This document shows, piece after piece, positions 1 to 64,000 of a stretch of 64,000 nucleotides of DNA. The notes under the pieces were generated by a model. The model ran no database searches. It was given only the letters and a program-made list of their open reading frames with translations, and was not told where the DNA came from. Each line of letters begins with the position of its first letter. The first letter of the stretch is position 1. The DNA is from Eubacteriales bacterium (lineage in GTDB: Bacteria > Bacillota > Clostridia > Oscillospirales > CAG-272). The DNA is taken from contig JAZRBV010000050.1 in the NCBI GenBank assembly GCA_045635225.1, positions 2,427 through 66,426 on the forward strand. Direction: 5' to 3'. The position numbers and the translations under genes were made by a program.

Positions 1-1
1 C

Positions 2-2014
2 ACCTACCTTGCCCCGACTATCGCATACAATACCGGCAATTACGGAAAATACATAACGAGCAAGCAGCTCACCGAATTTGCGATCCCCGAGGACGTCACC
101 GAAATAAAGACCGGTGCCTTCGATAACTGCACGGGACTGAAAAAAATAATCATACACGACGGCGTTACCAAGATCGGCGACAGAGCCTTCAAAAACTGTA
201 CGGGACTTACGTCGGTAGCTATTCCCGACAGCGTTACCGAGATCGGAGATAACGCATTTGAAAATTGCACAAATCTCGTCGAGGTAAATATCCCCTACGG
301 TGTCACCGAGATCGGTGACGGAACCTTCCGCAAATGCAAAAGCCTCACGGGCATCGAGATCCCCGGCAGCGTCGTAGCTATCGGCAACTCTGCCTTTGAG
401 GAATGTGAGAAAATAGAAGACCTCGTTATTCCCGACAGCGTCATGATTATCGGTGACAGAGCCTTCGCTATTATTCCGTTCGATAACCTCACCTTCGGAA
501 GAGGTGTGAGGAGCGTCGGACGCGATGCGTTCTGCTATTACGCTATGGATAATCTCCACGTTCAGGATATCTCCGCTTGGCTTCGGATATCCTTCGCAAA
601 CGAGAACTCTAACCCCATGAACGCCGCCCAATACGTCTACCTTAACGGAGAAGTGCTCAAAGATCTTGTCATCCCCGAGGGCACCGCGAGCATCGGTGCT
701 TACGCCTTCTACGATTTAGGTTCTCTCGATAGCGTACACATACCTGCGAGCCTCAGGAGTATCGGTGTGGATGCGTTCAATTGGTGTTTCGTAGATAATA
801 CGTATATAAGCGACTTATCCGCCTGGTGCACTATGGATTTCGGCAATGAGTATTCCGTCACCGGTGGAAATCTGTACGTTAACGGCGAGGCGATCTCGGA
901 CTTAACCGTACCCGAGAACGTTACCGAGATCAAAAATTATGCGTTTTGCAGATTCTACCACCTCGGGGACGTAGTGATTGGCAGAAACGTCGAGCGCATC
1001 GGTATGATGGCATTCGGCGACAGTAATATGTGGAGAATAACCGTAGATGAGCATAACCCCGCCTACGTATGTGTCGACGGCACCCTCTACACAAGAGATA
1101 TGAAGACCCTCATCAGGGTATATGGACACTATAGCGACGAATTCACCGTTCCGTCGAGCGTTACGAGCATCGCCCCTTACGCTTTTTATTGTATGGGTCT
1201 CCGATCTGTCACCATTCCGTCGAGCGTCACGAGCATCGGCGACAGTGCTTTCAGGCGTTGCCGCGAGCTTTCCCGTATCGAAATTCCGTCGAGCATCACC
1301 AAGATCGGTAATTACACCTTTGGAGAATGCATAAGCCTCACCGAGGCGATCATCCACGAGGGTGTCACGAGCATTGGCGAATATGCGTTCTCGAGTTGCC
1401 AACTTCTCACCAACGTGAGTCTTCCCCACAGTGTCGAGTATATCGGCGAATATGCGTTCCTTAGTTGCGAAAGCATCGTTGGCACGGAATACGAGGGTGC
1501 ATATTACATAGGAAACGAGCAAAACCCCTACGTTGCTTTGTATAAAAGCGCCTCAACCTCAATAACGGCGGTCAACGTGCACCGTAATACCAAGCATATT
1601 TTAGATCATGCATTCGAGGGCTGCGAGCAGATAGAAAGCATTGATCTGCCAAACGGACTTATCAGCATCGGCTCTTATGTTTTCAGAGATTGCTGGCTCG
1701 ACGAGCTCGAGCTACCGAAAAGCCTGAAGCGGATAGGCAACGGCGCATTCTTCCAGTGTCGCGGTTTTAAGGAGATCGTCATTCCCGAGGGCGTGACCGA
1801 GATTGGCTCGGGTACATTCTATCACTCGACTCTTGAGAAGGTATATATTCCGAAGAGCGTTACAAAAATAGGCAACGAGGCGTTCTTCCAGTATTATCGA
1901 TACTTCACCGACATATACTATGCCGGAAGTGCCGAGGAATGGAGCGAGATCGAAATAGGTTATAATAACAGCGCTTTCCTTGAAACGAAGATCCGCTATA
2001 ATAAAAAACCGTAA
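2..2014 (+). CDS. BspA-type leucine-rich-repeat surface protein (5' end lies outside the window)
   Basis: Frame 2 is open from the window edge to the stop at 2012-2014. There is no ATG before 443, so the track ORF 443..2014 is a truncation. The translation is a long array of ~23-aa units of the type IP.SVT.IG..AF..C..L (e.g. IPDSVTEIGDNAFENCTNL, IPSSVTSIGDSAFRRCREL). Confidence 0.85.
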   Translation, partial: TYLAPTIAYNTGNYGKYITSKQLTEFAIPEDVTEIKTGAFDNCTGLKKIIIHDGVTKIGDRAFKNCTGLTSVAIPDSVTEIGDNAFENCTNLVEVNIPYGVTEIGDGTFRKCKSLTGIEIPGSVVAIGNSAFEECEKIEDLVIPDSVMIIGDRAFAIIPFDNLTFGRGVRSVGRDAFCYYAMDNLHVQDISAWLRISFANENSNPMNAAQYVYLNGEVLKDLVIPEGTASIGAYAFYDLGSLDSVHIPASLRSIGVDAFNWCFVDNTYISDLSAWCTMDFGNEYSVTGGNLYVNGEAISDLTVPENVTEIKNYAFCRFYHLGDVVIGRNVERIGMMAFGDSNMWRITVDEHNPAYVCVDGTLYTRDMKTLIRVYGHYSDEFTVPSSVTSIAPYAFYCMGLRSVTIPSSVTSIGDSAFRRCRELSRIEIPSSITKIGNYTFGECISLTEAIIHEGVTSIGEYAFSSCQLLTNVSLPHSVEYIGEYAFLSCESIVGTEYEGAYYIGNEQNPYVALYKSASTSITAVNVHRNTKHILDHAFEGCEQIESIDLPNGLISIGSYVFRDCWLDELELPKSLKRIGNGAFFQCRGFKEIVIPEGVTEIGSGTFYHSTLEKVYIPKSVTKIGNEAFFQYYRYFTDIYYAGSAEEWSEIEIGYNNSAFLETKIRYNKKP

Positions 2015-2109
2015 TTGAAAATACGCGGCGAGCCAGTTTTTCAAGGCTCGCCGTTTTTTTGCGGTGTTATATTGTTCGAAAATTCTCGCACAGCCCTGCG
2101 GTATCACGG

Positions 2110-2211
2110 TCACTCTGCCGGCACGACGCGATAGGGCTTGCCGACCTTTTCGGCGTATTCGTCAAGCGCGATATCACTCAGATTTCTTGATCCTACAATA
2201 GCTAATTTCAT
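2110..2211 (-). pseudogene. Internally deleted remnant of a SLOG/DUF2493 gene
   Basis: A 33-aa ORF reads MKLAIVGSRNLSDIALDEYAEKVGKPYRVVPAE. Its N-terminus matches MKVAVIGSR and its C-terminus matches YAVKTGKPCETV of the intact 109-aa paralogue at 12438..12767. The central ~75 aa are missing. It shows the same divergent pairing with an RHH gene. Confidence 0.4.
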
Positions 2212-2322
2212 TTTTTCGAACCTCGTTTGGATATATTTTGAACGCATTATATGTTCATTACTAACATTTTACCACAAAATAAGTGTAAAGTAAACATATA
2301 ATAAATCCAAAGTGAGGTTAAT

Positions 2323-2493
2323 ATGGCTACGGAAAGTTTATCAATAAGAATTGAAGAAGAGATGCTCGACAAGCTACACGTGGTCGCGGACTACGAGGGC
2401 AGAAGCGCAAACAGTCAGATACTCGTGCTTATCCGCGATCTTATCGAGGAATACGAGAAAAAACACGGCGAGATCAAAACGGGAAAGAGATAA
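2323..2493 (+). CDS. Ribbon-helix-helix (Arc/CopG-like) DNA-binding protein, 56 aa
   Basis: ATG 2323 follows AGTGAGG. The translation is MATESLSIRIEEEMLDKLHVVADYEGRSANSQILVLIRDLIEEYEKKHGEIKTGKR, with the pattern beta-strand (LSIRI), helix, G.SAN, helix. It is a paralogue of 12135..12338 (shared GRSAN..IL.LIR..I...EK..GEI). The ORF is below the 60-aa cut-off of the track. Confidence 0.7.
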   Translation: MATESLSIRIEEEMLDKLHVVADYEGRSANSQILVLIRDLIEEYEKKHGEIKTGKR

Positions 2494-2507
2494 ATTTCCA
2501 AAACCCC

Positions 2508-2536
2508 TTGCAAATTTCGCGCGTATATGTTATGAT
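2508..2536 (+). promoter_or_regulatory. SigA-type promoter for the GH88 gene
   Basis: TTGCAA, 17-nt spacer, TATGAT, about 35 nt upstream of ATG 2571. Confidence 0.5.
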
Positions 2537-2570
2537 GAACTTACCTTAACAAAATATAGGGAGAAAGACT

Positions 2571-3722
2571 ATGACCTACAACAAGCTGACAAAAGAAAAG
2601 CTCGAGGCGGCGATGAGTGCTGCCCTCGCGAAAATAGACGGAATGATGGAGAAGTTCACCGTTGATTTCCCCTCCTCGTCGTCGAAGGGCGGCGTGTATG
2701 CTCACATCGAGAACCGCGGAGGCTGGACACAGTGCTTCTACACCGGTATGCTCTTCCTCGCGTATCAGTACACGGGAGACAAGAAGTACCTCGAGCTCGG
2801 CGAGCGGCTGACCGAGTCCTTCATCAACCGAGTTGACAATATGGTTGGAATGGGCGACCACGATATCGGCTTCAACTTCACACTCTCCACCGTTGCGGCG
2901 TATATGACGACGGGCAAGAAGATCTACCGCGAGAAGGCTATCGCGGCGGCACGCGTGCTCGGTGACCGTTTCAGAGAGAAGGGACAGTTCATCCAGATCG
3001 CAGGAGATGCGAACTGCGAGAACAAGGCATATTACCGCCTGATCATCGACTGCCTGATGAACGTTAACCTGCTCTATTGGGCAGGCCGTGAGACGGGCGA
3101 TGCAGAGTTTACTCGCAAGGGCTTCTCTCACTTCAACACCACGATGGAGACGGTCGTACGCGACGACGGCTCGACCTTCCAGAACTTCTACTTTGATCCC
3201 GCGACGGGTGCAAGACTCGGCGGCGGCACGAAGCAGGGTCTCTCCGCGACCAGCTGCTGGTCGCGCGGTCAGGCGTGGGGCGTGACGGGTGTTCCCTTCA
3301 CCTACTCCTATATGAAAAACGACGGGGTACTCCCGAAGTATTATACGATCGTCGACTACTTCCTCGCTAACCTCCCGACCGACAAGATCGCGTACTGGGA
3401 TCTCGACTTCACCGACGGCGGTGAGCCTCGCGACAGCTCTGCGGCATCCATCGCGGTATGCGGTCTCATAGAGGCTACGCGCAATATGCCTCTCGACGAG
3501 GAGCATAAGGCGCGCTACGCGGCGGCTATGGAGGATATTATGTGCGCCCTCATCGACGAGTGTGCGACACAGCCCGGTGACGGCGTCGACGGTCTTCTTC
3601 TCCACGGAACCTACTACTACGCAGGCAAGCTCGGCATCGACGAGTGCTGTATCTGGGGCGACTACTTCTATATGGAAGCGCTCATGCGCCTCCTTCGTCC
3701 CGAGTGGAAAAAGTATTGGTGA
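2571..3722 (+). CDS. Glycoside hydrolase family 88 (unsaturated glucuronyl hydrolase-like)
   Basis: 383 aa, with RBS GGGAGAAAG upstream. GH88-type motifs are present: DHDIGF, CWSRGQAWG, PRDSSAASIA, IWGDYFYMEAL. Confidence 0.9.
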   Translation: MTYNKLTKEKLEAAMSAALAKIDGMMEKFTVDFPSSSSKGGVYAHIENRGGWTQCFYTGMLFLAYQYTGDKKYLELGERLTESFINRVDNMVGMGDHDIGFNFTLSTVAAYMTTGKKIYREKAIAAARVLGDRFREKGQFIQIAGDANCENKAYYRLIIDCLMNVNLLYWAGRETGDAEFTRKGFSHFNTTMETVVRDDGSTFQNFYFDPATGARLGGGTKQGLSATSCWSRGQAWGVTGVPFTYSYMKNDGVLPKYYTIVDYFLANLPTDKIAYWDLDFTDGGEPRDSSAASIAVCGLIEATRNMPLDEEHKARYAAAMEDIMCALIDECATQPGDGVDGLLLHGTYYYAGKLGIDECCIWGDYFYMEALMRLLRPEWKKYW

Positions 3723-3841
3723 TGCACGCCACAGGTGTGTAGCTTTGACCGCGTAGAATTTTCACTTTGACAAAAGTGCAAGCATCGCATTTGACCGGTC
3801 AAACACACTTTGAGCTAATCACAAACCCTTATACAAACTGA

Positions 3842-3890
3842 AAGAGCAAGAATAGAAGGATTTTCTCCTCTTATTCTTGCTCTTGTTTTT
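3842..3890 (+). terminator. Rho-independent terminator of the GH88 gene
   Basis: Stem AAGAGCAAGAATAGAAGGA / TCCTCTTATTCTTGCTCTT followed by GTTTTT. Its 3' arm lies inside the 41-bp direct repeat. Confidence 0.7.
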
Positions 3891-3900
3891 CTTTCTGTCG
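3860..3900. repeat. 41-bp direct repeat, left copy
   Basis: ATTTTCTCCTCTTATTCTTGCTCTTGTTTTTCTTTCTGTCG, identical to 6607..6647. Confidence 0.95.
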
Positions 3901-3999
3901 ATATATTCACTTTCGTGAAATATGTTCCCGAAATGTAAATATCAACTCCGTTTGCGATATTTATGGGAATAATCGCGTTGCTTTTTTGCTATAAATGTG

Positions 4000-4028
4000 T
4001 TGACATTATTCCCGAAAAATGATACAAT
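4000..4028 (+). promoter_or_regulatory. Consensus SigA promoter of the Fic gene
   Basis: TTGACA, 17 nt, TACAAT. Confidence 0.6.
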
Positions 4029-4068
4029 GTACTATGTAATATTGCATTTTGCCGAGGAGGAAACTCTA

Positions 4069-4968
4069 ATGGAATATATTAAGGTATCAAAAGCTGCTGA
4101 AAAGTGGGGGATTTCTGCACGCCGCGTTCGTGTTTTGTGCGCGGAGGGCAAGATTGACGGTGTGATCCGCAAAGGGAAACTCTATATGATTCCCGAAAAT
4201 GCCGCTAAACCTATGGATGGAAGAAAAGGCAGAACGGGACTCCTAACCGATATTGAAAAGAAACGCGAGCTTCTTTCAACAAAGCGTCCTCTGACGCCCG
4301 GAGAGGTAGAAAGACTTGCCGAGGAGTTTATGATTGACTTCACTTACAACTCCAATGCTATAGAGGGCAACACGCTGACATTGAAAGAAACGGCATTAGC
4401 TCTTGAAGGAATAACGATCGACCAAAAGCCGCTCAAGGATCATCTTGAAGCCGTAGGACACCGTGATGCTTTCCTCTACGTTCAAGAAATAGCTAAGAAT
4501 GAGGTCGAGCTTTCGGAATACGTTATAAAAAACATTCACGCTCTTGTTTTGATGAACCTCCCCGAGGACAAGGGACAGTATCGCCGTATTCCCGTCCGCA
4601 TTATGGGGGCATATACCGAGCCTGTTCAGCCGTATTTGATTGAACCAAAGATGACCGAATTGCTCGCTATCAATGAAGAACGCAAAACAGGAATGACGAC
4701 TGTTGAGCGTATTGCGCGTTTCCATCTTGAATTTGAGGGTATTCACCCTTTCATTGACGGAAACGGAAGAACGGGACGTCTGATTCTCAATCTTGAATTG
4801 ATACGCAACGGATTCCCGCCAATCAACGTAAAGTTTACAGATCGCAAGCGTTACTATGATGCTTTCGATGCCTTTTACCGCGATAACGATGCAGGCGTGA
4901 TGATAGATCTTATTGCGGAGTATGTGGACGAAAGACTTGATGAATATTTGGCTATTCTTTCGCAGTAA
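4069..4968 (+). CDS. Fic-family AMPylase-type protein with N-terminal helix-turn-helix (class II, intramolecular inhibitory motif)
   Basis: The start was moved to ATG 4069, which has a GAGGAGG RBS. The N-terminus MEYIKVSKAAEKWGISARRVRVLCAEGKIDG is MerR/excisionase-like HTH. The motif SNAIEG fits [S/T]xxxE[G/N]. The canonical Fic motif HPFIDGNGRTGR is present. Confidence 0.9.
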   Translation: MEYIKVSKAAEKWGISARRVRVLCAEGKIDGVIRKGKLYMIPENAAKPMDGRKGRTGLLTDIEKKRELLSTKRPLTPGEVERLAEEFMIDFTYNSNAIEGNTLTLKETALALEGITIDQKPLKDHLEAVGHRDAFLYVQEIAKNEVELSEYVIKNIHALVLMNLPEDKGQYRRIPVRIMGAYTEPVQPYLIEPKMTELLAINEERKTGMTTVERIARFHLEFEGIHPFIDGNGRTGRLILNLELIRNGFPPINVKFTDRKRYYDAFDAFYRDNDAGVMIDLIAEYVDERLDEYLAILSQ

Positions 4969-5103
4969 TAATAGGATAAAGCAAGCGACAGCTCAATACT
5001 AATGTGCCCCCTGTCAAGTAGACAGACTAAAAAACAAAAAGAATTTGTTAATTAAATAAGATTCTTTCTACTCCCCCTGCTGCGCAGCAGGGGGAGATTT
5101 TCG

Positions 5104-5952
5104 TCACGCGGCGGTGGCAAAGTAATACTCGCAAGGCGTCATACAATTAAGACGCTTCTGGTATCGGCGAGTATTGTAAAAGTGTATGTAGTTTTCAATA
5201 GCGGAAACGAGTTCTTCACGGCTTGTGAACTTTTTAAGATAGTACATCTCGGACTTTAAGATGCCCCACCAGCCCTCCATTGGAGCATTATCAAGGCATC
5301 TACCTACGCGCGACATACTCTGGATCATTCCGGCATTTATGAGCTTTTGGTGAAACACTTTGTTTGTATACTGAAATCCTCTGTCGCTATGGAAGATTGG
5401 CTTTGCATTTGGATAAAGGCTCGTTGCTTCATCAAAGGTTTCAAATACAAGCGCATTATTGTTGCTGTCACCGAGCTTGTACGCAATAATACGTCTGTCG
5501 TAAAGGTCAAGTATTGCAGAAAGATAAAGCTTCTTAACTTCAGGACCAATGTAATACTTGAATTCGGTAACGTCGGTAAGCCACTTTTCAAACGGAACGG
5601 TTGCTTTGAAGTCTCTGTTCAGAATATTCTCAGCAGTAATCTCGGGTGTGGATTTAATATAATCCGGGCGTTTTCTACGTATTACAGACTTTAATCCAAG
5701 TATCTGCATAATGCGTCGAACTCTCTTAATGTTAATTACGTGAGGAAGCTCGTCTATCTTTTCTCGGTTAATGTTAATACACATTTGTCTGTATCCGAGA
5801 ACTCCGTTGCTTTCCTCGTAGAAATCCTTAATGTATTCTGTAATTTGTCTGTTTAAAAGCTCACTTTTGCTTGCCTTCCTGCTTTTCCACTTGTAATACG
5901 AAGATCTATTTAAATTCAATGCAATACATATTTCCTTTATGGAATAACCCAT
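5104..5952 (-). CDS. IS3-family transposase OrfB (DDE/rve catalytic domain), normally made as an OrfAB fusion
   Basis: Integrase-core features are present (WLTDVTEF..., HSDRGFQYT, ...DNAPMEGWWGILK). The frame stays open upstream of ATG 5952 back to the slippery site. Confidence 0.9.
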   Translation of the reverse strand: MGYSIKEICIALNLNRSSYYKWKSRKASKSELLNRQITEYIKDFYEESNGVLGYRQMCININREKIDELPHVINIKRVRRIMQILGLKSVIRRKRPDYIKSTPEITAENILNRDFKATVPFEKWLTDVTEFKYYIGPEVKKLYLSAILDLYDRRIIAYKLGDSNNNALVFETFDEATSLYPNAKPIFHSDRGFQYTNKVFHQKLINAGMIQSMSRVGRCLDNAPMEGWWGILKSEMYYLKKFTSREELVSAIENYIHFYNTRRYQKRLNCMTPCEYYFATAA

Positions 5953-6005
5953 ATGCGTGTTAAGAAATTCAATTGTTATGTAGATATACTCTTGTCTTAC
6001 TCCGG

Positions 6006-6533
6006 TCAGCGACCACCCCCTATGAGTTCCTGCAATTTTTTTATGAATTCGTTCTCTATTTCAAGCTGTCTGTTCTTAGCTTCCAGTAGCTTCATTTGTG
6101 CTTTGAGCTTTTCTATCTCGGACATTTCTTCCGCAGGCTTTGTTCTGCCACGGTTATCCTTTAATCCGTCTATTCCGCTTTCTTCGTACTTGCGTACCCA
6201 AGAATATATTTGGTTGTATGAAACCCCGTATGTTTCTACCGTTAAACCATAATCCTTGTTGTGTACAATACAGAATGCTACTATCTCTGCTCGTTCTTCT
6301 TGGGTGGTTCTTCTTCCTTTGGTCATATAGATCTCTCCTTTGGCTCCATTACGCCTCTTTATTTCTTTATGACCATTATACCACATAATCCAATTGCTGA
6401 ATGTACTTTTGCCTAAAATCTCAAATTGTTTACAAATTTTTCGTATGCTTCCTTCTCCTCGTAAATATGCTTCTACTGCTGCAACTCTGAGTTCTTGGCT
6501 GTATTTCTCGTTCTTGCGTGTTTTTCTTGGCAT
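6006..6533 (-). CDS. IS3-family transposase OrfA (HTH domains, leucine-zipper C-terminus)
   Basis: 175 aa. It carries two HTH-like segments (IRKICKQFEILGKSTFSNWI; YGVSYNQIYSWVRKY) and a coiled-coil KLKAQMKLLEAKNRQLEIENEF. Confidence 0.9.
   Translation of the reverse strand: MPRKTRKNEKYSQELRVAAVEAYLRGEGSIRKICKQFEILGKSTFSNWIMWYNGHKEIKRRNGAKGEIYMTKGRRTTQEERAEIVAFCIVHNKDYGLTVETYGVSYNQIYSWVRKYEESGIDGLKDNRGRTKPAEEMSEIEKLKAQMKLLEAKNRQLEIENEFIKKLQELIGGGR
6036..6042 (-). promoter_or_regulatory. Programmed -1 ribosomal frameshift site (A AAA AAA)
   Basis: The minus strand reads ATA AAA AAA TTG near the end of orfA. A -1 slip gives KKIAGTHRGWSLTGVRQEYIYITIEFLNTHMGYSIK with no stop, joining OrfA to OrfB. 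Confidence 0.7.
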
Positions 6534-6606
6534 AAAAATAACCCCCTTAGTGTAGTCTTGAAAACTTTTTGTTTTTTCAAGTGTCTACTCTAAGGGGATT
6601 ATATCA

Positions 6607-6647
6607 ATTTTCTCCTCTTATTCTTGCTCTTGTTTTTCTTTCTGTCG
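6607..6647. repeat. 41-bp direct repeat, right copy
   Basis: Identical to 3860..3900. It starts immediately after the CA end of the IS. Confidence 0.95.
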
Positions 6648-6691
6648 TAGGTCGCATGTCTATTATAGCACAACCGCACCGCTTTGCAAAT

Positions 6692-6734
6692 ACCAAAATT
6701 AAGGGGCTGTCTCAAATAAAAGCGAGACAGCCCC
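6692..6734 (-). terminator. Rho-independent terminator of the small membrane-protein gene
   Basis: Stem GGGGCTGTCTC / GAGACAGCCCC. On the minus strand it is followed by TTAATTTTGG. Confidence 0.6.
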
Positions 6735-6783
6735 CATCGCCGCGCCGACGTTTCGGTCTACGGGCGGCGTATTATGATGTATA

Positions 6784-7011
6784 TTAGTCCTTCTTGTAGC
6801 CTATGTTAGAAGCCTTGTTGGGATCGAAGAAGAGGTTGCAGATAGAAGCAACTACGCCGTAGATACCCATGGTGATCATAGAAAGGAAGATGTATGCAAG
6901 AGTTCTGGAAGTGAAGCCTGCGGGCTTAAGAGATGTGTGGTTGATGATAAGGCTTCCGAGCCAGCCGAGGAAGAAAGTGAGCAGGAAACGAATAAGATTG
7001 TTGTTATCCAT
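6784..7011 (-). CDS. Small two-TM membrane protein (TM2-domain-like)
   Basis: The start was moved to MDNNN (ATG 7011), preceded by GGAGGATTACAAA. There are two hydrophobic segments; FFLGWLGSLIINH loosely resembles the TM2 signature. Confidence 0.5.
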   Translation of the reverse strand: MDNNNLIRFLLTFFLGWLGSLIINHTSLKPAGFTSRTLAYIFLSMITMGIYGVVASICNLFFDPNKASNIGYKKD

Positions 7012-7205
7012 TTTGTAATCCTCCAAAGAGTTATTTAAAAAAATACCGCGACGCCGCACGCACCGAAAAACGCGCAAAGCTGCCGTCGGACAAACGGGCT
7101 TTTCGTCGAAAAACTCATTTGATAAGTCAATTATAGCACTGTTTGAAGGATTTGTAAATATTATTTCACAACATTTTTAACTTTATTTAAACTTTTTTTG
7201 CGTTA

Positions 7206-7709
7206 TTACTTACCGAGCTTTAGCTCGTTTAGGTAATTGCGATACTCTACGAGCCTTGTCGCTGAATCCTTATAGTTGACAGCGGCGAGCTCCTCCATGG
7301 TTCTGACGACATCCTCATAGTTTTTTATTCTGGAGCTATGCTCATAGAATGTGTCCTTAAATATAAGGGCGGTCTTTATCGCCTTGTTATATTTATGCTC
7401 TTTATAATCGTCACTCATCGCGTCGGATGTGCTCGGTTTGGTACTATTTATGGAGTCCGAGGTAACGGTTACCGTTGTCGCGGGTATGCTACTCGGTGCG
7501 GCAGATACCGTGGGAGTGACAGAGGGACGCGCGTGAAGATCAGGCAGAGCCGCCGCGTAAATGTAACCGACAGCTCCTAAAAAGAAGCAGAGCACAAACG
7601 TAACGGTGGTGTCGTGCCCCTTTTGCATAGCGAGCTTGGAAAATGTGTTAGCCACCAGAAAATTGATCAAAAGCGCAAACAGTGCGCCTAAAATTATGAG
7701 TGCAGGCAT
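7206..7709 (-). CDS. Membrane-anchored hypothetical protein
   Basis: 167 aa, RBS GGAGGAC. It has two N-terminal TM helices, a Pro/Ser/Thr linker and a helical C-terminus. No motif was recognised. Confidence 0.6.
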   Translation of the reverse strand: MPALIILGALFALLINFLVANTFSKLAMQKGHDTTVTFVLCFFLGAVGYIYAAALPDLHARPSVTPTVSAAPSSIPATTVTVTSDSINSTKPSTSDAMSDDYKEHKYNKAIKTALIFKDTFYEHSSRIKNYEDVVRTMEELAAVNYKDSATRLVEYRNYLNELKLGK

Positions 7710-7815
7710 TTTTTAGTCCTCCTGAAAATTAATATCTTCGACGGTGGCGAAGCACCGACGCATATAATCATATCACGCCGCTTGGTTTTTTACCTCTTGA
7801 AGTAGTAAAAGCTCG

Positions 7816-8610
7816 TCACAAAATTATCATAAAGCTTGCATATCCGTGCTCGTCGACGTGCATCACGCGGTATTCAACGTCATCGAGTGTACCGTCGTCA
7901 AGCTTTGGCAAGAGATCGCTAAGGTACATTCTAACTGCCTTCTCGAGAAAATGCTCGTATCCGAAAACACGTATAAGTGTCGGTAGCGGGGCGCGCCCTG
8001 TTCGGTATCCTATCACGGTATAATCCTGTGGGGATTCCTTATATATTCGGTAGCAGAGATCCTCGTACTCCTTTGTCGGAATAGTGAAGGTGTAGCGGCG
8101 CTTCCTCTCGATATCGGAGCCGTTGGAGCTCGTGACTGCACGCAGTAGCTGCTCGGGCGTCAGCCTGCCTCGAACGGTATCAATGATCAGAGGCGCGAAT
8201 GCCTCGACGGCATTGTGTACCGTGGCGAACATATACCCAAAGCCGTCCTCGGTGTCGCAGGCAAACAGATCGTACGGGACCGCCATAGATATCTCGACTG
8301 TACCGCTGTTATAATAATCGACCGTTCCCTGAGACATACGAAGCTGTATTACGTTCAGCGCAGGAAGAATGTCACGGTGAATACTCTCGGGTATCTGCTC
8401 GGGCAACGGACAGGTTATCATAAACTGTTTGTGCGGCTCGCGGAAGATCAGTATGTAATCGAGCTCCTCTGCGATGCTTTTGCTCTTCACCTTGATGAGC
8501 ATATGATCATCGTACTCATGATAGTAGAAGCTGGATTTGTTAAGACAACGCTTTACGTTGTCGAGTATGCTTTGTTGCTTTTCGTTTTGTGCAGTCATAT
8601 TTACGAGCAT
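7816..8610 (-). CDS. Hypothetical protein; the N-terminal half resembles the YbjN/T3SS-chaperone-like fold
   Basis: 264-aa ORF, RBS AAGGAAAGGG. The assignment is by composition and pattern only. The start could be 8610 or 8598. Confidence 0.5.
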   Translation of the reverse strand: MLVNMTAQNEKQQSILDNVKRCLNKSSFYYHEYDDHMLIKVKSKSIAEELDYILIFREPHKQFMITCPLPEQIPESIHRDILPALNVIQLRMSQGTVDYYNSGTVEISMAVPYDLFACDTEDGFGYMFATVHNAVEAFAPLIIDTVRGRLTPEQLLRAVTSSNGSDIERKRRYTFTIPTKEYEDLCYRIYKESPQDYTVIGYRTGRAPLPTLIRVFGYEHFLEKAVRMYLSDLLPKLDDGTLDDVEYRVMHVDEHGYASFMIIL

Positions 8611-8831
8611 CCCTTTCCTTGTGCGGTCGTTTGTTCACTACTTTATAATTATATCACAGCCTACGCCTTTTGTAAATATTCTTTTTTCATTATCGACGAT
8701 CTGCAAAAAGACTGTTATAGCATAATAAAAGCCACGGACACATTTTGCCGCGAAAAACTAAATGCGCGCCGCGGCATGCCGGAGGTACTCTTTCGGTACT
8801 ATTTTTCATTGTGAAAAGTAGCAAAGTATTA

Positions 8832-8860
8832 TTGACAACCGTATGAAAAGGTGCTAATAT
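8832..8860 (+). promoter_or_regulatory. SigA-type promoter of the lyase gene
   Basis: TTGACA, 17 nt, TAATAT. Confidence 0.5.
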
Positions 8861-8931
8861 AGAGTTAATGTCACCGATGCGCGTCACTGACCTGTCACTG
8901 CCGCGTGGCAAAACAAAAGGAGAATATAGCT

Positions 8932-10929
8932 ATGAGACTATCCGACAGAGAATTTTTTCTCGATAAATTAGATCTTACGATCCCTATGCTGAAGAGAGCC
9001 GCCGATATGTACGAAAACGGCGATACGGCGGGGGCGTGTCGAGTTTTTGCCGATTATATCAAGGAAAATATAGATACCTCTCGCTACTTTTCCGTAGCGG
9101 GAAAGGGATATGAGGGACTGCCGAAGGGCATCGGCGAGGGGGAGTACCGCGAGATGATACTCGAGGGCTACGTATACTGTGTCGGTATGCTCTATAAATA
9201 CGAGGGCGGCAGAATTATCTGGGACTACAATCCCACCTATAACGGCTACGTTGAGTACGGCTTCCACGTCAACCATCACGAGGAGTTCGTCCATCTTGCC
9301 GATGCGTATATGGAGAGCGGCGACGAGCGCTTTGCACGCCGATACGTCGATATGATACTCTCCTGGATAGAGCAGGCGGAATGCCCCGGTAAGGCGGTGT
9401 CCGACGGTGCTCGCCCGTGGTGGCGCTCGATAGATTCCGGCAACAGAATGTACTGCGCCTGGCCCTACGCCGTCTGTGCGTTTTTGCACTCGGAGTCGGT
9501 ATCACCGCGCACGTGGGTCGACATTTTCAAGAGCATCTGGGAGCACTCATACCGTCACGTCGGACTGAATACAAAATACAACTGGCACACCTCGGAGATA
9601 TACGGTGTCGTCACCTCGGCGCTTCTTTATCCCTTCTTCCGCGAGAGCCGTGAATGGCTCGATTGGGCGATCGCTGAGGCGTGCCGACAGGTAGATATGG
9701 AGATCTATCCCGACGGTATGCAGGCGGAGCTTTGTACGGGCTACCAGCTCGGAGTTATAGGCAGCTTCCGCGCGATAGAGCGACGGCTCAGAGCGTACGG
9801 CTTACCCGTGCCCGAAAAATTCGAGCGCCTCTACCGCCTCCTCTTCTCGAGCTATATGAAGCTCGTCACCCCGTCGGGTATCGTGAACGGCACGAACGAT
9901 TCCTCACCTCTCCCTATCAAGAGAATAATGAAGACCGCCGTGGATCTTTTCCCCGACGATCCTACCTACCGTTATTTCTTGACCGACGGAGAGCAGGGAA
10001 CACCTCCCGACTATACCTCGGTGGTTATGCCGTATTCCGGCTTTGCCGTGATGCGCACCGGTTGGGAGCGCGATGCGATCTACGCTTGCCTCGATTCCGG
10101 TCCCGAGGGTACGGCACATATCCACGAGGATAAGCTTAATTTCACCCTCCACGCCTACGGCGCAAATATGCTTGACGATATCGGCTTCTATGCCTACGAT
10201 ACGTCGGATATGCGCTACTTTATAGTAGGCTCGCGCTCGCATAATACCGGACTCGTCGACGGCTACGGACAGAACCGCTCCGCAACTCACAGATGGGGCG
10301 AGGGCATCGACGTCGCCAATACGCAAACGCCCGCCTGGGGCGAGTACGCCGACGTCACAGCACTCTCGGATATCGAGTACCGCGACACTGCCGACGTCGA
10401 GCTTATGGCAGGCACCTATCGTGGCGATTACGGTCCGGAGCTTATCAAGGCACAGCACCGCCGTAAGGTCATCTTCTTCAAACGCGGTGTCGGTGCGGCG
10501 GGACCTCTCTTCCTTCTCCTTGACTCATTTGAGTCGCTCGACGGCAAGCCTCATACCTACGAGGTCTCGTTCCAAGAGAGAGCCGTTCCGTATACGTTAG
10601 TAGGGGGGCGTGTCACGAATTTCTTCGAAAATGGCGCGACATTGACTACTTTAGGTGACACGGTACCCACCGTCGCGATCGGTCAGCACGAGCCGCGATA
10701 CGTCGGCTGGCGACCTATCCACGGACCCGAAGAGCACGAGCACGAGCCGGCACCCTTCGTCTCGTTTGCAAAAAACGGCGTCTCCGCTCGCTTCGTAACG
10801 CTGCTCTATCCCTCACGCACCGAAGCTGTGCCGGAGCTCTCGGTCGCCCTCACGGACGGCGGCTTCTCACTGTCGGTTGACGGCGAGAGCTTCGCCTACT
10901 CCTATACCGATCCGATATTCGCTATCTGA
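8932..10929 (+). CDS. Heparinase II/III-family polysaccharide lyase
   Basis: The start was moved to ATG 8932 (AAAGGAG RBS); the track start 8905 is a GTG. The protein has an alpha/alpha-toroid N-terminal half, then HIHEDKLNFTLHAYG and SRSHNT, which are typical of heparinase II/III C-domains. Confidence 0.85.
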   Translation: MRLSDREFFLDKLDLTIPMLKRAADMYENGDTAGACRVFADYIKENIDTSRYFSVAGKGYEGLPKGIGEGEYREMILEGYVYCVGMLYKYEGGRIIWDYNPTYNGYVEYGFHVNHHEEFVHLADAYMESGDERFARRYVDMILSWIEQAECPGKAVSDGARPWWRSIDSGNRMYCAWPYAVCAFLHSESVSPRTWVDIFKSIWEHSYRHVGLNTKYNWHTSEIYGVVTSALLYPFFRESREWLDWAIAEACRQVDMEIYPDGMQAELCTGYQLGVIGSFRAIERRLRAYGLPVPEKFERLYRLLFSSYMKLVTPSGIVNGTNDSSPLPIKRIMKTAVDLFPDDPTYRYFLTDGEQGTPPDYTSVVMPYSGFAVMRTGWERDAIYACLDSGPEGTAHIHEDKLNFTLHAYGANMLDDIGFYAYDTSDMRYFIVGSRSHNTGLVDGYGQNRSATHRWGEGIDVANTQTPAWGEYADVTALSDIEYRDTADVELMAGTYRGDYGPELIKAQHRRKVIFFKRGVGAAGPLFLLLDSFESLDGKPHTYEVSFQERAVPYTLVGGRVTNFFENGATLTTLGDTVPTVAIGQHEPRYVGWRPIHGPEEHEHEPAPFVSFAKNGVSARFVTLLYPSRTEAVPELSVALTDGGFSLSVDGESFAYSYTDPIFAI

Positions 10930-10946
10930 CAGTGTGAAAATTTCTC

Positions 10947-10975
10947 TTGCAAAATTCGCAAGTTGATGCTACAAT
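10947..10975 (+). promoter_or_regulatory. SigA-type promoter of the DUF4432 gene
   Basis: TTGCAA, 17 nt, TACAAT. Confidence 0.5.
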
Positions 10976-11009
10976 AGTTGTATAAGAATTACGTAAAGGA
11001 GACGATCCT

Positions 11010-12065
11010 ATGAGAATAGATCTTCAGAGACACTTCTTCGACTCGGAGCGCCGCACGCTCCTCACACACGGCAATATCACCGTCACGGCATTCAGATACC
11101 CCTCGGGGGTCGAGGCACTCGCGGTAAAGAATACGCGCCTCGATTTCATCTTCACACCCTTTAAGGGTCAGCAGATCTGGCACCTTAAGGTTGACGGAAG
11201 CGAGATCTCGATGCAGACGGGTGTCACCGAGCCGCAGGATACTATGACGTATCTTAAAAACTACGGCGGCTTTCTCTACCACTGCGGTATGATATCCTTC
11301 GGCGCACCCGATGCCGAGCATCCGCACCACGGCGAGATCCCCAACGAGATCTACAATACCGCCTACGTCACGGCGGGTGAGGATGAGCGCGGCAGGTATA
11401 TTACCCTCGGCGGCTCTCACGAGCACAATACCGCCTTCATACGCCACTACCGCTTCTCGCCCGAGATCAAGCTTTACGAGGACGGCACCGTGTTCGAGAT
11501 CGACGTGACCTTTGAAAATCTGCGCGCGTACCCTCTCGAGTATATGTATCTCTGCCATATAAACTTCCGCCCGATGGACGGCGCACGCCTCCTTGCCTCA
11601 ACGCGCTACGACAGAGAGCATATCACGCTCTATCGCCCGACAGGCTCGGAGAAGCTCGACCGCTACGTTGCCGCTCTCGAGGCTGATCCCTCGCTTATGA
11701 ATACCGTCGGCGGAGAGGAGCAGTGCTACGACCCCGAAATATGCTTCGGCATCACCTTTGAGCCCGACGAGTGCGGCAGAGCCTACACGCTTCAGGACAC
11801 CGGTGATGGCGCCTGCTACGTATCCCATCCGACCGACGTTCTTCCTTACGCGATCCGCTGGATCTCCAGGACCGAGAACGAGGACTCGATGGGTATGTGC
11901 CTCCCCGCAACGGGCGAGCACCTCGGCTATCAGAATGCACGCGATAAGGGACAGATAAAGACCCTCGCTCCGAATGCAACTCTTAAATTCCGCATCGAGG
12001 CAGGCTGGCTCGACAAAGCAGATGCCGCAAGGATCGCAAAAAAGATCGAGCGGACCATTTCCTGA
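11010..12065 (+). CDS. DUF4432 / aldose-1-epimerase-fold protein
   Basis: 351 aa, RBS AAAGGAGA. The pattern is typical of the DUF4432 family (FTPFKGQQIW, HHGEIPN, YMYLCHINFRP). Confidence 0.75.
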   Translation: MRIDLQRHFFDSERRTLLTHGNITVTAFRYPSGVEALAVKNTRLDFIFTPFKGQQIWHLKVDGSEISMQTGVTEPQDTMTYLKNYGGFLYHCGMISFGAPDAEHPHHGEIPNEIYNTAYVTAGEDERGRYITLGGSHEHNTAFIRHYRFSPEIKLYEDGTVFEIDVTFENLRAYPLEYMYLCHINFRPMDGARLLASTRYDREHITLYRPTGSEKLDRYVAALEADPSLMNTVGGEEQCYDPEICFGITFEPDECGRAYTLQDTGDGACYVSHPTDVLPYAIRWISRTENEDSMGMCLPATGEHLGYQNARDKGQIKTLAPNATLKFRIEAGWLDKADAARIAKKIERTIS

Positions 12066-12077
12066 TCAAACGATAAC

Positions 12078-12110
12078 AAGGCACTTATGGCGGCTTGCCA
12101 TAAGTGCCTT
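12078..12110. terminator. Hairpin terminator between convergent genes
   Basis: Perfect 14-bp stem AAGGCACTTATGGC / GCCATAAGTGCCTT with a 5-nt loop. Confidence 0.6.
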
Positions 12111-12134
12111 CTTATACTGTCTGTAAAAGCAATA

Positions 12135-12338
12135 TTAATTTGTTTTTTCTTCCTTGGGAATTTCAATTTCTCCCTCGCTTTTTTCAAAAGCCTTTATTTC
12201 TTGTCTGATCAAATAGAGTATTTCTCCGTTTGCCGAGCGACCGTAATACTTCGATATATAGTGAAGCTTATAATGCAGCTCCGGATCGATTTCAATTCCA
12301 AGGTGCTTATTATTCTTATTTCTCATAAAAATCTCCAA
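12135..12338 (-). CDS. Ribbon-helix-helix (Arc-like) DNA-binding protein
   Basis: The sequence ...LGIEIDPELHYKLHYISKYYGRSANGEILYLIRQEIKAFEKSEGEI... is a paralogue of 2323..2493. The start could be 12338 or 12326. Confidence 0.75.
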   Translation of the reverse strand: MEIFMRNKNNKHLGIEIDPELHYKLHYISKYYGRSANGEILYLIRQEIKAFEKSEGEIEIPKEEKTN

Positions 12339-12437
12339 AGAAAAATCTTAATCTAAGTATATTTTAAGATTATTTTGTGGTATAATGTTGTAAGTATACT
12401 TGATTTAAGTATACCAAATATTTGGTTGGAGAAATTT

Positions 12438-12767
12438 ATGAAGGTTGCAGTTATTGGTTCGAGAAGTATTTTCGCGGTAGACGTAGGTATGTACATATCC
12501 GACGGAGATGAAATCGTTTCGGGCGGTGCGAAGGGAGTAGATTCCATTGCGGCGGAATATGCGAAAAAGAAAGGGCTAAAGCTAACGGTCTTTTTACCTC
12601 AATACGAAGAGTACGGTCGTGCCGCGCCGATCATAAGAAATAAAGAAATAGTGGATTATGCGGATAAGATAGTTGCTTTCTGGGACGGGAAGTCAAGGGG
12701 AACGTTTTCGGTTATAAAATATGCCGTAAAAACGGGGAAGCCGTGTGAGACTGTACTTTGTAAATAA
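12438..12767 (+). CDS. SLOG-superfamily protein (DUF2493-like, DprA/LOG fold)
   Basis: The start was moved to ATG 12438 (TGGAGAAATTT RBS). The protein reads MKVAVIGSR...SGGAKGVDSIAAEYA...YGRAAPIIRNKEIVDYADKIVAFWDGKSRGT...GKP, the DUF2493 pattern. An extended -10 (TGGTATAAT) and three AAGTATA(C) repeats lie in the shared intergenic region. Confidence 0.8.
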   Translation: MKVAVIGSRSIFAVDVGMYISDGDEIVSGGAKGVDSIAAEYAKKKGLKLTVFLPQYEEYGRAAPIIRNKEIVDYADKIVAFWDGKSRGTFSVIKYAVKTGKPCETVLCK

Positions 12768-12893
12768 TCTTTATCTCTAAACAAGATGACGTCTATCAAA
12801 AAAGAGAGAATCTATCGGCGCCCCGATTACCTCGGGCTGCTTTGCCAAGATTCTCTCTGTTTATTTTATTCGACAGTCTTATAGCAGTCGTGA

Positions 12894-13532
12894 TCACTCT
12901 GCGTCGTCGCGCATCATTACCTTTGCCATCTCGCAGATCATGTTTGCAGTACCCATGATGCCGAGAGTGGAGGAATTGATGGCGATGTCGTAGTTGTCGT
13001 ACTTGCCCCACTTGTTGCCGGTGTAGAAGTTGTAGTAGGTGGAGCGGCGCTTATCGGTCTTGTTTATAACGTCGATGATCTGTGAGGATTTGAGCTCGGG
13101 ATGACGCTCGGCAACGCGCGCCTTTCTGTGATCGAGATCGCCGTAGATAAATATTCTGAGAATGTTGCTCTCGTCGCGGAGCACGTAGTCGGAGCATCTG
13201 CCGATAACGACACAGCTGCCTGCCTCGGCGTATTCCTTGATTACGTCGGACTGGAGAATGAATAGCTTGTCGTTCAGCGGCATCTTGTAGCCGAAATGCA
13301 TCGTCGTGCCGACTATATTCGAGCCCATAGCGAGAGTATAGAGCAGGCTGTTCGTAGCGGTCTCATCGGTCTGCTTGAGGACCTCCTCGTTGAGATTACC
13401 CTTTGCGGCGGCATCGGAAATTATCTGCTTGTCATAGAGAGGAATACCGAGCTTCTCTGCGATATGCTCGCCGATCTCGCGTCCTCCGCTGCCGTACTGT
13501 CTTGCTATCGTGATGATAAGTTTCTTTGCCAT
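12894..13532 (-). CDS. Cytidylate-kinase-like family protein
   Basis: 212 aa. The N-terminus IITIARQYGSGGREIGEHIAEKLGIPLYDK is typical of this family. Confidence 0.8.
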   Translation of the reverse strand: MAKKLIITIARQYGSGGREIGEHIAEKLGIPLYDKQIISDAAAKGNLNEEVLKQTDETATNSLLYTLAMGSNIVGTTMHFGYKMPLNDKLFILQSDVIKEYAEAGSCVVIGRCSDYVLRDESNILRIFIYGDLDHRKARVAERHPELKSSQIIDVINKTDKRRSTYYNFYTGNKWGKYDNYDIAINSSTLGIMGTANMICEMAKVMMRDDAE

Positions 13533-13681
13533 GGCCTACTCCTTTGTGATTGTTTATGTCACCATTATAGCAAATTTCAGAGCGTTTGTAAAGATTTTTT
13601 TAGAAATTCGGTCAATTTTATTGTAAAAATCTCCATTCTGTGATAAAATTTAGATGAAAAAACTTACGGAGGTACAGTCTT

Positions 13682-14566
13682 GTGAAGGATCACACTCCAA
13701 TGATTATAGACGCCGCGTGGGCGCGCGAGCATATCCCGCGCCGACCGCAGCAAGCAAACAAGGGTAGCTTCGGCAGAGCGATCCTTGCGGTCGGCTCGCC
13801 GAAATACAGGGGCGCCGCGCACCTCTCGCTCGAGGCGGCACTCAGATCGGGCGTCGGATACGTCGGCTATCTCGGAGATGGGGATCTCTCTTCTGAGCTA
13901 CGCGCGAAATTTCCCGAAGCTATCTACTATGAAAAAGAGGCTTACTACGGGGGCGTGTCGAGTTTTTCCGCTATTTTCGAGACCTATTCCTCGATCCTTA
14001 CGGGCTGTGGCTCGGATATTTCCGAGGAATATTCTCGCGTCTTAGAGGCGCTTATCACCACCGACGGCGCATCGCTTACCCTCGATGCCGATGCCATCAA
14101 TACCATAGCGCGATACTCGTCACGAGACCTACTCTCGAGAGCACGCCGCACCGTCATACTTACTCCGCATCCACTTGAATTCTCACGCATATCGGGTCTG
14201 TCGGTCGAGGAGATCGCGGCTGACAGGGTAGGGGTGGCACGCAGATTTGCCGAAAAGCATGGAGTGATTCTTCTTTTGAAGGGTCACGGCACCGTTATCA
14301 CCGACGGCGAGACGGTATATATCAATTCGAGCGGCTCGACTGCACTTGCGAAGGCAGGCTCTGGAGACGTACTTGCGGGACTCATCGCGGGACTGCTCGC
14401 ATATTCCGCCTCACCCCTCGAGACGGTGGCACTCGCCGCTTATCTGCACGGCAGGGCGGGGGACACTCTCAGCGAGAGTCTTTCCGAATACGGAGTGACA
14501 CCGTCCGACCTTCCGCGACAGATCGCACGGGAGATAGCCGATCTCACAGCGACCCTAGGAAAATAA
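13682..14566 (+). CDS. nnrD: ADP-dependent NAD(P)H-hydrate dehydratase (YjeF C-terminal type)
   Basis: GTG start 9 nt after GGAGG. Motifs KGSFGR..AVGS..YRGAAHLS and GSGDVLAGLIAGLLA are present. Confidence 0.85.
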   Translation: MKDHTPMIIDAAWAREHIPRRPQQANKGSFGRAILAVGSPKYRGAAHLSLEAALRSGVGYVGYLGDGDLSSELRAKFPEAIYYEKEAYYGGVSSFSAIFETYSSILTGCGSDISEEYSRVLEALITTDGASLTLDADAINTIARYSSRDLLSRARRTVILTPHPLEFSRISGLSVEEIAADRVGVARRFAEKHGVILLLKGHGTVITDGETVYINSSGSTALAKAGSGDVLAGLIAGLLAYSASPLETVALAAYLHGRAGDTLSESLSEYGVTPSDLPRQIAREIADLTATLGK

Positions 14567-14572
14567 AAAGCG

Positions 14573-14631
14573 AAAGCAAGTGATGACCGCACCGCACGGT
14601 GTCGGTATCACTTGCTTTTTTAGTGCGCTTT
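14573..14631. terminator. Bidirectional rho-independent terminator
   Basis: A long stem AAGCAAGTGAT...ATCACTTGCTT is flanked by an A-run and a T-run, between convergent genes. Confidence 0.7.
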
Positions 14632-14684
14632 CGTTAAGCCGTCGCGCGATACGCCCTAAGACCCGATTGATGGCGGCGGAGCTC

Positions 14685-15965
14685 TTAGTAAAGCTCTATC
14701 AAACGGTAAAAATAGCTTGCCGCATCGGCGCGAGTCACGGTCTCCGTCGCATTCTCATCACCTGCAAAAATGCCGAGCGAGCACATCGCGAGCACTCCCG
14801 CTCTTGCCCAGACAGGCACCGCTTCGTCGTCGGAAAATACCGTTTCCTCACCCTCGCGATCAGCATCGAGAAGCGTTGCCATGATCTTCGCCGCCTCGTA
14901 TTTTGTTATAGGAGAATTCGGCGAGAAGAGAAGCTTACCGCCCTCGAAATCGCCGTTGATAAGTCCTGTGCGCTGTGCCGTCGCAACGTAGCTTACAAGC
15001 GATGCGGGTATCTCTGAGTTATCGTCGAAAAAGCTTTGTGTGAGACTTGAGTCGGGACGTATTCCGACGCTCTTCATCATCATCGAAACGAACTCGGCGC
15101 GCGTTACGGGGGTGTCGGGAGAGAAGTAAAGATCGTCCCCGACGATAGAGCCGCACATAACGCTCATGGCAGTCATCGCGACCGCCGCTCCGTATTCCTC
15201 GCGCCCTTGCATATCGATATATTCGGCATCACACATACGCTCACCGACCTTGACCGTGACGGTAGCGGGATAGGAGTAATTTCCGTACTCGTCACGCACC
15301 ACGTAGGTGAATTTGTCGGTACCCGTGTAACGTTTTTCGGGGGTATAGCAGAATTTTCCCGACTCCTCACCAACGAGCGAGAGCCTGCCGTATGCGGGGT
15401 AGGATACCACGATATAGGTGAGCGCGTCGCCCTCGGGATCACTTGCTGTGAGCCGTCCCCACACCGGGATATCTGCCTGTGCTCTGACGGTGGCACCGTC
15501 GTCCTCGACCCTCGGAGAATAGTTCACGCACCTCACGAGCTTGAGCGTGCATTCTATCTCACCGTCGTAGCCTCCGCCCACGATATTAAAGCCGAAGCTA
15601 CATTCCGTCACTCCGTCCGATGCGGGAATAAATACGAGCGATCCAAGATCGCCTCGCTTGATGACACGCCCCTCGCCGACACGCCTGCCGCCGAGTATCA
15701 GCGCACCCTCGGTAGAGGAGGGAAGTCGCGTGATCGTTATCGACTCGAAATCCGAGAGAGATAGCGCCGTCTTGAAGTCGGTGTCGCTGAACGTGATACG
15801 CTCACCGACGAGTCCTGTCTTCACCATACCCACGTTTTCAGCGACCGCCGCGACGCCGCTGCCGAAGCTTGCCGAGGCATACACGCCGATACCTGTGCAA
15901 AGCGTCGCGAGCAGTGCCGTGACAGTCAAAATTTTTGTGATTCTTTTCATTCTTTTTGAGTACAT
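14685..15965 (-). CDS. Secreted S-layer-homology (SLH) domain protein with an Ig/cadherin-like N-terminal region
   Basis: There is a signal peptide (MKRITKILTVTALLATLCTGIGVYA). A cadherin-like segment is present (ASDPEGDALTYIVVSYPAYGRLS...TGTDKFTYVVRDEYGNYS). Three C-terminal SLH-like repeats are seen (e.g. FSPDTPVTRAEFVSMMMK, FSPNSPITKYEAAKIMATLL). Confidence 0.8.
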   Translation of the reverse strand: MYSKRMKRITKILTVTALLATLCTGIGVYASASFGSGVAAVAENVGMVKTGLVGERITFSDTDFKTALSLSDFESITITRLPSSTEGALILGGRRVGEGRVIKRGDLGSLVFIPASDGVTECSFGFNIVGGGYDGEIECTLKLVRCVNYSPRVEDDGATVRAQADIPVWGRLTASDPEGDALTYIVVSYPAYGRLSLVGEESGKFCYTPEKRYTGTDKFTYVVRDEYGNYSYPATVTVKVGERMCDAEYIDMQGREEYGAAVAMTAMSVMCGSIVGDDLYFSPDTPVTRAEFVSMMMKSVGIRPDSSLTQSFFDDNSEIPASLVSYVATAQRTGLINGDFEGGKLLFSPNSPITKYEAAKIMATLLDADREGEETVFSDDEAVPVWARAGVLAMCSLGIFAGDENATETVTRADAASYFYRLIELY

Positions 15966-16086
15966 TCCTTTCCTTTTCGCTAGAGGTATTTTCTCCCATT
16001 TGCCGTCTTTTATTCAGCGAAATCGGCAGTAACGGTACGCCAATCGATTGAGAACGGAAAAATAGATGAAAAATCTGTTATTCGCC

Positions 16087-16115
16087 TTGACAAAGCGTGC
16101 GCGCGGGCGTATAAT
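16087..16115 (+). promoter_or_regulatory. Consensus SigA promoter upstream of ybaK-like gene
   Basis: TTGACA, 17 nt, TATAAT. Confidence 0.55.
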
Positions 16116-16202
16116 GGTTATGCTACTCATCGCCGCCAAAGATCGCTTATGTGTGGGGGCGTGTCACGTTTTTGATCAAAGTATATCCGGGAGGCGACTT
16201 AT

Positions 16203-16679
16203 ATGTCACTTGAGAGAGCAAAAGCACATCTTGAAAAATACGGCCTTGCCGACAGAATAACAGAGTTTACGACCTCCTCCGCGACGGTCTCGCTTGCCGC
16301 GGCGGCACTCGGTACCGAGGAGGCGAGGATAGCGAAATCACTCTCCTTTATGACACCCGATGGGCCTATTATCGTTGTGGTAGCCGGAGATGCTAAGGTT
16401 GCAAATAAAAAGTATAAGGATACCTTTGGCGTGAAAGCCAAGATGCTCTCCTACGAGGAGGTAGAGCCGCTTATCGGACATGCCGTCGGCGGCGTATGTC
16501 CGTTTGGAGTGGAGGCGGGCGTCAGAGTGTATCTTGACGAATCGCTACGCAGATTTGACGTAGTATACCCGGCGGCGGGTACCGCGGCCAGCGCTGTGAG
16601 GCTTACTCCTACAGAGCTTGATCTGTGTGCCGAGCCGATCTCGTGGGTCGACGTTACGGCACTCCCCGAGATATGCTGA
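16203..16679 (+). CDS. YbaK/EbsC-family aminoacyl-tRNA deacylase
   Basis: 158 aa, RBS GGGAGG. Motifs AKSLSF and GHAVGGVCPFG are present. Confidence 0.8.
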   Translation: MSLERAKAHLEKYGLADRITEFTTSSATVSLAAAALGTEEARIAKSLSFMTPDGPIIVVVAGDAKVANKKYKDTFGVKAKMLSYEEVEPLIGHAVGGVCPFGVEAGVRVYLDESLRRFDVVYPAAGTAASAVRLTPTELDLCAEPISWVDVTALPEIC

Positions 16680-17431
16680 CGGATATCGAGCGCGAGCGCT
16701 TCTCCGCCGCCGCATCTGCCGTCCTCTCGGGTGACGGTGTCGACTGCGGCATCGGGGCTCTCTCCGAGCGCTCGTTACATAGAATTTTGAAGTTATATAC
16801 CGACCCGTGTCGCGAAAATCACGAGGTCAGCTACCTCGGATACGTCGTTGACGTAATGAATTCGGACGGTATCACCGAGGTGCAGACGAGGGATTTTGCC
16901 CGCCTTCTGCCAAAGCTCGAGGCACTCCTCGCCGAGGAGCGCGTCACGGTGATATACCCTATCACCCGAATTCGCACGCTCGTGTGGCTCGACCCTCTGA
17001 CAGGCGAGACGTCGAAGCCGAGACGATCGCCGAGGCGCGGCAGACTCTCCGACGCTCTTCCCGAGCTCTCGCGCATCTCCCATCTCGTAGGGGGCGGGAA
17101 CCTCACGGTGAAGCTCTTCCTCCTCGATACCGAGGACTATAAGGTGCAGAACGGCAGAGGCAAGGACCGCAAGCATTACGCCATGCGCTACGAGCGGCTG
17201 CCTACCGAGCTTGTCGATATAGTCGAGCTCTGTGACGTCTGCGACTATGCACAGCTCTTGCCCGATGCGCTCTCCGACGGATTCACTGCCGCCGATTTTG
17301 ATCGCGCCACGGCACTGCGTGCCAGGCGCTCACACTTTTCACTTAAATTTCTTCTCGAGCTCGGACTTCTCACACGCGAGAAGGACGGACGCGTATACCG
17401 TTATTACCGAACGGAGGTAAATAAAAAATGA
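16673..17431 (+). CDS. Conserved hypothetical protein (possible PD-(D/E)xK nuclease fold)
   Basis: The start was moved to ATG 16673, which overlaps the ybaK stop (ATGCTGA). The segment LHRILKLY...YVVDVMNSDGITEVQTRDF resembles a D...E.Q/K nuclease core. This assignment is weak. Confidence 0.45.
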   Translation: MLTDIERERFSAAASAVLSGDGVDCGIGALSERSLHRILKLYTDPCRENHEVSYLGYVVDVMNSDGITEVQTRDFARLLPKLEALLAEERVTVIYPITRIRTLVWLDPLTGETSKPRRSPRRGRLSDALPELSRISHLVGGGNLTVKLFLLDTEDYKVQNGRGKDRKHYAMRYERLPTELVDIVELCDVCDYAQLLPDALSDGFTAADFDRATALRARRSHFSLKFLLELGLLTREKDGRVYRYYRTEVNKK

Positions 17432-18822
17432 CAGACGTAAAGAGACGGCTCGGTGCGCGACGGGGCGACGTCGATATGACGGTCGGCTCGCCTATAAAGC
17501 ATATACTCTATTTCGCCGCACCCCTTCTCGTAGGAAATATTTTTCAGCAGCTATACAATACCGTCGACGCCTGGGTCGTAGGTAACTACGTCAGCCAGGA
17601 GGCGATTGCCGCCGTCGGCTCGGTCGGACCGATCATCAACCTGCTCGTCGGACTGTTTATGGGATTTTCGATGGGCGCGGGCGTTATCATATCGCAGTAC
17701 TACGGCAGGGGTGACCTCCCCGCCGTGCGCCGCACCGTCACCGTTGCTATGGTCTCGTCGGTGATCCTCTGCATAGCAGTTACAGCCGTCGGTATCCTTA
17801 TGGCACCCACGATGCTCCGACTTATGAAAACTCCCGACGACGTCCTCCCGGTATCCACCGAATATCTCACGATATACTTCTCCGGTGTCAGCGGACTGAT
17901 GATCTATAATATCGGCTCGGGCATTCTGCGTGCCGTAGGCGACTCGAAGCGACCATTCTATTATCTCGTCGTCTCGGCTGTTATCAACACGGTGCTCGAC
18001 CTCTATTTCGTCATCGGACTCGATATGGGCGTCGCGGGCGTTGCGATCGCAACCGTTATCGCTCAGGGCGTCTCGGCACTTCTCGTCGTTATTACTCTTC
18101 TCGTTACCCGCTCGGCGGTGCGTCTTGATCTTTCCGACGTGCGCGGCGTCGTGGCCGCCCCTCGCGAGAGCCTCTCGACACTCGCCGAGATATGCAGGGT
18201 AGGACTCCCCTCGGCGATACAGCTCGCCCTCACGTCCTTCTCGAACATCTTCGTTCAGTCCTATATCAACAACTTCGGTAAGGAGTTTATGTCGGCGTGG
18301 ACGGCGTACTCGAAGATAGATCAGTTCATCCTCCTGCCTATGCAGTCGATCTCGGTTGCCTCGACTACCTTCGTCGGACAGAACCTCGGTGCGGGAAACG
18401 TCGAGCGTGCAAAGGGCGGTGTGCGCACATCGCTTTACCTCGGACTCATCGGTACGACGGTCATTATGCTGCCGATCATGATATTTGCACCCTCGCTCGT
18501 CGCCTTCTTTATCGACGAGCCTACAGCCCTCGGTGCCGGAGCCGTGCTTCTCCGACTCATCTCGCCCTTCTACCTCACCTGGTGCGTTTATCAGATGTTT
18601 GCGGGAGCGCTCCGCGGCTCGGGCAACACCCGCGCGGTGATGATCATCTCGCTCTCTACCTTCGTCGCATTCAGACAGGTCTATCTCTTCGCCGCATCGT
18701 CAATATTCCCGGGCAACGAGTGGGCGATCGCGCTCGCATATCCGATAGGCTGGCTTGCCGCCGCATTAGTGGTATGTATCTACTACCGCCGTTGCGATCT
18801 CACTCGCCATATAGCGCGTTAG
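17428..18822 (+). CDS. MATE-family efflux transporter
   Basis: 464 aa with 12 predicted hydrophobic segments. The N-terminal signature is PLLVGNIFQQLYNTVDAWVVG. The start overlaps the upstream stop (ATGA). Confidence 0.85.
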   Translation: MTDVKRRLGARRGDVDMTVGSPIKHILYFAAPLLVGNIFQQLYNTVDAWVVGNYVSQEAIAAVGSVGPIINLLVGLFMGFSMGAGVIISQYYGRGDLPAVRRTVTVAMVSSVILCIAVTAVGILMAPTMLRLMKTPDDVLPVSTEYLTIYFSGVSGLMIYNIGSGILRAVGDSKRPFYYLVVSAVINTVLDLYFVIGLDMGVAGVAIATVIAQGVSALLVVITLLVTRSAVRLDLSDVRGVVAAPRESLSTLAEICRVGLPSAIQLALTSFSNIFVQSYINNFGKEFMSAWTAYSKIDQFILLPMQSISVASTTFVGQNLGAGNVERAKGGVRTSLYLGLIGTTVIMLPIMIFAPSLVAFFIDEPTALGAGAVLLRLISPFYLTWCVYQMFAGALRGSGNTRAVMIISLSTFVAFRQVYLFAASSIFPGNEWAIALAYPIGWLAAALVVCIYYRRCDLTRHIAR

Positions 18823-18889
18823 CGCACTAAAATAAGATATCACCGCAAGCCGTACTGCCCGTGGTCGGGAGTGCCTCGCGGTGATATTT

Positions 18890-20671
18890 TTATGCGTTTT
18901 TGTTCTCAGTTCTGTACGTCAGAGGAATACCGTATTCGCTCTCGTATATGTTCCTCCATACCGCAAAATTTCTCTCCGCAAGATCTGCTATCGCATCCTT
19001 ATAGGAGAGGTCGGCTCTCGGATATAGCGGCTTGGAGATATGGATCGTATATTCCTCGATGGGATATCCGTCCTCTCCTATTCTGTCGCTGTCGCGCATC
19101 GTTATGAATATCGGCAGGACGGGGAGACCGTTTTTGACCGAGAATCGGTATGCACCCGGCTTCAGCGGCTTCGGCTTGCGATAGTTATGCCACATGCTCT
19201 GCTCGGGGTATACGAGGACGAAATGTCCCTCCTTTAGCAGCTTGTCCGTCGCTCTTACCATCTTCTGCATAGTGCGTGGGTGCGAGGAGAGGGGCAGGGT
19301 ATAGAAGTTGCGCATCAGATATCCGTAAAAGCCGCCGAAGGACGTGTAGTTGCCCTCGCGTATAACGCGGTAGAGGCGGCGCTCCCGATGACCCGATTCG
19401 AGATAGGCGCGATGTATCGCAAAGGTGTCGAACGGATTGAAGTGATTTGCACATAATACGGCACCCGTGTCGAGTTTTTCGAGGTTATCAAGTCCGCGGA
19501 TATCCTTTATTACCATCAGTCCGCGCTTCTCGATATAGTGGAGAAATTTCTTTGCTCTGCGGTATGCGATATAGGTCTTGAGCTTCGACGTGGGAGACGT
19601 GCGCAGATAGTCTATCTCGTCCGGGAGCAACTGCTTTGTCGGCGGATCGTTTTCTACGTCAAGATCGAATTCGCCCAGTCTCTCGCGCTCCTCTATGAGT
19701 GCTGCGACCCTCACTCTCTCGGGGTCTCTTTTTTTATTGAGACGCGCAAGATAGTTGTCGGGGCGCGCGATTTCTGCACGCGCCAGCTCTGCGAGCGACT
19801 CGCCGCAAGCTCTGTCGGCATCGAGCTGCTCGGGGGTGTATTCCTCGACCTCTTGGCGCAGTTTTTCATACACGGGGGTAGAGATAGCGCTCTCCCAGAA
19901 TATATTCGCACATACGGCGCTCTCGCTGCGCCAGGGCTTGTTCGCCATAATGAAGTGGACGATATACGCCTCCTCCGTGCCGTATGGGTGCTCGATACCC
20001 TCGGTCACCTCGGTGTTCCAACGGCCGTCGAGAAAATAGGTGCGATCCTTGCAGATCACGTTGAGATAGTCCTCGTCCTGCGTCACGACGAAATCGTATT
20101 CACCGAGGAGCGCGACGAATTTCTCGAGCACGCGCCGCTCGCGCCACGCCCTCGAATTTATGAGCAACAGTCCCGCATTGAAGTAGACCTCTCGCGGTAT
20201 GCCGAGAACTCGCTCCGCATACTCTCCGTACACCTCCATCTGCAGCATCACCTGCTCGTGTGACGCACCGACGAGCGCATCGCCTATGTCGGTGTCGTAT
20301 AACTCTGCTACGTCGCGTCTTACTACCGTGTCGGCGTCTATGTATATCGCCTTATCGTACTGTGGAAACATATCCGCGATGAAGAGACGGTAATAGGTAG
20401 TGCGGGTGTAGTAGTCGCGTATCGGCAGTTTTTTGGAGATGCCGGCGAGGTATTCCGATACGTCGGAGAAGGATATACGGAAGTTATCGGTCTGCATCTC
20501 GGTAACGGTAGCCATCGTCACGTCGGTGATACCCGTGTGAAGAATATGCACGTCGTAGCTTCTTTCGCTTGAAGCGGTCTTTATCATAGATGCGATCGAC
20601 ACGATCGCGTATTTTGCAAAATTGTCGTCAAAGGCGTAGAACACACGTACGGTATCTTTTTTCATTTTCAT
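18890..20671 (-). CDS. Fusion protein: GT8 glycosyltransferase (N) + PlsC-type acyltransferase (C)
   Basis: The N-terminal part carries IYIDADTVV (DxD), NAGLLLINS and TQDEDYLN, indicating GT8. The C-terminal part carries CANHFNPFD (HxxxxD) and VYPEQSMW, which are lysophospholipid acyltransferase motifs. Confidence 0.85.
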   Translation of the reverse strand: MKMKKDTVRVFYAFDDNFAKYAIVSIASMIKTASSERSYDVHILHTGITDVTMATVTEMQTDNFRISFSDVSEYLAGISKKLPIRDYYTRTTYYRLFIADMFPQYDKAIYIDADTVVRRDVAELYDTDIGDALVGASHEQVMLQMEVYGEYAERVLGIPREVYFNAGLLLINSRAWRERRVLEKFVALLGEYDFVVTQDEDYLNVICKDRTYFLDGRWNTEVTEGIEHPYGTEEAYIVHFIMANKPWRSESAVCANIFWESAISTPVYEKLRQEVEEYTPEQLDADRACGESLAELARAEIARPDNYLARLNKKRDPERVRVAALIEERERLGEFDLDVENDPPTKQLLPDEIDYLRTSPTSKLKTYIAYRRAKKFLHYIEKRGLMVIKDIRGLDNLEKLDTGAVLCANHFNPFDTFAIHRAYLESGHRERRLYRVIREGNYTSFGGFYGYLMRNFYTLPLSSHPRTMQKMVRATDKLLKEGHFVLVYPEQSMWHNYRKPKPLKPGAYRFSVKNGLPVLPIFITMRDSDRIGEDGYPIEEYTIHISKPLYPRADLSYKDAIADLAERNFAVWRNIYESEYGIPLTYRTENKNA

Positions 20672-21522
20672 TTCCTTTCGTTTTTAAGGGTCTTGCACTC
20701 CCGTGCAAATTTTTCGCCTAGATAGATGTATTCGTAGAGCACGTCGTCAAAAGAATAGTAGCCGAATATCTTGTGTATGCGGCTGACCTGCCATTGCTTC
20801 ACGTTTTCGGTGTGTGGATACGGGAGGTAGAAGAGCCTCTTCGAGAAGTGGCGGACGACGGTATTTTTGTAGAGAAATTTCTGATCGTTATAGCGTTGAG
20901 GGAGTATTCTGCAGCTCGCCGTCGAGCGGATTATTGCACTCTGATCGGCAAAGACGAGCTTCCTCTTGCGAATCAGCTCGCGCGCCTTATGTAGGAGCCC
21001 TGTCTCGCGCATTTTTTTCATATTGAAGAGCAACACTCCCGCGTTTATGTAATTCGGCTTCACGAGGAATTTTCCGTAGTGATCGCGTGCCGCCGCGTAC
21101 TCGTAGCCCTCGACGTCAAGGTCGTAGAGCAGATGCACGTCGCGGTTGAAGAGCAGGTCGCAGTCGAGATAGAGCAGCTTATCCGGCATCGCGGGAACAA
21201 GGTCGGCGAGCAGTCTTATCAGCGTGTAGGGGGAGCAGTAGGCGTCCTCGTTGGGACATCCGGAGAAGTGCTGTGCGTAGAGGTCGGTTACGTCGATCTT
21301 CTCGACACGGCTATCCCCTTGATAGCTCTTCACCACTCGGTCGAGCATCTCTGTTGCCTCGTCGGAGATCGGCGTATATTTCGCATCGAGATGCGATACG
21401 TCCATGGTGAATATATAGAAATGAAACGGCTCGTCGAGCCTTGAGCGCTTAAGTATCGAGAGTGTCGCCGTGAGCACTCCGTCGAGCACTCCCGAATTAC
21501 CGCAGAAGAGTATATTGATCAT
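20668..21522 (-). CDS. GT8-family glycosyltransferase
   Basis: LYLDCDLLF (DxD) and NAGVLLFNM are present. There is a 4-nt overlap with the downstream gene. Confidence 0.8.
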   Translation of the reverse strand: MINILFCGNSGVLDGVLTATLSILKRSRLDEPFHFYIFTMDVSHLDAKYTPISDEATEMLDRVVKSYQGDSRVEKIDVTDLYAQHFSGCPNEDAYCSPYTLIRLLADLVPAMPDKLLYLDCDLLFNRDVHLLYDLDVEGYEYAAARDHYGKFLVKPNYINAGVLLFNMKKMRETGLLHKARELIRKRKLVFADQSAIIRSTASCRILPQRYNDQKFLYKNTVVRHFSKRLFYLPYPHTENVKQWQVSRIHKIFGYYSFDDVLYEYIYLGEKFARECKTLKNERK

Positions 21523-21547
21523 TTTGAGTATTTCCTTTTTACGCTTT

Positions 21548-22336
21548 TTACATATTTGATATATTCGCAGTTTTCACGTATTTGATGTATTCGCAGTCTG
21601 ATAGTGAGGCGCGCTCGCGCATTTTCTCCTTGATCCTCTCACAGAGATCGCGGCGTCTATCTCGGTAGGGGAGCCTGCCGTCGGGGAGAAAGGGACCGTC
21701 CACGTAGGTGACGATCCGCGGCTTCTCCCTGCCGCGACGCCTCATATACACGTTCGTGAAGCAGAAGGATGGGACGTCGAGCTTTACGGGATAGTAGAAT
21801 GAGCTGTCGGAAAAATCGCGTATACGGTTATACCACGGCCATATATGCGCCTCGGGGTAGATGACCACGGCGGCACCCTCGCGTATGCGTCGCTCTATCG
21901 CCGCACAGAAATTGCGTTGTGCCACTCGCGTAGACGGTAGTGGGAGTGCTCCGAGCGACGGCGTTATCGGTCCGACGACGTGCGCTGAGAGATTGCTCGG
22001 ATGGACGACCGTATACTTTTCCTTGCGCGCCCATATCATATGCGGCATCAGGGCGTCGCCGATAGACTGGGTGTGATTTCCGAACATAAAAAAGCCTTCG
22101 TCAAGATACGGCTCCATCACCTCGGCGTTTACTATCCGCTGACCGAGCACCGATCTCGTGTATAGGAACGCAAGCGGCGTTGCAATGACCCTGTACCAGA
22201 AAACGTGGGTGAAACGCTTCCACGAACCGTCGCGGCAGTACTCGTATCCGTCACCTATATAATGCGGCTCGAGCACCTGCTCGGAGAATTCGTCGGTGAG
22301 CTCGTTTTCGTAGTATATTATCCTCTCACTCTTCAT
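21548..22336 (-). CDS. PlsC-family acyltransferase
   Basis: The start was moved to ATG 22336 (GGGAGG RBS). Motifs FGNHTQSIGD (HxxxxD) and IYPEAHIW are present. Confidence 0.75.
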   Translation of the reverse strand: MKSERIIYYENELTDEFSEQVLEPHYIGDGYEYCRDGSWKRFTHVFWYRVIATPLAFLYTRSVLGQRIVNAEVMEPYLDEGFFMFGNHTQSIGDALMPHMIWARKEKYTVVHPSNLSAHVVGPITPSLGALPLPSTRVAQRNFCAAIERRIREGAAVVIYPEAHIWPWYNRIRDFSDSSFYYPVKLDVPSFCFTNVYMRRRGREKPRIVTYVDGPFLPDGRLPYRDRRRDLCERIKEKMRERASLSDCEYIKYVKTANISNM

Positions 22337-22500
22337 CGTAGTGACCTCCCGTGTGCTTATTGTCTGTCCGTCGAAGATTATATAACACGCAATACCGAAA
22401 ATGCAAGGAACTGCTTTTTCTCGCGCTCTAAAGACACGGGACGACAGGTGAAAAAATGTAGAAATGGCACTCCACAAATTGTGGATATGCGAAAAAACAC

Positions 22501-22529
22501 TTGACAAACGTGTACTGTAATGCTATAAT
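22501..22529 (+). promoter_or_regulatory. Consensus SigA promoter of the XRE regulator
   Basis: TTGACA, 17 nt, TATAAT. Confidence 0.55.
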
Positions 22530-22560
22530 TTTTATATAAAATAAAAGCAAATCTGCACGA

Positions 22561-22578
22561 TGTAAATAATTGTTTACA
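22561..22578. promoter_or_regulatory. Candidate operator palindrome
   Basis: TGTAAA-TAATTG-TTTACA lies just downstream of the promoter, a typical position for XRE autoregulation. Confidence 0.35.
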
Positions 22579-22685
22579 TTAAAATGTTAACTGTTGTTCA
22601 CATTTAACGATATGCCTTATCCACCGACTCTGTCCCCCGCTTCGTCGGGCAGTGCGTGTGCACTTTTTCGCAATGCGAGTGAAAA

Positions 22686-23303
22686 ATGACAAAAAATGCA
22701 AAGGACGTGGAAAAAATGAAGGACGTAAAATCAATTGTAAGTAAAAATCTCGTGGCTCTCCGTAAGAAAAAGGAGATCACTCAGGCGAGCCTCGCCACAA
22801 GATTCAATTATTCCGACAAGGCGGTGTGCCGTTGGGAGAGCGGTGAGACGCTACCCGATATCAACGTGCTGTACGCTCTCGCCGAGTTTTACGGCGTGAC
22901 TATGAACGATCTCGTCGATCCGGACTTTTCTGCCGATGGGTCTATGGCACGTGAACGCTACGCGCGCCGCTATAAGATATGGATGTGCCTCTTGCTCGCG
23001 AGTACTGTGTGGATATTCGCCACGGTGGTGTTCGCCTTCACCTCGGCACAGTACTGGCTGGCGTTTGTAACCGCCGTTCCGATCACCTGCATCATCATCC
23101 ACGCGACGATGCGCGACAGACTCGGTATGGTAGGTAAGATCATAGTCTCGTCATTTCTGTCCTGGTCTACGATCACGGTCCTGTATCTTCACGGACTGGT
23201 ATATCTCGACAGCAACGCTTGGTATCTGTTTATTGTCGGTGCGCCGCTACAGATGTTCGTTATACAGTATTTCGGTGTAAAGCGCTATAAGGATAAAATA
23301 TAA
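22686..23303 (+). CDS. XRE-family HTH regulator with a C-terminal multi-TM domain
   Basis: The HTH is LRKKKEITQASLATRFNYSDKAVCRWESGETLPDINVLYALAEFYGV, followed by four hydrophobic helices. The start could be 22686 or 22716. Confidence 0.8.
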   Translation: MTKNAKDVEKMKDVKSIVSKNLVALRKKKEITQASLATRFNYSDKAVCRWESGETLPDINVLYALAEFYGVTMNDLVDPDFSADGSMARERYARRYKIWMCLLLASTVWIFATVVFAFTSAQYWLAFVTAVPITCIIIHATMRDRLGMVGKIIVSSFLSWSTITVLYLHGLVYLDSNAWYLFIVGAPLQMFVIQYFGVKRYKDKI

Positions 23304-23313
23304 AGGAAGAGCT

Positions 23314-24123
23314 ATGGCACTTAACGACTTTTCGGGATATAGCGGCTATGAGCCGATACTGATGGATTGTACCGTGGAGAACGTCGCACCTGGAGCGCGT
23401 GCGAGAGTTTCGGTCAACAGATCAAGATACATTATCGAATGCAACGAGGATGGCTACGGCACCGTTACCGTCAACGGCAGGCTCATTGAGATCGCACCTC
23501 GCACCTGCTACGTTGTACACGCGGGAGCCAGCGCCCTCTACACCTCGGATTCAGAGCGACCGAGGCGGGGAATATTCGCATCGATCGCCGGCGTGAGGGT
23601 AGAGCAGATACTGGCGCACGCAGGTATAACTACCGAGTCTCCGATGATCTCATCCGAGCATTACGATGAGGTGCGTCGGATACTCTACGAGATGTACTCA
23701 ATGCGTACCGAACGCGACGGCGGAGCTGAATTTCGTCGCACGGGTCTCGTCTATGAGCTTCTCGGAGTCATCTCGAGCGATTCCGTCGCTTCCGATAGCG
23801 AAACATGGGTCAGACGCGCGATCGGCGTATTTGAGACCGTATACAACACTCCCGTGACAGTCGGAGATATCGCGGAGCTCGTCGGCTACGAGCGCACGTA
23901 TTTTTCTACTGCGTTTAAGGAGCATACCGGTATGAGTCCCTACGAATATCTCACCGCTTTGCGTATAGATAAGGCGTGCCTTCTGCTCGCCGAGGGTACG
24001 TCCGTCGGCGATACCGCCCTGAGTGTGGGACTCGATCCGCGAAATTTCGCTCGCGTGTTCAGCGAGGTGAAGGGGATCTCTCCATCGGAATATAAAAAGC
24101 AGATGGGCAAGAGTAGTAAGTGA
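23314..24123 (+). CDS. AraC-family transcriptional regulator
   Basis: The C-terminal HTH pair is VGDIAELVGYERTYFSTAFKEHTGMSPYEYL...FARVFSEVKGISPSEYKK. Confidence 0.85.
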   Translation: MALNDFSGYSGYEPILMDCTVENVAPGARARVSVNRSRYIIECNEDGYGTVTVNGRLIEIAPRTCYVVHAGASALYTSDSERPRRGIFASIAGVRVEQILAHAGITTESPMISSEHYDEVRRILYEMYSMRTERDGGAEFRRTGLVYELLGVISSDSVASDSETWVRRAIGVFETVYNTPVTVGDIAELVGYERTYFSTAFKEHTGMSPYEYLTALRIDKACLLLAEGTSVGDTALSVGLDPRNFARVFSEVKGISPSEYKKQMGKSSK

Positions 24124-24170
24124 TAATTAAGCCAACTATAATTTCGGTGCGCGGCACCGCGGAGAAAAAT

Positions 24171-25040
24171 ATGTACAAGATAGTAAAGAAAAAAAGCCTC
24201 AATCCCACCGTTACGATGATGGAGATCGAGGCACCGCTCGTCGCACGTGCGGCAGAGGCGGGTCAGTTCATTATTTTGCGTGTCGACGAGGAGGGAGAGA
24301 GAATTCCTCTCACTGTTGCCGGCTACGACAGAGAGGCAGGTACCGTCCGCATTATATTCCAGATAGTCGGTGCGACGACCTATCAGCTTAACGAAAAAAA
24401 TGAGGGCGAGTATATCAGCGACTTCGCAGGTCCTCTCGGACTCCCCACCGATACCGAGGGGCTCACCGACGTCTGTATCGTCGGCGGAGGTGTCGGCTGT
24501 GCGATAGCACTCCCCATTGCGGAGAAGCTCCATTCGCTCGGCTGTCGTGTCACCGCTATCATCGGCTTCCGTACAAAGGATCTCGTGATACTCGAGGATG
24601 AGTTCCGCGCCGCCTCCGACGAGCTGACGGTTATGACCGACGATGGCTCTTACGCTCGCCGAGGCAACGTATGTCTGCCTCTCGAGGAGCTTTTCGCCGC
24701 CGGCAGACGGTTTGATAAGGTGATCACGATCGGTCCCCTCATTATGATGAAATTCGTCGTAAATTCGACACGCCCCACGGGTATCCCCTGTGACGTGTCT
24801 ATGAATCCGATAATGATAGACGGTACCGGAATGTGCGGCGGCTGTCGTCTCACACTCCTGCATGACGGTAAGCGCGTGACTAAATTCGCCTGCGTTGACG
24901 GTCCCGATTTCAACGGCTACGAGGTCGATTTCGACGAGGCTATCTCGCGCGGATCTATGTACCGCGACTTTGAGCGCCACGCATACGAGACGACCTGCAA
25001 TCTCTTTAAAAAGGGGGAGAGAAGTGATGGCAAAGGCTAA
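24171..25040 (+). CDS. nfnA: NfnA-type subunit (PyrK-like FAD/NAD-binding, [2Fe-2S])
   Basis: The start was moved to ATG 24171 (GGAGA RBS). The protein begins MYKIVKKKSLNPTVTMMEIEAPLVA...GQFIILR and has the Cys cluster GMCGGCRL...FACVDGP. Confidence 0.8.
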   Translation: MYKIVKKKSLNPTVTMMEIEAPLVARAAEAGQFIILRVDEEGERIPLTVAGYDREAGTVRIIFQIVGATTYQLNEKNEGEYISDFAGPLGLPTDTEGLTDVCIVGGGVGCAIALPIAEKLHSLGCRVTAIIGFRTKDLVILEDEFRAASDELTVMTDDGSYARRGNVCLPLEELFAAGRRFDKVITIGPLIMMKFVVNSTRPTGIPCDVSMNPIMIDGTGMCGGCRLTLLHDGKRVTKFACVDGPDFNGYEVDFDEAISRGSMYRDFERHAYETTCNLFKKGERSDGKG

Positions 25041-26445
25041 TATGTCACCTAAGAGAAATCCAATGCCCACACAGGATGCTCTTGCCCGCGCTCGCAACTT
25101 CTACGAGGTAGCGATCGGCTACGACGAGGCGACTGCCATCGACGAGGCACTCCGTTGCCTCGGCTGTAAGAATATGCCCTGCGTTTCGGGCTGTCCCGTA
25201 AATATACGTATCCCCGAGTTTATTGAAAGGATCAAGGAGGGCGACTTCGAGGGTGCTTACTCCGTGATATCCGAGTCCTCGTCGCTTCCCGCCGTTTGTG
25301 GCAGAGTCTGTCCACAGGAGACACAGTGCGAGGGCAGGTGCGTCAGAGGCATCAAGGGCGAGAGCGTCGGTATCGGCAGGCTCGAGCGCTTTGTTGCCGA
25401 CTGGCATAATGCACATAGTAGCTTACCCCCCACCCGTGTCGAGAAAAACGGACATAAGGTAGCCGTAGTAGGCTCGGGTCCCTCGGGTCTTACCTGTGCG
25501 GGAGACCTCGCGCGTCTCGGCTTTGAGGTAACCGTTTTTGAGGCTCTGCACACAGCGGGCGGCGTGCTGGTCTACGGCATTCCCGAGTTCCGACTGCCGA
25601 AGAGCATAGTAAAAAAAGAGGTTGATCAGCTCACCGCGATGGGCGTTGAGATCCTGACCAACGTTATAATAGGTAAAACTCTCACCGTCGATCAGCTCTT
25701 TGAGATGGGCTATGAGGCGGTATACATCGGCTCGGGCGCGGGTCTGCCGAGCTTTATGGGAATTCCCGGCGAGTCGCTCAAGGGTGTTTACTCCGCAAAC
25801 GAATTTCTCACCCGCTCCAATCTCATGAAGGCGTATCGCACCGACCCCGTAACCCCGATCATGAAGGGCGGCAGAGTTGCCGTTGTCGGCGGCGGTAACG
25901 TTGCGATGGACGCCGCTCGCACCGCTCTCCGTCTCGGAGCAGAGAAGGTGTATATAGTCTATCGCCGCTCGATGGAGGAGCTTCCCGCACGCCGCGAGGA
26001 GGTCGAGCACGCCATCGAGGAGGGCATCGAGATGATGCTCCTCACCAACCCGACCGAGATCCTCGGCTACGAGAATCCCGACGATAGGCGCGATCCGTGT
26101 AACGGCTTTGTCACCGGAATGTGTTGCATCAAAATGGAGCTCGGTGAGCCCGACGAGCGCGGTCGCCGCCGTCCCGTCGAGATCGCAGGCAGTGAATTCA
26201 CACTCGACGTAGACACTGTCGTAATGTCGATCGGCACTACTCCAAACCCGCTGATCAAGTCTACAACAGCAGGACTCGAGGTCAACTCCCGAGGCGGTAT
26301 CATCGTCACCGATAACGGTGCCACCTCACGCGAGGGCGTCTTTGCCGGTGGCGACGCAGTTACGGGTGCCGCAACGGTCATCTCGGCTATGGGCGCAGGT
26401 AAGCTTGCCGCAAAGGGAATAGCAGATAAGCTGCTGAATGCATAA
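25027..26445 (+). CDS. nfnB: NfnB-type subunit (GltD-like NADPH-dependent oxidoreductase)
   Basis: The start was moved to ATG 25027, which overlaps the nfnA end. Two Fe-S Cys motifs are present (CLGCKNMPCVSGCPV; CGRVCPQETQCEGRC), along with Rossmann motifs VAVVGSGPSGLTCA and VAVVGGGNVAMD. Confidence 0.85.
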   Translation: MAKANMSPKRNPMPTQDALARARNFYEVAIGYDEATAIDEALRCLGCKNMPCVSGCPVNIRIPEFIERIKEGDFEGAYSVISESSSLPAVCGRVCPQETQCEGRCVRGIKGESVGIGRLERFVADWHNAHSSLPPTRVEKNGHKVAVVGSGPSGLTCAGDLARLGFEVTVFEALHTAGGVLVYGIPEFRLPKSIVKKEVDQLTAMGVEILTNVIIGKTLTVDQLFEMGYEAVYIGSGAGLPSFMGIPGESLKGVYSANEFLTRSNLMKAYRTDPVTPIMKGGRVAVVGGGNVAMDAARTALRLGAEKVYIVYRRSMEELPARREEVEHAIEEGIEMMLLTNPTEILGYENPDDRRDPCNGFVTGMCCIKMELGEPDERGRRRPVEIAGSEFTLDVDTVVMSIGTTPNPLIKSTTAGLEVNSRGGIIVTDNGATSREGVFAGGDAVTGAATVISAMGAGKLAAKGIADKLLNA

Positions 26446-26582
26446 CGAAGGATTCGAAACGATATAATAGCGAAAAAAGAACCGCTGACGGCTGTCAACG
26501 GTTCTTTTTCTTGTTCAAGTCCGCGATGCGGCATATCACGTCGGTGTTGCCGACCTTATAACGTTATGCTGCACTTAGGATA

Positions 26583-27146
26583 TCACGTCCGGGGATCTTC
26601 GCCATTCTCCGCGAGGCATATTTCCCGATATTTCCGTGTCATATATTCCTTGTTCAACACGTATCCCTCGCCGTGTGCCTCGACGTCAATAAACGCCTCC
26701 TCGATGAATCGCATCGTTTTCGGGTTTCCGTCGACCTTGCAGCCGTATTTTCTCCAGTGAGCGAGAGGCAGATCGGTTGAATAATTCTTGCCTGCATAGA
26801 CACGCGTTGCGGCGAGCTTGTCACAGATGCACTCGACGGCGTACTTGTACGGCATCATTGGCGTCACGGGGCAATCACCGTCGAGCCAATACTCGATATG
26901 ATGCTTGTTTCTGCCCTTGTGGTGAAGCCACGCGTGGCTCACACCGCGCTCGCGGCGGCAGACACCGATAGGCGAGCGGTAGCCGGTGTAATATTTTACG
27001 CTCTCGAAAAGCTCGGTCGGCGAGAATTTCGACAGATCATGCACGATGCCGCGCCAGACGAGGCCGCATTTCAGACAGTTGATGAAAACACGGTGCTTGT
27101 GGCGTAGTACCAGCGCTATATGAGCAAAAAAGTTCTTTATCAGCAT
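26583..27146 (-). CDS. DUF5662-like protein
   Basis: 187 aa. The His-rich pattern HDLSKF...HHKGRNKHHIEYW resembles the family as I recall it. Confidence 0.6.
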   Translation of the reverse strand: MLIKNFFAHIALVLRHKHRVFINCLKCGLVWRGIVHDLSKFSPTELFESVKYYTGYRSPIGVCRRERGVSHAWLHHKGRNKHHIEYWLDGDCPVTPMMPYKYAVECICDKLAATRVYAGKNYSTDLPLAHWRKYGCKVDGNPKTMRFIEEAFIDVEAHGEGYVLNKEYMTRKYREICLAENGEDPRT

Positions 27147-27327
27147 AGGAAAACCTCGTATCTTAGTCCTATCAGTATACCCTATTTTCCGTAATTTGTC
27201 AAGTGGAGGAGGGCACTATTACCAAAAATTAAAAATAATTAAAAGCTATTGACAAGCTGAAAAAATAATTATAAAATATTAGTGTGACCGACATTTTCGG
27301 CAAAGACAGAAAAAGGAGAAAACAACT

Positions 27328-27672
27328 ATGAAAAAGGTAATATCCGCCGTACTTCTCGTAGCACTTCTTGCGTGCTCCGTATTTGCACTTGCATCCTGTG
27401 GCATCTCCGGCACGTACAAGAATGATCTTTACACCCTTGATTTCTCGGGTGACGAGGTAGAGATCGTAGCGAAGTCTGGTGCACTTTCCCTCAACTATAC
27501 CGCAAGCTACGAGCTCGGTGAGAACGAGGATGGCGAACAGACTATCACCTTCACTTATGCTGAGGGTGCTGATAAGAGCCTGGTCTTCAACGGCACTATG
27601 AAGTATAACGAGGGCGAGGATAACGACGGCAAGTACATCGAGCTCGGCGTTATTAGGCTCTACAAGGATTAA
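27328..27672 (+). CDS. Small lipoprotein
   Basis: RBS AAAGGAGA. Signal peptide with lipobox (LLVALLACSVFALASC). Confidence 0.75.
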   Translation: MKKVISAVLLVALLACSVFALASCGISGTYKNDLYTLDFSGDEVEIVAKSGALSLNYTASYELGENEDGEQTITFTYAEGADKSLVFNGTMKYNEGEDNDGKYIELGVIRLYKD

Positions 27673-27722
27673 TAATACAAAAAAGAGACTCGGCGGCGTA
27701 CCTGCCATAGAGCAGGTACGCA

Positions 27723-27919
27723 TCGATATAAATCCGCAAATGCGGATTTTCGATATACGCTAACGCGTTCGATATGTGCTGTCGCACTCGATATGCTCAC
27801 TGCGTGAGCGCGGATTTATATCATATCGAGTTTGAGCGTAGTGAAAACATATCGAATTTGCTGCAAGGCAAATATATCGAGCCGAGCATATCGCATCGCG
27901 TTTTGCGACGGCATATCGA
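27723..27919. repeat. Dyad-symmetric array of the 7-mer TCGATAT / ATATCGA separated by short hairpins
   Basis: TCGATAT occurs at 27723, 27750, 27769 and 27788. ATATCGA occurs at 27823, 27849, 27874 and 27913, with the variant ATATCGC at 27888. Confidence 0.85.
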
Positions 27920-28102
27920 CAAAATCAAAATAGCTTCTGTGAACACAAAAGCAGTGCTTGCGAAGAAAAAAGGACGAGGAATTTTAGCAATTTCTCGTCC
28001 TTTTTCTGTCGGTAGGTATATGCAATTTCATACGTCGTGTAGACTCCGAGCGACCATTATGCCGCTGTAACCACCGTCGCGCAGATTCTAATACTAGGCG
28101 GA

Positions 28103-28930
28103 TCACTGTACTGCCTTGCGATATTCGATAGGCGATAGTGACGTATGCTTTTTGAAAAATCGGCAGAAATAGCTTTGATTCTGGAAGCCGAGCATAGTGC
28201 TTATCTCGAGTATCGACGCATCGGTTTTTTCGAGATATTCCCTCGCGCGGTCGAGCTTTATGGAATTGAGATACCGAATAGGGCTGACGCCCATCTGCTC
28301 CTTGAAAAAATGTGAAAATCTGCTCTCGCTCAGATTTATAGCCTCGGCGTAGCTTGAGATGGGCAGATTGTCAGAGCAGGTCTCGTGCATGCGCCGACAC
28401 ACCTCGACGATCCTTCGTTCCGCGCTCTGTGTCTCTTCGCTTGTAACCAACGCTCTGCATCTGGCGGTAAGAGAGAGCAGGGTGGAAAGCATACCCTCGC
28501 ATACGTCGCGGTAGTACGGTAGCTTCAGATTGAAGCTGTCGACGAGAGATGCGTACGCCTCCTCGAGTGCGGGATCCGTTCCCACGTAGATTATATTTTC
28601 ACCGTTTTCAGCGAATTTTTCCACGAATTTTTGACACGCCCTGCCACTAAAATGCAAATAGTAGGAGATCGACGCCGGATGTGAGGGGAATTTGTATATC
28701 TGCGCTTCGCCCGGTCGGTACAGTATCACGTGACCGCGACCGACCCGCCTGAGTTCGCCCCCTATCTGCGCGTGACACTCTCCCTCGGTGACGTATATGA
28801 TGTGATAGTCGACACGACCCATCGGGCGCGTGCTACCCGCCTCAATACCCGAGAATCGCTGTACTCCGCATGCGTTGACCTCGAGATACTCGCCCGATAC
28901 CGATTCACTGCTGGGTATCATAGTATTCAC
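28103..28930 (-). CDS. AraC-family regulator (cupin sensor + HTH)
   Basis: 275 aa. The C-terminus carries YFCRFFKKHTSLSPIEYR. Confidence 0.85.
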   Translation of the reverse strand: MNTMIPSSESVSGEYLEVNACGVQRFSGIEAGSTRPMGRVDYHIIYVTEGECHAQIGGELRRVGRGHVILYRPGEAQIYKFPSHPASISYYLHFSGRACQKFVEKFAENGENIIYVGTDPALEEAYASLVDSFNLKLPYYRDVCEGMLSTLLSLTARCRALVTSEETQSAERRIVEVCRRMHETCSDNLPISSYAEAINLSESRFSHFFKEQMGVSPIRYLNSIKLDRAREYLEKTDASILEISTMLGFQNQSYFCRFFKKHTSLSPIEYRKAVQ

Positions 28931-29080
28931 CTCCGTGTTGATTTAATTGTATTTTAACATAACACCGCAGATTTGTCAATAGCAGAAAAGTGAAAAAATA
29001 TAGCAATTTTATTTATAGACTGACAGGCGTATAGGTGCTATAATAGTTGCGTAAAACAAATTTATCCGGAGGAATATCAA

Positions 29081-30223
29081 ATGCTCAACATAGCTGTTAT
29101 CGGCTACGGCGGACGTATAAACTCGGTCGTCTCGGATCTTGTGAAAACCGGCAAGGTAAAGCTTTGTGCCGTTATGGATATCGACAACGACGCCGTGAAG
29201 AAAAACTATATCGACAAAAACGGCTTTGAGGGAGTGCGGTATTATACCGATGCCGATGAGATGATCACGACCGAACGCCCCGACGGTGTTCTGATAGGTA
29301 CCCGATGCTCGACGCACACCCACTATGCTTTACTCGTCGCTAAATATTCGATCCCTATGTTCCTTGAGAAGCCGGTATGCACGACATACGAGGATCTCGA
29401 TAGACTCCGCACGATCCCTCATATGAATGACAAAACCGTCGTATCCTTCCCCCTCAGAATGTCACAGCTCGTCGAGTATGTGAAGGGTATTGTCGACTCG
29501 GGTAAGCTCGGCAGGATCGAGCACGTGCAGGCATATAACAACGTTTCCTACGCCCGCGGCTACTATCACAAGTGGTATCGCGATGAAAACGAGACGGGCG
29601 GTCTGTTTTTGCAGAAGGCGACTCACGACCTCGATTACATAAACTACATTCTCGGCTTCCGTCCGGTCCGTGTCTGCGCTATGACCTCGAAGCAGATATT
29701 CAAGGGTGATAAGCCCGCAGGGCTTAAGTGCGCAGATTGCCCCGATGCCGACAGCTGTCCGGAGAGTCCCCGCAACGTATTGAAGGTCGACAGCAGCCGT
29801 ATCCCCGGCGAATATTGCTGCTTTGCCGTCGATACGGGTAACGAGGACAGCGGCAGCGTTATCATCGAATACGACACGGGTATGCACGTAGTATACTCGC
29901 AGGACTTCATCGTCCGCAACAGCGCGGGCAAGCGCGGAGCGCGCCTCATCGGCTACAAGGGTACTCTCGAGTTCGACTGGTACTCCGACGTCGTCACGGT
30001 CTATAACCACATGCAGAATTCGGTCGAGCACCATACTCTTGCGAAAACCTTAGAGGGTCACTTCGGCGGCGATGCCGTTCTCGAGAGGAACTTTATCGCT
30101 CTGATGGAGGGCAGTGAAGTGTCCTGCGCCCCTCTCTCCGACGGAATTCTCAGCGCCGAGCTCTGCCTCGCGGCAAGACGGTCGGCACAGGAGCACGTAT
30201 TCGTAGACGTTTCTGAAAGCTAA
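29081..30223 (+). CDS. Gfo/Idh/MocA-family oxidoreductase
   Basis: An N-terminal Rossmann segment (LNIAVIGYGGRINSVV) and the FLEKPV motif are present. Confidence 0.85.
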   Translation: MLNIAVIGYGGRINSVVSDLVKTGKVKLCAVMDIDNDAVKKNYIDKNGFEGVRYYTDADEMITTERPDGVLIGTRCSTHTHYALLVAKYSIPMFLEKPVCTTYEDLDRLRTIPHMNDKTVVSFPLRMSQLVEYVKGIVDSGKLGRIEHVQAYNNVSYARGYYHKWYRDENETGGLFLQKATHDLDYINYILGFRPVRVCAMTSKQIFKGDKPAGLKCADCPDADSCPESPRNVLKVDSSRIPGEYCCFAVDTGNEDSGSVIIEYDTGMHVVYSQDFIVRNSAGKRGARLIGYKGTLEFDWYSDVVTVYNHMQNSVEHHTLAKTLEGHFGGDAVLERNFIALMEGSEVSCAPLSDGILSAELCLAARRSAQEHVFVDVSES

Positions 30224-30235
30224 TATATTTTAAAT

Positions 30236-30270
30236 ATGGGTGCTTCAAATGCAAAATTTGAGGCACCCAT
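30236..30270 (+). terminator. Hairpin downstream of the oxidoreductase gene
   Basis: ATGGGTGCTTCAAAT-GCAAA-ATTTGAGGCACCCAT (15-bp stem with one G-U pair). The T-tract is weak. Confidence 0.5.
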
Positions 30271-30276
30271 ATTTCG

Positions 30277-30345
30277 CTGTCACATTTACGGCTTTTGCCG
30301 TTTTTACTGTTATTTCGGACTTTTAGGTTTTACCGAACGTGACAG
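30277..30345. repeat. MITE-like element, copy A (69 bp)
   Basis: It starts CTGTCACATTT and ends AACGTGACAG (terminal inverted repeat). It is about 80% identical to copy B apart from a 12-nt indel. Confidence 0.7.
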
Positions 30346-30441
30346 TTGTTTTTGAGTATGCCTCTAACAAATTTATATTTTTTTCTAAAAGGTAGTGACA
30401 AAGTAGAAAAAATATGTTAAAATATAGAAAAACATCAAGGA

Positions 30442-30945
30442 ATGGTTAAAATTATGGCAAAAAATAAAAAGAAAAACGATCCCACCACGGTCACCGTCAA
30501 TAACGTGAACGTGAACGGTGCGACACAGAAAACCGATAAGAGACTCTTGATAATCGTCATCTCGCTTCTGACGGCTCTCCTTCTCGTCGGTGCAGGCTTC
30601 CTCATCGATCATCTCTTAGAGGTTACAGGACCCGAGAACGTTGCAGATACGGGCGAGACTATCGACGGTGAATATTCGCTCTCTATGTCTGCGGGTGCCT
30701 TTGCAACGAATGCGAGCTACTCCTTCGAGGGACGTAAGGTCACCGAGAAGTATTACGATACCGCAAAAAGTGAGATCGTTACCGCAGAATACACCTACGT
30801 TATCTCTATCGTCAACGGCGAGAAGGTGATCAAGCTCACCGACAGTGCCGGCAATACCACCTCACACGGCTTCTATACCGGTAGCTTTAACGGAAAGCCC
30901 TTCATAAGCATTAATGAGGAAAAATACTACAGGGTACAGGAGTAG
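30442..30945 (+). CDS. N-terminally anchored hypothetical protein
   Basis: 167 aa with one TM helix (LLIIVISLLTALLLVGAGFLI). The start could be 30442 or 30454. Confidence 0.6.
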   Translation: MVKIMAKNKKKNDPTTVTVNNVNVNGATQKTDKRLLIIVISLLTALLLVGAGFLIDHLLEVTGPENVADTGETIDGEYSLSMSAGAFATNASYSFEGRKVTEKYYDTAKSEIVTAEYTYVISIVNGEKVIKLTDSAGNTTSHGFYTGSFNGKPFISINEEKYYRVQE

Positions 30946-31288
30946 GAAACGCCACATTCGGTGAATACCGTCCTTAGCACCGCTCGACGTATGTCTTATT
31001 TATTGAGCGCATCATACGCGCACCGCAAAAGAGGGGGTGTCTCAAATGAAAAATTTGAGACACCCCCAAAAAGTTTGATAAGGGGATAGTCAGATTTGAG
31101 GAAAAAGCGTCGCTTTTCGTGGCGTGAGGCGTACAAAAGTACGTCGAGCCACGAAAACGGCGTAGCGTAGCGGCTCCGAGGTGTTGAATGAAAGTCCGGT
31201 GGACTTTCAGACCCGAGGAGTGTCCGAGCCGATGCGAGAAGAAAAAGTCCATCAAAATCGAAGAAATCCGTAGGATTTCATCATTTTA

Positions 31289-31369
31289 CTGTCTCATTTA
31301 CGGTTTTCGCCGTTTTTCGAGACTTTTCATTGTCATTTCGGACTTTTTCGGTTTTACCAAATGTGACAG
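31289..31369. repeat. MITE-like element, copy B (81 bp)
   Basis: It starts CTGTCTCATTTA and ends CAAATGTGACAG. It aligns with 30277..30345. Confidence 0.7.
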
Positions 31370-31513
31370 CCCCTTTTGTAAATTTTTGTCAGTTTATCGC
31401 TGGGTATTGATTTTTTTTGCCGCAGGTGTTATAATGGTATATTATAATGCAGTATATAGTGCGGCATTCACGTGCTATATATTATAATGTAGACTTCATA
31501 AATGGAGAACCCA

Positions 31514-34500
31514 ATGAGAAAAAGAAAAATACTGCTCTCTCTCATCTCCGTCGCGATGACACTGCTTGCGATCTTCGGCGTGGTTTCAACGACCGCTCTG
31601 GCGAGCAGTGAGGAGATAGACTACGACTTCTCGCGAGAGGGCTCGCAGCATACCAGAACGCTTACGACGACCGATATACTCGATGCGATAGAGGGCATCG
31701 AACTCGGTGAGGCAGAGCGCGCCTATCTTCTGGAATACGGCGACACCGAGATAAAATACGAGGACGGTATCACCGCATCCTACGTCAGGGTCGATTACGA
31801 CGGCTCCTCGGTACTGCTCTATGCTTATGAATATAAATACGTTGCCGACAACGGGGTAGAGATCACCTGGACACCCGTGAGCGCGTCTCTTTTCGGTGTT
31901 GAGCAGACGCTGACGCTTGCGGGAGGTGCATACGCCACGAGATTCAAGTCGGTGACCGACGCTGACGAGACCACCGCCGTGGACGTCCGCTACACCCTGG
32001 CGATCACCGTTCATACCGAGACCCTTGAGGATATAGTCAACAAGGCGTACGACGACTCCTTCCTCTGGGAGGATTACATATACGAGCGAGACCTCGAGTA
32101 TAGTGCGGCTGTTGACGAATATCTCTCCGCTAAGGAAAGATTTGACACGTACCTCGCCCTTTTAGCTCAGTACGAGCTCGACGAGCAGGCGTACAACGCC
32201 TATCTTGTTGAGAAGAGAAACTACGATATTGCAGTCAATAAATACAACAAATATCTTGCCGATCTCGCCACCTACGAGGCTGAGGTAAAGGCGCGCGAGG
32301 AATATCTGAAGCTTGACGCGCAGTACAAGCTCGACGCCCAAGAGTACACGAAGTACGAGAACGCCTACGCAAAATACGAGGCGGAGGCTGTGATCTACGC
32401 CGACTATCTTTCGAAGCTCGATAAGTTCAACGCGCATCTTGCTATAATGGAATACGCGCGCACTCCTGTCACCGATATGAACAGAAGCGCATATACCGAT
32501 ATTATGGGCGGCACGGTCGATAAGGTGCTTGCCGAGCGCGACCTGCTACGCGAGCTACACGCACCCGAGCGCGTTATTGATCTCGCCGGCGCCTCGACAC
32601 GAAATCTGCGTACCATCTTTACAGAGTACTACGCGATCGAGAGCGACGTTGCAAAATACGACTATTACAGCAAAAACTATACCGCGATACGCGATAATTT
32701 CGTCAACCTGTTCACCTCGCTCGACTGTCTCTACACGAGCAACGGCGTGCAGGCGGCGATATCTACCGCAGAGACCCTATATCCCGACTCGAACTACGAT
32801 GCGAAATTCCGCATACTGATAGCAAATCTTTACGTGATAGCACACGCCCTGTCTGATACGCCGATAAAGAGCGTGTCGACAAGTCTCATAGGCTCGAAGG
32901 ACACCGTTGCTCCGAGATACAAGAGAGGATATACCTACACCTCCTTTACCATCGACGAGCTTCATCCGAAGACCCTCGCGCAGATCCTCGGCGATGCAAA
33001 ATACGTTAAGGATACCAATAATGCAAAGCCTCTCACAACGGGACACCCCGGCTTCATGGCAGAGCCCGTGCCTCCCGAATTTATGGCACGCCCTACGCCT
33101 CCCGCATACGTTGCGGAGCCTACGGCGCCCGCTATCGTCGCCGATCCCGGCGATGCACCCGCAGAGGTAGCACAGCCTACCGCACCCACCGAGGTGGAGA
33201 AGCCTACGGTACCCGAGGAGTACGTAGCGCCCGAGGTAGTTGGTGCATTGATAGCCGCGCGCGGCGTCACTCTCGTCGAGAGGGACAGAGAATTTGACAC
33301 GCCCGCCGCTATAACCGTAGAAAAGACGGTCAGCAAGCGTTTTGTAAACGTATCCGAGATCGTCGTGGCGTTCCATGATGAGAACGGTCAGCTGATCGAG
33401 CATCACACGATAGATTCGGGCAGTACCGTCAACTTTGAGGGTGATCTGCCGAGAAAGCCCGAGGACGCGAAAGCAGTCTATACCTTTGCCGGCTGGCAGA
33501 AAAAAGACGGCACCCGTGTCGATCTTTCCTCGGTCGAGGACAACGTCGACCTGTATCCCTACTTCCACGAGGACTATAAGTACTACACCGTCACTTGGAT
33601 GGTCGACGGCAACGCTGTTACCGAGGTCCTCCGCTACGGCACTCTGCCGTGCTATTCCGCCGGCACTCCGGAAAAGCCCTCGACTCCTCTCTACGTCTAT
33701 ACCTTCATAGGCTGGGATAAGGAGATCCTCGAGGTCACAGAAGACGTCGTCTATACCGCGCTCTTCGAGGAGGGGGACGTCATTCCCTCCGACGGTGACG
33801 TCACGGTCACCTTTGACGGCAACGACTATCTCGTCGACGCCACCTCGGGACGCAATACCAGATCCCTTGATATTTCGGGCATTCTCGAGCGCTCTGTTGG
33901 ACTTACGGGCGTGAAAATCGTTACACGCTCCGCCACACTCGAGATATCTCCGGCCTCCGTAATGCTCCTCAAGGAGCGCGCGGCGAGCAAGATACACATC
34001 AGCGTCATCACCAACGCGCAGGGCTACTTCAGATACTCGGTCACTGCGGACTCACCCGATGCACGCAACGCACCCGTTGATATCCCCGTCGAGCTTACCG
34101 TACCCCTTACCCGTGAGCTGAATTCCAGAGTTCGTCTGCGAGCGCTATCTCCCGACGGCGGCATCACCTACGTCCGCTACACCGTGGCGGATTCACAGAT
34201 CACGTTCACTGCAAACGTTGGCTACAACTACGAGCTGTGCGAGGAGTATTCGGTCAGTGCGTTCTCGAACGACACCGTGACCTTCACGCTCTCGAGCAGT
34301 GTCGCACTCTACGGTGACGTCGTAAAGGTCGGCGTCGAGCTCGCGCCGGGCGTTATTCTGAAGAGCCTCTACTACGTCGACGGAGATGGCAACGTAGGCG
34401 AGATACGGGCATCCCGTGTATTCGAAATGCCTAAATCCGACGTTACGGTAATGGCTGTTACCGAGCATATCCGCTACACGGTCACGTTTATGAACGGCGA

Positions 34501-34819
34501 CTCGGTATTCACCACCGTCAGCTGTATCTGGGGCGCAATACCCGTTCCTCCCGACACTCCGAAAAAGGCGAGCGACGGTGAGTTCACCTACACCTTTGTC
34601 GGCTGGGAGGAGGACGTATCTCCCGTCACCGGTGATGCCGTATATCACGCGGTGTTCGAGGCGACTCCCATACCCGTTGTGGATGAGCCGGTCAGCACAC
34701 GCCCCTCCATCCTCGAGATGTTCAAGGGCGGCGTTATAGCCGTAGGCGTGTTGCTTTTCATACTCGTCGTATGGGTCGGAACGTCCTGCATTCTCAATGC
34801 CAGAAGGTACCGTTACTGA
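31514..34819 (+). CDS. Large anchored surface protein: Tyr-rich coiled coil, Pro-rich linker, Listeria-Bacteroides (InlB B-type) repeats, C-terminal TM anchor
   Basis: The start was moved to ATG 31514 (GGAG 6 nt upstream). There is a signal peptide. Three ...YTF.GW... repeats are present (YTFAGWQKKDG, YTFIGWDKEI, YTFVGWEEDV). The C-terminus is VIAVGVLLFILVVWVGTSCILNARRYRY. Confidence 0.85.
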   Translation: MRKRKILLSLISVAMTLLAIFGVVSTTALASSEEIDYDFSREGSQHTRTLTTTDILDAIEGIELGEAERAYLLEYGDTEIKYEDGITASYVRVDYDGSSVLLYAYEYKYVADNGVEITWTPVSASLFGVEQTLTLAGGAYATRFKSVTDADETTAVDVRYTLAITVHTETLEDIVNKAYDDSFLWEDYIYERDLEYSAAVDEYLSAKERFDTYLALLAQYELDEQAYNAYLVEKRNYDIAVNKYNKYLADLATYEAEVKAREEYLKLDAQYKLDAQEYTKYENAYAKYEAEAVIYADYLSKLDKFNAHLAIMEYARTPVTDMNRSAYTDIMGGTVDKVLAERDLLRELHAPERVIDLAGASTRNLRTIFTEYYAIESDVAKYDYYSKNYTAIRDNFVNLFTSLDCLYTSNGVQAAISTAETLYPDSNYDAKFRILIANLYVIAHALSDTPIKSVSTSLIGSKDTVAPRYKRGYTYTSFTIDELHPKTLAQILGDAKYVKDTNNAKPLTTGHPGFMAEPVPPEFMARPTPPAYVAEPTAPAIVADPGDAPAEVAQPTAPTEVEKPTVPEEYVAPEVVGALIAARGVTLVERDREFDTPAAITVEKTVSKRFVNVSEIVVAFHDENGQLIEHHTIDSGSTVNFEGDLPRKPEDAKAVYTFAGWQKKDGTRVDLSSVEDNVDLYPYFHEDYKYYTVTWMVDGNAVTEVLRYGTLPCYSAGTPEKPSTPLYVYTFIGWDKEILEVTEDVVYTALFEEGDVIPSDGDVTVTFDGNDYLVDATSGRNTRSLDISGILERSVGLTGVKIVTRSATLEISPASVMLLKERAASKIHISVITNAQGYFRYSVTADSPDARNAPVDIPVELTVPLTRELNSRVRLRALSPDGGITYVRYTVADSQITFTANVGYNYELCEEYSVSAFSNDTVTFTLSSSVALYGDVVKVGVELAPGVILKSLYYVDGDGNVGEIRASRVFEMPKSDVTVMAVTEHIRYTVTFMNGDSVFTTVSCIWGAIPVPPDTPKKASDGEFTYTFVGWEEDVSPVTGDAVYHAVFEATPIPVVDEPVSTRPSILEMFKGGVIAVGVLLFILVVWVGTSCILNARRYRY

Positions 34820-34904
34820 TCCTCTGCTATGTAATTTTGAGTTTACATTAGTGTGAACCTAACCTTACATCGACCCTAAAATTACCAATTACTGACAATT
34901 TTAA

Positions 34905-34967
34905 CCGACGAAATCCCTGAAAATTCGAAATTATTCGAAAAAAATGGGATTTCGCCGGTCTTTTTTT
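34905..34967 (+). terminator. Terminator between the two surface-protein genes
   Basis: Stem CCGACGAAATCCC / GGGATTTCGCCGG with a 28-nt loop, followed by TCTTTTTTT. Confidence 0.55.
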
Positions 34968-34977
34968 AGAAAACATA

Positions 34978-35006
34978 TTGATTTTTAACGCCGCACGTGA
35001 TATAAT
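34978..35006 (+). promoter_or_regulatory. SigA-type promoter of the giant gene
   Basis: TTGATT, 17 nt, TATAAT. It lies about 90 nt upstream of the ATG at 35097. RBS AAAGGGG at 35084..35090. Confidence 0.55.
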
Positions 35007-35096
35007 TACTTTATAAAATACGCACGGGTGCGCAAGTAGCGTTAAGCGCGCCCAAGAGTGTTTTGAATTAGTTAATCTTATGTAAAGGGGTAAATC

Positions 35097-38000
35097 ATGA
35101 GAAAGTCAAGAAAGCTAATGACTACCGTAGTCTCGCTCCTTGTCACCTGTATCATGCTTATCGGTACCCTTCTTCCGTCGGTCGCAGCGACCGTTGACGG
35201 CATTGCCGGATGGAAGACCGTGGAGAACGTTCTTAAAGAGGACGCTCCCTCTGCGGGTGGGGAAGTCGAGGGCGGAGTCGATACAGGCTGGCTCGAGATA
35301 GTCTACGGCACGGATGAGAATGGCAAGCAGTTTATTGACGTCATTCTTTCTCCGTCGAAGGAAGAGCTTAAGTCTGTCAGCAAGGCTGAGCTCGTTAGCA
35401 TTCTTACTGCTGTCATTGACGCCGCAAAGGCACTCGTCGTCGACGAGATAATGAACAGCTGGAAGGATGAGAACCTTCCCGACGATCCTACGAGTGATGA
35501 GGGTCTCGGCGATGCGGATTCCGGTTCTATCTGGGAAATAGCACTGAATCTGTACATTGACAACGCCGGCTATACCGGTGACACTGCTGAAGAAAGGTAC
35601 CTCGCATTCTTCGAGGACATCGTAAAGAACGATGCGTCCGTCGAGAAGCTTGTTATCTTTGTACGCGATAAGATCAATCTTGCATTGAGACTTGGTCTTG
35701 TAACCGTTGACGAGCTCAAGGACATCACATCCGAGAAGCTCACCACCATGGTTAATGACCTTATCAACGAATACGTTGACTCTTACGCTAAGGACCACAT
35801 TGGAGATTATATCAATTACGACAAGCTCGATGCAGCTATCAAGGGCTACTTCGAGAACTTCGGTGACGTAAACGCATACGTTCCGAAGGACCTCATTGAG
35901 GAGAAGGTAATTGAGAAGATCGAGGAGGTCCTCAACAATAAGGAAAACCGCGACGAGTACGTTAACGATTACCTTCGCGGACTGCTCACCGATTACTTGG
36001 GCGGTGTAGCGATCGATCCCGCCGTTAAGGCTGAGATCGAGGCAGAGCTCAAGAATATGCTCCTCGGCGATTACTACGAGGAAGTTAAGGAAGAGCTCAC
36101 CGACACGCTTCTTGGAGAGATCCAGGATAGACTCGAGAACGATGCCGAATTCAAGGCGGACGTTGTCGACAAGCTTACTCAGAAGGTTAAGGACGATGCT
36201 GAGTTCAGAGCTGAGATCGCCAAGAAGTTTACCGAACAGGTGAAGACCGATCCCGAGTTCAGAGCCGAGATCGCCGCACAGTTCACCGAGGATCTCAAGG
36301 CTGATCCCGAGTTCAGAGCAGAGATTGCTGCACAGTTTACTCAGGATCTCAAGAATGACGATGAGTTCAGAGCCGAGATCACCGACAAGTTCACAGAACA
36401 GATCACCCCTGAGGTCGTAGCAGACGCTAAGGTTGCGGCTAACGAGGCTGTTACCGATTACCTCGCATACTACAGAGGTGACCGTGACGATCTTCCTCTC
36501 GATGCAGAGGGTTATAAGAAGTTCATCTATGCGGAGCTTGACAACGTTCTTGTTGAGAAGATCCGTGAGGCTTATCCCTCTAGTGAGTTCCCCTACGTTG
36601 ACTTCACCAAGAACGAGCTCCCCCTTATCCGTGAGCACGATCTTCTTGATCTTAAGCCTCAGGTTATGGTTGAGATCAATGCCGTTCTCAATAGCGAAGT
36701 AAACGGTAAGCCTTATCTCGATGACGTAATCGACCAGAACTACGATACTATCGAAGCTGAGATCAGAAAGCAGGTCGAGGCGAAGCTCGCGAGCAACGAG
36801 TATGACGACGAGATCGCAGCAGAGGTTGATAAGATGCTCGCAGGCAGCGAGTTCGACGCTGAGATCACCGCTAAGGTTGAGGAGAAGCTCGCAGGCGACG
36901 AGTTCAATGCCGAGATCGAAGCGAAGGTCAATGAGATGCTCGCAGGCGACGAGTTCGACGATGAGCTGAAAGCTGAGGTTGAGGCGCGTCTTGACGAGTT
37001 CTTCGGCGACGAGCTCGATGCAGAGGCTAAGAGACTCTTCGAGGACGAGATCGACAACGAGATCAGAGAAGAGATCGAGCGCATCTTCGACGGCAACCAC
37101 GACGTTGTCGCTGAGATGAAGAAGTACGTAAGCGAGGACACCCTTCGTGAGAAGATCGAGAACCTCGACGTAACTCAGTTCGGCTTCTCCGACGAGAAGG
37201 TCGACGAGCTCATCAACGATTATCTTCCCGGCTACTTCGCAGATGCTGCGAACAGAGAGAAGGTCATCAAGGAGTTCCTTGGCAAATACGAGACCGTAGA
37301 GGACTATGCACTCGCTAACTACGAGGAGTATAAGGACTATGCGTTCGAGTACGCGCTCGACGAGATGTTCGGCATTACTCGCGCAGAGTTCGACAACAGA
37401 CTCGCATACATAGCAGGTAAGCTTGCTGCAGCCGCACAGGCAGAGGCAGAGGCGTATGAGGCTCTTCCCGAGGCTCCCACCCTCACCCCCGAGGATCTTC
37501 TCAAGGAGATCGAGAGCGTTACCGTTGACGGCAACGTTGTTCTCACCGTTGAGACGGTCGCAGGCAAGGTTACTCCCAAGATCGACTTTAACGCGGTCAA
37601 GGCGCTGATCGCAGCGCTTCCCAGCCTCTCCGAGATCACCAAGATGGAGACTCTCGCGCTTGATTGGGATATCGCGATCGCTACCACCTTCGGCGACACC
37701 GCATTCAACGTAGAGATCGAGCTTGCTACCTTCGACGATGAGGTCAAGAAGGCTATCCAGCTCTTCATCGACCACGTTAAGATCGGTATCACCGAGGACA
37801 ACACACTCTCCGTTAGCATAACTCTCCCCGAGATCGTCACCGAGCTCTTCAATCGCGCTTGCGCAACCGGCAGATTCTCTCCCGCGCTCAAGCAGAAGGT
37901 ATTCAAGCTCATGACCGCGACTCCTGCAGATTTCATCGAGATCTACAAGAGCTTCACCTTCGAGGACTTTATCGCTATTATCGAGGCTGCTGACCTTGAG

Positions 38001-41000
38001 CGTCTCGTAAACAATAAGTATTACGACGCAGCAACAGGTAAGCTCATCGACAATCCTTACGTTGACAGAGCGCTTCAGAACAAGCTCGTCGACTACATCA
38101 AAAATTATGTATCTATCCCCGAGCTTGACGGCGAGGACGTAGATAAGGTTCTTGAGTTTGTGGGCAACCTCACCAACGAGAAGATCCTCAACTACGTTGA
38201 GTCGAAGGAGTGGCTCTTCGACAAGGCTATGGCTAAGTCCATCCACTACATCGACGCACTCGTAGCTAAGATCCCCGATAGATTTATCAACAATCCCTGC
38301 TTCATGTCTATGTTCTACGAGGGACCCGAGAAGTTCGGCTTCGAGCAGTCTCTTACCGTAGACCTCTATGAGCTTGAGCTCGAGCTCCGCAAGAACCTCC
38401 CCGAGAGATTCGCTAAGTACGAGTCCGCTATCATCTTCGTGATGGGCGAGCTCAGAAGCCGCTTCGGCGACTACGTGACTGCAGGCATCGACCTTAACGT
38501 AACCGTTCCCGACGTATCCAAGATCACCTTCATGGTAGGTGACGAGGTTTATCTCGAGGGCGTCCTTCCCAACGGCGCGTACGTTCTCCAGTTCGTAGAC
38601 CTCAAGGAATACGAGGGCAGAGAAGTGCTCGGCTGGGTAGACGAGAACGGCAATAAGGTTACCTACAAGCCCGACGGTGAGACTGTGCTCTACGCAGTTC
38701 TCGAGGAGTATGCGAGCGCTGAGTTCGCTATCACCGCGGATGCGGCATTCACCGTTGATAACGGCACCTATACCTTCGTTTACGACGGTCAGACTCATAC
38801 TCTTACCGTAGCTCCCACGTCCGCAGGTCTTACCTCCGACGACGTTACCGTAACCTGGTATAAAGATGCGATTTCTGCTGAAAATATCGTGGCAGAAGGC
38901 GCGACCCTTACTCTTGGCAGCCTCGCTGATGCGGGCACGTACTACTACACCGTAACGGTTGCAGACGATGCTAAGTTTGATCCTAAGTATTACGAGAGCG
39001 AGGCAGTTACTGTTGTAGCTCTTGCACCCATTACCGACGCTGATATCGCAGTTGATATCACCGTCACCGACAAGGCAGGAAACGTTATCGTTCCCGCGGA
39101 CCTTGTTTACGTTCCCGGTGAGGAGTACACCTTCACCGCAGACGTTACCGTTGCGAACACTGCTCTTGCGGATCTTCCCTTTGGTTCGTATAGCTATCAG
39201 TGGTACGTAAGCGATACGTCCGACTTCGCTGATGCTGTTAAGATCGACGGCGCTACCGATTCGACCTACACCGTCAGCGGCAATGCACAGGCAACGAAGT
39301 ACTACTTCTGTGAGTTCGTATTCGAGTACGATACGGTCACCGCAAGCTCCGTTGACCACGTCGGCTTCGGCGTAGAGAAGGCTGGCATTGACGCATCTAC
39401 CTTCTGGGCAGTAGCAGACGGCACGGTATATATCTACGGTGAGACGGTATCCGTTCTCGCGGCAGATTTTGCAGAGAAGTACGCAGGTCTTCTTAACGTT
39501 GAGTACGGCGCGGGCTTCGGCACCGAGGTTGGCACCGCAACTGCGAAGATCACTCTCGTTGACTCCGATAACTACTACATGTATCTTGACGGTGCGACCG
39601 TTACCGAGTCCACCCTCTCGATCACCGTTATCCCCGCGCTTCAGTTCGCTCTTACCGCGAGCGACATCACCGCTATCTACGATCCCGCTACCAACTACGA
39701 TCTCACCGCACTTGAGAGCATTGCTCTCCTCGGCACCACCGGTACCGACGGCGTCAGCGTAGTTTGGGAGAGACTCGTTGACGGCAAGTGGGTAGAGGCT
39801 ACTGCTCTCACTCTCGCTAACGTTGCTGACAGCGGCGAGTACAGAGCAACTGCGACCTACGTGCAGGCAGGCAAGACTCAGACCGCCTCCGCAAGCGTTA
39901 AGGTTACCGTAACTCCTAAGGAAGTTATGTATACCGTAAACGCAGAGTGGTGGAACGTTGTCGCCGACTTCACCTATAACGGTAAGAACCACGCGATTTC
40001 TCAGGACTTCTTCAAGACCTGGGAGGTTGCAGCTAACATTCCCGAGAACGTAAGTATCGCATATAGCTTCGCTATCGCTAACTATCTTCCCGGTACTTAC
40101 AGCGTAACTGCTACCATCAGTCCTCTGAACGGTGACGATAACTACGTTTACTCGGTATCCGAAACTCATTACACTCTCCACTACACCGTAAAGAAGGCTT
40201 CCTTCGATCTCGGTGCTCTTAAGTGGTACGTTAACAACGGCACCGAGACCAAGCTTCTCGAGAGTGCTCTCGTTAACGGCAAGCTTCCCGCAGGTCCCGC
40301 ATACACCGTATTCCTCGGCGGATACGAGAACGTATACGGCGATCTCGTTCCCAGCTACTCCACCAACGGTGCTAACGGCTATACCGACGCATCGAAGCCT
40401 GTTAAGTATCCCTCCGGCAACGGCGGCTACGAAACCTACTTCGACGGCTTCACCGTAGTTGTTGAGATCGACGGTGATACCTTCGAGCATAAGCTCAAGG
40501 ATTGCTACGACGTGACCGGCACCATCACCGCCGATGCGGTTAAGTGGGATATTGCAGGTCTCATCTTCACCTGTGGCGACGTTATCATCATCGACTCCGC
40601 CGCAGCGCTCCTCGGCTACGAGGTCAGCGTCAGCGTGAAGGACGTTTCCGCAAACGGTGAGCACAAGATCGTTAATACCAAGACCTATACTCCCGTATAC
40701 GAGTACGTTATCACGGTTACCCTTGACGGCGAGGCAGTAGACGCTCCCGCAGGTGACTACGTGATCATCATACCCGCACTTGAGAATAAGGAGAGCTTCC
40801 TTATCTCTTATAACAGCAACGGCTCCGGCGCCGCAATGGTTGACGAAACCGCTGTGGACGGTGCGTTCGAGTTCAACGCGACCGAGACCGCCTTCGGTGG
40901 TACTAAGTTTGCGGTTGCTACTCTCTATACTCCCGTAACTCCTCCCGAGCCTGAGTACGATCCTGTACACAAGACCGAGGACGGAACCGTTATCGTAACC

Positions 41001-44000
41001 GATAAGAATAATACTCTTAAGGGTTATCAGATCTCCGTCACCGAAAGCATTTACAAAGGTCAGCCGCAGACTCTTGACGGTACCCACTATCTTGTTAAGG
41101 CAGGCTACCGCATTGCCTTCGTTGATAAGCTCGGTGTAGAGAAGGAGTATACCGCTGAGGATCTCTTCGAGGTATCCGTTCTCATCCCCGGTGAGTTTGT
41201 CGATACCAAATTCACAGTGCTTGTGATCGACGGCGATACCGTCACAGTCGTTGACGTTGACGTTGTAAACGGCAGAGCAGTATTTACTGCATCCGCACTC
41301 TCTACCGTCAACTTCGCTATCGTGACCTCCGGGCCCATCGATCCTCCCACACCTCCCGAGTACGATATCAACCGTACCGAGACCTTCGTTGATGCGAACG
41401 GTCAGGAGTACACCGTAGTCGTAGTCGACACCGACAAGAAGCTCGAGGCGTACGAGACTATGATAGTCGAGGCGCGCAACGACCTCGCGGATTCTACCGA
41501 GTTCGGCACCATCGACGGCGTAAACTACGTCGGACACTTCGGCTTCAACCTTCGCTTCGTTGATGTGAATACCGGCGCTACTTATTCCGGCACCGATTCC
41601 TTCAGCGTAACCGTTACCGTTCCTAACCTTCTCGGTGCAAACTTCGTGCTTCTCGGCTACAACGGCACCGCATGGGAGGTCGTAGCAGACGGTACCGATT
41701 ACGATGTATCGAATAATACCGTAACCTTCGAGACCACCCTCTTCTCCGTATTCGCATTTGCAGAGGAGACTATTTCCGATGACGATTACGATGGCATCCA
41801 CAACGGTGGTATTAAGGAAAACGGCGAGATCATCTATAACGTAACCGTTCTTGATGACCTTACCGAAACTCTCAAGGGCTACACCGTCATCGTTAACAGC
41901 GGTGTGGTTAAAGAGCAGCCTTACGTCATCGGCGAGAATCAGTATAAGGCACTCTTCGCATACGAGATCGGCTTCATTGACGAAAACTACGTCCTGAGAA
42001 CCGAGTATAGCGGCGCAAATCAGTTCAGCGTAACGGTTGACGTTCCCACCGCACTTCAGGGCAAGACCCTTTACGTCATCGGTGAGAACGCGGACGGCAC
42101 TGCAGAGCTTCTCGCTTCCACAAGCGGCGTTGCAGGTGCGACGGTACGCTTCTTCACCACTCACTTCAACTACACGAACTTCGTTCTTGCAGAGCTCGTT
42201 TCGGGCGATGCACCCGATCATAAGATCGAGCATAACGGATCCTTCGATCACTTCGACGGAACCACTAACAGCGTTACCGTATATGACCCGAGCTACGTTC
42301 TCGAGGATTATACCATGAACGTTGGTACTATTCCCTCGACACTTACGTCTGTTACCGTAGGCAATAACGATTACATCGTTCTCGGCGGCTTCAGCATTCT
42401 GTTCAGACTTGACTTCGAAGCCTATGACGGAACCGACAGCACCTTCACCGTGAACGTAACCGTTCCCGAGGTGCTCAGAGCTCAGAACCTCGTTCTTCTC
42501 GCGAAGAGAGGCGGCGAGTGGACCGTAGTGGTTGACAGCTATGGCCACACCGAGTCTATTCAGTTCCAGACCAACACCTTCGGTACCTTCGCATTTGCTA
42601 AGGTTAAGACCGGCGGCGGTGTTACTCCTCCCGATGAGTACGACGGTATCCAGAGCGGTACTGTTGATTACACCAACGGTGCAGAGGGTGACCTGCTCAA
42701 CGTCACAGTCCTTGACACTAATAAGGTTCTTGAGGATTACGGTATCACCGTAGGCGCTATCAATAGCCTTATCGGTAGCAAGGTAGAGGCTGACGGAGGC
42801 AACTACAAGATCCTCGTTGGCTTCTCGATCGGCTTCGCAAACATCGACGGCGACCCCTACGTGGGCACCGAGTCCTTCAGCGTCAGCATCAAGACTCCCG
42901 GCTCTCTCAGAGGTAAGACTCTCGTAGTTCTTGGCAGAACTGCTGATGGCTGGCAGGTTCTTACGACCGTTAGTGATGCAGGCGAGCAGATCGCATTCAC
43001 CACTACCTACTTCTCCGACTTCGCTATTGCCGAGAGCTACGCTCCCTATCAGGGACAGCAACAGGGCAGTATGAATCACGAGAACGTAGATTACAACGTA
43101 ACCATCGTTGACCCCAATCACGTTCTTGATGGTCACCAGATCGTAGTTTCTCACGCCGCAGACGTTCCCACCGAGGTACAGCTCGGCGAGACCAAGTACA
43201 ACGTACACCTGAGCTACGACATCTCCTTCGGAGATCTCGACCTTAGCGAGAACGACAAGAAATTTACCGTAACTCTCGACGTACCCGTTTCTCTCAGAGA
43301 CCGTAAGCTCACAGTTATTCACTATGCGGCAGACGGTACCGTAGAGGATATGAACGCACAGTACGTCAGAGGCTCCCAGTACATCTCCTTCGAGACGACT
43401 CACTTCTCTATCTACGCGATAGCAGAGAAGCAGAGCGATACTCAGGGCGGTGACGATAGTGGACTTGGTATTAATCCCTGGCACATCGTCATTGCTGTAG
43501 TAGCAGTTCTCGTCATTCTTCTCATCGTTCTTCTCATTCTCAGAAGACGCGGTGGCAGAAGCATAGGCGGATCCAGACGCATTGGACGCATCGGACGCTC
43601 CGGTTACTCGAGACGCGGACGCGGCGGACGCGGCGGATACCGTTATGACGACCGTCACTACGACGTAATTGATACCATCGAGCTCTACGACGATCTTAAG
43701 AGTGCTGAGTGGAAGGCACCCACCACTGTAAGGATCAAGGCAGCTGAGCCCGCTGAGATCAAGCTCAAGGATACCGCTCCTATCGCTAACGGTCAGGCTA
43801 GGTCCAGAACCGAGACCATCACCGTAACCGAGAGAAAGGTACCCACCACCGATTACAGATCTAAGGCTACCGGCTCCGGTCTTGTTACCGAGATGCCCGA
43901 TACCAGAGTCGCAATAGTTCCTGAGAGAGTTGGTTCTACCACTGTTATCAAGCCTGTTATCAACACCGTACCCGTTGCACAGCCCACTGTTGTTGCAGCT

Positions 44001-46799
44001 CCCGCTGTTGTTGCAGAGCCTGTAGTAGTTGCCGAGCCTATCAAGACTAAGAAGGCTAAGAAGGTTAACGTAGACGGCCTTGTAACCATCGCCGCTCCCG
44101 TAGCACCTGTTGTTAAGGCTCCTGTAGCACCTGCCGCTCCCGTAGCACCTGCAGCACCCGTTGCTCCTGCTCCCGTAGCTGCTCCCGCTCCCGCACCTGT
44201 TGCTCCCGCTCCTGTAGTTGTAGCACCTGTTGCAGAGCCTGCTAAGTTCGAGCCTATCGCTAAGCCTATTGCGAAGCCTCTTGTAATGCCCGAGGCTCCC
44301 ATCATTCTCACTAAGTCTGCCGAGACTGCAGAGATCGTTACTGCAGCACCCGTCGCGACCGTTGTTGAGCCTGTTGTAGAGGAGACTCCCGCAGTACCCG
44401 TAGCACCCGTGGCTACTGCACCCGCAGAGCCCGTACGCATCGTCGTTACCGAGCCTGCACCTGCCGCAGCACCCGCCGCTCCCGCAGCGACCATTGTTGC
44501 CGCAGCAGCTGCTAACGTTGCACCCGTAGTAGTTGAGCCTATCACCATAGCTCAGCCTCCCGTTGTAATAGTTGCAGATCCCGTAATTCCTCCCATTAAG
44601 GTCGTTCTTGGCAATACCGAGCCTGAGGAAGAGGTCGTAGAGACCGAGCCCGAGGTAATCGAGGAGATCGTCGAGGAGATCGTTGAGGAGGTAGCTCCCG
44701 TAGAAGAAGAGACTCCCGTCGAGGAAGAAGCTCCCGTCGAGGAAGAGGCTCCCGCAGAGGAAGAGGCTCCCGCAGAGGAAGAAGCTCCCGTCGAGGAAGA
44801 AACTCCCGTCGAGGAAGAAGCTCCCGTAGAGGAAGAGGCTCCCGTAGAGGAAGAAACTCCCGCTGAGGAAGAAGCTCCCGTAGAGGAAGAGGCTCCCGCA
44901 GAGGAAGAGGCTCCCGTAGAGGAAGAGGCTCCCGTAGAGGAAGAGGCTCCCGTCGAGGAAGAGACTCCCGTCGAGGAAGAGGCTCCCGCAGAGGAGGAGG
45001 CTCCCGCAGAGGAAGAGGCTCCCGCAGAGGAAGAGGCTCCCATTGAGGAGATCATCATCGAGGTTGAACCCATCGAGGATGCTCCTGCAGAGGAGGCTAC
45101 CGAGATTGTAGAGCAGCCCGTCGTTGTACCTCACGGTCCCGATGAGGGTACCATGATCATCAACGGTCAGGTAGTACTCGTTCACTACAGAAGCTCGTTC
45201 ATGTCCAGACTCATCCAGTCCGAGGGCGCAGTTCAGGATTACTACAACGTGATCAAGAACGTACTTCTCTCCTACAAGGGTGTTAAGGCGAGAACCAGCT
45301 GGAGCTGTGAGTCCTTCAATAAGGGCAGAATCCAGTGCTCCAAGATCAACGTAAAGGGCAGAACCCTTACCGTATATCTCGCACTCGATCCTAAGGAATA
45401 CGCAGAATCGAAGTATCACTTCACCGATGTATCCGGCAAGCCTAAGTTCGAAAAGGTTCCTATGCTTGTCAAGGTAAGAAGCGACAGAGCTCTCAAGTAT
45501 GCTCTCGAGCTCATCGAGGAAATGATGAACAAGCTTGAGATACCTCAGGGTGAGATCCAGAACGTTGATTACCATATGCCTTACGAGGAGACCGAGGCTC
45601 TCGTTGAGCGCGATCTCGTAAAGGTTATCCTTCCCGCAGGCGTAACTCTTGATGATAATGCTAACGTTGTTAAGCTCGACGTTGGTGAGCTCATCGAGAA
45701 TGCAAAGGCAGAGGCTGATGCGAGAGCAGAGGCTGAGCCCGAGGTCGTTGAGACCGTCGAGGAAGCTCCCGTTGAGGAAGCTCTCGTCGAGGAAGCTCCC
45801 GTCGAGGAAACTCCCGTTGAGGAAGAGACCCCCGCAATCGAGGATCTCGTAGCAGACGAGACCACCGAGGACACCAACACCGATGACGTGAACGTAGGAT
45901 CGCTTCTCAAGTTCATTGGCGACGGCGTTGATGAGACCGAGACCGTCGAGGAGGCAGTTGAGGAAGAGGCTGTTGAGGCTGAGCCCGAGGTTGTCGAGGA
46001 GGCAGTTGAGGAAGAGGCTGTTGAGGCTGAACCCGAGGTTGTCGAGGAGGCAGTCGAGGAAGAGGTCGTTGAGGCTGAGCCCGAGGTTGTCGAGGAGGCA
46101 GTTGAGGAAGAGGTCGTTGAGGCTGAACCCGAGGTTGTCGAGGAGACAGTTGAGGAAGAGGCTGTTGAGGCTGAACCCGAGGTTGTCGAGGAGACAGTTG
46201 AGGAAGAGGTCGTTGAGGCTGAACCCGAGGTTGTCGAGGAGACAGTCGAGGAAGAGGTCGTTGAGGCTGAACCCGAGGTTGTCGAGGAGACAGTTGAGGA
46301 AGAGGTCGTTGAGGCTGAACCCGAGGTTGTCGAGGAGACAGTTGAGGAAGAGGTCGTTGAGGCTGAACCCGAGGTTGTCGAGGAGACAGTTGAGGAAGAG
46401 GTCGTTGAGGCTGAACCCGAGGTTACCGCCGAGGAGGCTATGATGACTCCCGACGAGGAGGGCAGAGTCCACGTTGACGCAATTCACGCAGACGAGCTCA
46501 TAACCGACGAGGAGGCTGAGGCAAGCATCGAGGTAGTTAAGACCGCTGCTAAGAAGTCCGGCGGCAAGATGGTAGAGATCAACATCGACGTCATCTGCGA
46601 GAACTTCGAGGACGGCGACACCGTAACTCTCGACTCACTCAAGGCAAAGAGACTTGTTCCCGCAAACGCAGGCAGACTTAAGGTTCTTGCTCGCGGCATT
46701 ATGACGAAGAACAACATCGTCGTAGTTGCTGACAAGTTCTCGCTCTCCGCTGTAAAGATGATCACCCTCGCGGGCGGTCGTGCCGAGCAGCAGAAGTAA
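35097..46799 (+). CDS. Giant (3,900 aa) single-pass membrane protein with a uL15-like C-terminal domain
   Basis: The ORF is uninterrupted. A signal peptide is present (MRKSRKLMTTVVSLLVTCIMLIGTLLPSVAA). It is followed by an acidic helical region, Ig-like repeats and seven ~136-aa tandem modules. A TM helix (WHIVIAVVAVLVILLIVLLIL) is followed by RRRGG..., then a Pro/Ala/Val-rich segment and acidic repeats. The last ~75 aa align to the ribosomal protein uL15 C-terminus. Confidence 0.9.
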   Translation: MRKSRKLMTTVVSLLVTCIMLIGTLLPSVAATVDGIAGWKTVENVLKEDAPSAGGEVEGGVDTGWLEIVYGTDENGKQFIDVILSPSKEELKSVSKAELVSILTAVIDAAKALVVDEIMNSWKDENLPDDPTSDEGLGDADSGSIWEIALNLYIDNAGYTGDTAEERYLAFFEDIVKNDASVEKLVIFVRDKINLALRLGLVTVDELKDITSEKLTTMVNDLINEYVDSYAKDHIGDYINYDKLDAAIKGYFENFGDVNAYVPKDLIEEKVIEKIEEVLNNKENRDEYVNDYLRGLLTDYLGGVAIDPAVKAEIEAELKNMLLGDYYEEVKEELTDTLLGEIQDRLENDAEFKADVVDKLTQKVKDDAEFRAEIAKKFTEQVKTDPEFRAEIAAQFTEDLKADPEFRAEIAAQFTQDLKNDDEFRAEITDKFTEQITPEVVADAKVAANEAVTDYLAYYRGDRDDLPLDAEGYKKFIYAELDNVLVEKIREAYPSSEFPYVDFTKNELPLIREHDLLDLKPQVMVEINAVLNSEVNGKPYLDDVIDQNYDTIEAEIRKQVEAKLASNEYDDEIAAEVDKMLAGSEFDAEITAKVEEKLAGDEFNAEIEAKVNEMLAGDEFDDELKAEVEARLDEFFGDELDAEAKRLFEDEIDNEIREEIERIFDGNHDVVAEMKKYVSEDTLREKIENLDVTQFGFSDEKVDELINDYLPGYFADAANREKVIKEFLGKYETVEDYALANYEEYKDYAFEYALDEMFGITRAEFDNRLAYIAGKLAAAAQAEAEAYEALPEAPTLTPEDLLKEIESVTVDGNVVLTVETVAGKVTPKIDFNAVKALIAALPSLSEITKMETLALDWDIAIATTFGDTAFNVEIELATFDDEVKKAIQLFIDHVKIGITEDNTLSVSITLPEIVTELFNRACATGRFSPALKQKVFKLMTATPADFIEIYKSFTFEDFIAIIEAADLERLVNNKYYDAATGKLIDNPYVDRALQNKLVDYIKNYVSIPELDGEDVDKVLEFVGNLTNEKILNYVESKEWLFDKAMAKSIHYIDALVAKIPDRFINNPCFMSMFYEGPEKFGFEQSLTVDLYELELELRKNLPERFAKYESAIIFVMGELRSRFGDYVTAGIDLNVTVPDVSKITFMVGDEVYLEGVLPNGAYVLQFVDLKEYEGREVLGWVDENGNKVTYKPDGETVLYAVLEEYASAEFAITADAAFTVDNGTYTFVYDGQTHTLTVAPTSAGLTSDDVTVTWYKDAISAENIVAEGATLTLGSLADAGTYYYTVTVADDAKFDPKYYESEAVTVVALAPITDADIAVDITVTDKAGNVIVPADLVYVPGEEYTFTADVTVANTALADLPFGSYSYQWYVSDTSDFADAVKIDGATDSTYTVSGNAQATKYYFCEFVFEYDTVTASSVDHVGFGVEKAGIDASTFWAVADGTVYIYGETVSVLAADFAEKYAGLLNVEYGAGFGTEVGTATAKITLVDSDNYYMYLDGATVTESTLSITVIPALQFALTASDITAIYDPATNYDLTALESIALLGTTGTDGVSVVWERLVDGKWVEATALTLANVADSGEYRATATYVQAGKTQTASASVKVTVTPKEVMYTVNAEWWNVVADFTYNGKNHAISQDFFKTWEVAANIPENVSIAYSFAIANYLPGTYSVTATISPLNGDDNYVYSVSETHYTLHYTVKKASFDLGALKWYVNNGTETKLLESALVNGKLPAGPAYTVFLGGYENVYGDLVPSYSTNGANGYTDASKPVKYPSGNGGYETYFDGFTVVVEIDGDTFEHKLKDCYDVTGTITADAVKWDIAGLIFTCGDVIIIDSAAALLGYEVSVSVKDVSANGEHKIVNTKTYTPVYEYVITVTLDGEAVDAPAGDYVIIIPALENKESFLISYNSNGSGAAMVDETAVDGAFEFNATETAFGGTKFAVATLYTPVTPPEPEYDPVHKTEDGTVIVTDKNNTLKGYQISVTESIYKGQPQTLDGTHYLVKAGYRIAFVDKLGVEKEYTAEDLFEVSVLIPGEFVDTKFTVLVIDGDTVTVVDVDVVNGRAVFTASALSTVNFAIVTSGPIDPPTPPEYDINRTETFVDANGQEYTVVVVDTDKKLEAYETMIVEARNDLADSTEFGTIDGVNYVGHFGFNLRFVDVNTGATYSGTDSFSVTVTVPNLLGANFVLLGYNGTAWEVVADGTDYDVSNNTVTFETTLFSVFAFAEETISDDDYDGIHNGGIKENGEIIYNVTVLDDLTETLKGYTVIVNSGVVKEQPYVIGENQYKALFAYEIGFIDENYVLRTEYSGANQFSVTVDVPTALQGKTLYVIGENADGTAELLASTSGVAGATVRFFTTHFNYTNFVLAELVSGDAPDHKIEHNGSFDHFDGTTNSVTVYDPSYVLEDYTMNVGTIPSTLTSVTVGNNDYIVLGGFSILFRLDFEAYDGTDSTFTVNVTVPEVLRAQNLVLLAKRGGEWTVVVDSYGHTESIQFQTNTFGTFAFAKVKTGGGVTPPDEYDGIQSGTVDYTNGAEGDLLNVTVLDTNKVLEDYGITVGAINSLIGSKVEADGGNYKILVGFSIGFANIDGDPYVGTESFSVSIKTPGSLRGKTLVVLGRTADGWQVLTTVSDAGEQIAFTTTYFSDFAIAESYAPYQGQQQGSMNHENVDYNVTIVDPNHVLDGHQIVVSHAADVPTEVQLGETKYNVHLSYDISFGDLDLSENDKKFTVTLDVPVSLRDRKLTVIHYAADGTVEDMNAQYVRGSQYISFETTHFSIYAIAEKQSDTQGGDDSGLGINPWHIVIAVVAVLVILLIVLLILRRRGGRSIGGSRRIGRIGRSGYSRRGRGGRGGYRYDDRHYDVIDTIELYDDLKSAEWKAPTTVRIKAAEPAEIKLKDTAPIANGQARSRTETITVTERKVPTTDYRSKATGSGLVTEMPDTRVAIVPERVGSTTVIKPVINTVPVAQPTVVAAPAVVAEPVVVAEPIKTKKAKKVNVDGLVTIAAPVAPVVKAPVAPAAPVAPAAPVAPAPVAAPAPAPVAPAPVVVAPVAEPAKFEPIAKPIAKPLVMPEAPIILTKSAETAEIVTAAPVATVVEPVVEETPAVPVAPVATAPAEPVRIVVTEPAPAAAPAAPAATIVAAAAANVAPVVVEPITIAQPPVVIVADPVIPPIKVVLGNTEPEEEVVETEPEVIEEIVEEIVEEVAPVEEETPVEEEAPVEEEAPAEEEAPAEEEAPVEEETPVEEEAPVEEEAPVEEETPAEEEAPVEEEAPAEEEAPVEEEAPVEEEAPVEEETPVEEEAPAEEEAPAEEEAPAEEEAPIEEIIIEVEPIEDAPAEEATEIVEQPVVVPHGPDEGTMIINGQVVLVHYRSSFMSRLIQSEGAVQDYYNVIKNVLLSYKGVKARTSWSCESFNKGRIQCSKINVKGRTLTVYLALDPKEYAESKYHFTDVSGKPKFEKVPMLVKVRSDRALKYALELIEEMMNKLEIPQGEIQNVDYHMPYEETEALVERDLVKVILPAGVTLDDNANVVKLDVGELIENAKAEADARAEAEPEVVETVEEAPVEEALVEEAPVEETPVEEETPAIEDLVADETTEDTNTDDVNVGSLLKFIGDGVDETETVEEAVEEEAVEAEPEVVEEAVEEEAVEAEPEVVEEAVEEEVVEAEPEVVEEAVEEEVVEAEPEVVEETVEEEAVEAEPEVVEETVEEEVVEAEPEVVEETVEEEVVEAEPEVVEETVEEEVVEAEPEVVEETVEEEVVEAEPEVVEETVEEEVVEAEPEVTAEEAMMTPDEEGRVHVDAIHADELITDEEAEASIEVVKTAAKKSGGKMVEINIDVICENFEDGDTVTLDSLKAKRLVPANAGRLKVLARGIMTKNNIVVVADKFSLSAVKMITLAGGRAEQQK
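44694..45050 (+). repeat. 18-nt tandem repeat (~20 copies) encoding (A/T)P(V/A)EEE
   Basis: GCTCCCGTCGAGGAAGAA-type units are repeated head to tail, inside the giant CDS. Confidence 0.9.
45939..46424 (+). repeat. 48-nt tandem repeat (~10 copies) encoding EPEVVEE(A/T)VEEE(A/V)VEA
   Basis: Nine full units run from 45981 to 46412, with partial units at both ends. The 3' units are almost identical at the nucleotide level. Confidence 0.9.
46569..46796 (+). other. uL15 (ribosomal protein L15) C-terminal-like domain at the end of the giant protein
   Basis: MVEINIDVICENFEDGDTVTLDSLKAKRLVPANAGRLKVLARGIMTKNNIVVVADKFSLSAVKMITLAGGRAEQQK was aligned by eye with the bacterial uL15 C-terminus (VNLD.[11 protein letters not shown]...G.I......VKILG.G.L.KKLTVKA.KFS.SA.E.IEAAGG). 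Confidence 0.7.
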
Positions 46800-46851
46800 T
46801 TAAAAAAATCTCTCCTTCGCCGAGTGATCGGCGAGGGGAGAGATGAAAATA

Positions 46852-46886
46852 AAAAAGGATGTGATCCTCGGATCGCATCCTTTTTT
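46852..46886. terminator. Bidirectional terminator after the giant gene
   Basis: Stem GGATGTGATCC / GGATCGCATCC is flanked by AAAAAA and TTTTTT. A second hairpin (46809..46843) precedes it. Confidence 0.7.
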
Positions 46887-46948
46887 ATTTAACGGTAACA
46901 ATATTTAATCTTTAATTCAGCCGTTACGGCGGTTGATATAGCGGCGGA

Positions 46949-47515
46949 TCAGAGCGTCACCTTGAAATACACGGAATATGTATCCCCCTCGTCGCCACAT
47001 GATCTTGTGACGGTGAGGTGATCGTATTCCTTGAGGGTGGCGTCGCCCGATATGATCTCGCGCACATCCGTGTCGCTTACACCGTAGTAGCGAAGAATTC
47101 GGGCTACGGTGCGCTTGCCGCCGCTTACGATATCCCGATAGACGTTGATCTCGTGCTCGTCACCCACATTGCTCCAGGAGAAGATGTCGCCGTCGGAGCT
47201 GCCCGTTACCTCAAGGCGTAGCTTGTGTCTCGGGCGTACTGTTACGACTAGCGTTTTGCCCTCCTCGAGCGTGGTCGCTTCCTTAGTCGAGTAGGGACCT
47301 ATCGAGCGGATCTCCTCGGTTGAGAGCTTCACGATACGGAATAGATATATCAGTATAAATGCTATACCGCCGCCCGATGCGATTATCAGGGGATAGAGCT
47401 TTAACGCGCCCGTCATAATGCCGTTATTCATTATCGAAACTATGAGCACGATCACCGGCGGTATCAACGTCAGATACATTCTCGGCTTAGTACAGAAGAA
47501 ATATAGATTCTTCAT
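46949..47515 (-). CDS. Hypothetical membrane protein (two TM helices plus a soluble domain)
   Basis: 188 aa. The start codon overlaps the stop of the GH2 gene (TAATG). Confidence 0.6.
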   Translation of the reverse strand: MKNLYFFCTKPRMYLTLIPPVIVLIVSIMNNGIMTGALKLYPLIIASGGGIAFILIYLFRIVKLSTEEIRSIGPYSTKEATTLEEGKTLVVTVRPRHKLRLEVTGSSDGDIFSWSNVGDEHEINVYRDIVSGGKRTVARILRYYGVSDTDVREIISGDATLKEYDHLTVTRSCGDEGDTYSVYFKVTL

Positions 47516-49239
47516 TATTTTACCTCCTCGACAGCTTTTCGCTGTCTCTCCATCATCTCGCGCACTGTATCGGCGTCGAGCTTCAGATGCCGTCTGTCGT
47601 AGGTGAGTATACCGTTAGTCTCGTCTTCTACGTCGGAAATCTGGGTGTAAACCAGGGCAGAAACGCCATGCGCGAGTAGCGGCTCGATCTCCTCGGTGTA
47701 TAGACGCGTGAACGCCTCTCTGAAGCCCTCCTCTGTGTCAAAGAGCTTGTAACCGTAATTTGCACTGCCGAAGAGGTGTCCCTCAACACGGTGAGAATAG
47801 CCGCCAAACTCGCTGATGACAATGGGGCGGTCGGTGACGCGCCCGAGCTTTACCCTCTTGAAATATACGTGGCGCGAGTCAACGTCGCTCTCTCGCTGTG
47901 TGAACCAGCCGGAGGTAGCGTCGATAACTCTTGTCGGGTCGGCGCTCTTCACGAGGCGGTAGCACTCGTCAGCCGAGAACTGTCCCCAACCCTCGTTAAA
48001 TACGGTATAATAGACAACGGAAGGGAAGTTGTATAGATGCTCGAGTGTCGCGAGAGAGTGCTTTTTGAATATTTCTCTTGACACGGGGTCGCTGTGCCTG
48101 TGCCTGTCGGATAGACGCTTGAAGCCGATTGTCGGCAGTGCGGTATCGATGAGAAAGGAGTAGCTTGAGTTGTTCACCATATCCTGGAACACCGCCATGC
48201 CGAGCGTGTCGCAGAGATAATAGAAAATCTCGGGCTCGATCTTTATATGCTTACGCAGCATATTGAAGCCGCATTTTTTCGCCGTCAGTATATCGTTGCG
48301 GTAGCCCTCCGCCGTCGCGGGCAGGAACAGTCCGTCGGGGTAATATCCCTGGTCGAGCAGTCCGGTGAACAGATACGGCTTTCCGTTGAGGAGTATCCTC
48401 GGCACACCGTCGACCATGCCCGTCGTGATCTCACGCAGAGCAAAATATGAGGATATCTTATCCTCGTTGCACTCCACCGTAAATCTGTAAATATATGGGT
48501 CGTCCGGAGTCCAGAGATGGGGCTCATCCGGTCGTATTTCGCAACACGACCCCCTACATTCGTACACCTTCCCGTCATTTTCGAGCGTTATTCGCTTTAT
48601 TTCGTCACCGCCCGTAATCTCTATTTTTACGCCACTCATAGAGGGTGTGATCTTTAGCTTCTCAATATACCTATCCGGCACCGACTCGAGCCACACCGCC
48701 TGCCATATTCCGCTAACGGGCGTATACCACATGCCGCCGCGTTTGTCGGTCTGCTTGCCGTAGGGGTATCTTTTGTCGAGTGGGTCGCGCACCTCGAGTG
48801 CTATTTCAAAGCGGTCAGCCTCGCCCACCGCCTCGGTGATATCGAGCGTGAACGGAAGATAGCCTCCCTCGTGCTCTCCGACCGATACGCCGTTGATGCG
48901 GACCGTTGTGAAATTGTCCACAGCACCGAAGTGCAGAAGCAGCCTATCGCGCTTGAATCCGTCGGGTAGCATCACCGTCCTGCGGTAGTAGAGCGTAGAG
49001 CTCTTCGGTATCTCGCGCTCTATTCCCGAGAGGGAGCTCTCGGGTGGGAAGGGAACTAATATCCTCTCACCGTACTCCTCGGGCACGTCGCCATCACTCA
49101 CCGCGAAATCCCACTCTCCGCATAGCGAAAGATATGACTCGCGCACCATAGACGGGCGCGGATATTCACTCCATGGTGCGATCTTGTTCACCGTGTCGCT
49201 CCACGGTGTAGTGAGAGTCTTGTATACCGTATTTTTCAT
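47515..49239 (-). CDS. Glycoside hydrolase family 2
   Basis: 574 aa. It has a sugar-binding N-domain and a TIM-barrel segment NMLRKHIKIEPE...YTVFNEGWGQ, which includes the acid/base NE. Confidence 0.8.
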   Translation of the reverse strand: MKNTVYKTLTTPWSDTVNKIAPWSEYPRPSMVRESYLSLCGEWDFAVSDGDVPEEYGERILVPFPPESSLSGIEREIPKSSTLYYRRTVMLPDGFKRDRLLLHFGAVDNFTTVRINGVSVGEHEGGYLPFTLDITEAVGEADRFEIALEVRDPLDKRYPYGKQTDKRGGMWYTPVSGIWQAVWLESVPDRYIEKLKITPSMSGVKIEITGGDEIKRITLENDGKVYECRGSCCEIRPDEPHLWTPDDPYIYRFTVECNEDKISSYFALREITTGMVDGVPRILLNGKPYLFTGLLDQGYYPDGLFLPATAEGYRNDILTAKKCGFNMLRKHIKIEPEIFYYLCDTLGMAVFQDMVNNSSYSFLIDTALPTIGFKRLSDRHRHSDPVSREIFKKHSLATLEHLYNFPSVVYYTVFNEGWGQFSADECYRLVKSADPTRVIDATSGWFTQRESDVDSRHVYFKRVKLGRVTDRPIVISEFGGYSHRVEGHLFGSANYGYKLFDTEEGFREAFTRLYTEEIEPLLAHGVSALVYTQISDVEDETNGILTYDRRHLKLDADTVREMMERQRKAVEEVK

Positions 49240-49314
49240 ACATTTTTCCTTAGAGCTGAGGCTGCCTCAAATCTCGGTTTGAGACAGCCTCGCGTTTTCT
49301 TTATCTTTATTGAA

Positions 49315-50403
49315 TCAGCCCACAGGCATCAGAGCCATCACGTAGGGGAGGGCGGTCAGCGCGAGTATTATCACAAAGAAAAATATAGCGCCGAGGTTGA
49401 AAATCGTGACACGGGGTATGGTATAGAAGGGTAGCCTGACCTCTCTCGTGTTCGGAATATGCACCTTGCCGAGTATCAGCAGCACGATCACCGTGATGAT
49501 ACCCGCGATCGCCATACCGTAGTTCGTAAACAGCAGTGTGAGCGTTGCACCGAGCCATACGAGTATCTGCTCCGCTATCTCGGGAGTCATCGTAACATTC
49601 GCGTCGATCTCGGGCACGTTCGATACGTAATCCGCGAGCATAAGCACGGGTACAGTACCGAGGAAGTTTGCGATCATATGGAGTATGATGGGGTACTTTA
49701 TGCGTCTGGTTTTTGCATACGCGTAGCCGAGCACAAAGCCGAAGCAAGCGGTGTAGAAGAGTTGATAGAGGTTAGCGTGGAAGAGTCCAAACGTCACCGC
49801 CGTCACGATTATTGCGAGTCTGTCGCCGTACACCGACATTCTGTCGAAGAGTATCTTTCTGAACATCAGCTCCTCGATTATCGGTCCGATGATTACAACA
49901 ACTACTATTACGAGCCATATCGGGGCGTTCGTAACCAAGGAGTCAAACGCGGGATCGTATGTGTAGCCGATCATTTCCTCGAAGGTCGCGACTATAGGCT
50001 GAGTCACCAGGTTGACGAGCGACATGCACGCCTGGTTGAACAGCAGCAGCACGAGCATCTCACCGAAGGACATCTTAGATTTCACGTGCTTGGATTTCGG
50101 CAGACCGAGACAGCACAGACAGAAGGCAGGGAAGGCGAGCACGTACATACAGAGCACCTGAAGGCCCATCTGTACGTAGGGGTTTTTGAGGAGATCATAC
50201 GCATATTCCTCGCCGAACAAAAACATAATCGCACTCTGTATAACTAACGCCGAGAGCTGACCCACGATCTGAAATACAGCGATGGCAAAGAACATTCTCG
50301 AGTAAGCTCTTACTGCGCGCCGTCTGTCACGCCGTGTTGCCGTACGCTCGGTCGCGAGAGTGTATGTAATTCCGGAGTTGAGCATAGCAATATTTTTATC
50401 CAT
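49315..50403 (-). CDS. CPBP-family intramembrane glutamic endopeptidase
   Basis: Motifs IIEELMFR, FGLFHAN and ILHMIANF are present. The start was provisionally moved to ATG 50403. Confidence 0.75.
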   Translation of the reverse strand: MDKNIAMLNSGITYTLATERTATRRDRRRAVRAYSRMFFAIAVFQIVGQLSALVIQSAIMFLFGEEYAYDLLKNPYVQMGLQVLCMYVLAFPAFCLCCLGLPKSKHVKSKMSFGEMLVLLLFNQACMSLVNLVTQPIVATFEEMIGYTYDPAFDSLVTNAPIWLVIVVVVIIGPIIEELMFRKILFDRMSVYGDRLAIIVTAVTFGLFHANLYQLFYTACFGFVLGYAYAKTRRIKYPIILHMIANFLGTVPVLMLADYVSNVPEIDANVTMTPEIAEQILVWLGATLTLLFTNYGMAIAGIITVIVLLILGKVHIPNTREVRLPFYTIPRVTIFNLGAIFFFVIILALTALPYVMALMPVG

Positions 50404-50653
50404 AAGTGAAACCGTCCTTTCATAGGGTATCAAAACTATTTTATCACCTTTTGTGGGAAAATACAACACGTTTCACGTAAAAAGTATATCAAAGATAAAA
50501 ATTTATATATTTTTCACAAATTTGCGCCCGATTTTTTTACTATAAATAAACCTAAAATAGTCTAAATTCGCTTGAAAAAGCCTCGCGCGTGTGTTAAAAT
50601 AGTAATGTTGATCATACGACACTGTGAAAACCCACGACGAAAGGATGTGTAAA

Positions 50654-52138
50654 ATGTTCAAGAGAGGCTTTGATAACGACAAATACCTGAAGCTGCAGTC
50701 ACAAAAGATCAAGGAGCGCATATCGCTCTTCGGCGAGCGCCTCTACCTCGAGTTTGGCGGCAAGCTGTTTGACGACTTCCACGCCTCGCGCGTGTTGCCC
50801 GGCTTCGCTCCCGACAGTAAGATACGCATGCTCGCAGAGCTGCGCGACGAGGCGGAGATAATTATTGCGATAAACGCCGATGACATAGAGAAAAATAAGG
50901 TCAGGGGAGATATCGGCATCACCTACGACCTCGACGTATTGCGCCTCATTGACGCCTTTCGCGGCTGGGGTCTGTACGTAGGCTCGGTCGTGATGACGAG
51001 ATATAAATCTCACTCTCTCGCCGACGCTTTTATTAAGAAGCTCAATAATCTCGGCATCAAGGTGTATAAGCACTACGATATAGAGGGCTATCCTCACAAC
51101 ATACCGCTTATAGTCTCCGACGACGGCTTCGGCAGAAACGAGTATGCCGAGACCTCCCGCTCCCTGGTCATAGTCACAGGTCCCGGCCCCGGCTCGGGTA
51201 AAATGGCTACCTGCCTCTCGCAGATATATCACGAGAGCAAGATGGGACGTAAATCCGGCTATGCGAAATTCGAGACCTTCCCGATATGGAATCTTCCCTT
51301 AGCACACCCCGTCAACCTCGCATACGAGGCGGCGACTGCCGATCTTGCCGACGTCAATATGATAGATCCTTATCATCTTGACACCTATGGTGTCACATCG
51401 GTAAACTATAACCGTGACGTTGAGGTATTCCCGGTCCTGCGCTCTATGCTCACAGGTATCCTCGGCGAATGCCCCTACAAATCGCCGACCGATATGGGTG
51501 TAAATATGGCGGGATACTGTATCTACGACGACGAGGCTGTTACCTATGCCGCGAAGCAGGAGATAATCCGCCGCTACTACAGCGCCCTCTGTTATCAGCG
51601 TAAGGGCAATAACAACTCGGTCGAGATATCCAAGATAGAGCTGCTAATGCAAAAGCTCTCCTGCTCCTATCTCGATCGCCCCTGCGTATCGGCCGCACTT
51701 ATGAAGGCGGAGATTACCGGTGAGCCCGCCGCGGCGATAGAGCTCAACGACGGCAGGGTAGTGACGGGTAAGACCTCATCGCTCCTCGGAGCATCGAGTG
51801 CCGCTCTCCTCAACGCACTGAAATCCATCGCGGGAATCGATGATTCCGTCGACGTTATCTCCCCCGAGATACTCGAGCCGATACAGGTGCTCAAGACCAA
51901 GATACTCGGCAACCATAATCCGCGTCTGCACACCGACGAGGTGCTCGTTGCGCTATCGGTCTCCGCGGCAAGCCACGAGCTGGCAAAACGTGCGATGGAC
52001 GCACTCCCCGCGCTCCGCTATGCCGAGATGCATTCCACGGTAATTCTCTCGCAGGTGGACGAGACCACCATAAGAAAGCTCGGACTCAACCTTTCCTGTG
52101 AGCCGAAATATCAGACCAAAAAGCTATTCCATAACTAA
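50654..52138 (+). CDS. DUF1846 (UPF0371) family protein
   Basis: The start was moved to ATG 50654. The protein begins MFKRGFDNDKYLKLQSQKIKERI...LYLEFGGKLFDDFHASRVLPGF, which is characteristic of the family. Confidence 0.8.
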   Translation: MFKRGFDNDKYLKLQSQKIKERISLFGERLYLEFGGKLFDDFHASRVLPGFAPDSKIRMLAELRDEAEIIIAINADDIEKNKVRGDIGITYDLDVLRLIDAFRGWGLYVGSVVMTRYKSHSLADAFIKKLNNLGIKVYKHYDIEGYPHNIPLIVSDDGFGRNEYAETSRSLVIVTGPGPGSGKMATCLSQIYHESKMGRKSGYAKFETFPIWNLPLAHPVNLAYEAATADLADVNMIDPYHLDTYGVTSVNYNRDVEVFPVLRSMLTGILGECPYKSPTDMGVNMAGYCIYDDEAVTYAAKQEIIRRYYSALCYQRKGNNNSVEISKIELLMQKLSCSYLDRPCVSAALMKAEITGEPAAAIELNDGRVVTGKTSSLLGASSAALLNALKSIAGIDDSVDVISPEILEPIQVLKTKILGNHNPRLHTDEVLVALSVSAASHELAKRAMDALPALRYAEMHSTVILSQVDETTIRKLGLNLSCEPKYQTKKLFHN

Positions 52139-52163
52139 GTACATCTAAGAAAGGACGGAAAAT

Positions 52164-52985
52164 ATGGAATTCTCTGTAAATCACCCCATACTGTTCGTGC
52201 TGGTCGGAATTATCATCGCCGCCGTGCTCGGTCAGTCGGTCTACTTCCTCGTGAAGTCGCTCCGCCATGCGAAGAAGATCGGTATGGATAAAAGACTCGT
52301 GAAGAAAACTATGATCTCCGCCGCGATATTCACTATCGCTCCCGCGGTTTCGATCGTCATCACGGTAATCACTCTTTCGAAATCTCTCGGTATAGCACTT
52401 CCGTGGCTCCGCCTCTCGGTCGTAGGCTCGCTTTCCTACGAGGCTATCGCCGCCGCAAATGCCGCATCGGGTATGGATACGACTCTCGCAGAGCTGGGTA
52501 ACGTCGGTATGACGGCATCTCAGTTCGTCACCATCGCCATCGTTATGACTGTATCCATTATGGTCGGTATCTGGCTCGTTCCCGCTATTGCAAAAAAGTA
52601 TCAGAAGGGACTCGTCTCCTTTGAAAAGAAGGATGCAAAATGGAGCGGAATACTCCAGAATTCTCTCTTTATCGGTATGATCTCCGCATTCGTCGGCTTC
52701 GTATTCTGCGACGTCTACCGCCTCTGGTCCTCGACCGACGGCGTTTTTGAGGTGGTGTCGAAGGATAGCACGACCGGAGAGCAGATAATAACAAAGTACA
52801 CCTCTACCTCCGGTCTTGTTCCCGTGTTCGTAATGATCGTCAGCGCGGCACTTATGTGTCTGTGCGGCGTCCTCATCAAAAAGCTGCATTGGAAATGGGT
52901 AAACGATTACGCGCTTCCCATCTGTATGGTAGTCGGTATGGCGGCGGCAATACCGCTCACTGCTATTTTCGGAGGTAAGATCTGA
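52164..52985 (+). CDS. Multi-pass membrane protein (DUF5058-like)
   Basis: 273 aa with at least 6 hydrophobic segments. The family name is from memory only. Confidence 0.55.
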   Translation: MEFSVNHPILFVLVGIIIAAVLGQSVYFLVKSLRHAKKIGMDKRLVKKTMISAAIFTIAPAVSIVITVITLSKSLGIALPWLRLSVVGSLSYEAIAAANAASGMDTTLAELGNVGMTASQFVTIAIVMTVSIMVGIWLVPAIAKKYQKGLVSFEKKDAKWSGILQNSLFIGMISAFVGFVFCDVYRLWSSTDGVFEVVSKDSTTGEQIITKYTSTSGLVPVFVMIVSAALMCLCGVLIKKLHWKWVNDYALPICMVVGMAAAIPLTAIFGGKI

Positions 52986-53656
52986 TGAAAAAGAACACTT
53001 CTTACACTTATATGGACACCGTCCACCGTGACGGCAGAATATGGAACATATCCATAATGATCATACTGCTTCTGTTCCCCTTGGCGGTAGCAGTTGTATT
53101 CGACGCTATGCCCGATTGGCGCGGCGTCGGTATGGGTCTTCTTGCGACAGCGCCCATGTATTGGGCGGTCGGCGTTATAGAGACCATCACCTTTATTCCC
53201 ATGCTCGGTGCGGGAGGCTCCTATCTCTCCTTCGTCACCGGTAATATCTCGAACCTCAAGCTCCCCTGTGCGATCAGCGCGCTCGAGAATGCGAACGCAG
53301 ATCCGAAGAGCGAGGAGGGAGAGATCATCTCCACCGTATCCATTGCGGTATCCTCGATAGTCACCACCGTGATCATCATTCTCGGTGTTATCCTTATCAT
53401 ACCGCTCAGTCCCATTCTCTCAAGCGAGGCGCTTACCCCCGCGTTTGATCAGATGCTCCCCGCGCTCTTCGGCGCACTCGGCGTGGCACTGATCTCGAAG
53501 AATTGGAAGATCGCGATCGCACCCATAGCACTTATGCTCATTCTTTTCATCTTCGTTCCCGCACTCAACGCCTCCACCGTCGGTATAATGGTCCCCGTCG
53601 GAGTTATCTTTACCATCATCGTATCCAGAATTCTTTATAAGAAGGGAATCATCTGA
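52985..53656 (+). CDS. Multi-pass membrane protein, hypothetical
   Basis: 223 aa. Both gene junctions read ATCTGATG, indicating stop/start coupling. Confidence 0.6.
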   Translation: MKKNTSYTYMDTVHRDGRIWNISIMIILLLFPLAVAVVFDAMPDWRGVGMGLLATAPMYWAVGVIETITFIPMLGAGGSYLSFVTGNISNLKLPCAISALENANADPKSEEGEIISTVSIAVSSIVTTVIIILGVILIIPLSPILSSEALTPAFDQMLPALFGALGVALISKNWKIAIAPIALMLILFIFVPALNASTVGIMVPVGVIFTIIVSRILYKKGII

Positions 53657-55107
53657 TGGATAGCGAAATTATTATTGTACTTATATGCCTCGGCGTGCTT
53701 GTCTCTGCTCTCCTCGCCGTCGTCATTGCGAGGACGATCATGTTCAAGCCGAAGAAGACAGCGTCGGAGAAGGTCGCACCGATATACGTAAACGGTGAGA
53801 AGGCGACTCGCGATCTCGCCGAGATGATTCGCTGTAAAACCGTATCCAATATGAATAAGGCACTCGAGGACGAGGCGGAATTCGAAAAATTTGAGAAGCT
53901 CTTACCCGAGCTCTTCCCGAACATTCACTCGAGATGTATATTTGAAAAGGTCGGCGACCGCGCTCTTCTTTACAGATGGAAGGGTAAGTCCTCCGCCTCA
54001 CCCACCGTCCTTATGTCACATTACGACGTCGTCAGCGTGGTTGAGGAAAATTGGCAGAAGCCCGCCTTCGAGGGTATCGTTGAGAACGGTATACTCTGGG
54101 GCAGAGGAACCCTTGATACCAAGGGCACGCTTAACGCCGTGATGCAGGCGGCAGAGTCGCTTATCGAGGAGGGATATATTCCCGAGAACGACGTCTACTT
54201 CGCCTTTGGCGGTGACGAGGAGATCAACGGTCACGGTGCATCCGATATAGTGAAGCTCTTCGCCGAGCGCAAGATCACCCCCGGTCTCGTCTTAGACGAG
54301 GGCGGAGCAGTCGTAGAGAGGGTATTCCCCGGTGTCAGCCGCCCCTCGGCTCTGATCGGCATAGCAGAGAAGGGAATGCTCAACGTTGAGTACACCGTCA
54401 CGGGCGGGGGAGGACACTCCTCGACTCCCGCGCCGCGCGGACCCGTATACAGGCTCGCTCGCGCCTGCAAGAGGCTCGAGGATAAGCCCTTTAAGTTCCG
54501 TACCAACACCCCGGCAAAGGAGATGTTTAACGTCCTTGCGCGTCACTCGACGTTCCTCTACCGTATGCTCTTTGCTAACCTCTGGCTCTTTATGCCGGTC
54601 TTAAATTTTTACACGCGCCTCGTCGGAGGTGATCTTAACGCGATGCTCCGTACCACCACCGCCTTCACGCAGATGGAGGGCTCCAAGGGCATCAACGTTA
54701 TCCCTCCCGTCGCACGCATGGCATCCAACCACAGAATAGCTCCCGGTGACACCGTCGATGGCTGTCTTGAGCGCATTAAGCGCGTTATAGACGACGATAA
54801 GGTCGAGGTGAAGCTCATAGGCGGCACCGATCCCTCCCGCATCTCCGAGATAGATTGCCGCGCATGGGAGGTCGTCGCAGCGGCGACCGGCGAGACCTGG
54901 CAGGAGGCTATCGTCTCACCCTATCTTATGCTCGCCTGCTCGGACTCGCGCCATTGGGGTGCGCTATCGGATAAGGTATACCGCTTCTCGGCTATGGCTC
55001 TCTCAAAGGAGGAGCGCGCCACCATTCACGGTAATGACGAGCGCATCCCCGTAGCTACCATATCGAAGAGCGTGGAATTCTACGTCAGACTTATGAAAAA
55101 AATCTAA
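53656..55107 (+). CDS. M20/M25/M40-family metallopeptidase with an N-terminal TM anchor
   Basis: Motifs LMSHYDVV, GRGTLDTKG and FGGDEE are present. The N-terminus is IIIVLICLGVLVSALLAVVIA. Confidence 0.8.
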   Translation: MDSEIIIVLICLGVLVSALLAVVIARTIMFKPKKTASEKVAPIYVNGEKATRDLAEMIRCKTVSNMNKALEDEAEFEKFEKLLPELFPNIHSRCIFEKVGDRALLYRWKGKSSASPTVLMSHYDVVSVVEENWQKPAFEGIVENGILWGRGTLDTKGTLNAVMQAAESLIEEGYIPENDVYFAFGGDEEINGHGASDIVKLFAERKITPGLVLDEGGAVVERVFPGVSRPSALIGIAEKGMLNVEYTVTGGGGHSSTPAPRGPVYRLARACKRLEDKPFKFRTNTPAKEMFNVLARHSTFLYRMLFANLWLFMPVLNFYTRLVGGDLNAMLRTTTAFTQMEGSKGINVIPPVARMASNHRIAPGDTVDGCLERIKRVIDDDKVEVKLIGGTDPSRISEIDCRAWEVVAAATGETWQEAIVSPYLMLACSDSRHWGALSDKVYRFSAMALSKEERATIHGNDERIPVATISKSVEFYVRLMKKI

Positions 55108-55125
55108 CAAAGGAGAATAAAAATT

Positions 55126-56214
55126 ATGAGATTACTTATTGGAGCAGACCTCGTCCCTACTAAGGCGACCGAAAAATATTTTGTATCCGCCGATACCAAG
55201 GCACTCTACGGCGACATTATGAAGATAGCGGAGAAGTGCGACAGAGTTATCGTCAACCTCGAGTGCGCACTTACAAAGCACGACGTCGGAATTAAAAAAT
55301 TCGGACCTAATCTTAAGGCAGACCCGAAGAGCATCGAGGGTATCCTTGCTCTCGGCGTGACCGACGTAGCACTTGCGAACAACCACGTTTTCGATTTCGG
55401 TAAGCAGGGTATGATCGATACTCTCGCAACACTTGATGCTGTCGGACTCCCCTATATGGGTGTCGGTGAGAACGATACAGACTCTCGCAAGCCCTATTTC
55501 ATCGAGGCGGAGGGTAAGCGCATCGGCTTCATCAACGTTAACGAGCACGAGTACACCTACGCGCTCCCCGACAGAATGGGTGTCAACCCCTTTGACCCCT
55601 TCCTTACAATGCAGGATATCAGAGAGGCAAAGGCGCAGTGCGACCACCTCATCGTCCTCTATCACGGCGGTAAGGAGTACTGCAAGTATCCCTCACCGAG
55701 AGTATACAACCTCTGCCACGAAATGGTATACTGCGGTGCTGACGTAGTCCTCACCCAGCACAGCCATTGCATCGGCTGCTATGAGCAGTTCGAGGGCGCA
55801 CATATCCTCTACGGACAGGGTAACTTCAACTTCGTATACGGTGAGGAGCGCGGTGAGCTCTGGAATACGGCACTTCTCGTAGAGCTCAATATAGGTAAGG
55901 ACATCGATATCTCCTTCCACCCCATCGTTGGTACCGCGACCGGCTGTGACCTTGCTAAGGGTAGCGAGGCTGCCGATATCCTCACAAAGTTCAACAAGCG
56001 CAACGCGGAGCTTAGCGAGGGTAAGTGGATCGACGGCTGGCGCGCCTTCTGCCACCAGAGCGACATCGAGCCGAGATACTATGCCGCAACTCAGTTCTCG
56101 AACGACGACCCCCACGGCTGGCAGCTCTTCGCTCACTATCTCGATTGTGAGGCTCACACCGACGTATGGCGCGAGCTATATAAGACCTGGAATCACACCA
56201 ACGAGATGGACTGA
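55126..56214 (+). CDS. CapA-family (PGA_cap metallophosphoesterase-like) protein
   Basis: Motifs GADLVP...VNLECAL...LANNHVFDFG...GVGEN and LYHGGKEY are present. Confidence 0.8.
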   Translation: MRLLIGADLVPTKATEKYFVSADTKALYGDIMKIAEKCDRVIVNLECALTKHDVGIKKFGPNLKADPKSIEGILALGVTDVALANNHVFDFGKQGMIDTLATLDAVGLPYMGVGENDTDSRKPYFIEAEGKRIGFINVNEHEYTYALPDRMGVNPFDPFLTMQDIREAKAQCDHLIVLYHGGKEYCKYPSPRVYNLCHEMVYCGADVVLTQHSHCIGCYEQFEGAHILYGQGNFNFVYGEERGELWNTALLVELNIGKDIDISFHPIVGTATGCDLAKGSEAADILTKFNKRNAELSEGKWIDGWRAFCHQSDIEPRYYAATQFSNDDPHGWQLFAHYLDCEAHTDVWRELYKTWNHTNEMD

Positions 56215-56300
56215 TCCCGAAAAAGGCTTCTGTATACGCCACACGTGAGTCGTCTCGCACTGACCTCCGACGCGTCAGAGCACGCTATCTCACGGAATAT

Positions 56301-56347
56301 AAAAAACACGGTATCCGCCGCTATGGTGGGTACCGTGTTGAGTTTTT
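56301..56347. terminator. Bidirectional terminator
   Basis: AAAAAACACGGTA...TACCGTGTTGAGTTTTT, between convergent genes. Confidence 0.65.
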
Positions 56348-56387
56348 CAGGCTTTTTATTCGGTGTTTTGGCTCATCGGACCGTGTA

Positions 56388-57566
56388 TCATATCTCCATC
56401 AGCTGACAGAGATCCTCCGCGATCTCGACCGCTCCGTTCCTTCTCTTATCGAAGAATTTGAGATTTTCGCACAGCGTCGCGAGCTCCTCCGGTGCTGTTG
56501 ACAGACGCTCTACCGCCTCGCGTATCTTCGCGAGATCCTTTATGTAGTAGCCGCACTTTTTAGTATCGACGAAGAGGTTTTTCGTAGCCTTCTCGATATC
56601 GGATGCATAGCAGCTTACTATGATAGGCGTACCCATCATAACGCTGTCGAGTATCGCGTTGGGGCCTGCCTTGGTGACGAAGAGGTCACACGCCGCATAG
56701 AGCTTCGGCGCCTCCGTGACGAATCCCATCGGCATGAGAGTGATATTCGGCTTAACCGTATCCTTTATAGCCTCCAGCTCTGCGAGCAGCTCCTCGTTCT
56801 TACCCGCAATAACGCAGAGGGTGAGGGGCAGATCGCTCTTCATCAGCTCGTACGCGATCTTTTTTGTCTTCGCCTTCGCATACACGCCGTCGGCGATGAC
56901 TACGGCAAACTTGTCCTGCGGGATCCTAAACAGCTCGCGGTATTCCTCCTTCGTGCCGTTCGACTCCGTCACAGCCTTTCTTGTCGGGTAGAACACCTCG
57001 CGTATACACTCGGGGGGATATTTGTTCTTGAGTGCATCGCGCGTGGCAAGAGGATTGTTAGTGTAGAGTCTGTCCACGCGATTGTCCCACCAGCCGTGGA
57101 TATTGTTGTCGGGGCAGTAGAGCACCACCTTGCAGGAGGGCTTGTACTTGTTTCTGTATTCGATCGCCGCGTAAAGGGTGAAATAATGGGTGAATATCAT
57201 AACGTCGGCATCGAGCTTCTTATATTGCTCGATGAGCGCCGTCGTCTCCTTGTGGTAGAAGCCGCTGTGAACTATGCGCAGAGAGTTCTTTACGCCTCCT
57301 ATATGCATCGCCGTCATCTGCAGCTTGTTGTATGCGGGACATGCCGAATACATCTTTACCTGTCCCACGAGGAATTTCTCATATTTCGGGAGGCAGGGGT
57401 CCTCCGCATCGCGCAGGGAATAGTTTTCGATTATCTCTATCCTATCTCCGCATCTCTCGCGCAGTGCGTCTGAGATCGCCTGCGCCGTTACTATGTGACC
57501 CATACCCGCCTCAACGTAGTCTATGACCACGCGCGGTCTTTTTTTAGCTTCCATATTCATGACCAT
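56388..57566 (-). CDS. GT28 / MGDG-synthase-like diacylglycerol glycosyltransferase
   Basis: 392 aa. The N-terminus is RVVIDYVEAGMGHIVTAQAISDAL. The C-terminal GT-B half carries FVTKAGPNAILDS. Confidence 0.75.
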   Translation of the reverse strand: MVMNMEAKKRPRVVIDYVEAGMGHIVTAQAISDALRERCGDRIEIIENYSLRDAEDPCLPKYEKFLVGQVKMYSACPAYNKLQMTAMHIGGVKNSLRIVHSGFYHKETTALIEQYKKLDADVMIFTHYFTLYAAIEYRNKYKPSCKVVLYCPDNNIHGWWDNRVDRLYTNNPLATRDALKNKYPPECIREVFYPTRKAVTESNGTKEEYRELFRIPQDKFAVVIADGVYAKAKTKKIAYELMKSDLPLTLCVIAGKNEELLAELEAIKDTVKPNITLMPMGFVTEAPKLYAACDLFVTKAGPNAILDSVMMGTPIIVSCYASDIEKATKNLFVDTKKCGYYIKDLAKIREAVERLSTAPEELATLCENLKFFDKRRNGAVEIAEDLCQLMEI

Positions 57567-57810
57567 TCCTTTCTTTTGAGCGGTCGTTCGTCTTCGGCTT
57601 CCCTATGGGAAATTCGCTCCGCATCTTCCGTAGCCCGGCGTTTCGTTTTGCGACGTTTCGTCGCGTATCATTCTGCTTAAATTATAATCACACGAACCTT
57701 AAATGTCAAATAAAATTCACATAATTCACAATATTTAATCTTTGTTACGCTATCTTTCGTCCGGCGCATCGAAAAAACTTCAAAAAGTATTATTTGCGGC
57801 TCGAAAAACA

Positions 57811-57839
57811 TTGACAAAGCGAAAAATATGTTATATAAT
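57811..57839 (+). promoter_or_regulatory. Consensus SigA promoter of the kinase-PqqD-peptidase operon
   Basis: TTGACA, 17 nt, TATAAT. Confidence 0.6.
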
Positions 57840-57894
57840 TATTATGTATTATTATATTTGCGCGACTTATTTGCGCGTGCGGGAGGTGACGCAG

Positions 57895-58638
57895 ATGTAC
57901 AGATTCAATATTAGACTTGCCGACCTTACGGTAGAGTGCTGTGTCAATTACGAGTCGACCCTGCGCTTCTGCCGCGACTATCTCACCGACTCCCCACGCG
58001 AGCTTGGCGTGACGGTCACACCCGAGGATATCGTCGACGAGCGCCTGCGCTCGTCGCGCGAGCACGAGCTCGAGGGAATACCGATGCAGGATTTTTCCGA
58101 CGCATATCTCGAGACGCTGGCGCTCTATCGCCGCATAACGCGTGAGCTCGTTTCTCACGGTGTGCTTTTAGTCCACGGCTCTGCTGTTATGATGGATGGG
58201 GTCGCGTATCTCTTCACCGCGAGGAGCGGCACCGGTAAATCCACCCACACACGCCTCTGGCGCGAGTGCTTTGGCGATAGATGCACTATGGTAAACGACG
58301 ATAAGCCGCTTTTGCGTATCTCGGACGGCGGCGTGACGGTATACGGCACCCCCTGGAACGGTAAGCACAGGCTGGGCAACAACGTCTCGGCACCCCTTCG
58401 GGCGATCTGCTTGCTCACGCGTGCTGAGGATAATTCGATCGCACCCATAACGGTATCCGAGGCTATGCCTCATATATTTACTCAGGTCAACCGACCCGAG
58501 GATCCCGACCTCCTGCGACGGACGGTGCTGCTTACCGACACGCTTATGCATTCGGTCGGACTATACCGTCTCGGCTGTAATATGTCACGTGAGGCGGCGC
58601 ACGTCGCGTACGATGGCATGCGTAACGACAAAAAATAA
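57895..58638 (+). CDS. HPr-kinase-like (HprK-related) P-loop protein
   Basis: The start was moved to ATG 57895 (GGGAGGTG RBS). The core LLVHGSAVMMDGVAYLFTARSGTGKSTH resembles the HprK/P C-terminal catalytic core. Confidence 0.7.
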   Translation: MYRFNIRLADLTVECCVNYESTLRFCRDYLTDSPRELGVTVTPEDIVDERLRSSREHELEGIPMQDFSDAYLETLALYRRITRELVSHGVLLVHGSAVMMDGVAYLFTARSGTGKSTHTRLWRECFGDRCTMVNDDKPLLRISDGGVTVYGTPWNGKHRLGNNVSAPLRAICLLTRAEDNSIAPITVSEAMPHIFTQVNRPEDPDLLRRTVLLTDTLMHSVGLYRLGCNMSREAAHVAYDGMRNDKK

Positions 58639-58652
58639 TACGGAGAGAGACT

Positions 58653-58910
58653 ATGAAGCTTAAAAGTAATTTCGTAACACATAACACGGATGGCGAGACT
58701 CTTATGATATCCGCGGGCGGCGGCTTCAACGGCATGGTCCGTACAAACAGCACCGCGGGCGTGATAATCTCTCTTCTCGCGACCGAAACCACCCGTGAGC
58801 AGATAATTGCCGCTATGCTTGAAAAATACGACGTCACCGAGGATGTCCTCTCGCGCGACGTTGACCGCATCCTCACCGAGCTGCGCGGTATAGGTGCGAT
58901 AGATGAGTGA
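58653..58910 (+). CDS. PqqD-family protein (RiPP recognition element-like)
   Basis: 85 aa, RBS GGAGAGAG. The pattern ...GETLMIS....NGMVRTNSTAGVIISLL...TREQIIAAMLEKYDV....L.RDVDRILTELRGIGAI is PqqD-like. Confidence 0.7.
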   Translation: MKLKSNFVTHNTDGETLMISAGGGFNGMVRTNSTAGVIISLLATETTREQIIAAMLEKYDVTEDVLSRDVDRILTELRGIGAIDE

Positions 58911-59379
58911 GCTCTCGAGCTTTGAGGAGCAGCTTCGCCTCCACGGCAGGATAATCTACACGAACGTCGGAAACAGTATGATGCCTCTTATCAAGGAGGG
59001 GCGCGACGTTATGATCATCGAGCGAACTGAAGAGAGGCTGAAAAAATACGATATTCCTCTCTACCTGCGCCCGAGCGGACAGTACGTTCTGCACAGGGTG
59101 ATCAGGGTCACGGAAGACTCATATCTCATCGCGGGCGATAACCGCTCGACGCTCGAGACGGTTCCCGACGAGCAGATAATCGGCGTTCTGACCGGTATAA
59201 TTCGCCGCGGTAAGACACTCTCGCTCGACCGCCTATCGTACAGAATATACACGCACCTATGGTGCGACCTCTTCCCGATACGCGCCTTTATCATCAGATG
59301 GCGCGACCGCTTCCGCACTCTTGCAGCACGGCTTCACCGTCGCGCGAGGCGGGAAAAATACACCGACAGGAAAGACTGA
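58903..59379 (+). CDS. S24/S26-family serine peptidase with a C-terminal hydrophobic/basic tail
   Basis: An 8-nt overlap with pqqD (ATGAGTGA). GNSMMPLI carries the catalytic Ser motif, and IAGDNRSTLETV resembles the signal-peptidase box. Confidence 0.7.
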   Translation: MSELSSFEEQLRLHGRIIYTNVGNSMMPLIKEGRDVMIIERTEERLKKYDIPLYLRPSGQYVLHRVIRVTEDSYLIAGDNRSTLETVPDEQIIGVLTGIIRRGKTLSLDRLSYRIYTHLWCDLFPIRAFIIRWRDRFRTLAARLHRRARREKYTDRKD

Positions 59380-59382
59380 ATA

Positions 59383-60234
59383 ATGGAAAAAAGCTATAAG
59401 GAAAGAAAGCGTCCCGCAGAGAATAAGCGGCGATCGGACGACCGTCCCCCTCGCGCTCGAGAGGAACGGGTCGAGGTGACCGACGAGTGCCTCGTATGCG
59501 GCAGAAACGCCGTGCGTGAGCTGCTCGCGAGCGGACGCGACATAGATAAAATATATACCCGTCGCGGTGAGAGGGAGGGCTCGATAAACCTCATTCTCGG
59601 TATGGCGGCGGAGCGCCGTATTCCCATCGTTGAGGTCGAGCGGCAGAAGCTCGACGGTATGACGGGCGGTGCGCGACATCAGGGTGTCGTCGCTATGGCG
59701 GCAGAGCGCAATTACGCAACCGTCGAGGATATACTTGCTGTCGCCGAGGAGAGGGGAGAGAAGCCCTTCATCGTCATACTCGACGGAGTTGAGGATCCTC
59801 ATAATCTTGGCGCCGTGATCCGTTCTGCGGAGTGCTGCGGTGTCCACGGCATAATAATACCGAAGCGCCGTGCGGTCGGTCTCACCGGCACCGCGGCAAA
59901 GGCATCTGCGGGTGCTATCGAGCATATGCCGGTAGCGAAGGTAACTAACCTTGCCACCACCGTTGATGAGCTGAAGGAACGCGGACTCTGGATATTCTGC
60001 GCAGATATGGGCGGTGATGCCTACTACCGCACCGATATGACCTGCGGCGCGGCGATAGTCCTCGGCAGTGAGGGCTTCGGAGTATCGCGCCTTGTGAAGG
60101 AAAAATGCGATTACACGGTCTCGATACCGCTTTACGGTAACGTAAATTCTATGAACGTTTCCTGCGCCGCAACGGTGATACTTGCCGAGGTGGCACGGCA
60201 GAGAAATACGGGAGGTGACGATATTGGCAAATAA
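59383..60234 (+). CDS. rlmB: TrmH/SpoU-family 23S rRNA 2'-O-methyltransferase (RlmB-like)
   Basis: Motifs ILDGVEDPHNLGAVIRSAE, VLGSEGFGVSRLV and IPLYGNVNSMNVSCAATVIL are present. Confidence 0.85.
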   Translation: MEKSYKERKRPAENKRRSDDRPPRAREERVEVTDECLVCGRNAVRELLASGRDIDKIYTRRGEREGSINLILGMAAERRIPIVEVERQKLDGMTGGARHQGVVAMAAERNYATVEDILAVAEERGEKPFIVILDGVEDPHNLGAVIRSAECCGVHGIIIPKRRAVGLTGTAAKASAGAIEHMPVAKVTNLATTVDELKERGLWIFCADMGGDAYYRTDMTCGAAIVLGSEGFGVSRLVKEKCDYTVSIPLYGNVNSMNVSCAATVILAEVARQRNTGGDDIGK

Positions 60235-62878
60235 AAAGACCACCGATCAGAAGATAGAGAAGGCGCTTGAGGATATCCTTGCCGCTCCCACAGGCTCCGT
60301 GACCGTCAGTGAAAACGGCGGCGTGTCTGAGTTCGAGTTCAAAAACGAGCAGGTAGGCGGCGGTCTCGTGTTCGAGTTTATTCCGCCCGAGGTGCCCGAA
60401 CCCGAGCAGACGGCAGAGCCTATACCCGAGAGGGAAGTGAAAAAAGCTCCTCCTAAGAAGGAGGAAGAGCCGGCGCGCGACGAATTCACCATTCCCGACG
60501 CCTTTGCGATCAGCGATAAATACAACACTCCCTCGACCCCCGACACACCTGCGACGACGGGTATCTGGACCACCTATGTGCCACGCTTCACCGACGTCAG
60601 CGACAAGTACCGTATGGTGGACGACCCGCGTCCCCCGAGACCCGAGCCTGAGGTAAAGGAGACCTCCAGGGTAGAGCGCGTTACCGACTCTACTCCCGAC
60701 GTTGACCCGACGGCAGAGCTCGACGAGTCGGTCGATGCCGTAGTCGTCACGATGTCGCAGAGGACTGAGGATGAGGATAGCGAGAAGCTCAACGTCTTTA
60801 AATTCGGCGACACAGAGCCTGAGACGGTGGCAGAGGAGCCCCGTGAGCGCACCGTCGACGACGAGCGACGCGATATCGAGAGCCTTTTTGTAAAGCCTGA
60901 GCCCATCCCCGAGCCTGAGCCTATCCCCGAGCCCGAGCCGGAGCCCATCGCTGAGCCTGAGCCCGTAGCTGAGCCCGAGCCGGAAAAGAAAAATTATATG
61001 ATCCCCGATCCCGAGGGACGTGACCTCAGTGTCGTTGACTACTTTGCACAGAATAAGTATAAAAAATACGTGCCCATAGCACCTGAGGGCGCGAGTGACG
61101 AGCCTATCGAGATGCCGAAAAAGCTCGCTACAGAGTTCACCCATCAGCTCCAGCGCGACGCCTTCAAGGATAGGTTCCTCGATTCTATCCTATCTGTAAA
61201 GATCCGCTTCTTTGCGAGCGCGCTCTTTGCTATAGTGCTCCTTGTTTACGAGCTTCTGGCGGCGTTTGGCGTGATAGGCGATACAGTATTTGCATCCTCT
61301 CACAACACGGGAACTCTCGCGATGTTTGACCTGTTGTTCGTATCCTGTCTCTTCGTTCTCTCTCTACCCGAGACAGTCAGAGCCGTGAGATACCTTGTGA
61401 AGGGTAAGCCGACGCCCGAGCTTTCCGTCACGGTCGGCTTCATCGTTCTGCTTGCACATTCACTCGTTTCGATATTCGCGAGCCTCGCCGACTACCCCGT
61501 ATTCGGCACGCTCTTCGCCGTACTTGCGCTTTGCGCGATTGCCTCCTCCTACTTACGCACCAGCGGCGATTTCACCGCCTTCAAGCTGATCTCGCAAAAT
61601 AAGGAAAAGCGTATCCTTGATAAGAAGATGACCCGCGCGCTCCCCGATGAGAACATCGCACTTGACGGTCTCGTCGACGAGTATAAGTCGAGGACTGCTC
61701 GCATCTTCCGCGCAGGCTTCATAACTGATTTCTTCAAGAGGATTTCAAAATCGGCAGAAGAACCGAGGCAGACTGTCACGATGCTCTCCGTTTCCTTTGG
61801 AGTGGCACTCGTTACGGGAGCCGTTGCGTACTTCCTTGCGGGCGGTCTCGTCTCCGCTATGTCGGCGTTTGCGCTCGTCTTCTTGCTCGGTATGCCGTCC
61901 TTTGCGATTCTCTCGCACAAGCTCTCGTATTACCATTCGCAGAACTACGCACTCTCCGAGGAGAGCACCGTCGTCGGTGAGGATACCTACTTCTCCTTCT
62001 CCGACGTTGACGTTATTGCCTTCGAGGACACCGAGATCTTCGGCCCCGACGACGTTAACCTCAAACGCTTTATGCTCTACGGTGACAGAGATAATATGGA
62101 GAACGCGATGCGCCAGATGTGCTCGCTCTTCGCAGTTGTCGGCGGACCTCTCCATTACATCTTCGCTAACGCCCTTGATAACCGTATCCGCCACAATCCC
62201 GCCACTAACGCGATAATTGAGGAGGACGGCCTCTCGGGCGACGTCAGTGGCAGACGTATTCACGCGGGCACCGACGAGTATATGCGCCGTCACGGTATAG
62301 CTGTGCCCGATGCCTCCGCAACCGCCGCCGGCAGCTTCGATACCACGAAGATAATGTACGCCGCGGAGGGTGACGAGGTGTATGCTAAATTCTACATCAG
62401 ATATTCCTTCTCCGAGGAATTCACTATGCTCCTTCCTACGCTGAAGGATGAAAAGATCGTTCCCCTCATCTACACCCGCGACCCCAACATATCCAACGAG
62501 CTTCTCCGTACCCTTACGGCGGGCGCTGACTGTATGCGCGTTATGAAGCGTCTGGTTCCCGGCTCGGATGAGGACAAGCTCTATCGCAGAGTCAGTGCGG
62601 GCATCGTTACCGGCGGCGACAAGATCAACGCCATCAACGTCGTTCTTCTCACAAAGAAGTATAAGAGATTTTCAGAGCGTCTTGCGAAAAGTGAGATCTG
62701 GGCTATGGGCGCGGGAGTTGCCGTTGCCGCCGTCCTCTCGCTTGCGGGCGTGCTTACTAACCCCTGGCTTCTTCCTCTTGCGGTGCTTTGGCAGATAGGC
62801 TGGTGCCTCGTACTTCATCTCTCGGGTAGGAAGACCTTCCTCTCCGACAGCGATAAGGACGCAAAGGGAAAGGATTGA
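60224..62878 (+). CDS. Membrane protein homologous to P-type ATPases but lacking catalytic residues; acidic PEPEP-rich N-terminal domain
   Basis: The likely start is TTG 60224, 6 nt after GGGAGGTG. About 330 aa of acidic/Pro-rich sequence are followed by TM helices. Degenerate P-domain motifs follow: AFEDTEIFG (cf. FDKTGTLT), YTRDPN (cf. TGDN) and TGGDKINAIN (cf. GDGxNDxP). Confidence 0.6.
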   Translation: MANKKTTDQKIEKALEDILAAPTGSVTVSENGGVSEFEFKNEQVGGGLVFEFIPPEVPEPEQTAEPIPEREVKKAPPKKEEEPARDEFTIPDAFAISDKYNTPSTPDTPATTGIWTTYVPRFTDVSDKYRMVDDPRPPRPEPEVKETSRVERVTDSTPDVDPTAELDESVDAVVVTMSQRTEDEDSEKLNVFKFGDTEPETVAEEPRERTVDDERRDIESLFVKPEPIPEPEPIPEPEPEPIAEPEPVAEPEPEKKNYMIPDPEGRDLSVVDYFAQNKYKKYVPIAPEGASDEPIEMPKKLATEFTHQLQRDAFKDRFLDSILSVKIRFFASALFAIVLLVYELLAAFGVIGDTVFASSHNTGTLAMFDLLFVSCLFVLSLPETVRAVRYLVKGKPTPELSVTVGFIVLLAHSLVSIFASLADYPVFGTLFAVLALCAIASSYLRTSGDFTAFKLISQNKEKRILDKKMTRALPDENIALDGLVDEYKSRTARIFRAGFITDFFKRISKSAEEPRQTVTMLSVSFGVALVTGAVAYFLAGGLVSAMSAFALVFLLGMPSFAILSHKLSYYHSQNYALSEESTVVGEDTYFSFSDVDVIAFEDTEIFGPDDVNLKRFMLYGDRDNMENAMRQMCSLFAVVGGPLHYIFANALDNRIRHNPATNAIIEEDGLSGDVSGRRIHAGTDEYMRRHGIAVPDASATAAGSFDTTKIMYAAEGDEVYAKFYIRYSFSEEFTMLLPTLKDEKIVPLIYTRDPNISNELLRTLTAGADCMRVMKRLVPGSDEDKLYRRVSAGIVTGGDKINAINVVLLTKKYKRFSERLAKSEIWAMGAGVAVAAVLSLAGVLTNPWLLPLAVLWQIGWCLVLHLSGRKTFLSDSDKDAKGKD

Positions 62879-62899
62879 TCCTACCAAGCTTCTTTCACG

Positions 62900-63064
62900 T
62901 CGCACATCGGTATGACGAAAGGATTGCTCAAAGCATTTCGTATCGCGCATCGGTATGGCGAAGGGATTGCTCAAAGCATTTCGCATCGCACATCGGTATG
63001 GCGAAAGGATTGCTCAAAGCATTTCACATCGCGCATCGGTATGGCGAAAGGATTGCTCAAAAGC
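62900..63064. repeat. 43-bp tandem repeat, ~3.8 copies
   Basis: Units start at 62900, 62943, 62986 and 63029. The unit consensus is TCGCRCATCGGTATGRCGAARGGATTGCTCAAAGCATTTCRYA. Each unit contains a GCGAAA...TTTCGC stem with an inner TGC-TCAAA-GCA hairpin. Confidence 0.9.
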
Positions 63065-63149
63065 TCCGCGCTGTGCGCAGCTATAACCAACGAAAACACC
63101 GTGCCCCTCACTCCGTGGGAGGCACGGTCCTCTTGACAAGGAGACTCCT

Positions 63150-64000
63150 ATGCAAAAAAATGACTATTCCTCCGTATTGAAGTCGGTGCAGAAGCCCGGC
63201 AGATATATTGGCGGAGAATATAACAGTGTCCTAAAGGACAAGGATAGCGTGAAGTGCCGATTTGCCTTCTGCTTCCCGGATACCTACGAGATAGGTATGT
63301 CCAACCTCGGTGTCCGTATACTTTACGACGTGCTTAATAAAGACCCGGACGTCTGGTGTGAGCGCGTTTACGCCCCGTGGACGGATATGAAGGAAAAGAT
63401 GGAGGAATATTCCATTCCTCTTACCGCTGTCGAGAGCGGCGACCCCGTCACCGATTTTGACCTTGTCGCATTCTCGCTGCAGTATGAGCTCTGCTATACC
63501 ACGGCTCTTGCTATGCTGAAGCTCGCGGGTATTCCCATCTGGGCACGCGATAGGGCAGAGGACTGTCCCATTATCGTCGGCGGCGGTCCTTGCGTATACA
63601 ACGCCGAGCCGGTTGCCGAATTCTTCGATCTCATCAATATCGGTGAGGGCGAGGAGGTGCTCCTCGAGATATGCCATCTCTACAACCGGATGCGCGATGA
63701 TGGCAGCTACACGCGTACCGCCTTTCTCCGTGAGGCATCGCACATCAAGGGTGTGTATATCCCATCTCTTTATGAGGTCGACTACAACGACGACGGCACG
63801 CTGAAGGAATATAAGCCGCTTTATCCCGACGTCCCCTCGAAAATACAGAAGAGGATAGTCGAGGATATGAACGCTGCGCCTTATCCCGAGAAGCTTATTA
63901 TGCCCTATATAGAGACCGTCCACGACAGGATAGTTCTCGAGGTGTATCGCGGCTGTATCAGAGGCTGTCGCTTCTGCCAGGCAGGTATGGTCTACCGCCC
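63150..64000 (+). CDS. B12-binding-domain radical SAM protein (TIGR03960-like), 3' end outside the window
   Basis: AAGGAG RBS. The protein begins MQKNDYSSVLKSVQKPGRYIGGEYNS...FCFPDTYEIGMSNLG... and carries the CxxxCxxC motif in YRGCIRGCRFCQAG. It is absent from the track because no stop falls inside the window. Confidence 0.85.
   Translation, partial: MQKNDYSSVLKSVQKPGRYIGGEYNSVLKDKDSVKCRFAFCFPDTYEIGMSNLGVRILYDVLNKDPDVWCERVYAPWTDMKEKMEEYSIPLTAVESGDPVTDFDLVAFSLQYELCYTTALAMLKLAGIPIWARDRAEDCPIIVGGGPCVYNAEPVAEFFDLINIGEGEEVLLEICHLYNRMRDDGSYTRTAFLREASHIKGVYIPSLYEVDYNDDGTLKEYKPLYPDVPSKIQKRIVEDMNAAPYPEKLIMPYIETVHDRIVLEVYRGCIRGCRFCQAGMVYR

Follow-up and report, generated by a model that had tools for sequence, protein, structure and literature searches.

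Why should a giant surface protein, which would be expected to end at its anchor, continue for more than a thousand residues behind it? This question is raised by an intact open reading frame on the forward strand of the window (the whole 64,000-nucleotide stretch of DNA that was analysed), which extends from an ATG start at position 35097 to position 46799 and encodes a predicted giant type I membrane protein of 3,900 amino acids. The rule from which the preliminary description of the locus proceeded, that adhesin-like giants stop at their anchor, holds approximately (compare Ebh; PMC4856396).

The frame 35097–46799 is one real gene from an uncultured member of the gut Clostridia. At approximately 3 stop codons per 64, 3,900 open codons would arise by chance with a probability of about e^-187, and the codon bias is the strongest among the 16 window genes measured (Nc 36.4 versus 41–54 for the other 15), from which the gene is probably highly expressed. 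The promoter, ribosome binding site and tandem terminators previously ascribed to this 11.7-kb frame are all present at the locus: A promoter-like site (TTGATT-17 nt-TATAAT with extended −10 TG, 10 of 12 matches; 34978–35006, forward strand) lies inside the 277-nt intergenic gap 5' of the frame and is the regional best, the total count of such sites across the region being no higher than chance; the ribosome binding site AAAGGGG (35084–35090, forward strand) was read from the sequence 6 nt 5' of the ATG; and two strong tandem terminator hairpins (46808–46890, with hairpins at 46808–46844 and 46847–46890 and a U-run after the second; dG −54.7 kcal/mol, z = −10.2) separate the giant gene from the convergent gene that follows it. 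The codons TTA, CTA and TCA are absent across 3,790 consecutive codons of the giant gene; their frequency is 6.5–37 per 1,000 in 14 of the 15 further window genes measured and zero in the 273-codon DUF5058 gene. An antisense open frame of 3,790 codons (35115–46487, reverse strand) in codon register with the giant gene was rejected as a gene, as it is a by-product of this codon bias.

The layout first read from the translation was recovered in all its items, with slightly shifted boundaries. Residues 1–31 (35097–35189) form the Sec-type signal peptide (MRKSRK n-region, hydrophobic core, SVAA preceding T; Kyte-Doolittle 2.33), and 39 of the 48 homologous ORFs that contain a transmembrane (TM) helix likewise have a hydrophobic segment at the N-terminus. 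The acidic, mainly helical head (aa 32–1140, 35190–38516, net charge −136) carries both repeat arrays described before, the 18-aa unit DxEFRAEIAxxFTExxK (54 bp x 3.9 at 36194–36405) and the 17-aa unit AGxEFDAEI (51/102-bp repeats at 36772–36984); its Pfam matches are sub-threshold only (DUF445, E 1.5e-4), and its identity to relatives is patchy (24–36%). The following T/V/A/G-rich region (aa 1141–1821, 38517–40559) is presumed to be beta-rich and possesses a Flg_new-like start as well as YDG-like motifs (FVYDGQTHTLTV, FTYNGKNHAIS). Its earlier designation as "Ig/MBG-like" can be kept only tentatively, with a weak Pfam match to Ig_7 (E 0.01) and a YDG domain (E 4e-7) that, in a comparison of the window with the relative L069, was found in L069 only. 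Seven divergent tandem stalk modules of 131–145 aa each (40560–43466; 17–36% pairwise identity) correspond to the seven units of about 136 aa originally noted; the AF2 model of module 6 is a 10-strand beta-sandwich (pLDDT 89.8) that had no match better than E 0.1 in the PDB. The last stalk module closes with a family-wide HFS[IV]YAI motif, conserved in homologues at this place directly before the TM helix. No LPXTG-like motif (LP.[TSA]G) was found over the whole giant protein; the membrane hold would be provided by the single TM helix.

According to the hydropathy profile, this helix (aa 2795–2815, IVIAVVAVLVILLIVLLIL, 43479–43541, Kyte-Doolittle 3.9) and the signal peptide are the only strong hydrophobic segments of the giant protein. 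As described, the helix is directly followed by the basic cluster RRRGGRS, which opens a stop-transfer/RGG-rich juxtamembrane segment (43542–43676, net +10); the 27-aa RGG insertion herein is missing from the three closest relatives compared and is, thus, not a family feature. A TM helix is located at the equivalent position in 48 of the 54 complete homologous ORFs (complete, gap-free and from species-representative MAGs). Most of the 58 ORFs examined for the flanks have a K/R cluster directly C-terminal of the helix, and the outer flank, after the last beta module, is acidic. A further juxtamembrane motif, ELYDDLKSAEW (43680–43712), is common to the relatives L004, L005 and L006 and conserved within this subclade with the consensus (L/I)YD(D/R)L+xxEW. 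Based on hydropathy, the positive-inside rule and the comparative evidence, the protein is predicted to be a single-pass type I protein with a cytoplasmic tail of 1,085 aa (aa 2816–3900), in agreement with the huge ectodomain and the cytoplasmic tail of about 1,080 aa first proposed. The opposite assignment, an extracellular tail behind a hydrophobic segment that does not span the membrane or is reversed in orientation, is highly improbable: Pro/Ala/Val-rich and acidic repeats do also occur in wall-spanning regions of Gram-positive surface proteins, but the apolar segment is at least 21 aa long at the hydropathy given above, the K/R clusters lie C-terminal of it in most of the family, the tail domains occur in proteins without signal peptide or TM helix, uL15 is a cytoplasmic protein, and in the two-TM or multi-pass variants the module and the N-terminus come to lie on one side of the membrane.

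The tail contains every element listed for it, a Pro/Ala/Val-rich stretch, two acidic repeat arrays, a globular module and a uL15-like end. The low-complexity Pro/Ala/Val-rich spacer (aa 2961–3200, 43977–44696) does not contribute TM helices, since its hydrophobicity peaks reach a Kyte-Doolittle value of only about 1.8 and include Pro and charged residues. It is followed by acidic array 1 (EEAPVE repeats, 44694–45049, 18-bp unit x 19.8; net charge −65 across aa 3201–3335) and, behind the globular module, by acidic arrays 2 (45754–46424; net charge −112 across aa 3531–3790), which consist of a 15-bp unit x 4.8 (45754–45825) and a 48-bp unit x 10 (45945–46424) with 96% identity between the units; the repeat units of the spacers are lineage-specific, and their copy number differs among species. 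A conserved acidic segment, HVDAIHADELITDEEAEASIEVV (46467–46562), was recognized 5' of the uL15-like domain from the homologue alignment.

Near-perfect tandem arrays of this kind break other assemblies (the scaffold of the relative L083 is interrupted in acidic arrays 2), and many short stand-alone tail proteins are found in the databases; a surface-protein gene and a cytoplasmic uL15-like gene might, therefore, have been mis-joined across the repeats by assembly or annotation. This explanation is scarcely credible. The identical N-to-C order, a strong TM helix followed in frame by the module, is preserved in 48 of the 54 complete ORFs, i.e. in independent assemblies of other species, and in the gap-free metagenome fragment P0037 (...HFSIYALVEV-TM-KMKHSE...-module). 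The repeat periods of the arrays are all multiples of 3 and, in consequence, an error in copy number cannot break the frame; furthermore, the strong codon bias with its missing TTA, CTA and TCA codons covers the whole ORF. What looks like a split gene in L002, L003 and L083 goes back to 100-N scaffold gaps within repeats. As for the short proteins in the databases, their starts coincide with a contig end, an N-gap or the internal Met of SFMSRLIQ, which is not conserved. A check of the homologues for the tail as a separate gene thus yielded gene-calling fragments and did not contradict the fusion.

The conserved tail module (aa 3340–3530, 45114–45686) was modeled by AF2 with a pLDDT of 87.4 and a pTM of 0.81 as a beta-hairpin plus an alpha/beta sandwich; its basic core comprises aa 3355–3480 (net +9). 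The model suggests a divergent and distant member of the DUF5655/YjbR/YdhG-like folds. The best structural matches are phage-encoded DUF5655-like proteins: Foldseek searches against BFVD retrieved D9ZNF6 (E 1.4e-4, probability 1.0) and a phage DUF5655 domain-containing protein (E 6.2e-4, probability 1.0, TM-scores 0.44/0.37). Among solved structures in the PDB, YjbR (2fki) ranked best with a weak match (probability 0.97, E 0.055), the matches to YjbR, YdhG (2oc6) and COG5646 being weak in general with TM-scores of 0.35–0.52. At the sequence level, the window's module matched nothing in Pfam including DUF5655 (PF18899) even at E<=10; the module of the relative L077 reached PF18899 below threshold (18.7 bits versus the 24-bit cut-off, E 0.0019). 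While the predicted fold of the module may be related to the DUF5655, YjbR, YdhG (DUF1801) and frataxin-like alpha+beta folds, it differs from the DUF5655/YjbR/YdhG proteins by an extra N-terminal beta-hairpin, by the conserved C-terminal extension DYHMPYE..LV.R.LVKVILP, and by being held to membrane anchors via acidic repeats. The identity of 28 aligned members to the window's module is 38–75%, and their invariant or near-invariant positions are mainly Arg, Lys, Tyr and Phe. The DUF5655 and YjbR/YdhG-like domains are not known to have an established function. The assumption of RNA/ribosome-type modules in the tail has to be narrowed to one of its two domains: The uL15-like end is ribosome-type, the globular module is probably DUF5655/YjbR/YdhG-like.

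The uL15-like end (aa 3823–3900, 46563–46796), in turn, proved to be a genuine homologue of the uL15 C-terminal domain. PF00828 matched aa 3827–3897 over its full profile (positions 1–72) with E 2.5e-10 and 41.1 bits compared to a cut-off of 21.5 bits; the equivalog cut-off of TIGR01071 (rplO_bact) was missed (31.3 versus 77.95 bits, profile positions 71–143 only). The domain (net charge +3) aligns to solved bacterial uL15 chains from residue ~72 or ~76 up to residue 144, with about 37% identity to a solved uL15, as counted from the printed alignment, including the KVL-G and FS-SA-I-AGG signature positions. uL15 (RplO) itself is a free-standing protein of about 145 aa encoded in the spc operon; its N-terminal ~70 residues are rich in Gly, Arg and Lys, thread into 23S rRNA and anchor the protein. 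The window's domain is homologous to the C-terminal globular domain of uL15, whereas it is devoid of the ~70-residue rRNA-threading N-terminal half and lies at the far end of a membrane protein of 3,900 aa, outside the spc operon. Judged from these alignments, the last ~75 residues are a paralogous domain corresponding to half of ribosomal protein uL15, not a ribosomal protein, and the public labels of fragments, "uL15 family ribosomal protein" (NCBI) and "predicted transport protein" (JGI, the name also given to the module proteins of relatives), are misleading. The domain is unlikely to occupy the canonical site on mature ribosomes, because the N-terminal extension is missing and the uL15 site is already filled in mature ribosomes. 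Of the 74 3'-complete loci, 40 carry the uL15-like end and 34 lack it; the role of the module, whatever it is, must therefore be possible without it.

A profile search with the tail module yielded 3,826 protein clusters (50% identity) at E<=1e-10; module searches further gave 48 homologues and 288 genomic stretches in species representatives, and the genomic loci examined (79 of 79) were gut Clostridia MAGs. The feature combination proposed to define a new family, a TM anchor followed within one ORF by a low-complexity acidic or Pro-rich linker and the module, was found in the window and in 48 of the 54 ORFs. Beyond these, the module is also found following multi-pass anchors and in proteins that have neither TM helix nor signal peptide, the latter with a weak DUF2357-like N-terminal domain; two modules are present in 18 loci and up to 5–7 in some proteins. 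The closest relative, L004, shares 82% identity with the window protein in the module and 78% in the uL15-like domain, versus approximately 30–36% in the ectodomain, in patches only; the latter comprises about 1,600 aa in L004 versus 2,790 aa in the window protein. The syntenic orthologue L006 consists of a signal peptide, ~10 aa, a TM helix and a 960-aa tail whose domains are 78% and 73% identical to those of the window. That L006 is a remnant in decay is conceivable; the conservation of its domains argues against this. By these comparisons, the tail is the best-conserved, family-defining part of the giant protein, and the difference in identity between tail domains (78–82%) and ectodomain, together with a tail that persists in L006 with virtually no ectodomain, suggests that it is an autonomous unit.

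Such conservation has to be accounted for if the tail is regarded as a ligand-free, passive anchor or biogenesis aid, i.e. as stop-transfer signal and cytoplasmic stopper of a long, highly expressed fibre, with the acidic spacers as entropic brush and the uL15-like piece as exapted folding unit. The wide variation in tail length (253–1,261 aa in the family) and repeat number, the dispensability of the uL15-like end in many members and the precedent of giant TM-anchored surface proteins without LPXTG such as Ebh (PMC4856396) would fit. However, the constraint on the folded domains goes far beyond the need of a stopper, specific Arg, Lys and Tyr positions are invariant over the 28 aligned members, L006 keeps the tail with no fibre to anchor, and the family includes TM-less members; the passive role is thus considered unlikely.

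Outside-in coupling, as suggested in the preliminary description, would imply a signalling receptor in which a ligand or load on the ectodomain is passed via the TM helix and changes the binding of the tail domains. The single-pass layout with large ectodomain and conserved cytoplasmic domains and the subclade-conserved juxtamembrane motif are compatible with this proposal, yet PF00828 alone was detected when the tail was searched against Pfam and NCBIfam, with no kinase, HTH, anti-sigma, cyclase or other output domain. In this respect the protein differs from single-pass signalling proteins (anti-sigma factors, sensor kinases, one-component receptors), which it does not match in any recognisable output domain. 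Moreover, hundreds of disordered residues separate the TM helix from the first folded domain, making conformational coupling implausible; L006 retains the tail with ~10 extracellular residues, the module is also found behind multi-pass anchors and in soluble proteins, and it is the tails that are conserved, not the ectodomains. Signalling of this type is accordingly disfavoured and appears quite improbable.

The phage affinities of the module allow for another interpretation, in which the fibre would serve phages as receptor or else as decoy, and the DUF5655-like module would detect or bind nucleic acid as it enters, in superinfection exclusion or defence at the site of entry. Besides the phage-encoded structural matches, there is sequence similarity between the module and the C-terminal third of PADLOC PDC-S18 (E 6e-7 for the window, E 2.6e-12 for L077), the ectodomain shows the hypervariability to be expected of a structure exposed to phages, and the DUF2357-like domain of the TM-less relatives points in the same direction. 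Opposed to this, Pfam, NCBIfam and PADLOC detected no nuclease, NADase, pore or similar effector domain in the tail, copies on phages or plasmids were looked for with no result, and the PDC systems are themselves untested "guilt-by-embedding" defence candidates (bioRxiv 10.1101/2024.01.29.577857). The conserved neighbours are not defence genes: The giant ORF is flanked by genes for surface/membrane proteins and a GH2 enzyme, namely, directly 5', a conserved 1,105-aa surface protein (31502–34819, forward strand; signal peptide, coiled coil, Flg_new-like repeats, C-terminal TM helix and short tail), which 34 of 79 loci have in this position and orientation, and a conserved 188-aa protein with two N-terminal TM helices (46949–47515, reverse strand), which matches no known family and is present 3' in 42 of 79 loci, mainly convergent. 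A phage-related function is, in sum, very unlikely.

Comparison with known systems is in line with the earlier statement that no function has been described for this architecture. The protein resembles Ebh and Embp in its secretion signal, its giant repetitive ectodomain and its C-terminal TM anchor without LPXTG; Ebh has been reported to carry a signal sequence and to be anchored by a TM segment in place of LPXTG (PMC4856396). The FIVAR, GA and DUF1542 repeats of Ebh had no Pfam matches in the window protein (E<=0.1 for the whole protein, E<=10 for segments). To our knowledge, the cytoplasmic segment of Ebh is short and without conserved folded domain, in contrast to the 1,085-aa tail with its two conserved domains, the best-conserved part of the window protein. 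The same tail length, opposed to a short basic tail, and the missing LPXTG-like motif distinguish the protein from sortase-anchored adhesins. Pro/Glu/Val-rich extended spacers are represented by the PEVK region of titin, the Glu-Pro/Lys-Pro region of TonB and the acidic repeats of MamJ. The long charged E/P/V/A repeats of the window, expected to be disordered or extended and to link the anchor to distal domains, are comparable by analogy only; they share no sequence homology with these spacers and are predicted to be cytoplasmic, not periplasmic or sarcomeric. Integrin and cadherin receptors combine a variable adhesive ectodomain and one TM helix with a conserved tail that docks intracellular partners, and a functional analogy may be drawn to the variable outside, single TM helix and conserved cytoplasmic tail found here; unlike these receptors, there is neither homology nor a known cytoskeletal partner, and the ectodomain-less L006 shows that the tail can stand alone.

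The best overall explanation, to which we assign a probability of roughly 0.5, is a single type I protein with an autonomous, tethered docking tail and an exchangeable ectodomain. Outside the cell, the acidic helical head, the presumed beta-rich region and the seven stalk modules would constitute a fast-evolving modular fibre; inside, the basic cluster would be succeeded by several hundred disordered Pro/Ala/Val-rich and poly-acidic residues bearing the two basic globular domains. The tail might then operate as a membrane-tethered docking arm that suspends these domains beneath the membrane on long polyanionic leashes, ready to bind a cytoplasmic partner, most plausibly a nucleic acid or ribonucleoprotein (rRNA, ribosome or assembly intermediate). 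The ectodomain would represent an exchangeable surface coat or adhesin module that was grafted on the conserved tether and diversifies under surface-directed selection, rather than the input of a signalling device. With regard to the class of ligand, the arrangement of basic domains (+9 and +3) flanked by arrays of −65 and −112 is suggestive only; basic charge and conserved aromatics are not specific to nucleic-acid binding, and the tail domains may bind RNA, ribosomes or DNA. The most specific version, a membrane-to-ribonucleoprotein tether that captures rRNA, uL15-free 50S intermediates or other RNA/DNA at the inner membrane face, is for the present rather doubtful.

If this tether exists, capture in the giant forms would take place directly beneath the surface fibre, loosely like an integrin-type link between the cell exterior and an intracellular machine, and a novel way of organising translation or intercepting nucleic acids at the membrane would be distributed across a clade of gut Clostridia. 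Irrespective of the ligand, the new element of this locus is the large, conserved, domain-bearing tail beyond the anchor, and thousands of undescribed relatives have the same tail.

The giant gene (35097..46799, plus strand) encodes a type I membrane protein in which a variable surface fibre is joined to a conserved tail in the cytoplasm, where polyanionic spacers carry two domains, an architecture and topology to which a probability of about 0.9 is assigned. Its 3,900 codons, beginning with ATG, form a single open reading frame that follows an intergenic region of 277 nt. The preliminary description had credited the gene with its own expression signals, and these were all located: the best sigma-70-like promoter site of the region (TTGATT-17-TATAAT with extended −10 TG; 34978-35006, plus strand), a ribosome binding site (AAAGGGG, 6 nt upstream of the ATG) and two strong terminator hairpins (46808-46844 and 46847-46890; dG −54.7 kcal/mol, z = −10.2), which stand between the giant gene and the convergent downstream gene. 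Likewise, the hydropathy scan revealed just two strongly hydrophobic segments, the signal-peptide core at the N-terminus (aa 4-34) and one transmembrane helix (aa 2795-2815; Kyte-Doolittle mean 3.9) that is directly followed by RRRGGRS, as had been read from the translation.

Of the 16 window genes measured, the giant gene had the most strongly biased codon usage (Nc 36.4 versus 41-54 in the other 15), with AAG accounting for 95% of its lysine codons; this strong bias suggests that it may be highly expressed. TTA, CTA and TCA together amounted to 0.8 per 1,000 codons; 14 of the other 15 ranged from 6.5 to 37 per 1,000, while the remaining one, the DUF5058 gene (273 codons), contained none of the three. 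An antisense open frame of 3,790 codons (35115..46487, minus strand) was rejected as a gene: it shares the codon register of the sense frame, and its openness is fully explained by the lack of TTA, CTA and TCA codons in the sense gene over 35115-46487. In relatives, antisense frames have been called as genes (L083, 2..1342, minus strand; L003, 5456..6772, minus strand).

The ectodomain consists of an acidic, helical head (aa 32-1140; net charge −136), a T/V/A/G-rich, presumably beta-rich region (aa 1141-1821; Flg_new-like start and YDG-like motifs) and a stalk of seven tandem modules (40560-43466, plus strand; 131-145 aa each), whose number agrees with the earlier reading. The stalk modules share 17-36% pairwise identity and are old and divergent; owing to this divergence, they pose no assembly risk. 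The structural model of stalk module 6 (pLDDT 89.8) displayed a 10-strand sandwich, and since Foldseek yielded no match in the PDB better than E 0.1, its predicted identity is limited to "beta-sandwich". The DNA-level repeats noted before are real, and all of their periods are divisible by three: a 54-bp array (3.9 copies, 36194-36405) and a 51/102-bp array (36772-36984), followed by an 18-bp array (19.8 copies, 44694-45049) and a 48-bp array (10 copies with 96% identity, 45945-46424). Searches of the whole protein and of six segments against Pfam and NCBIfam gave PF00828 as the sole match above threshold; DUF445, Nif11, Ig_7 and CBM53 were dropped as domain identities because their matches were weak. 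None of the best 8,000 candidates scored in a homologue search with aa 800-1500 of the ectodomain, so that the head was not placed by name, and the window contained no Rfam match.

The tail begins with a basic juxtamembrane segment directly C-terminal to the transmembrane helix; the motif (L/I)YD(D/R)L+xxEW of this segment is common to the giant protein and its three closest relatives. A 27-aa RGG/RGR-rich insertion (43566-43646, aa 2824-2850), absent in the relatives L004, L005 and L006, resembles eukaryotic RGG RNA-binding motifs and is not a family feature. The Pro/Ala/Val-rich stretch, the two acidic repeat arrays, the globular module and the uL15-like end of the preliminary description were all recovered: a P/A/V-rich spacer of ~240 aa follows the juxtamembrane segment and leads into an EEAPVE array (net charge −65), the tail module (aa 3340-3530; AF2 pLDDT 87.4, pTM 0.81; a beta-hairpin and an alpha/beta sandwich with a core net charge of +9), further acidic arrays (net charge −112) and, directly N-terminal of the uL15-like domain, a conserved acidic segment. 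The uL15-like domain (aa 3827-3897; PF00828, E 2.5e-10; net charge +3) corresponds to part of the ribosomal protein: its TIGR01071 match covers positions 71-143 only, and in solved bacterial uL15 chains the aligned part spans residues ~72-144, with Firmicutes chains giving the best alignment. In contrast to genuine uL15, the tail end fails the equivalog score, lacks the N-terminal extension and has a different genomic context; its identification as a ribosomal protein was therefore rejected.

Sequence and profile searches of the tail module against the PDB matched the uL15 part alone. By structure, Foldseek retrieved from BFVD a phage "DUF5655 domain-containing protein" (E 6.2e-4, probability 1.0) and D9ZNF6 (E 1.4e-4, probability 1.0), whereas the best matches in the PDB were weak (YjbR 2fki, probability 0.97, E 0.055; YdhG/DUF1801 2oc6; COG5646 2i8d). 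A sub-threshold PF18899 match was present in the module of one relative, the module of the giant protein itself being below the DUF5655 Pfam threshold. The module also aligned to PDC-S18, a PADLOC candidate, over the C-terminal third of the latter (E 6e-7 for the window, 2.6e-12 for locus L077); PDC systems are candidates by "guilt-by-embedding" and are untested (bioRxiv 10.1101/2024.01.29.577857). Several weak lines agree that the module is a divergent DUF5655/YjbR/YdhG-like domain; the literature search found no established function for these families or for PDC-S18.

With regard to topology, most of 58 homologous ORFs possess a K/R cluster immediately C-terminal to the hydrophobic core and an acidic outer flank that follows HFS[IV]YAI, a strand in the last beta module. 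The tail module furthermore occurs in proteins without signal peptide or transmembrane helix (L061, L063, L068, L076, L081) and C-terminal to multi-pass anchors (L065, L066) or a DUF5305-type two-TM anchor (L056). Because the K/R flank, these membrane contexts and the homology to a cytoplasmic ribosomal protein coincide, the predicted position of the tail inside the cell is well supported. The TM-less relatives open with a conserved domain of ~400 aa (weak DUF2357 match) and continue with an E/R-rich coiled coil, a single or double module and an acidic linker. Their C-terminal domain, which is conserved as well, carries the motif IPYTRxQYLALPRKKKK. In the multi-pass proteins (L065, L066) and in the two-TM proteins of DUF5305 type (L056, similarly L057, L053, L054 and L026) the module is joined via acidic repeats.

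The alternative that the tail is a separate gene would be favored by the apparent stand-alone proteins of 130-335 aa among the 48 close database homologues of the module. Inspection of their contigs, however, identified these as fragments. In the syntenic scaffolds L002 and L003 the frame is broken solely by 100-N gaps within repeats, the order in L002 being last stalk module, transmembrane helix, KKRKG, EEAPVEE repeats, gap, module and uL15-like end; L083, with 86-91% DNA identity to the window, breaks in the 48-bp array; and the gap-free fragment P0037 reads ...TSHFSIYALVEV, transmembrane helix, KMKHSE..., module. "uL15" proteins of 75-166 aa were dismissed as genuine short proteins, as they stem from N-gaps or internal Met starts, and the internal Met of SFMSRLIQ was discarded as an alternative start because this position is not conserved and may also be T, E, A, Y or L. 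L001 (P0041), a candidate free-standing protein of module and uL15-like end, is ambiguous and was left uncounted: its contig ends within EEPQPV repeats, and nt 4-6 form an in-frame TAA.

When one genome per species was scanned, 288 module-coding stretches emerged. The best 79 of these loci all belong to gut MAGs (Clostridia, Eubacteriales, Oscillospiraceae or "uncultured Ruminococcus") of uncultured Clostridia from herbivore or human gut; tblastn found no module match in plasmids (PLSDB) or phages (INPHARED). Extension of each module match from stop to stop gave 54 complete, gap-free ORFs (495-3,508 aa), 48 of which contain a strong transmembrane helix N-terminal to the first module, in 39 cases together with an N-terminal hydrophobic segment; no member of the genomic set examined is larger than the giant protein. 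Among 1.84 billion cluster representatives, a profile search returned 3,826 clusters at E<=1e-10 (1,945 at E<=1e-30). Many of these are proteins of 1,500-3,000 aa in which the module and the uL15-like end occupy the extreme C-terminus. Given the fused frame in 48 of 54 ORFs and the same C-terminal layout in many long clusters, the fusion of surface part and tail is a conserved family trait; the tail is thus part of the same gene, and the N-to-C architecture recurs in related genomes.

Compared with L004, the closest relative, the module was 82% and the uL15-like domain 78% identical, while the ectodomain (~1,600 aa in L004 versus 2,790 aa here) aligned in patches only with 30-36% identity. The intracellular tail is the part of the giant protein under strongest constraint; the giant ectodomain would accordingly represent an exchangeable, fast-evolving addition, as far as the sequence comparison indicates. 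In L006 (8312-11413; MAG RGIG2083, goat colon) a signal peptide, ~10 extracellular residues and the transmembrane helix precede a tail of 960 aa, the domains of which share 78% and 73% identity with their counterparts in the window; the GH2, CAAX-protease and DUF1846 genes follow downstream (65%, 42% and 83% identity), and the gene for the upstream 1,105-aa surface protein is missing as well. L006 thus probably constitutes a natural ectodomain-less variant. Across the family, the tail measures 253-1,261 aa, two modules are present in 18 loci (five to seven in some proteins of the profile search) and the uL15-like end in 40 of the 74 3'-complete loci, so what the members have in common is a membrane anchor, a long acidic/Pro-rich leash and a basic module, to which a uL15-like end is added in some.

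The preliminary description had considered outside-in coupling. Simple outside-in signalling through the giant protein is, however, argued against by the exchangeable ectodomain, absent in L006 while the tail is conserved, by the lack of an output domain in the tail and by the hundreds of disordered residues that separate the transmembrane helix from the first folded domain. A passive stopper role of the tail is disfavored as well, since its folded domains are under strong constraint; Arg, Lys, Tyr and Phe make up most of their invariant or near-invariant positions, among them R60, R72, R125 and Y101 in module numbering. A phage-related role, an artefact of assembly or annotation and an extracellular tail were considered as further rival readings, each of low probability. 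Instead, the tail might act as an autonomous docking arm whose basic domains would bind a cytoplasmic partner, the acidic leashes serving as spacers or as competing pseudo-substrates. Nucleic acid or a ribonucleoprotein would be the most plausible partner class on account of the uL15 ancestry, the charge pattern and the YjbR/DUF5655-like fold; docking of this kind is nevertheless a tentative and rather doubtful proposal. The uL15-like domain is unlikely to bind mature ribosomes at the canonical uL15 site, given that this site is already taken and that the domain has no anchoring extension.

The upstream neighbor (31502-34819, plus strand) encodes a surface protein of 1,105 aa in which a signal peptide, a coiled coil and Flg_new-like repeats precede a C-terminal transmembrane helix, and the downstream neighbor (46949-47515, minus strand) a 188-aa protein with two transmembrane helices. 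Among the best 79 of the 288 loci, a same-strand upstream surface protein (~1,100 aa) was present in 34 and a ~190-aa two-TM protein downstream, mostly convergent, in 42; neither neighbor belongs to a family in Pfam, NCBIfam or PADLOC, apart from sub-threshold Flg_new in the 1,105-aa protein. Farther downstream, the DUF1846/DUF5058/223-aa protein/M20 peptidase cluster (50624-55107; 71-83% identity in relatives carrying it) is also found in L004, L006, L008 and L083 and provides a synteny marker, its DUF1846 gene being conserved more widely. A low-GC patch (3997-6533; 0.42 versus ~0.53 elsewhere in the window) with a Fic/DOC-family protein (3997-4968, plus strand) and an IS3-type transposase in two ORFs (6006-6533 and 5104-5952, minus strand) is probably a mobile insertion. 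The heparinase II/III-like protein (8905-10929, plus strand) and the GH2 enzyme (47515-49239, minus strand) are consistent with a gut organism that degrades glycans.

Giant surface proteins are common, and their cytoplasmic ends are usually trivial. The outer part of the giant protein works like that of Ebh-type giant TM-anchored surface proteins (PMC4856396), but it has none of the repeat families of Ebh. Searches of the literature for this architecture, for fusions of PF00828, for DUF5655 and for PDC-S18 gave no relevant result; within the literature and family libraries covered, the combination of a surface fibre with a large conserved tail comprising a DUF5655-like domain and a paralogue of the uL15 C-terminal domain is undescribed. 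Pfam and NCBIfam models cover the uL15-like end of the tail family alone. As a result of the PF00828 match and fragmented gene calls, tail fragments bear misleading public names ("uL15 family ribosomal protein", "ribosomal protein L15/L18E", "predicted transport protein"; P0010, P0041, P0017, P0047, P0205, P0215), and such names together with antisense calls can bias counts of ribosomal markers and the functional profiling of MAGs. The tail defines a large family (3,826 clusters at E<=1e-10), seen among the best 79 of 288 loci in poorly studied gut Clostridia, in which half of a ribosomal protein has been reused in a non-ribosomal, membrane-tethered setting. The tail-only orthologue L006 offers a ready-made comparison for function and makes the key question testable; if the tail does bind ribosomes or RNA, it would represent a new mode of membrane-cytoplasm organisation in bacteria.

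Follow-up and report, generated by a model that had tools for sequence, protein, structure and literature searches.

We find that a bacterial surface protein of 3,900 residues ends in 76 residues that are a true but diverged homologue of ribosomal protein uL15's globular C-terminal domain, and that the protein belongs to a large, unstudied family of Bacillota surface proteins, mostly from gut MAGs, of which this uL15-like module is the defining trait. Its gene is one uninterrupted ORF of 3,900 codons plus stop (35097..46799, + strand; ORF scan and translation), free of N and of frame breaks, in the 64-kb stretch of DNA analysed here (the window), and 46569-46796 (+) translates exactly into the 76 aa that a sequence-only reading had likened to uL15, as the in-frame C-terminus of the ORF. 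That reading stands for the uL15 homology, the missing rRNA-threading half and the cytoplasmic C-terminus, but not for its worry that the fusion might be a mis-assembly. It overlooked the size and conservation of the family, the tail's own conserved helical motif, a second conserved cytoplasmic domain nearer the N-terminus, and the invariant residues by which the tail differs from uL15.

The uL15-like globular domain (aa 3825-3900; 46569..46796, +) is recognised by Pfam, TIGR01071, phmmer, hhalign and Foldseek. PF00828 (Ribosomal_L27A/uL15/eL18) matches aa 3827-3897 at 45.6 bits (E 9.3e-12; gathering score, 21.5) over profile positions 1-72 of 72, while TIGR01071 (rplO), at 38.7 bits, is matched at profile positions 69-143 of 144 only. 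A phmmer search of PDB sequences gives 18 matches, every one of them uL15 and each at uL15 residues ~76-145, and tblastn with a true Clostridial uL15 returns 46578-46787 (E 2e-8, 40% identity, uL15 residues 77-144) and no other significant uL15-like sequence in the window, the remaining matches having E >2. Profile-profile alignment of the tail family with Clostridial uL15 (hhalign) gives 98.5% probability and E 1.5e-15 over 71 columns, at uL15 residues 75-145. When the C-terminal 119 aa are modelled with AlphaFold2 (pLDDT 82), the 50 PDB matches listed by Foldseek (best E 9.8e-6) are all large-subunit ribosome entries in which the named chains are uL15 or its archaeal or organellar counterparts, and T. 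thermophilus uL15 superimposes with an rmsd of 2.0 Å over 79 columns. The elements on which the sequence-only reading built its alignment (INxD, EDGDxVT, KVLxxG, KFSxSA and AGG) prove to be columns conserved in both the tail and the uL15 families. The glycine-rich N-terminal half of uL15 is indeed absent, as TIGR01071, tblastn and hhalign reach only C-terminal uL15 residues.

The layout of the ORF is that of a giant surface protein of type I (N-out, C-in) with the tail as its cytoplasmic end-module, as the sequence-only reading had predicted. A signal peptide read from the sequence (aa 1-31; 35097..35189, +; MRKSRK..., a hydrophobic core with a hydrophobic segment at aa 11, and SVAA before T) precedes an ectodomain (aa 32-2794; 35190..43478, +) which begins with an acidic, helical region bearing 51/54-nt repeats (tandem-repeat scan) and continues in beta-rich repeats, and for which a Pfam search gave no match. 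A single TM helix (aa 2795-2815, WHIVIAVVAVLVILLIVLLIL; 43479..43541, +; Kyte-Doolittle scan) is followed by an Arg/Gly-rich juxtamembrane stretch (aa 2816-2855, RRRGGRSIGGSRRIGRIGRSGYSRRGRGGRGGY; 43542..43661, +), a basic flank that marks the cytoplasmic side; because RRRGGR follows the helix, the positive-inside rule places the tail in the cytoplasm. The RGG character is peculiar to this protein, its relatives having K/R clusters only, and such clusters follow the last TM segment in nearly all family members; the three hydrophobic segments of the Bacilli versions still leave the C-terminus inside.

The cytoplasmic part carries a short motif common to several relatives by sequence comparison (IELYDDLKSAEW, LYDDLxxxxW; 43677..43712, +), a low-complexity Pro/Ala/Val-rich stretch that passes into EEAPVEE repeats (43974..45071, +; sequence and repeat scan; 18-nt unit x 19.8 at 44694-45049), a domain that we call domain X (aa 3346-3532; 45132..45692, +; homologue search and AF2 model) and a polyacidic linker (aa 3544-3783, VEEAVEEE...; 45726..46445, +; sequence and repeat scan) with a 48-nt unit x 10, 96% identical, at 45945-46424. 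Directly N-terminal of the uL15-like domain, the tail alignment and AF2 model define a family-specific helical motif (aa 3790-3814, RVHVDAIHADELITDEEAEASIEVV; 46464..46538, +), which the model folds as two helices and a strand (pLDDT 76-84) against that domain, with the consensus DAxxADxLxxDxxAxxxIE (in 221 tails, A 0.95, D 0.92, D 0.94, A 0.99, I 0.81 and E 0.82). Domain X is a conserved alpha+beta domain (YRSSFMSRLIQS...YY..IKN.LLSYKGVK.R.SW..ESFNKGR; n=171 homologues; AF2 pLDDT 89.9) that matches no Pfam family.

Two strong hairpins lie directly past the stop codon (46808..46890, +; RNA fold -54.7 kcal/mol, z -10.9), caught by RNA folding and missed by a simple terminator scan; a U-run follows the second, and since A/T runs flank both sides, the hairpin could serve the convergent gene too. 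Some 90 nt 5' of the ORF, a consensus scan finds a sigma-70-like promoter match (TTGATT-17-TATAAT, with TG; 34978..35006, +) which is suggestive only, being 10/12 to consensus where shuffles also yield one such match. The neighbourhood encodes sugar and peptide metabolism and is not a defence island, neither rpmD nor secY is near the giant gene, and genomic neighbours show no clear functional link to the family.

Of 80 loci, about 40 have a complete ORF, and these, from independent MAGs of Clostridia, Oscillospiraceae and Bacilli/Erysipelotrichaceae, share one plan: behind a signal peptide and an ectodomain that varies (20 to >2,900 aa) come, from N to C, TM, a basic juxtamembrane stretch, usually an acidic linker, zero to three copies of domain X, helical motif and uL15-like domain. 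At E<=1e-30, 419 clusters (50% identity) match, and for the large majority among the 150 clusters listed the match ends within a few residues of the C-terminus. The inside part is strongly conserved, with motif and uL15-like domain always at the very end and domain X often present in one to three copies, while the outside part varies freely: identity among relatives is 55-78% in the tail and 58-84% in domain X, and 21-31% over <=36% of the length of the ectodomain, where Flg_new, MBG and Ig domains occur in relatives. GenBank automatically names family members "uL15 family ribosomal protein", and a literature search found no paper on this surface-protein family.

The tails are a family of their own, judged by their sequences, with invariant residues not shared with uL15 (KVLARG, AVKMITLAGG). 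A tail HMM gives 87-144 bits for tails against 23-60 bits for true uL15, without overlap, and the identity of tails to Clostridial uL15 is only 34-38%. The 221 tails share, as invariant residues, N, K, L, G, S, A, K, M, I, L and GG; the Asn of (V/I)N, the Lys of KVL, the G-x-G glycine, the Lys of TK and the C-terminal GG are invariant in uL15 as well, and an invariant Arg in the G-x-G loop is the tails' gain. We reject the tail as a ribosomal protein: unlike uL15, it has no Gly/Arg-rich N-terminal rRNA-threading half, it misses the rplO equivalog cut-off, and a terminator rather than secY lies downstream.

The results above show that the acidic helical motif and the diverged uL15 C-terminal-domain paralogue form an end-module of the giant surface protein; to this reading taken together with an RNA-tethering role we give about an even chance. 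The mechanism by itself, a membrane-tethered module binding RNA or ribosomal particles, is our best though tentative suggestion, somewhat less likely than not. The ribosomal proteins that uL15 is listed as touching (uL4, bL21, bL35) are all contacted via residues at or below 63 (PMC4881015), in the part absent from tails, so that only an RNA-facing role could be inherited, and the conservation of shared invariant residues, with an invariant Arg gained, suggests that the RNA-binding face is kept and may still serve. The domain would hang below the membrane on a long, flexible, polyanionic linker and hold a structured RNA at the cytoplasmic side, underneath the surface protein. The likeliest targets would be 23S rRNA in a ribosomal particle with a free uL15 site, or an rRNA-like mimic. 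Against this mechanism, the uL15 position of a mature 50S is already taken, which would leave only particles lacking uL15 as ribosomal targets, and the extreme acidity of the cytoplasmic part (net charge -186) disfavours general RNA binding. The helical motif probably covers the new hydrophobic face of the last helix (AVKMITL) and would thereby stand in, on the N-terminal side of the domain, for the extension that uL15 has and the tail lacks; equally, it could mask the basic face of the domain.

It is possible, though on balance unlikely, that the uL15 fold has been exapted without RNA binding, forming with the motif a domain for oligomerisation or an adaptor by which the surface protein is clustered, anchored or positioned from the inside, or simply a folded stopper. 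Whereas the last helix of uL15 is charged and exposed (AKEKIEA), that of all 221 tails is hydrophobic, the tail-specific invariants are largely hydrophobic (V, M, L) and would fit a protein interface as well, the surrounding region is polyanionic, and a review reports no extraribosomal function for uL15 (PMC10931766). However, the basic and Asn/Gly positions common to every uL15 are invariant, an extra Arg is fixed, the modelled motif may satisfy the hydrophobic face intramolecularly, and no partner gene co-occurs across the family.

We regard as improbable a defence or conflict sensor, in which the ectodomain would meet phages or competitors and domain X and tail would act inside as effector or decoy, for example in guarding ribosomes or interfering with translation. 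The ectodomain does diversify fast, the fold of domain X weakly matches YjbR/YdhG and DUF5655, a phage-encoded protein, and both domain X (E 3.9e-8) and X-only proteins of about 355 aa match the PADLOC phage-defence-candidate family PDC-S18. But PDC-S18 is a candidate family only, matched in part (profile positions 207-331 of 365), the neighbourhood is metabolic, IMG/VR yielded no relatives, and domain X is missing from one tail-bearing subfamily.

Far less probable, and close to refuted, is independent translation of the tail from a start codon inside the ORF (MMTPDEE... or MVEINID...), which would yield a small protein working as an alternative ribosomal protein or as a free uL15-like factor. 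Gene callers give 75-208-aa proteins in relatives, and GGAGG lies 5 nt ahead of the second ATG at 46443; yet the short calls trace to N gaps or frameshifts immediately 5' of them, both Met residues vary among relatives (IFAPDEE or IVADEE, and GKL/GKF for GKM), GAGGAG is a Glu-Glu codon pair abundant throughout this region, and the domain is without the extension by which uL15 is anchored in the ribosome. Short homologues arise artefactually from 100-N scaffold gaps within the acidic repeats, from which the frame continues into the tail. P0039, the sole full-length uL15 with a tail-like end, was rejected as a chimeric contig (0.83x coverage). Assembly artefact or accidental read-through joining a piece of rplO to a surface-protein gene is refuted for practical purposes, for although acidic tandem repeats upstream do break assemblies, the same in-frame junction recurs at about 80 loci in dozens of independent assemblies, from differing studies and assemblers, the tails have diverged with invariants of their own, and the stop codon is followed by a terminator.

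Hundreds of gut Firmicutes surface proteins end in this universal part of the ribosome, reused just inside the membrane for a second role, putatively RNA tethering.

We find that the 3,900-residue surface protein of the window carries, at its cytoplasmic end and on a long acidic tether, a uL15-derived domain (the tail) with a helical motif of its own on the N-terminal side. The gene (35097-46799, forward strand) is a single open frame of 3,900 codons, interrupted neither by N nor by any shift of frame. Its product begins with a signal peptide (residues 1-31), followed by an ectodomain (32-2794) without a Pfam match of its own and a transmembrane (TM) helix (2795-2815) flanked by the basic sequence RRRGGR. 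Past the membrane come an Arg/Gly-rich stretch (2816-2855; 43542-43661), the short motif LYDDLxxxxW (2861-2872; 43677-43712) common to some relatives, a Pro/Ala/Val-rich sequence that passes into EEAPVEE repeats (about 2960-3325), an unnamed conserved domain termed here domain X (3346-3532; 45132-45692), a polyacidic linker (3544-3783), an acidic helical motif (3790-3814) and the uL15-like domain itself (3825-3900). The 1,085 residues on the cytoplasmic side have a net charge of -186, and the tail is predicted to lie on this side.

Several features of this region deserve separate mention. The Arg/Gly stretch resembles an RGG box (RRRGGRSIGGSRRIGRIGRSGYSRRGRGGRGGY) and is not conserved, since relatives have plain K/R clusters there. 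The motif LY(D/E)(D/E)Lxxx(K/E)W lies 20-60 residues past the TM helix in the window protein and in five relatives (loci L007, L031, L042, L047 and L066), including some with almost no ectodomain. Both acidic linkers are encoded by near-perfect tandem repeats, a 48-nt unit present 10 times with 96% identity (45945-46424) and an 18-nt unit present 19.8 times with 89% identity (44694-45049). The ten 48-nt repeats are the reason why related assemblies break at the polyacidic linker; related scaffolds have 100-N gaps in place of the repeat regions, and the gene is split accordingly in public annotations.

The forward-strand segment 46569-46796 encodes exactly the 76 residues that the sequence-only reading had assigned to the C-terminal domain of uL15, and that assignment is confirmed because five independent tests agree. 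PF00828 matches residues 3827-3897 over its full profile (1-72 of 72) with 45.6 bits, against a gathering score of 21.5. A phmmer search with the tail finds 18 PDB sequences, all uL15, each over residues ~76-145. A genuine Clostridial uL15 used as a tblastn query finds 46578-46787 (E 2e-8, 40% identity, uL15 residues 77-144) and no second significant match in the 64-kb window. Alignment of the tail family with true Clostridial uL15 by hhalign gives 98.5% probability and an E-value of 1.5e-15 over 71 columns, corresponding to uL15 residues 75-145. When the last 119 residues are modelled with AlphaFold2 (pLDDT 82), all 50 listed Foldseek matches in the PDB are ribosome entries whose named chains are uL15 or counterparts of it from archaea or organelles, and the model superimposes on T. 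thermophilus uL15 with an rmsd of 2.0 Å over 79 columns. By homology, the tail is a member of the PF00828 superfamily and, judging from stretches such as FEDGDTVT in the tail and FNDGDVVT in uL15, is clearly descended from a bacterial, Clostridia-like uL15. The other ribosomal protein of this fold, archaeal and eukaryotic eL18 (L18e), belongs to the same Pfam family and archaeal large-subunit chains are among the fold matches, but the tail matches its NCBIfam model only weakly (NF003079, E 4e-4), far more weakly than it matches bacterial uL15.

The tail is not a ribosomal protein. What it has in common with RplO is the alpha/beta globular domain, which is homologous to and collinear with uL15 residues 75-145, has the same predicted fold, is 34-40% identical between the window tail and Clostridial uL15, and retains the invariant N, K (of KVL), G-x-G, K, F, A, I and GG. 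The other defining features of RplO that were tested, namely the N-terminal extension, the equivalog score and a free-standing spc-operon gene, are lacking. The NCBI equivalog model for rplO, TIGR01071, scores 38.7 bits with the tail alone and 31.3 bits with the whole protein, below its cut-off of 77.95, and the tail covers only profile positions 69-143 of 144. The extension of uL15 threads into 23S rRNA. By tblastn and hhalign, neither the ORF nor the remainder of the window contains this Gly/Arg/Lys-rich segment (~residues 1-70), as the sequence-only reading had held in calling the glycine-rich half missing, and the sequence before the tail consists instead of acidic repeats and the acidic helical motif; that reading is right in its structural part as a whole. 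The uL15 protein contacts listed in the ribosome (Pro8 with uL4, Pro23 with bL21, and Arg50, Glu52 and Pro63 with bL35) all fall in the N-terminal half (PMC4881015). Unlike rplO, which encodes a free-standing protein of ~145 residues in the spc operon between rpmD and secY, the present sequence ends a 3,900-residue ORF fused to a membrane protein, in surroundings unlike those of the ribosomal operon (a secreted 1,105-residue protein, a small membrane protein, a GH2 enzyme and a terminator 3' of the stop codon).

By their residue patterns, the tails form a distinct, constrained family. Those of Clostridia and Bacilli are 43-93% identical to the window tail, against 34-38% for the C-terminal domains of true Clostridial uL15. 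With an HMM of the tail domain, 221 tails reach 87-144 bits and 117 true uL15 sequences 23-60 bits, with no overlap; a uL15 HMM gives 28-54 bits for tails and 256-306 bits for true uL15. Columns kept in both families are the N of (V/I)N, DG, V-T, L, the K of KVL, the second G of G-x-G, the K of TK, F, A, I and GG. Invariant only in tails is the A-R of K-V-L-A-R-G, where the Clostridial uL15 set has G-N, which places a new Arg in the glycine loop. Also invariant only in tails is A-V-K-M-I-T-L-A-G-G, whose uL15 counterpart is A-K-E-K-I-E-A-L-G-G, and this replacement therefore turns a charged exposed helix hydrophobic. The window protein carries the resulting family signature, KVLARG...FS(L/I)(Q/S)AVKMI(T)LAGG at or near the C-terminus, as KVLARG...FSLSAVKMITLAGG. 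Directly upstream, tails have a helical motif that uL15 lacks, D-A-x-x-A-D-x-L-x-x-D-x-x-A-x-x-x-I-E (frequencies among 221 tails: A 0.95, D 0.92, D 0.94, A 0.99, I 0.81, E 0.82), present in the window as VDAIHADELITDEEAEASIE at residues 3792-3811. The model shows it as two helices plus a strand (pLDDT 76-84), and this amphipathic element may pack on the new hydrophobic helix of the tail.

The tail is under strong purifying selection, and we tentatively suggest that it may still bind structured RNA. Of uL15, only the part known to sit on 23S rRNA is retained. The polar and basic residues that never vary in uL15 do not vary in the tails either, and an extra Arg has become fixed. The tail would then most naturally bind a large-subunit particle whose uL15 site is free, or an RNA imitating that site; the more specific proposal that it takes the place of uL15 at this site or at a mimic of the site, on a subset of large-subunit particles that are either assembly intermediates or ribosomes without uL15, is doubtful. 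RNA binding also has to contend with the fact that the uL15 site of the mature 50S subunit is occupied, with the polyanionic surroundings of the tail and with the hydrophobic character of the family-specific changes. The docking of ribosomes or rRNA at the membrane proposed by the sequence-only reading is a plausible possibility. The main rival, re-use of the fold as a protein-protein or oligomerisation module, seems to us somewhat unlikely.

A defence-related role, which we consider improbable, draws on domain X and on the fast-evolving exterior of the protein. The sole sequence match of domain X is to the PADLOC phage-defence candidate PDC-S18 (E 3.9e-8, 30.7 bits), over profile positions 207-331 of 365 (~125 positions), and proteins with X alone match PDC-S18 too. 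The match is not full-length, and the window neighbourhood is neither a defence island nor defence-like; the relation is homology at the level of the domain only. The literature searched does not mention PDC-S18. Domain X gives nothing in Pfam, in a PDB sequence profile search or in NCBIfam (the last searched with the whole protein only), and its only PHROGs match, to a tail fibre, is at chance level (E 0.019). Its model (pLDDT 89.9) has weak Foldseek matches to YjbR (2fki, probability 0.98, E 0.05), YdhG/DUF1801 and frataxin-like proteins, a DUF5655 phage protein (E 1.4e-3) and D9ZNF6 (E 2e-4). The likeness to PDC-S18 and to the YjbR/YdhG (DUF1801)/DUF5655 fold group concerns domain X and not the tail, and the functions of these proteins are only predicted at best. 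Among 171 homologues of domain X, some are followed by the tail, two of them named "uL15 family ribosomal protein, partial" in GenBank, and many are Oscillospiraceae and Ruminococcaceae proteins of ~355 residues that combine a hydrophobic N-terminal region with an acidic linker and X and have no tail. Besides the copy at 45132-45692, examples of domain X occur in the proteins P0111, P0118 and P0159.

The finding extends beyond the window to a large conserved family. A first search with the tail returned 46 close relatives, all short (75-208 residues). We rejected these as free-standing small uL15-like genes, as 100-N scaffold gaps or frameshifts lie just upstream. At loci L001 and L002 a 100-N gap falls within the acidic repeats just upstream and the frame is continuous from the repeats into the tail, and at L084 and L085 the short tail call overlaps, in another frame, the end of an upstream ORF of 1,589 or 1,017 residues. 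An internal start conserved for the tail was likewise rejected, as Met residues are not conserved among relatives, and the possibility that the tail is made as an independently translated small protein is close to excluded. A one-genome-per-species scan gave 153 encoding stretches, of which 80 loci were examined; all are metagenome-assembled genomes (MAGs) labelled Clostridia, Eubacteriales, Oscillospiraceae, Ruminococcus, Bacilli, Bacillales or Erysipelotrichaceae, most of them from the guts of ruminants and other animals. Extending the frame upstream from each tail yielded ~40 complete ORFs, none cut by a contig end, with one plan in all: a hydrophobic signal at the N-terminus, an ectodomain of 20 to >2,900 residues, a TM segment and a K/R cluster, then an acidic linker in most, zero to three copies of domain X, and the tail at most a few residues from the C-terminus. 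Bacilli versions have three hydrophobic segments, a TM segment and then a hairpin, which again places the C-terminus inside. With the same in-frame plan across these ~40 ORFs, the mis-assembly that the sequence-only reading had allowed for is excluded, as is accidental read-through, and a fusion that is an artefact has next to no probability left.

We searched 1.84 billion representative proteins exhaustively with a profile. At E<=1e-30 it matched 419 clusters, and at E<=1e-10 the number was 1,615; among the best 150, the match reaches to within a few residues of the C-terminus in the great majority, in proteins of up to 3,676 residues. Four MAGs have two copies, and in three of the four one contains domain X and one is X-less. 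A search of IMG/VR found no relatives, and a phage origin of the family was rejected on this account. We also rejected as an evolutionary intermediate P0039, a 147-residue full uL15 with a tail-like C-terminus, which is a chimera. Its contig, L003 (ERZ808125 NODE_54236), is 929 bp long with 0.83x coverage and a break in composition, and P0308 has an N-terminal half 98% identical to that of P0039, but with the C-terminus of an ordinary uL15. In the chimera, a genuine uL15 N-terminal half is joined at the common FNDGDVVT/FEDGDTVT stretch to a tail-family C-terminus and its terminator, beyond which lies AT-rich unrelated DNA; it illustrates how the tail can contaminate ribosomal-protein data sets.

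Conservation in the family is concentrated inside the cell. Full-length relatives carrying the domains are 55-78% identical to the window protein in the tail and 58-84% in domain X, falling to 49% for domain X of the short-ectodomain form L031 and to 43-53% for distant Bacilli and X-less members. The ectodomain, in contrast, either has no similarity at all or is 21-31% identical along no more than 36% of its length; it is ~20 residues long at L031, L042 and L047, and in relatives contains Listeria-Bacteroides, MBG and Ig repeats. With an exterior that is variable or near-absent and a conserved tail and domain X, the conserved function therefore resides in the cytoplasmic module. A separate X-less subfamily of ~1,600 residues (L067, L070, L072, L073, L081, L083 and L084) is without both domain X and the long acidic linker, and has an ectodomain conserved at 33-44% identity over its full length. 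Downstream on the same strand come an RluA-type pseudouridine synthase and an AlaX-like editing protein, preceded at four of the seven loci by an ECF-transporter-like S component of ~190-213 residues; these translation-related neighbours may be plain synteny.

Directly 3' of the stop codon of the giant gene are two very stable hairpins (46808-46844 and 46847-46890; fold -54.7 kcal/mol, z = -10.9), the second followed by a U-run; a simple terminator scan missed both. The next gene (46949-47515, reverse strand) is convergent and encodes a 188-residue membrane protein of no family, conserved in 37 loci; beyond it are a GH2 glycosidase and an Rce1-like protease. Upstream, 31502-34819 (forward strand) encodes a secreted protein of 1,105 residues with a weak Listeria-Bacteroides repeat below the Pfam cut-off, which adjoins the giant gene in 21 loci. 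These two neighbours are not informative on function because both travel with the general synteny (GH2, DUF1846). The window contains no Rfam or tRNA matches. Antisense to the giant ORF runs an open frame of 3,790 codons (35115-46487, reverse strand), because TTA, CTA and TCA codons are so rare in the giant gene: 3 among 3,900 sense codons, with ~44 expected from ten neighbouring genes (11.4 per 1,000). These counts point to a very strong codon bias, perhaps arising from high expression. At L001, a relative, gene callers annotated antisense frames of this kind in place of the real gene.

Giant Gram-positive surface proteins of the Ebh type resemble the window protein in architecture, as S. aureus Ebh has a signal peptide, a very long repetitive ectodomain, one C-terminal TM segment and a charged cytoplasmic tail, with no LPXTG sortase anchor; we know of no uL15-like domain or domain X in the Ebh tail, and a Pfam search finds no sequence relationship for the window ectodomain. 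Membrane-anchored ribosome binders are known in E. coli YqjD, ElaB and YgaM and in the C-tails of YidC2/Oxa1. If ribosome binding is true, the window protein would resemble them in holding ribosomal particles at the cytoplasmic face from a membrane anchor, but these are small proteins without a giant ectodomain, with unrelated basic tails or small domains that have no known homology to ribosomal proteins. To our knowledge, the uL15/eL18 fold is known only from ribosomal proteins, and the re-use of a ribosomal-protein domain outside the ribosome seen here is, for this fold, not one seen before. Literature searches found no publications on this family of uL15-tail surface proteins, and in a 2024 review of what bacterial ribosomal proteins do outside the ribosome, uL15 is named solely as belonging to the spc operon (PMC10931766).

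The family also bears on annotation. Gene callers often detach the tail and report a small ribosomal protein; detached tails are named "ribosomal protein L15" or "L18E" in JGI. GenBank automatically names members of 917-1,771 residues "uL15 family ribosomal protein" (MBQ2794293.1 and MBR3680368.1, our P0432 and P0168), and pipelines apply the uL15 name to proteins of up to 1,771 residues and more. For a 1,771-residue member this name is misleading, and misnamed or detached tails can find their way into sets of ribosomal-protein markers and distort estimates of how complete or contaminated a MAG is.

No part of these surface proteins is more conserved than the uL15-like domain. The family is very large, its exteriors evolve quickly, and most of its members come from uncultured Clostridia and Bacilli in the guts of animals. 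If the tail has switched to protein binding, the family would be a clean case of re-use of a universal ribosomal-protein domain, with the changed residues visible in alignments. If the tail still binds rRNA, it would provide a direct link from the surface to ribosomes or ribosome assembly, of a sort that we do not know to have been described in bacteria. Should occupation of the uL15 site prove true, the giant surface proteins of hundreds of gut Firmicutes would have ribosomal particles physically attached at their cytoplasmic ends. This would amount either to a dedicated pool of ribosomes tethered to the membrane or to a connection running inward from the cell surface to translation or to the assembly of ribosomes.
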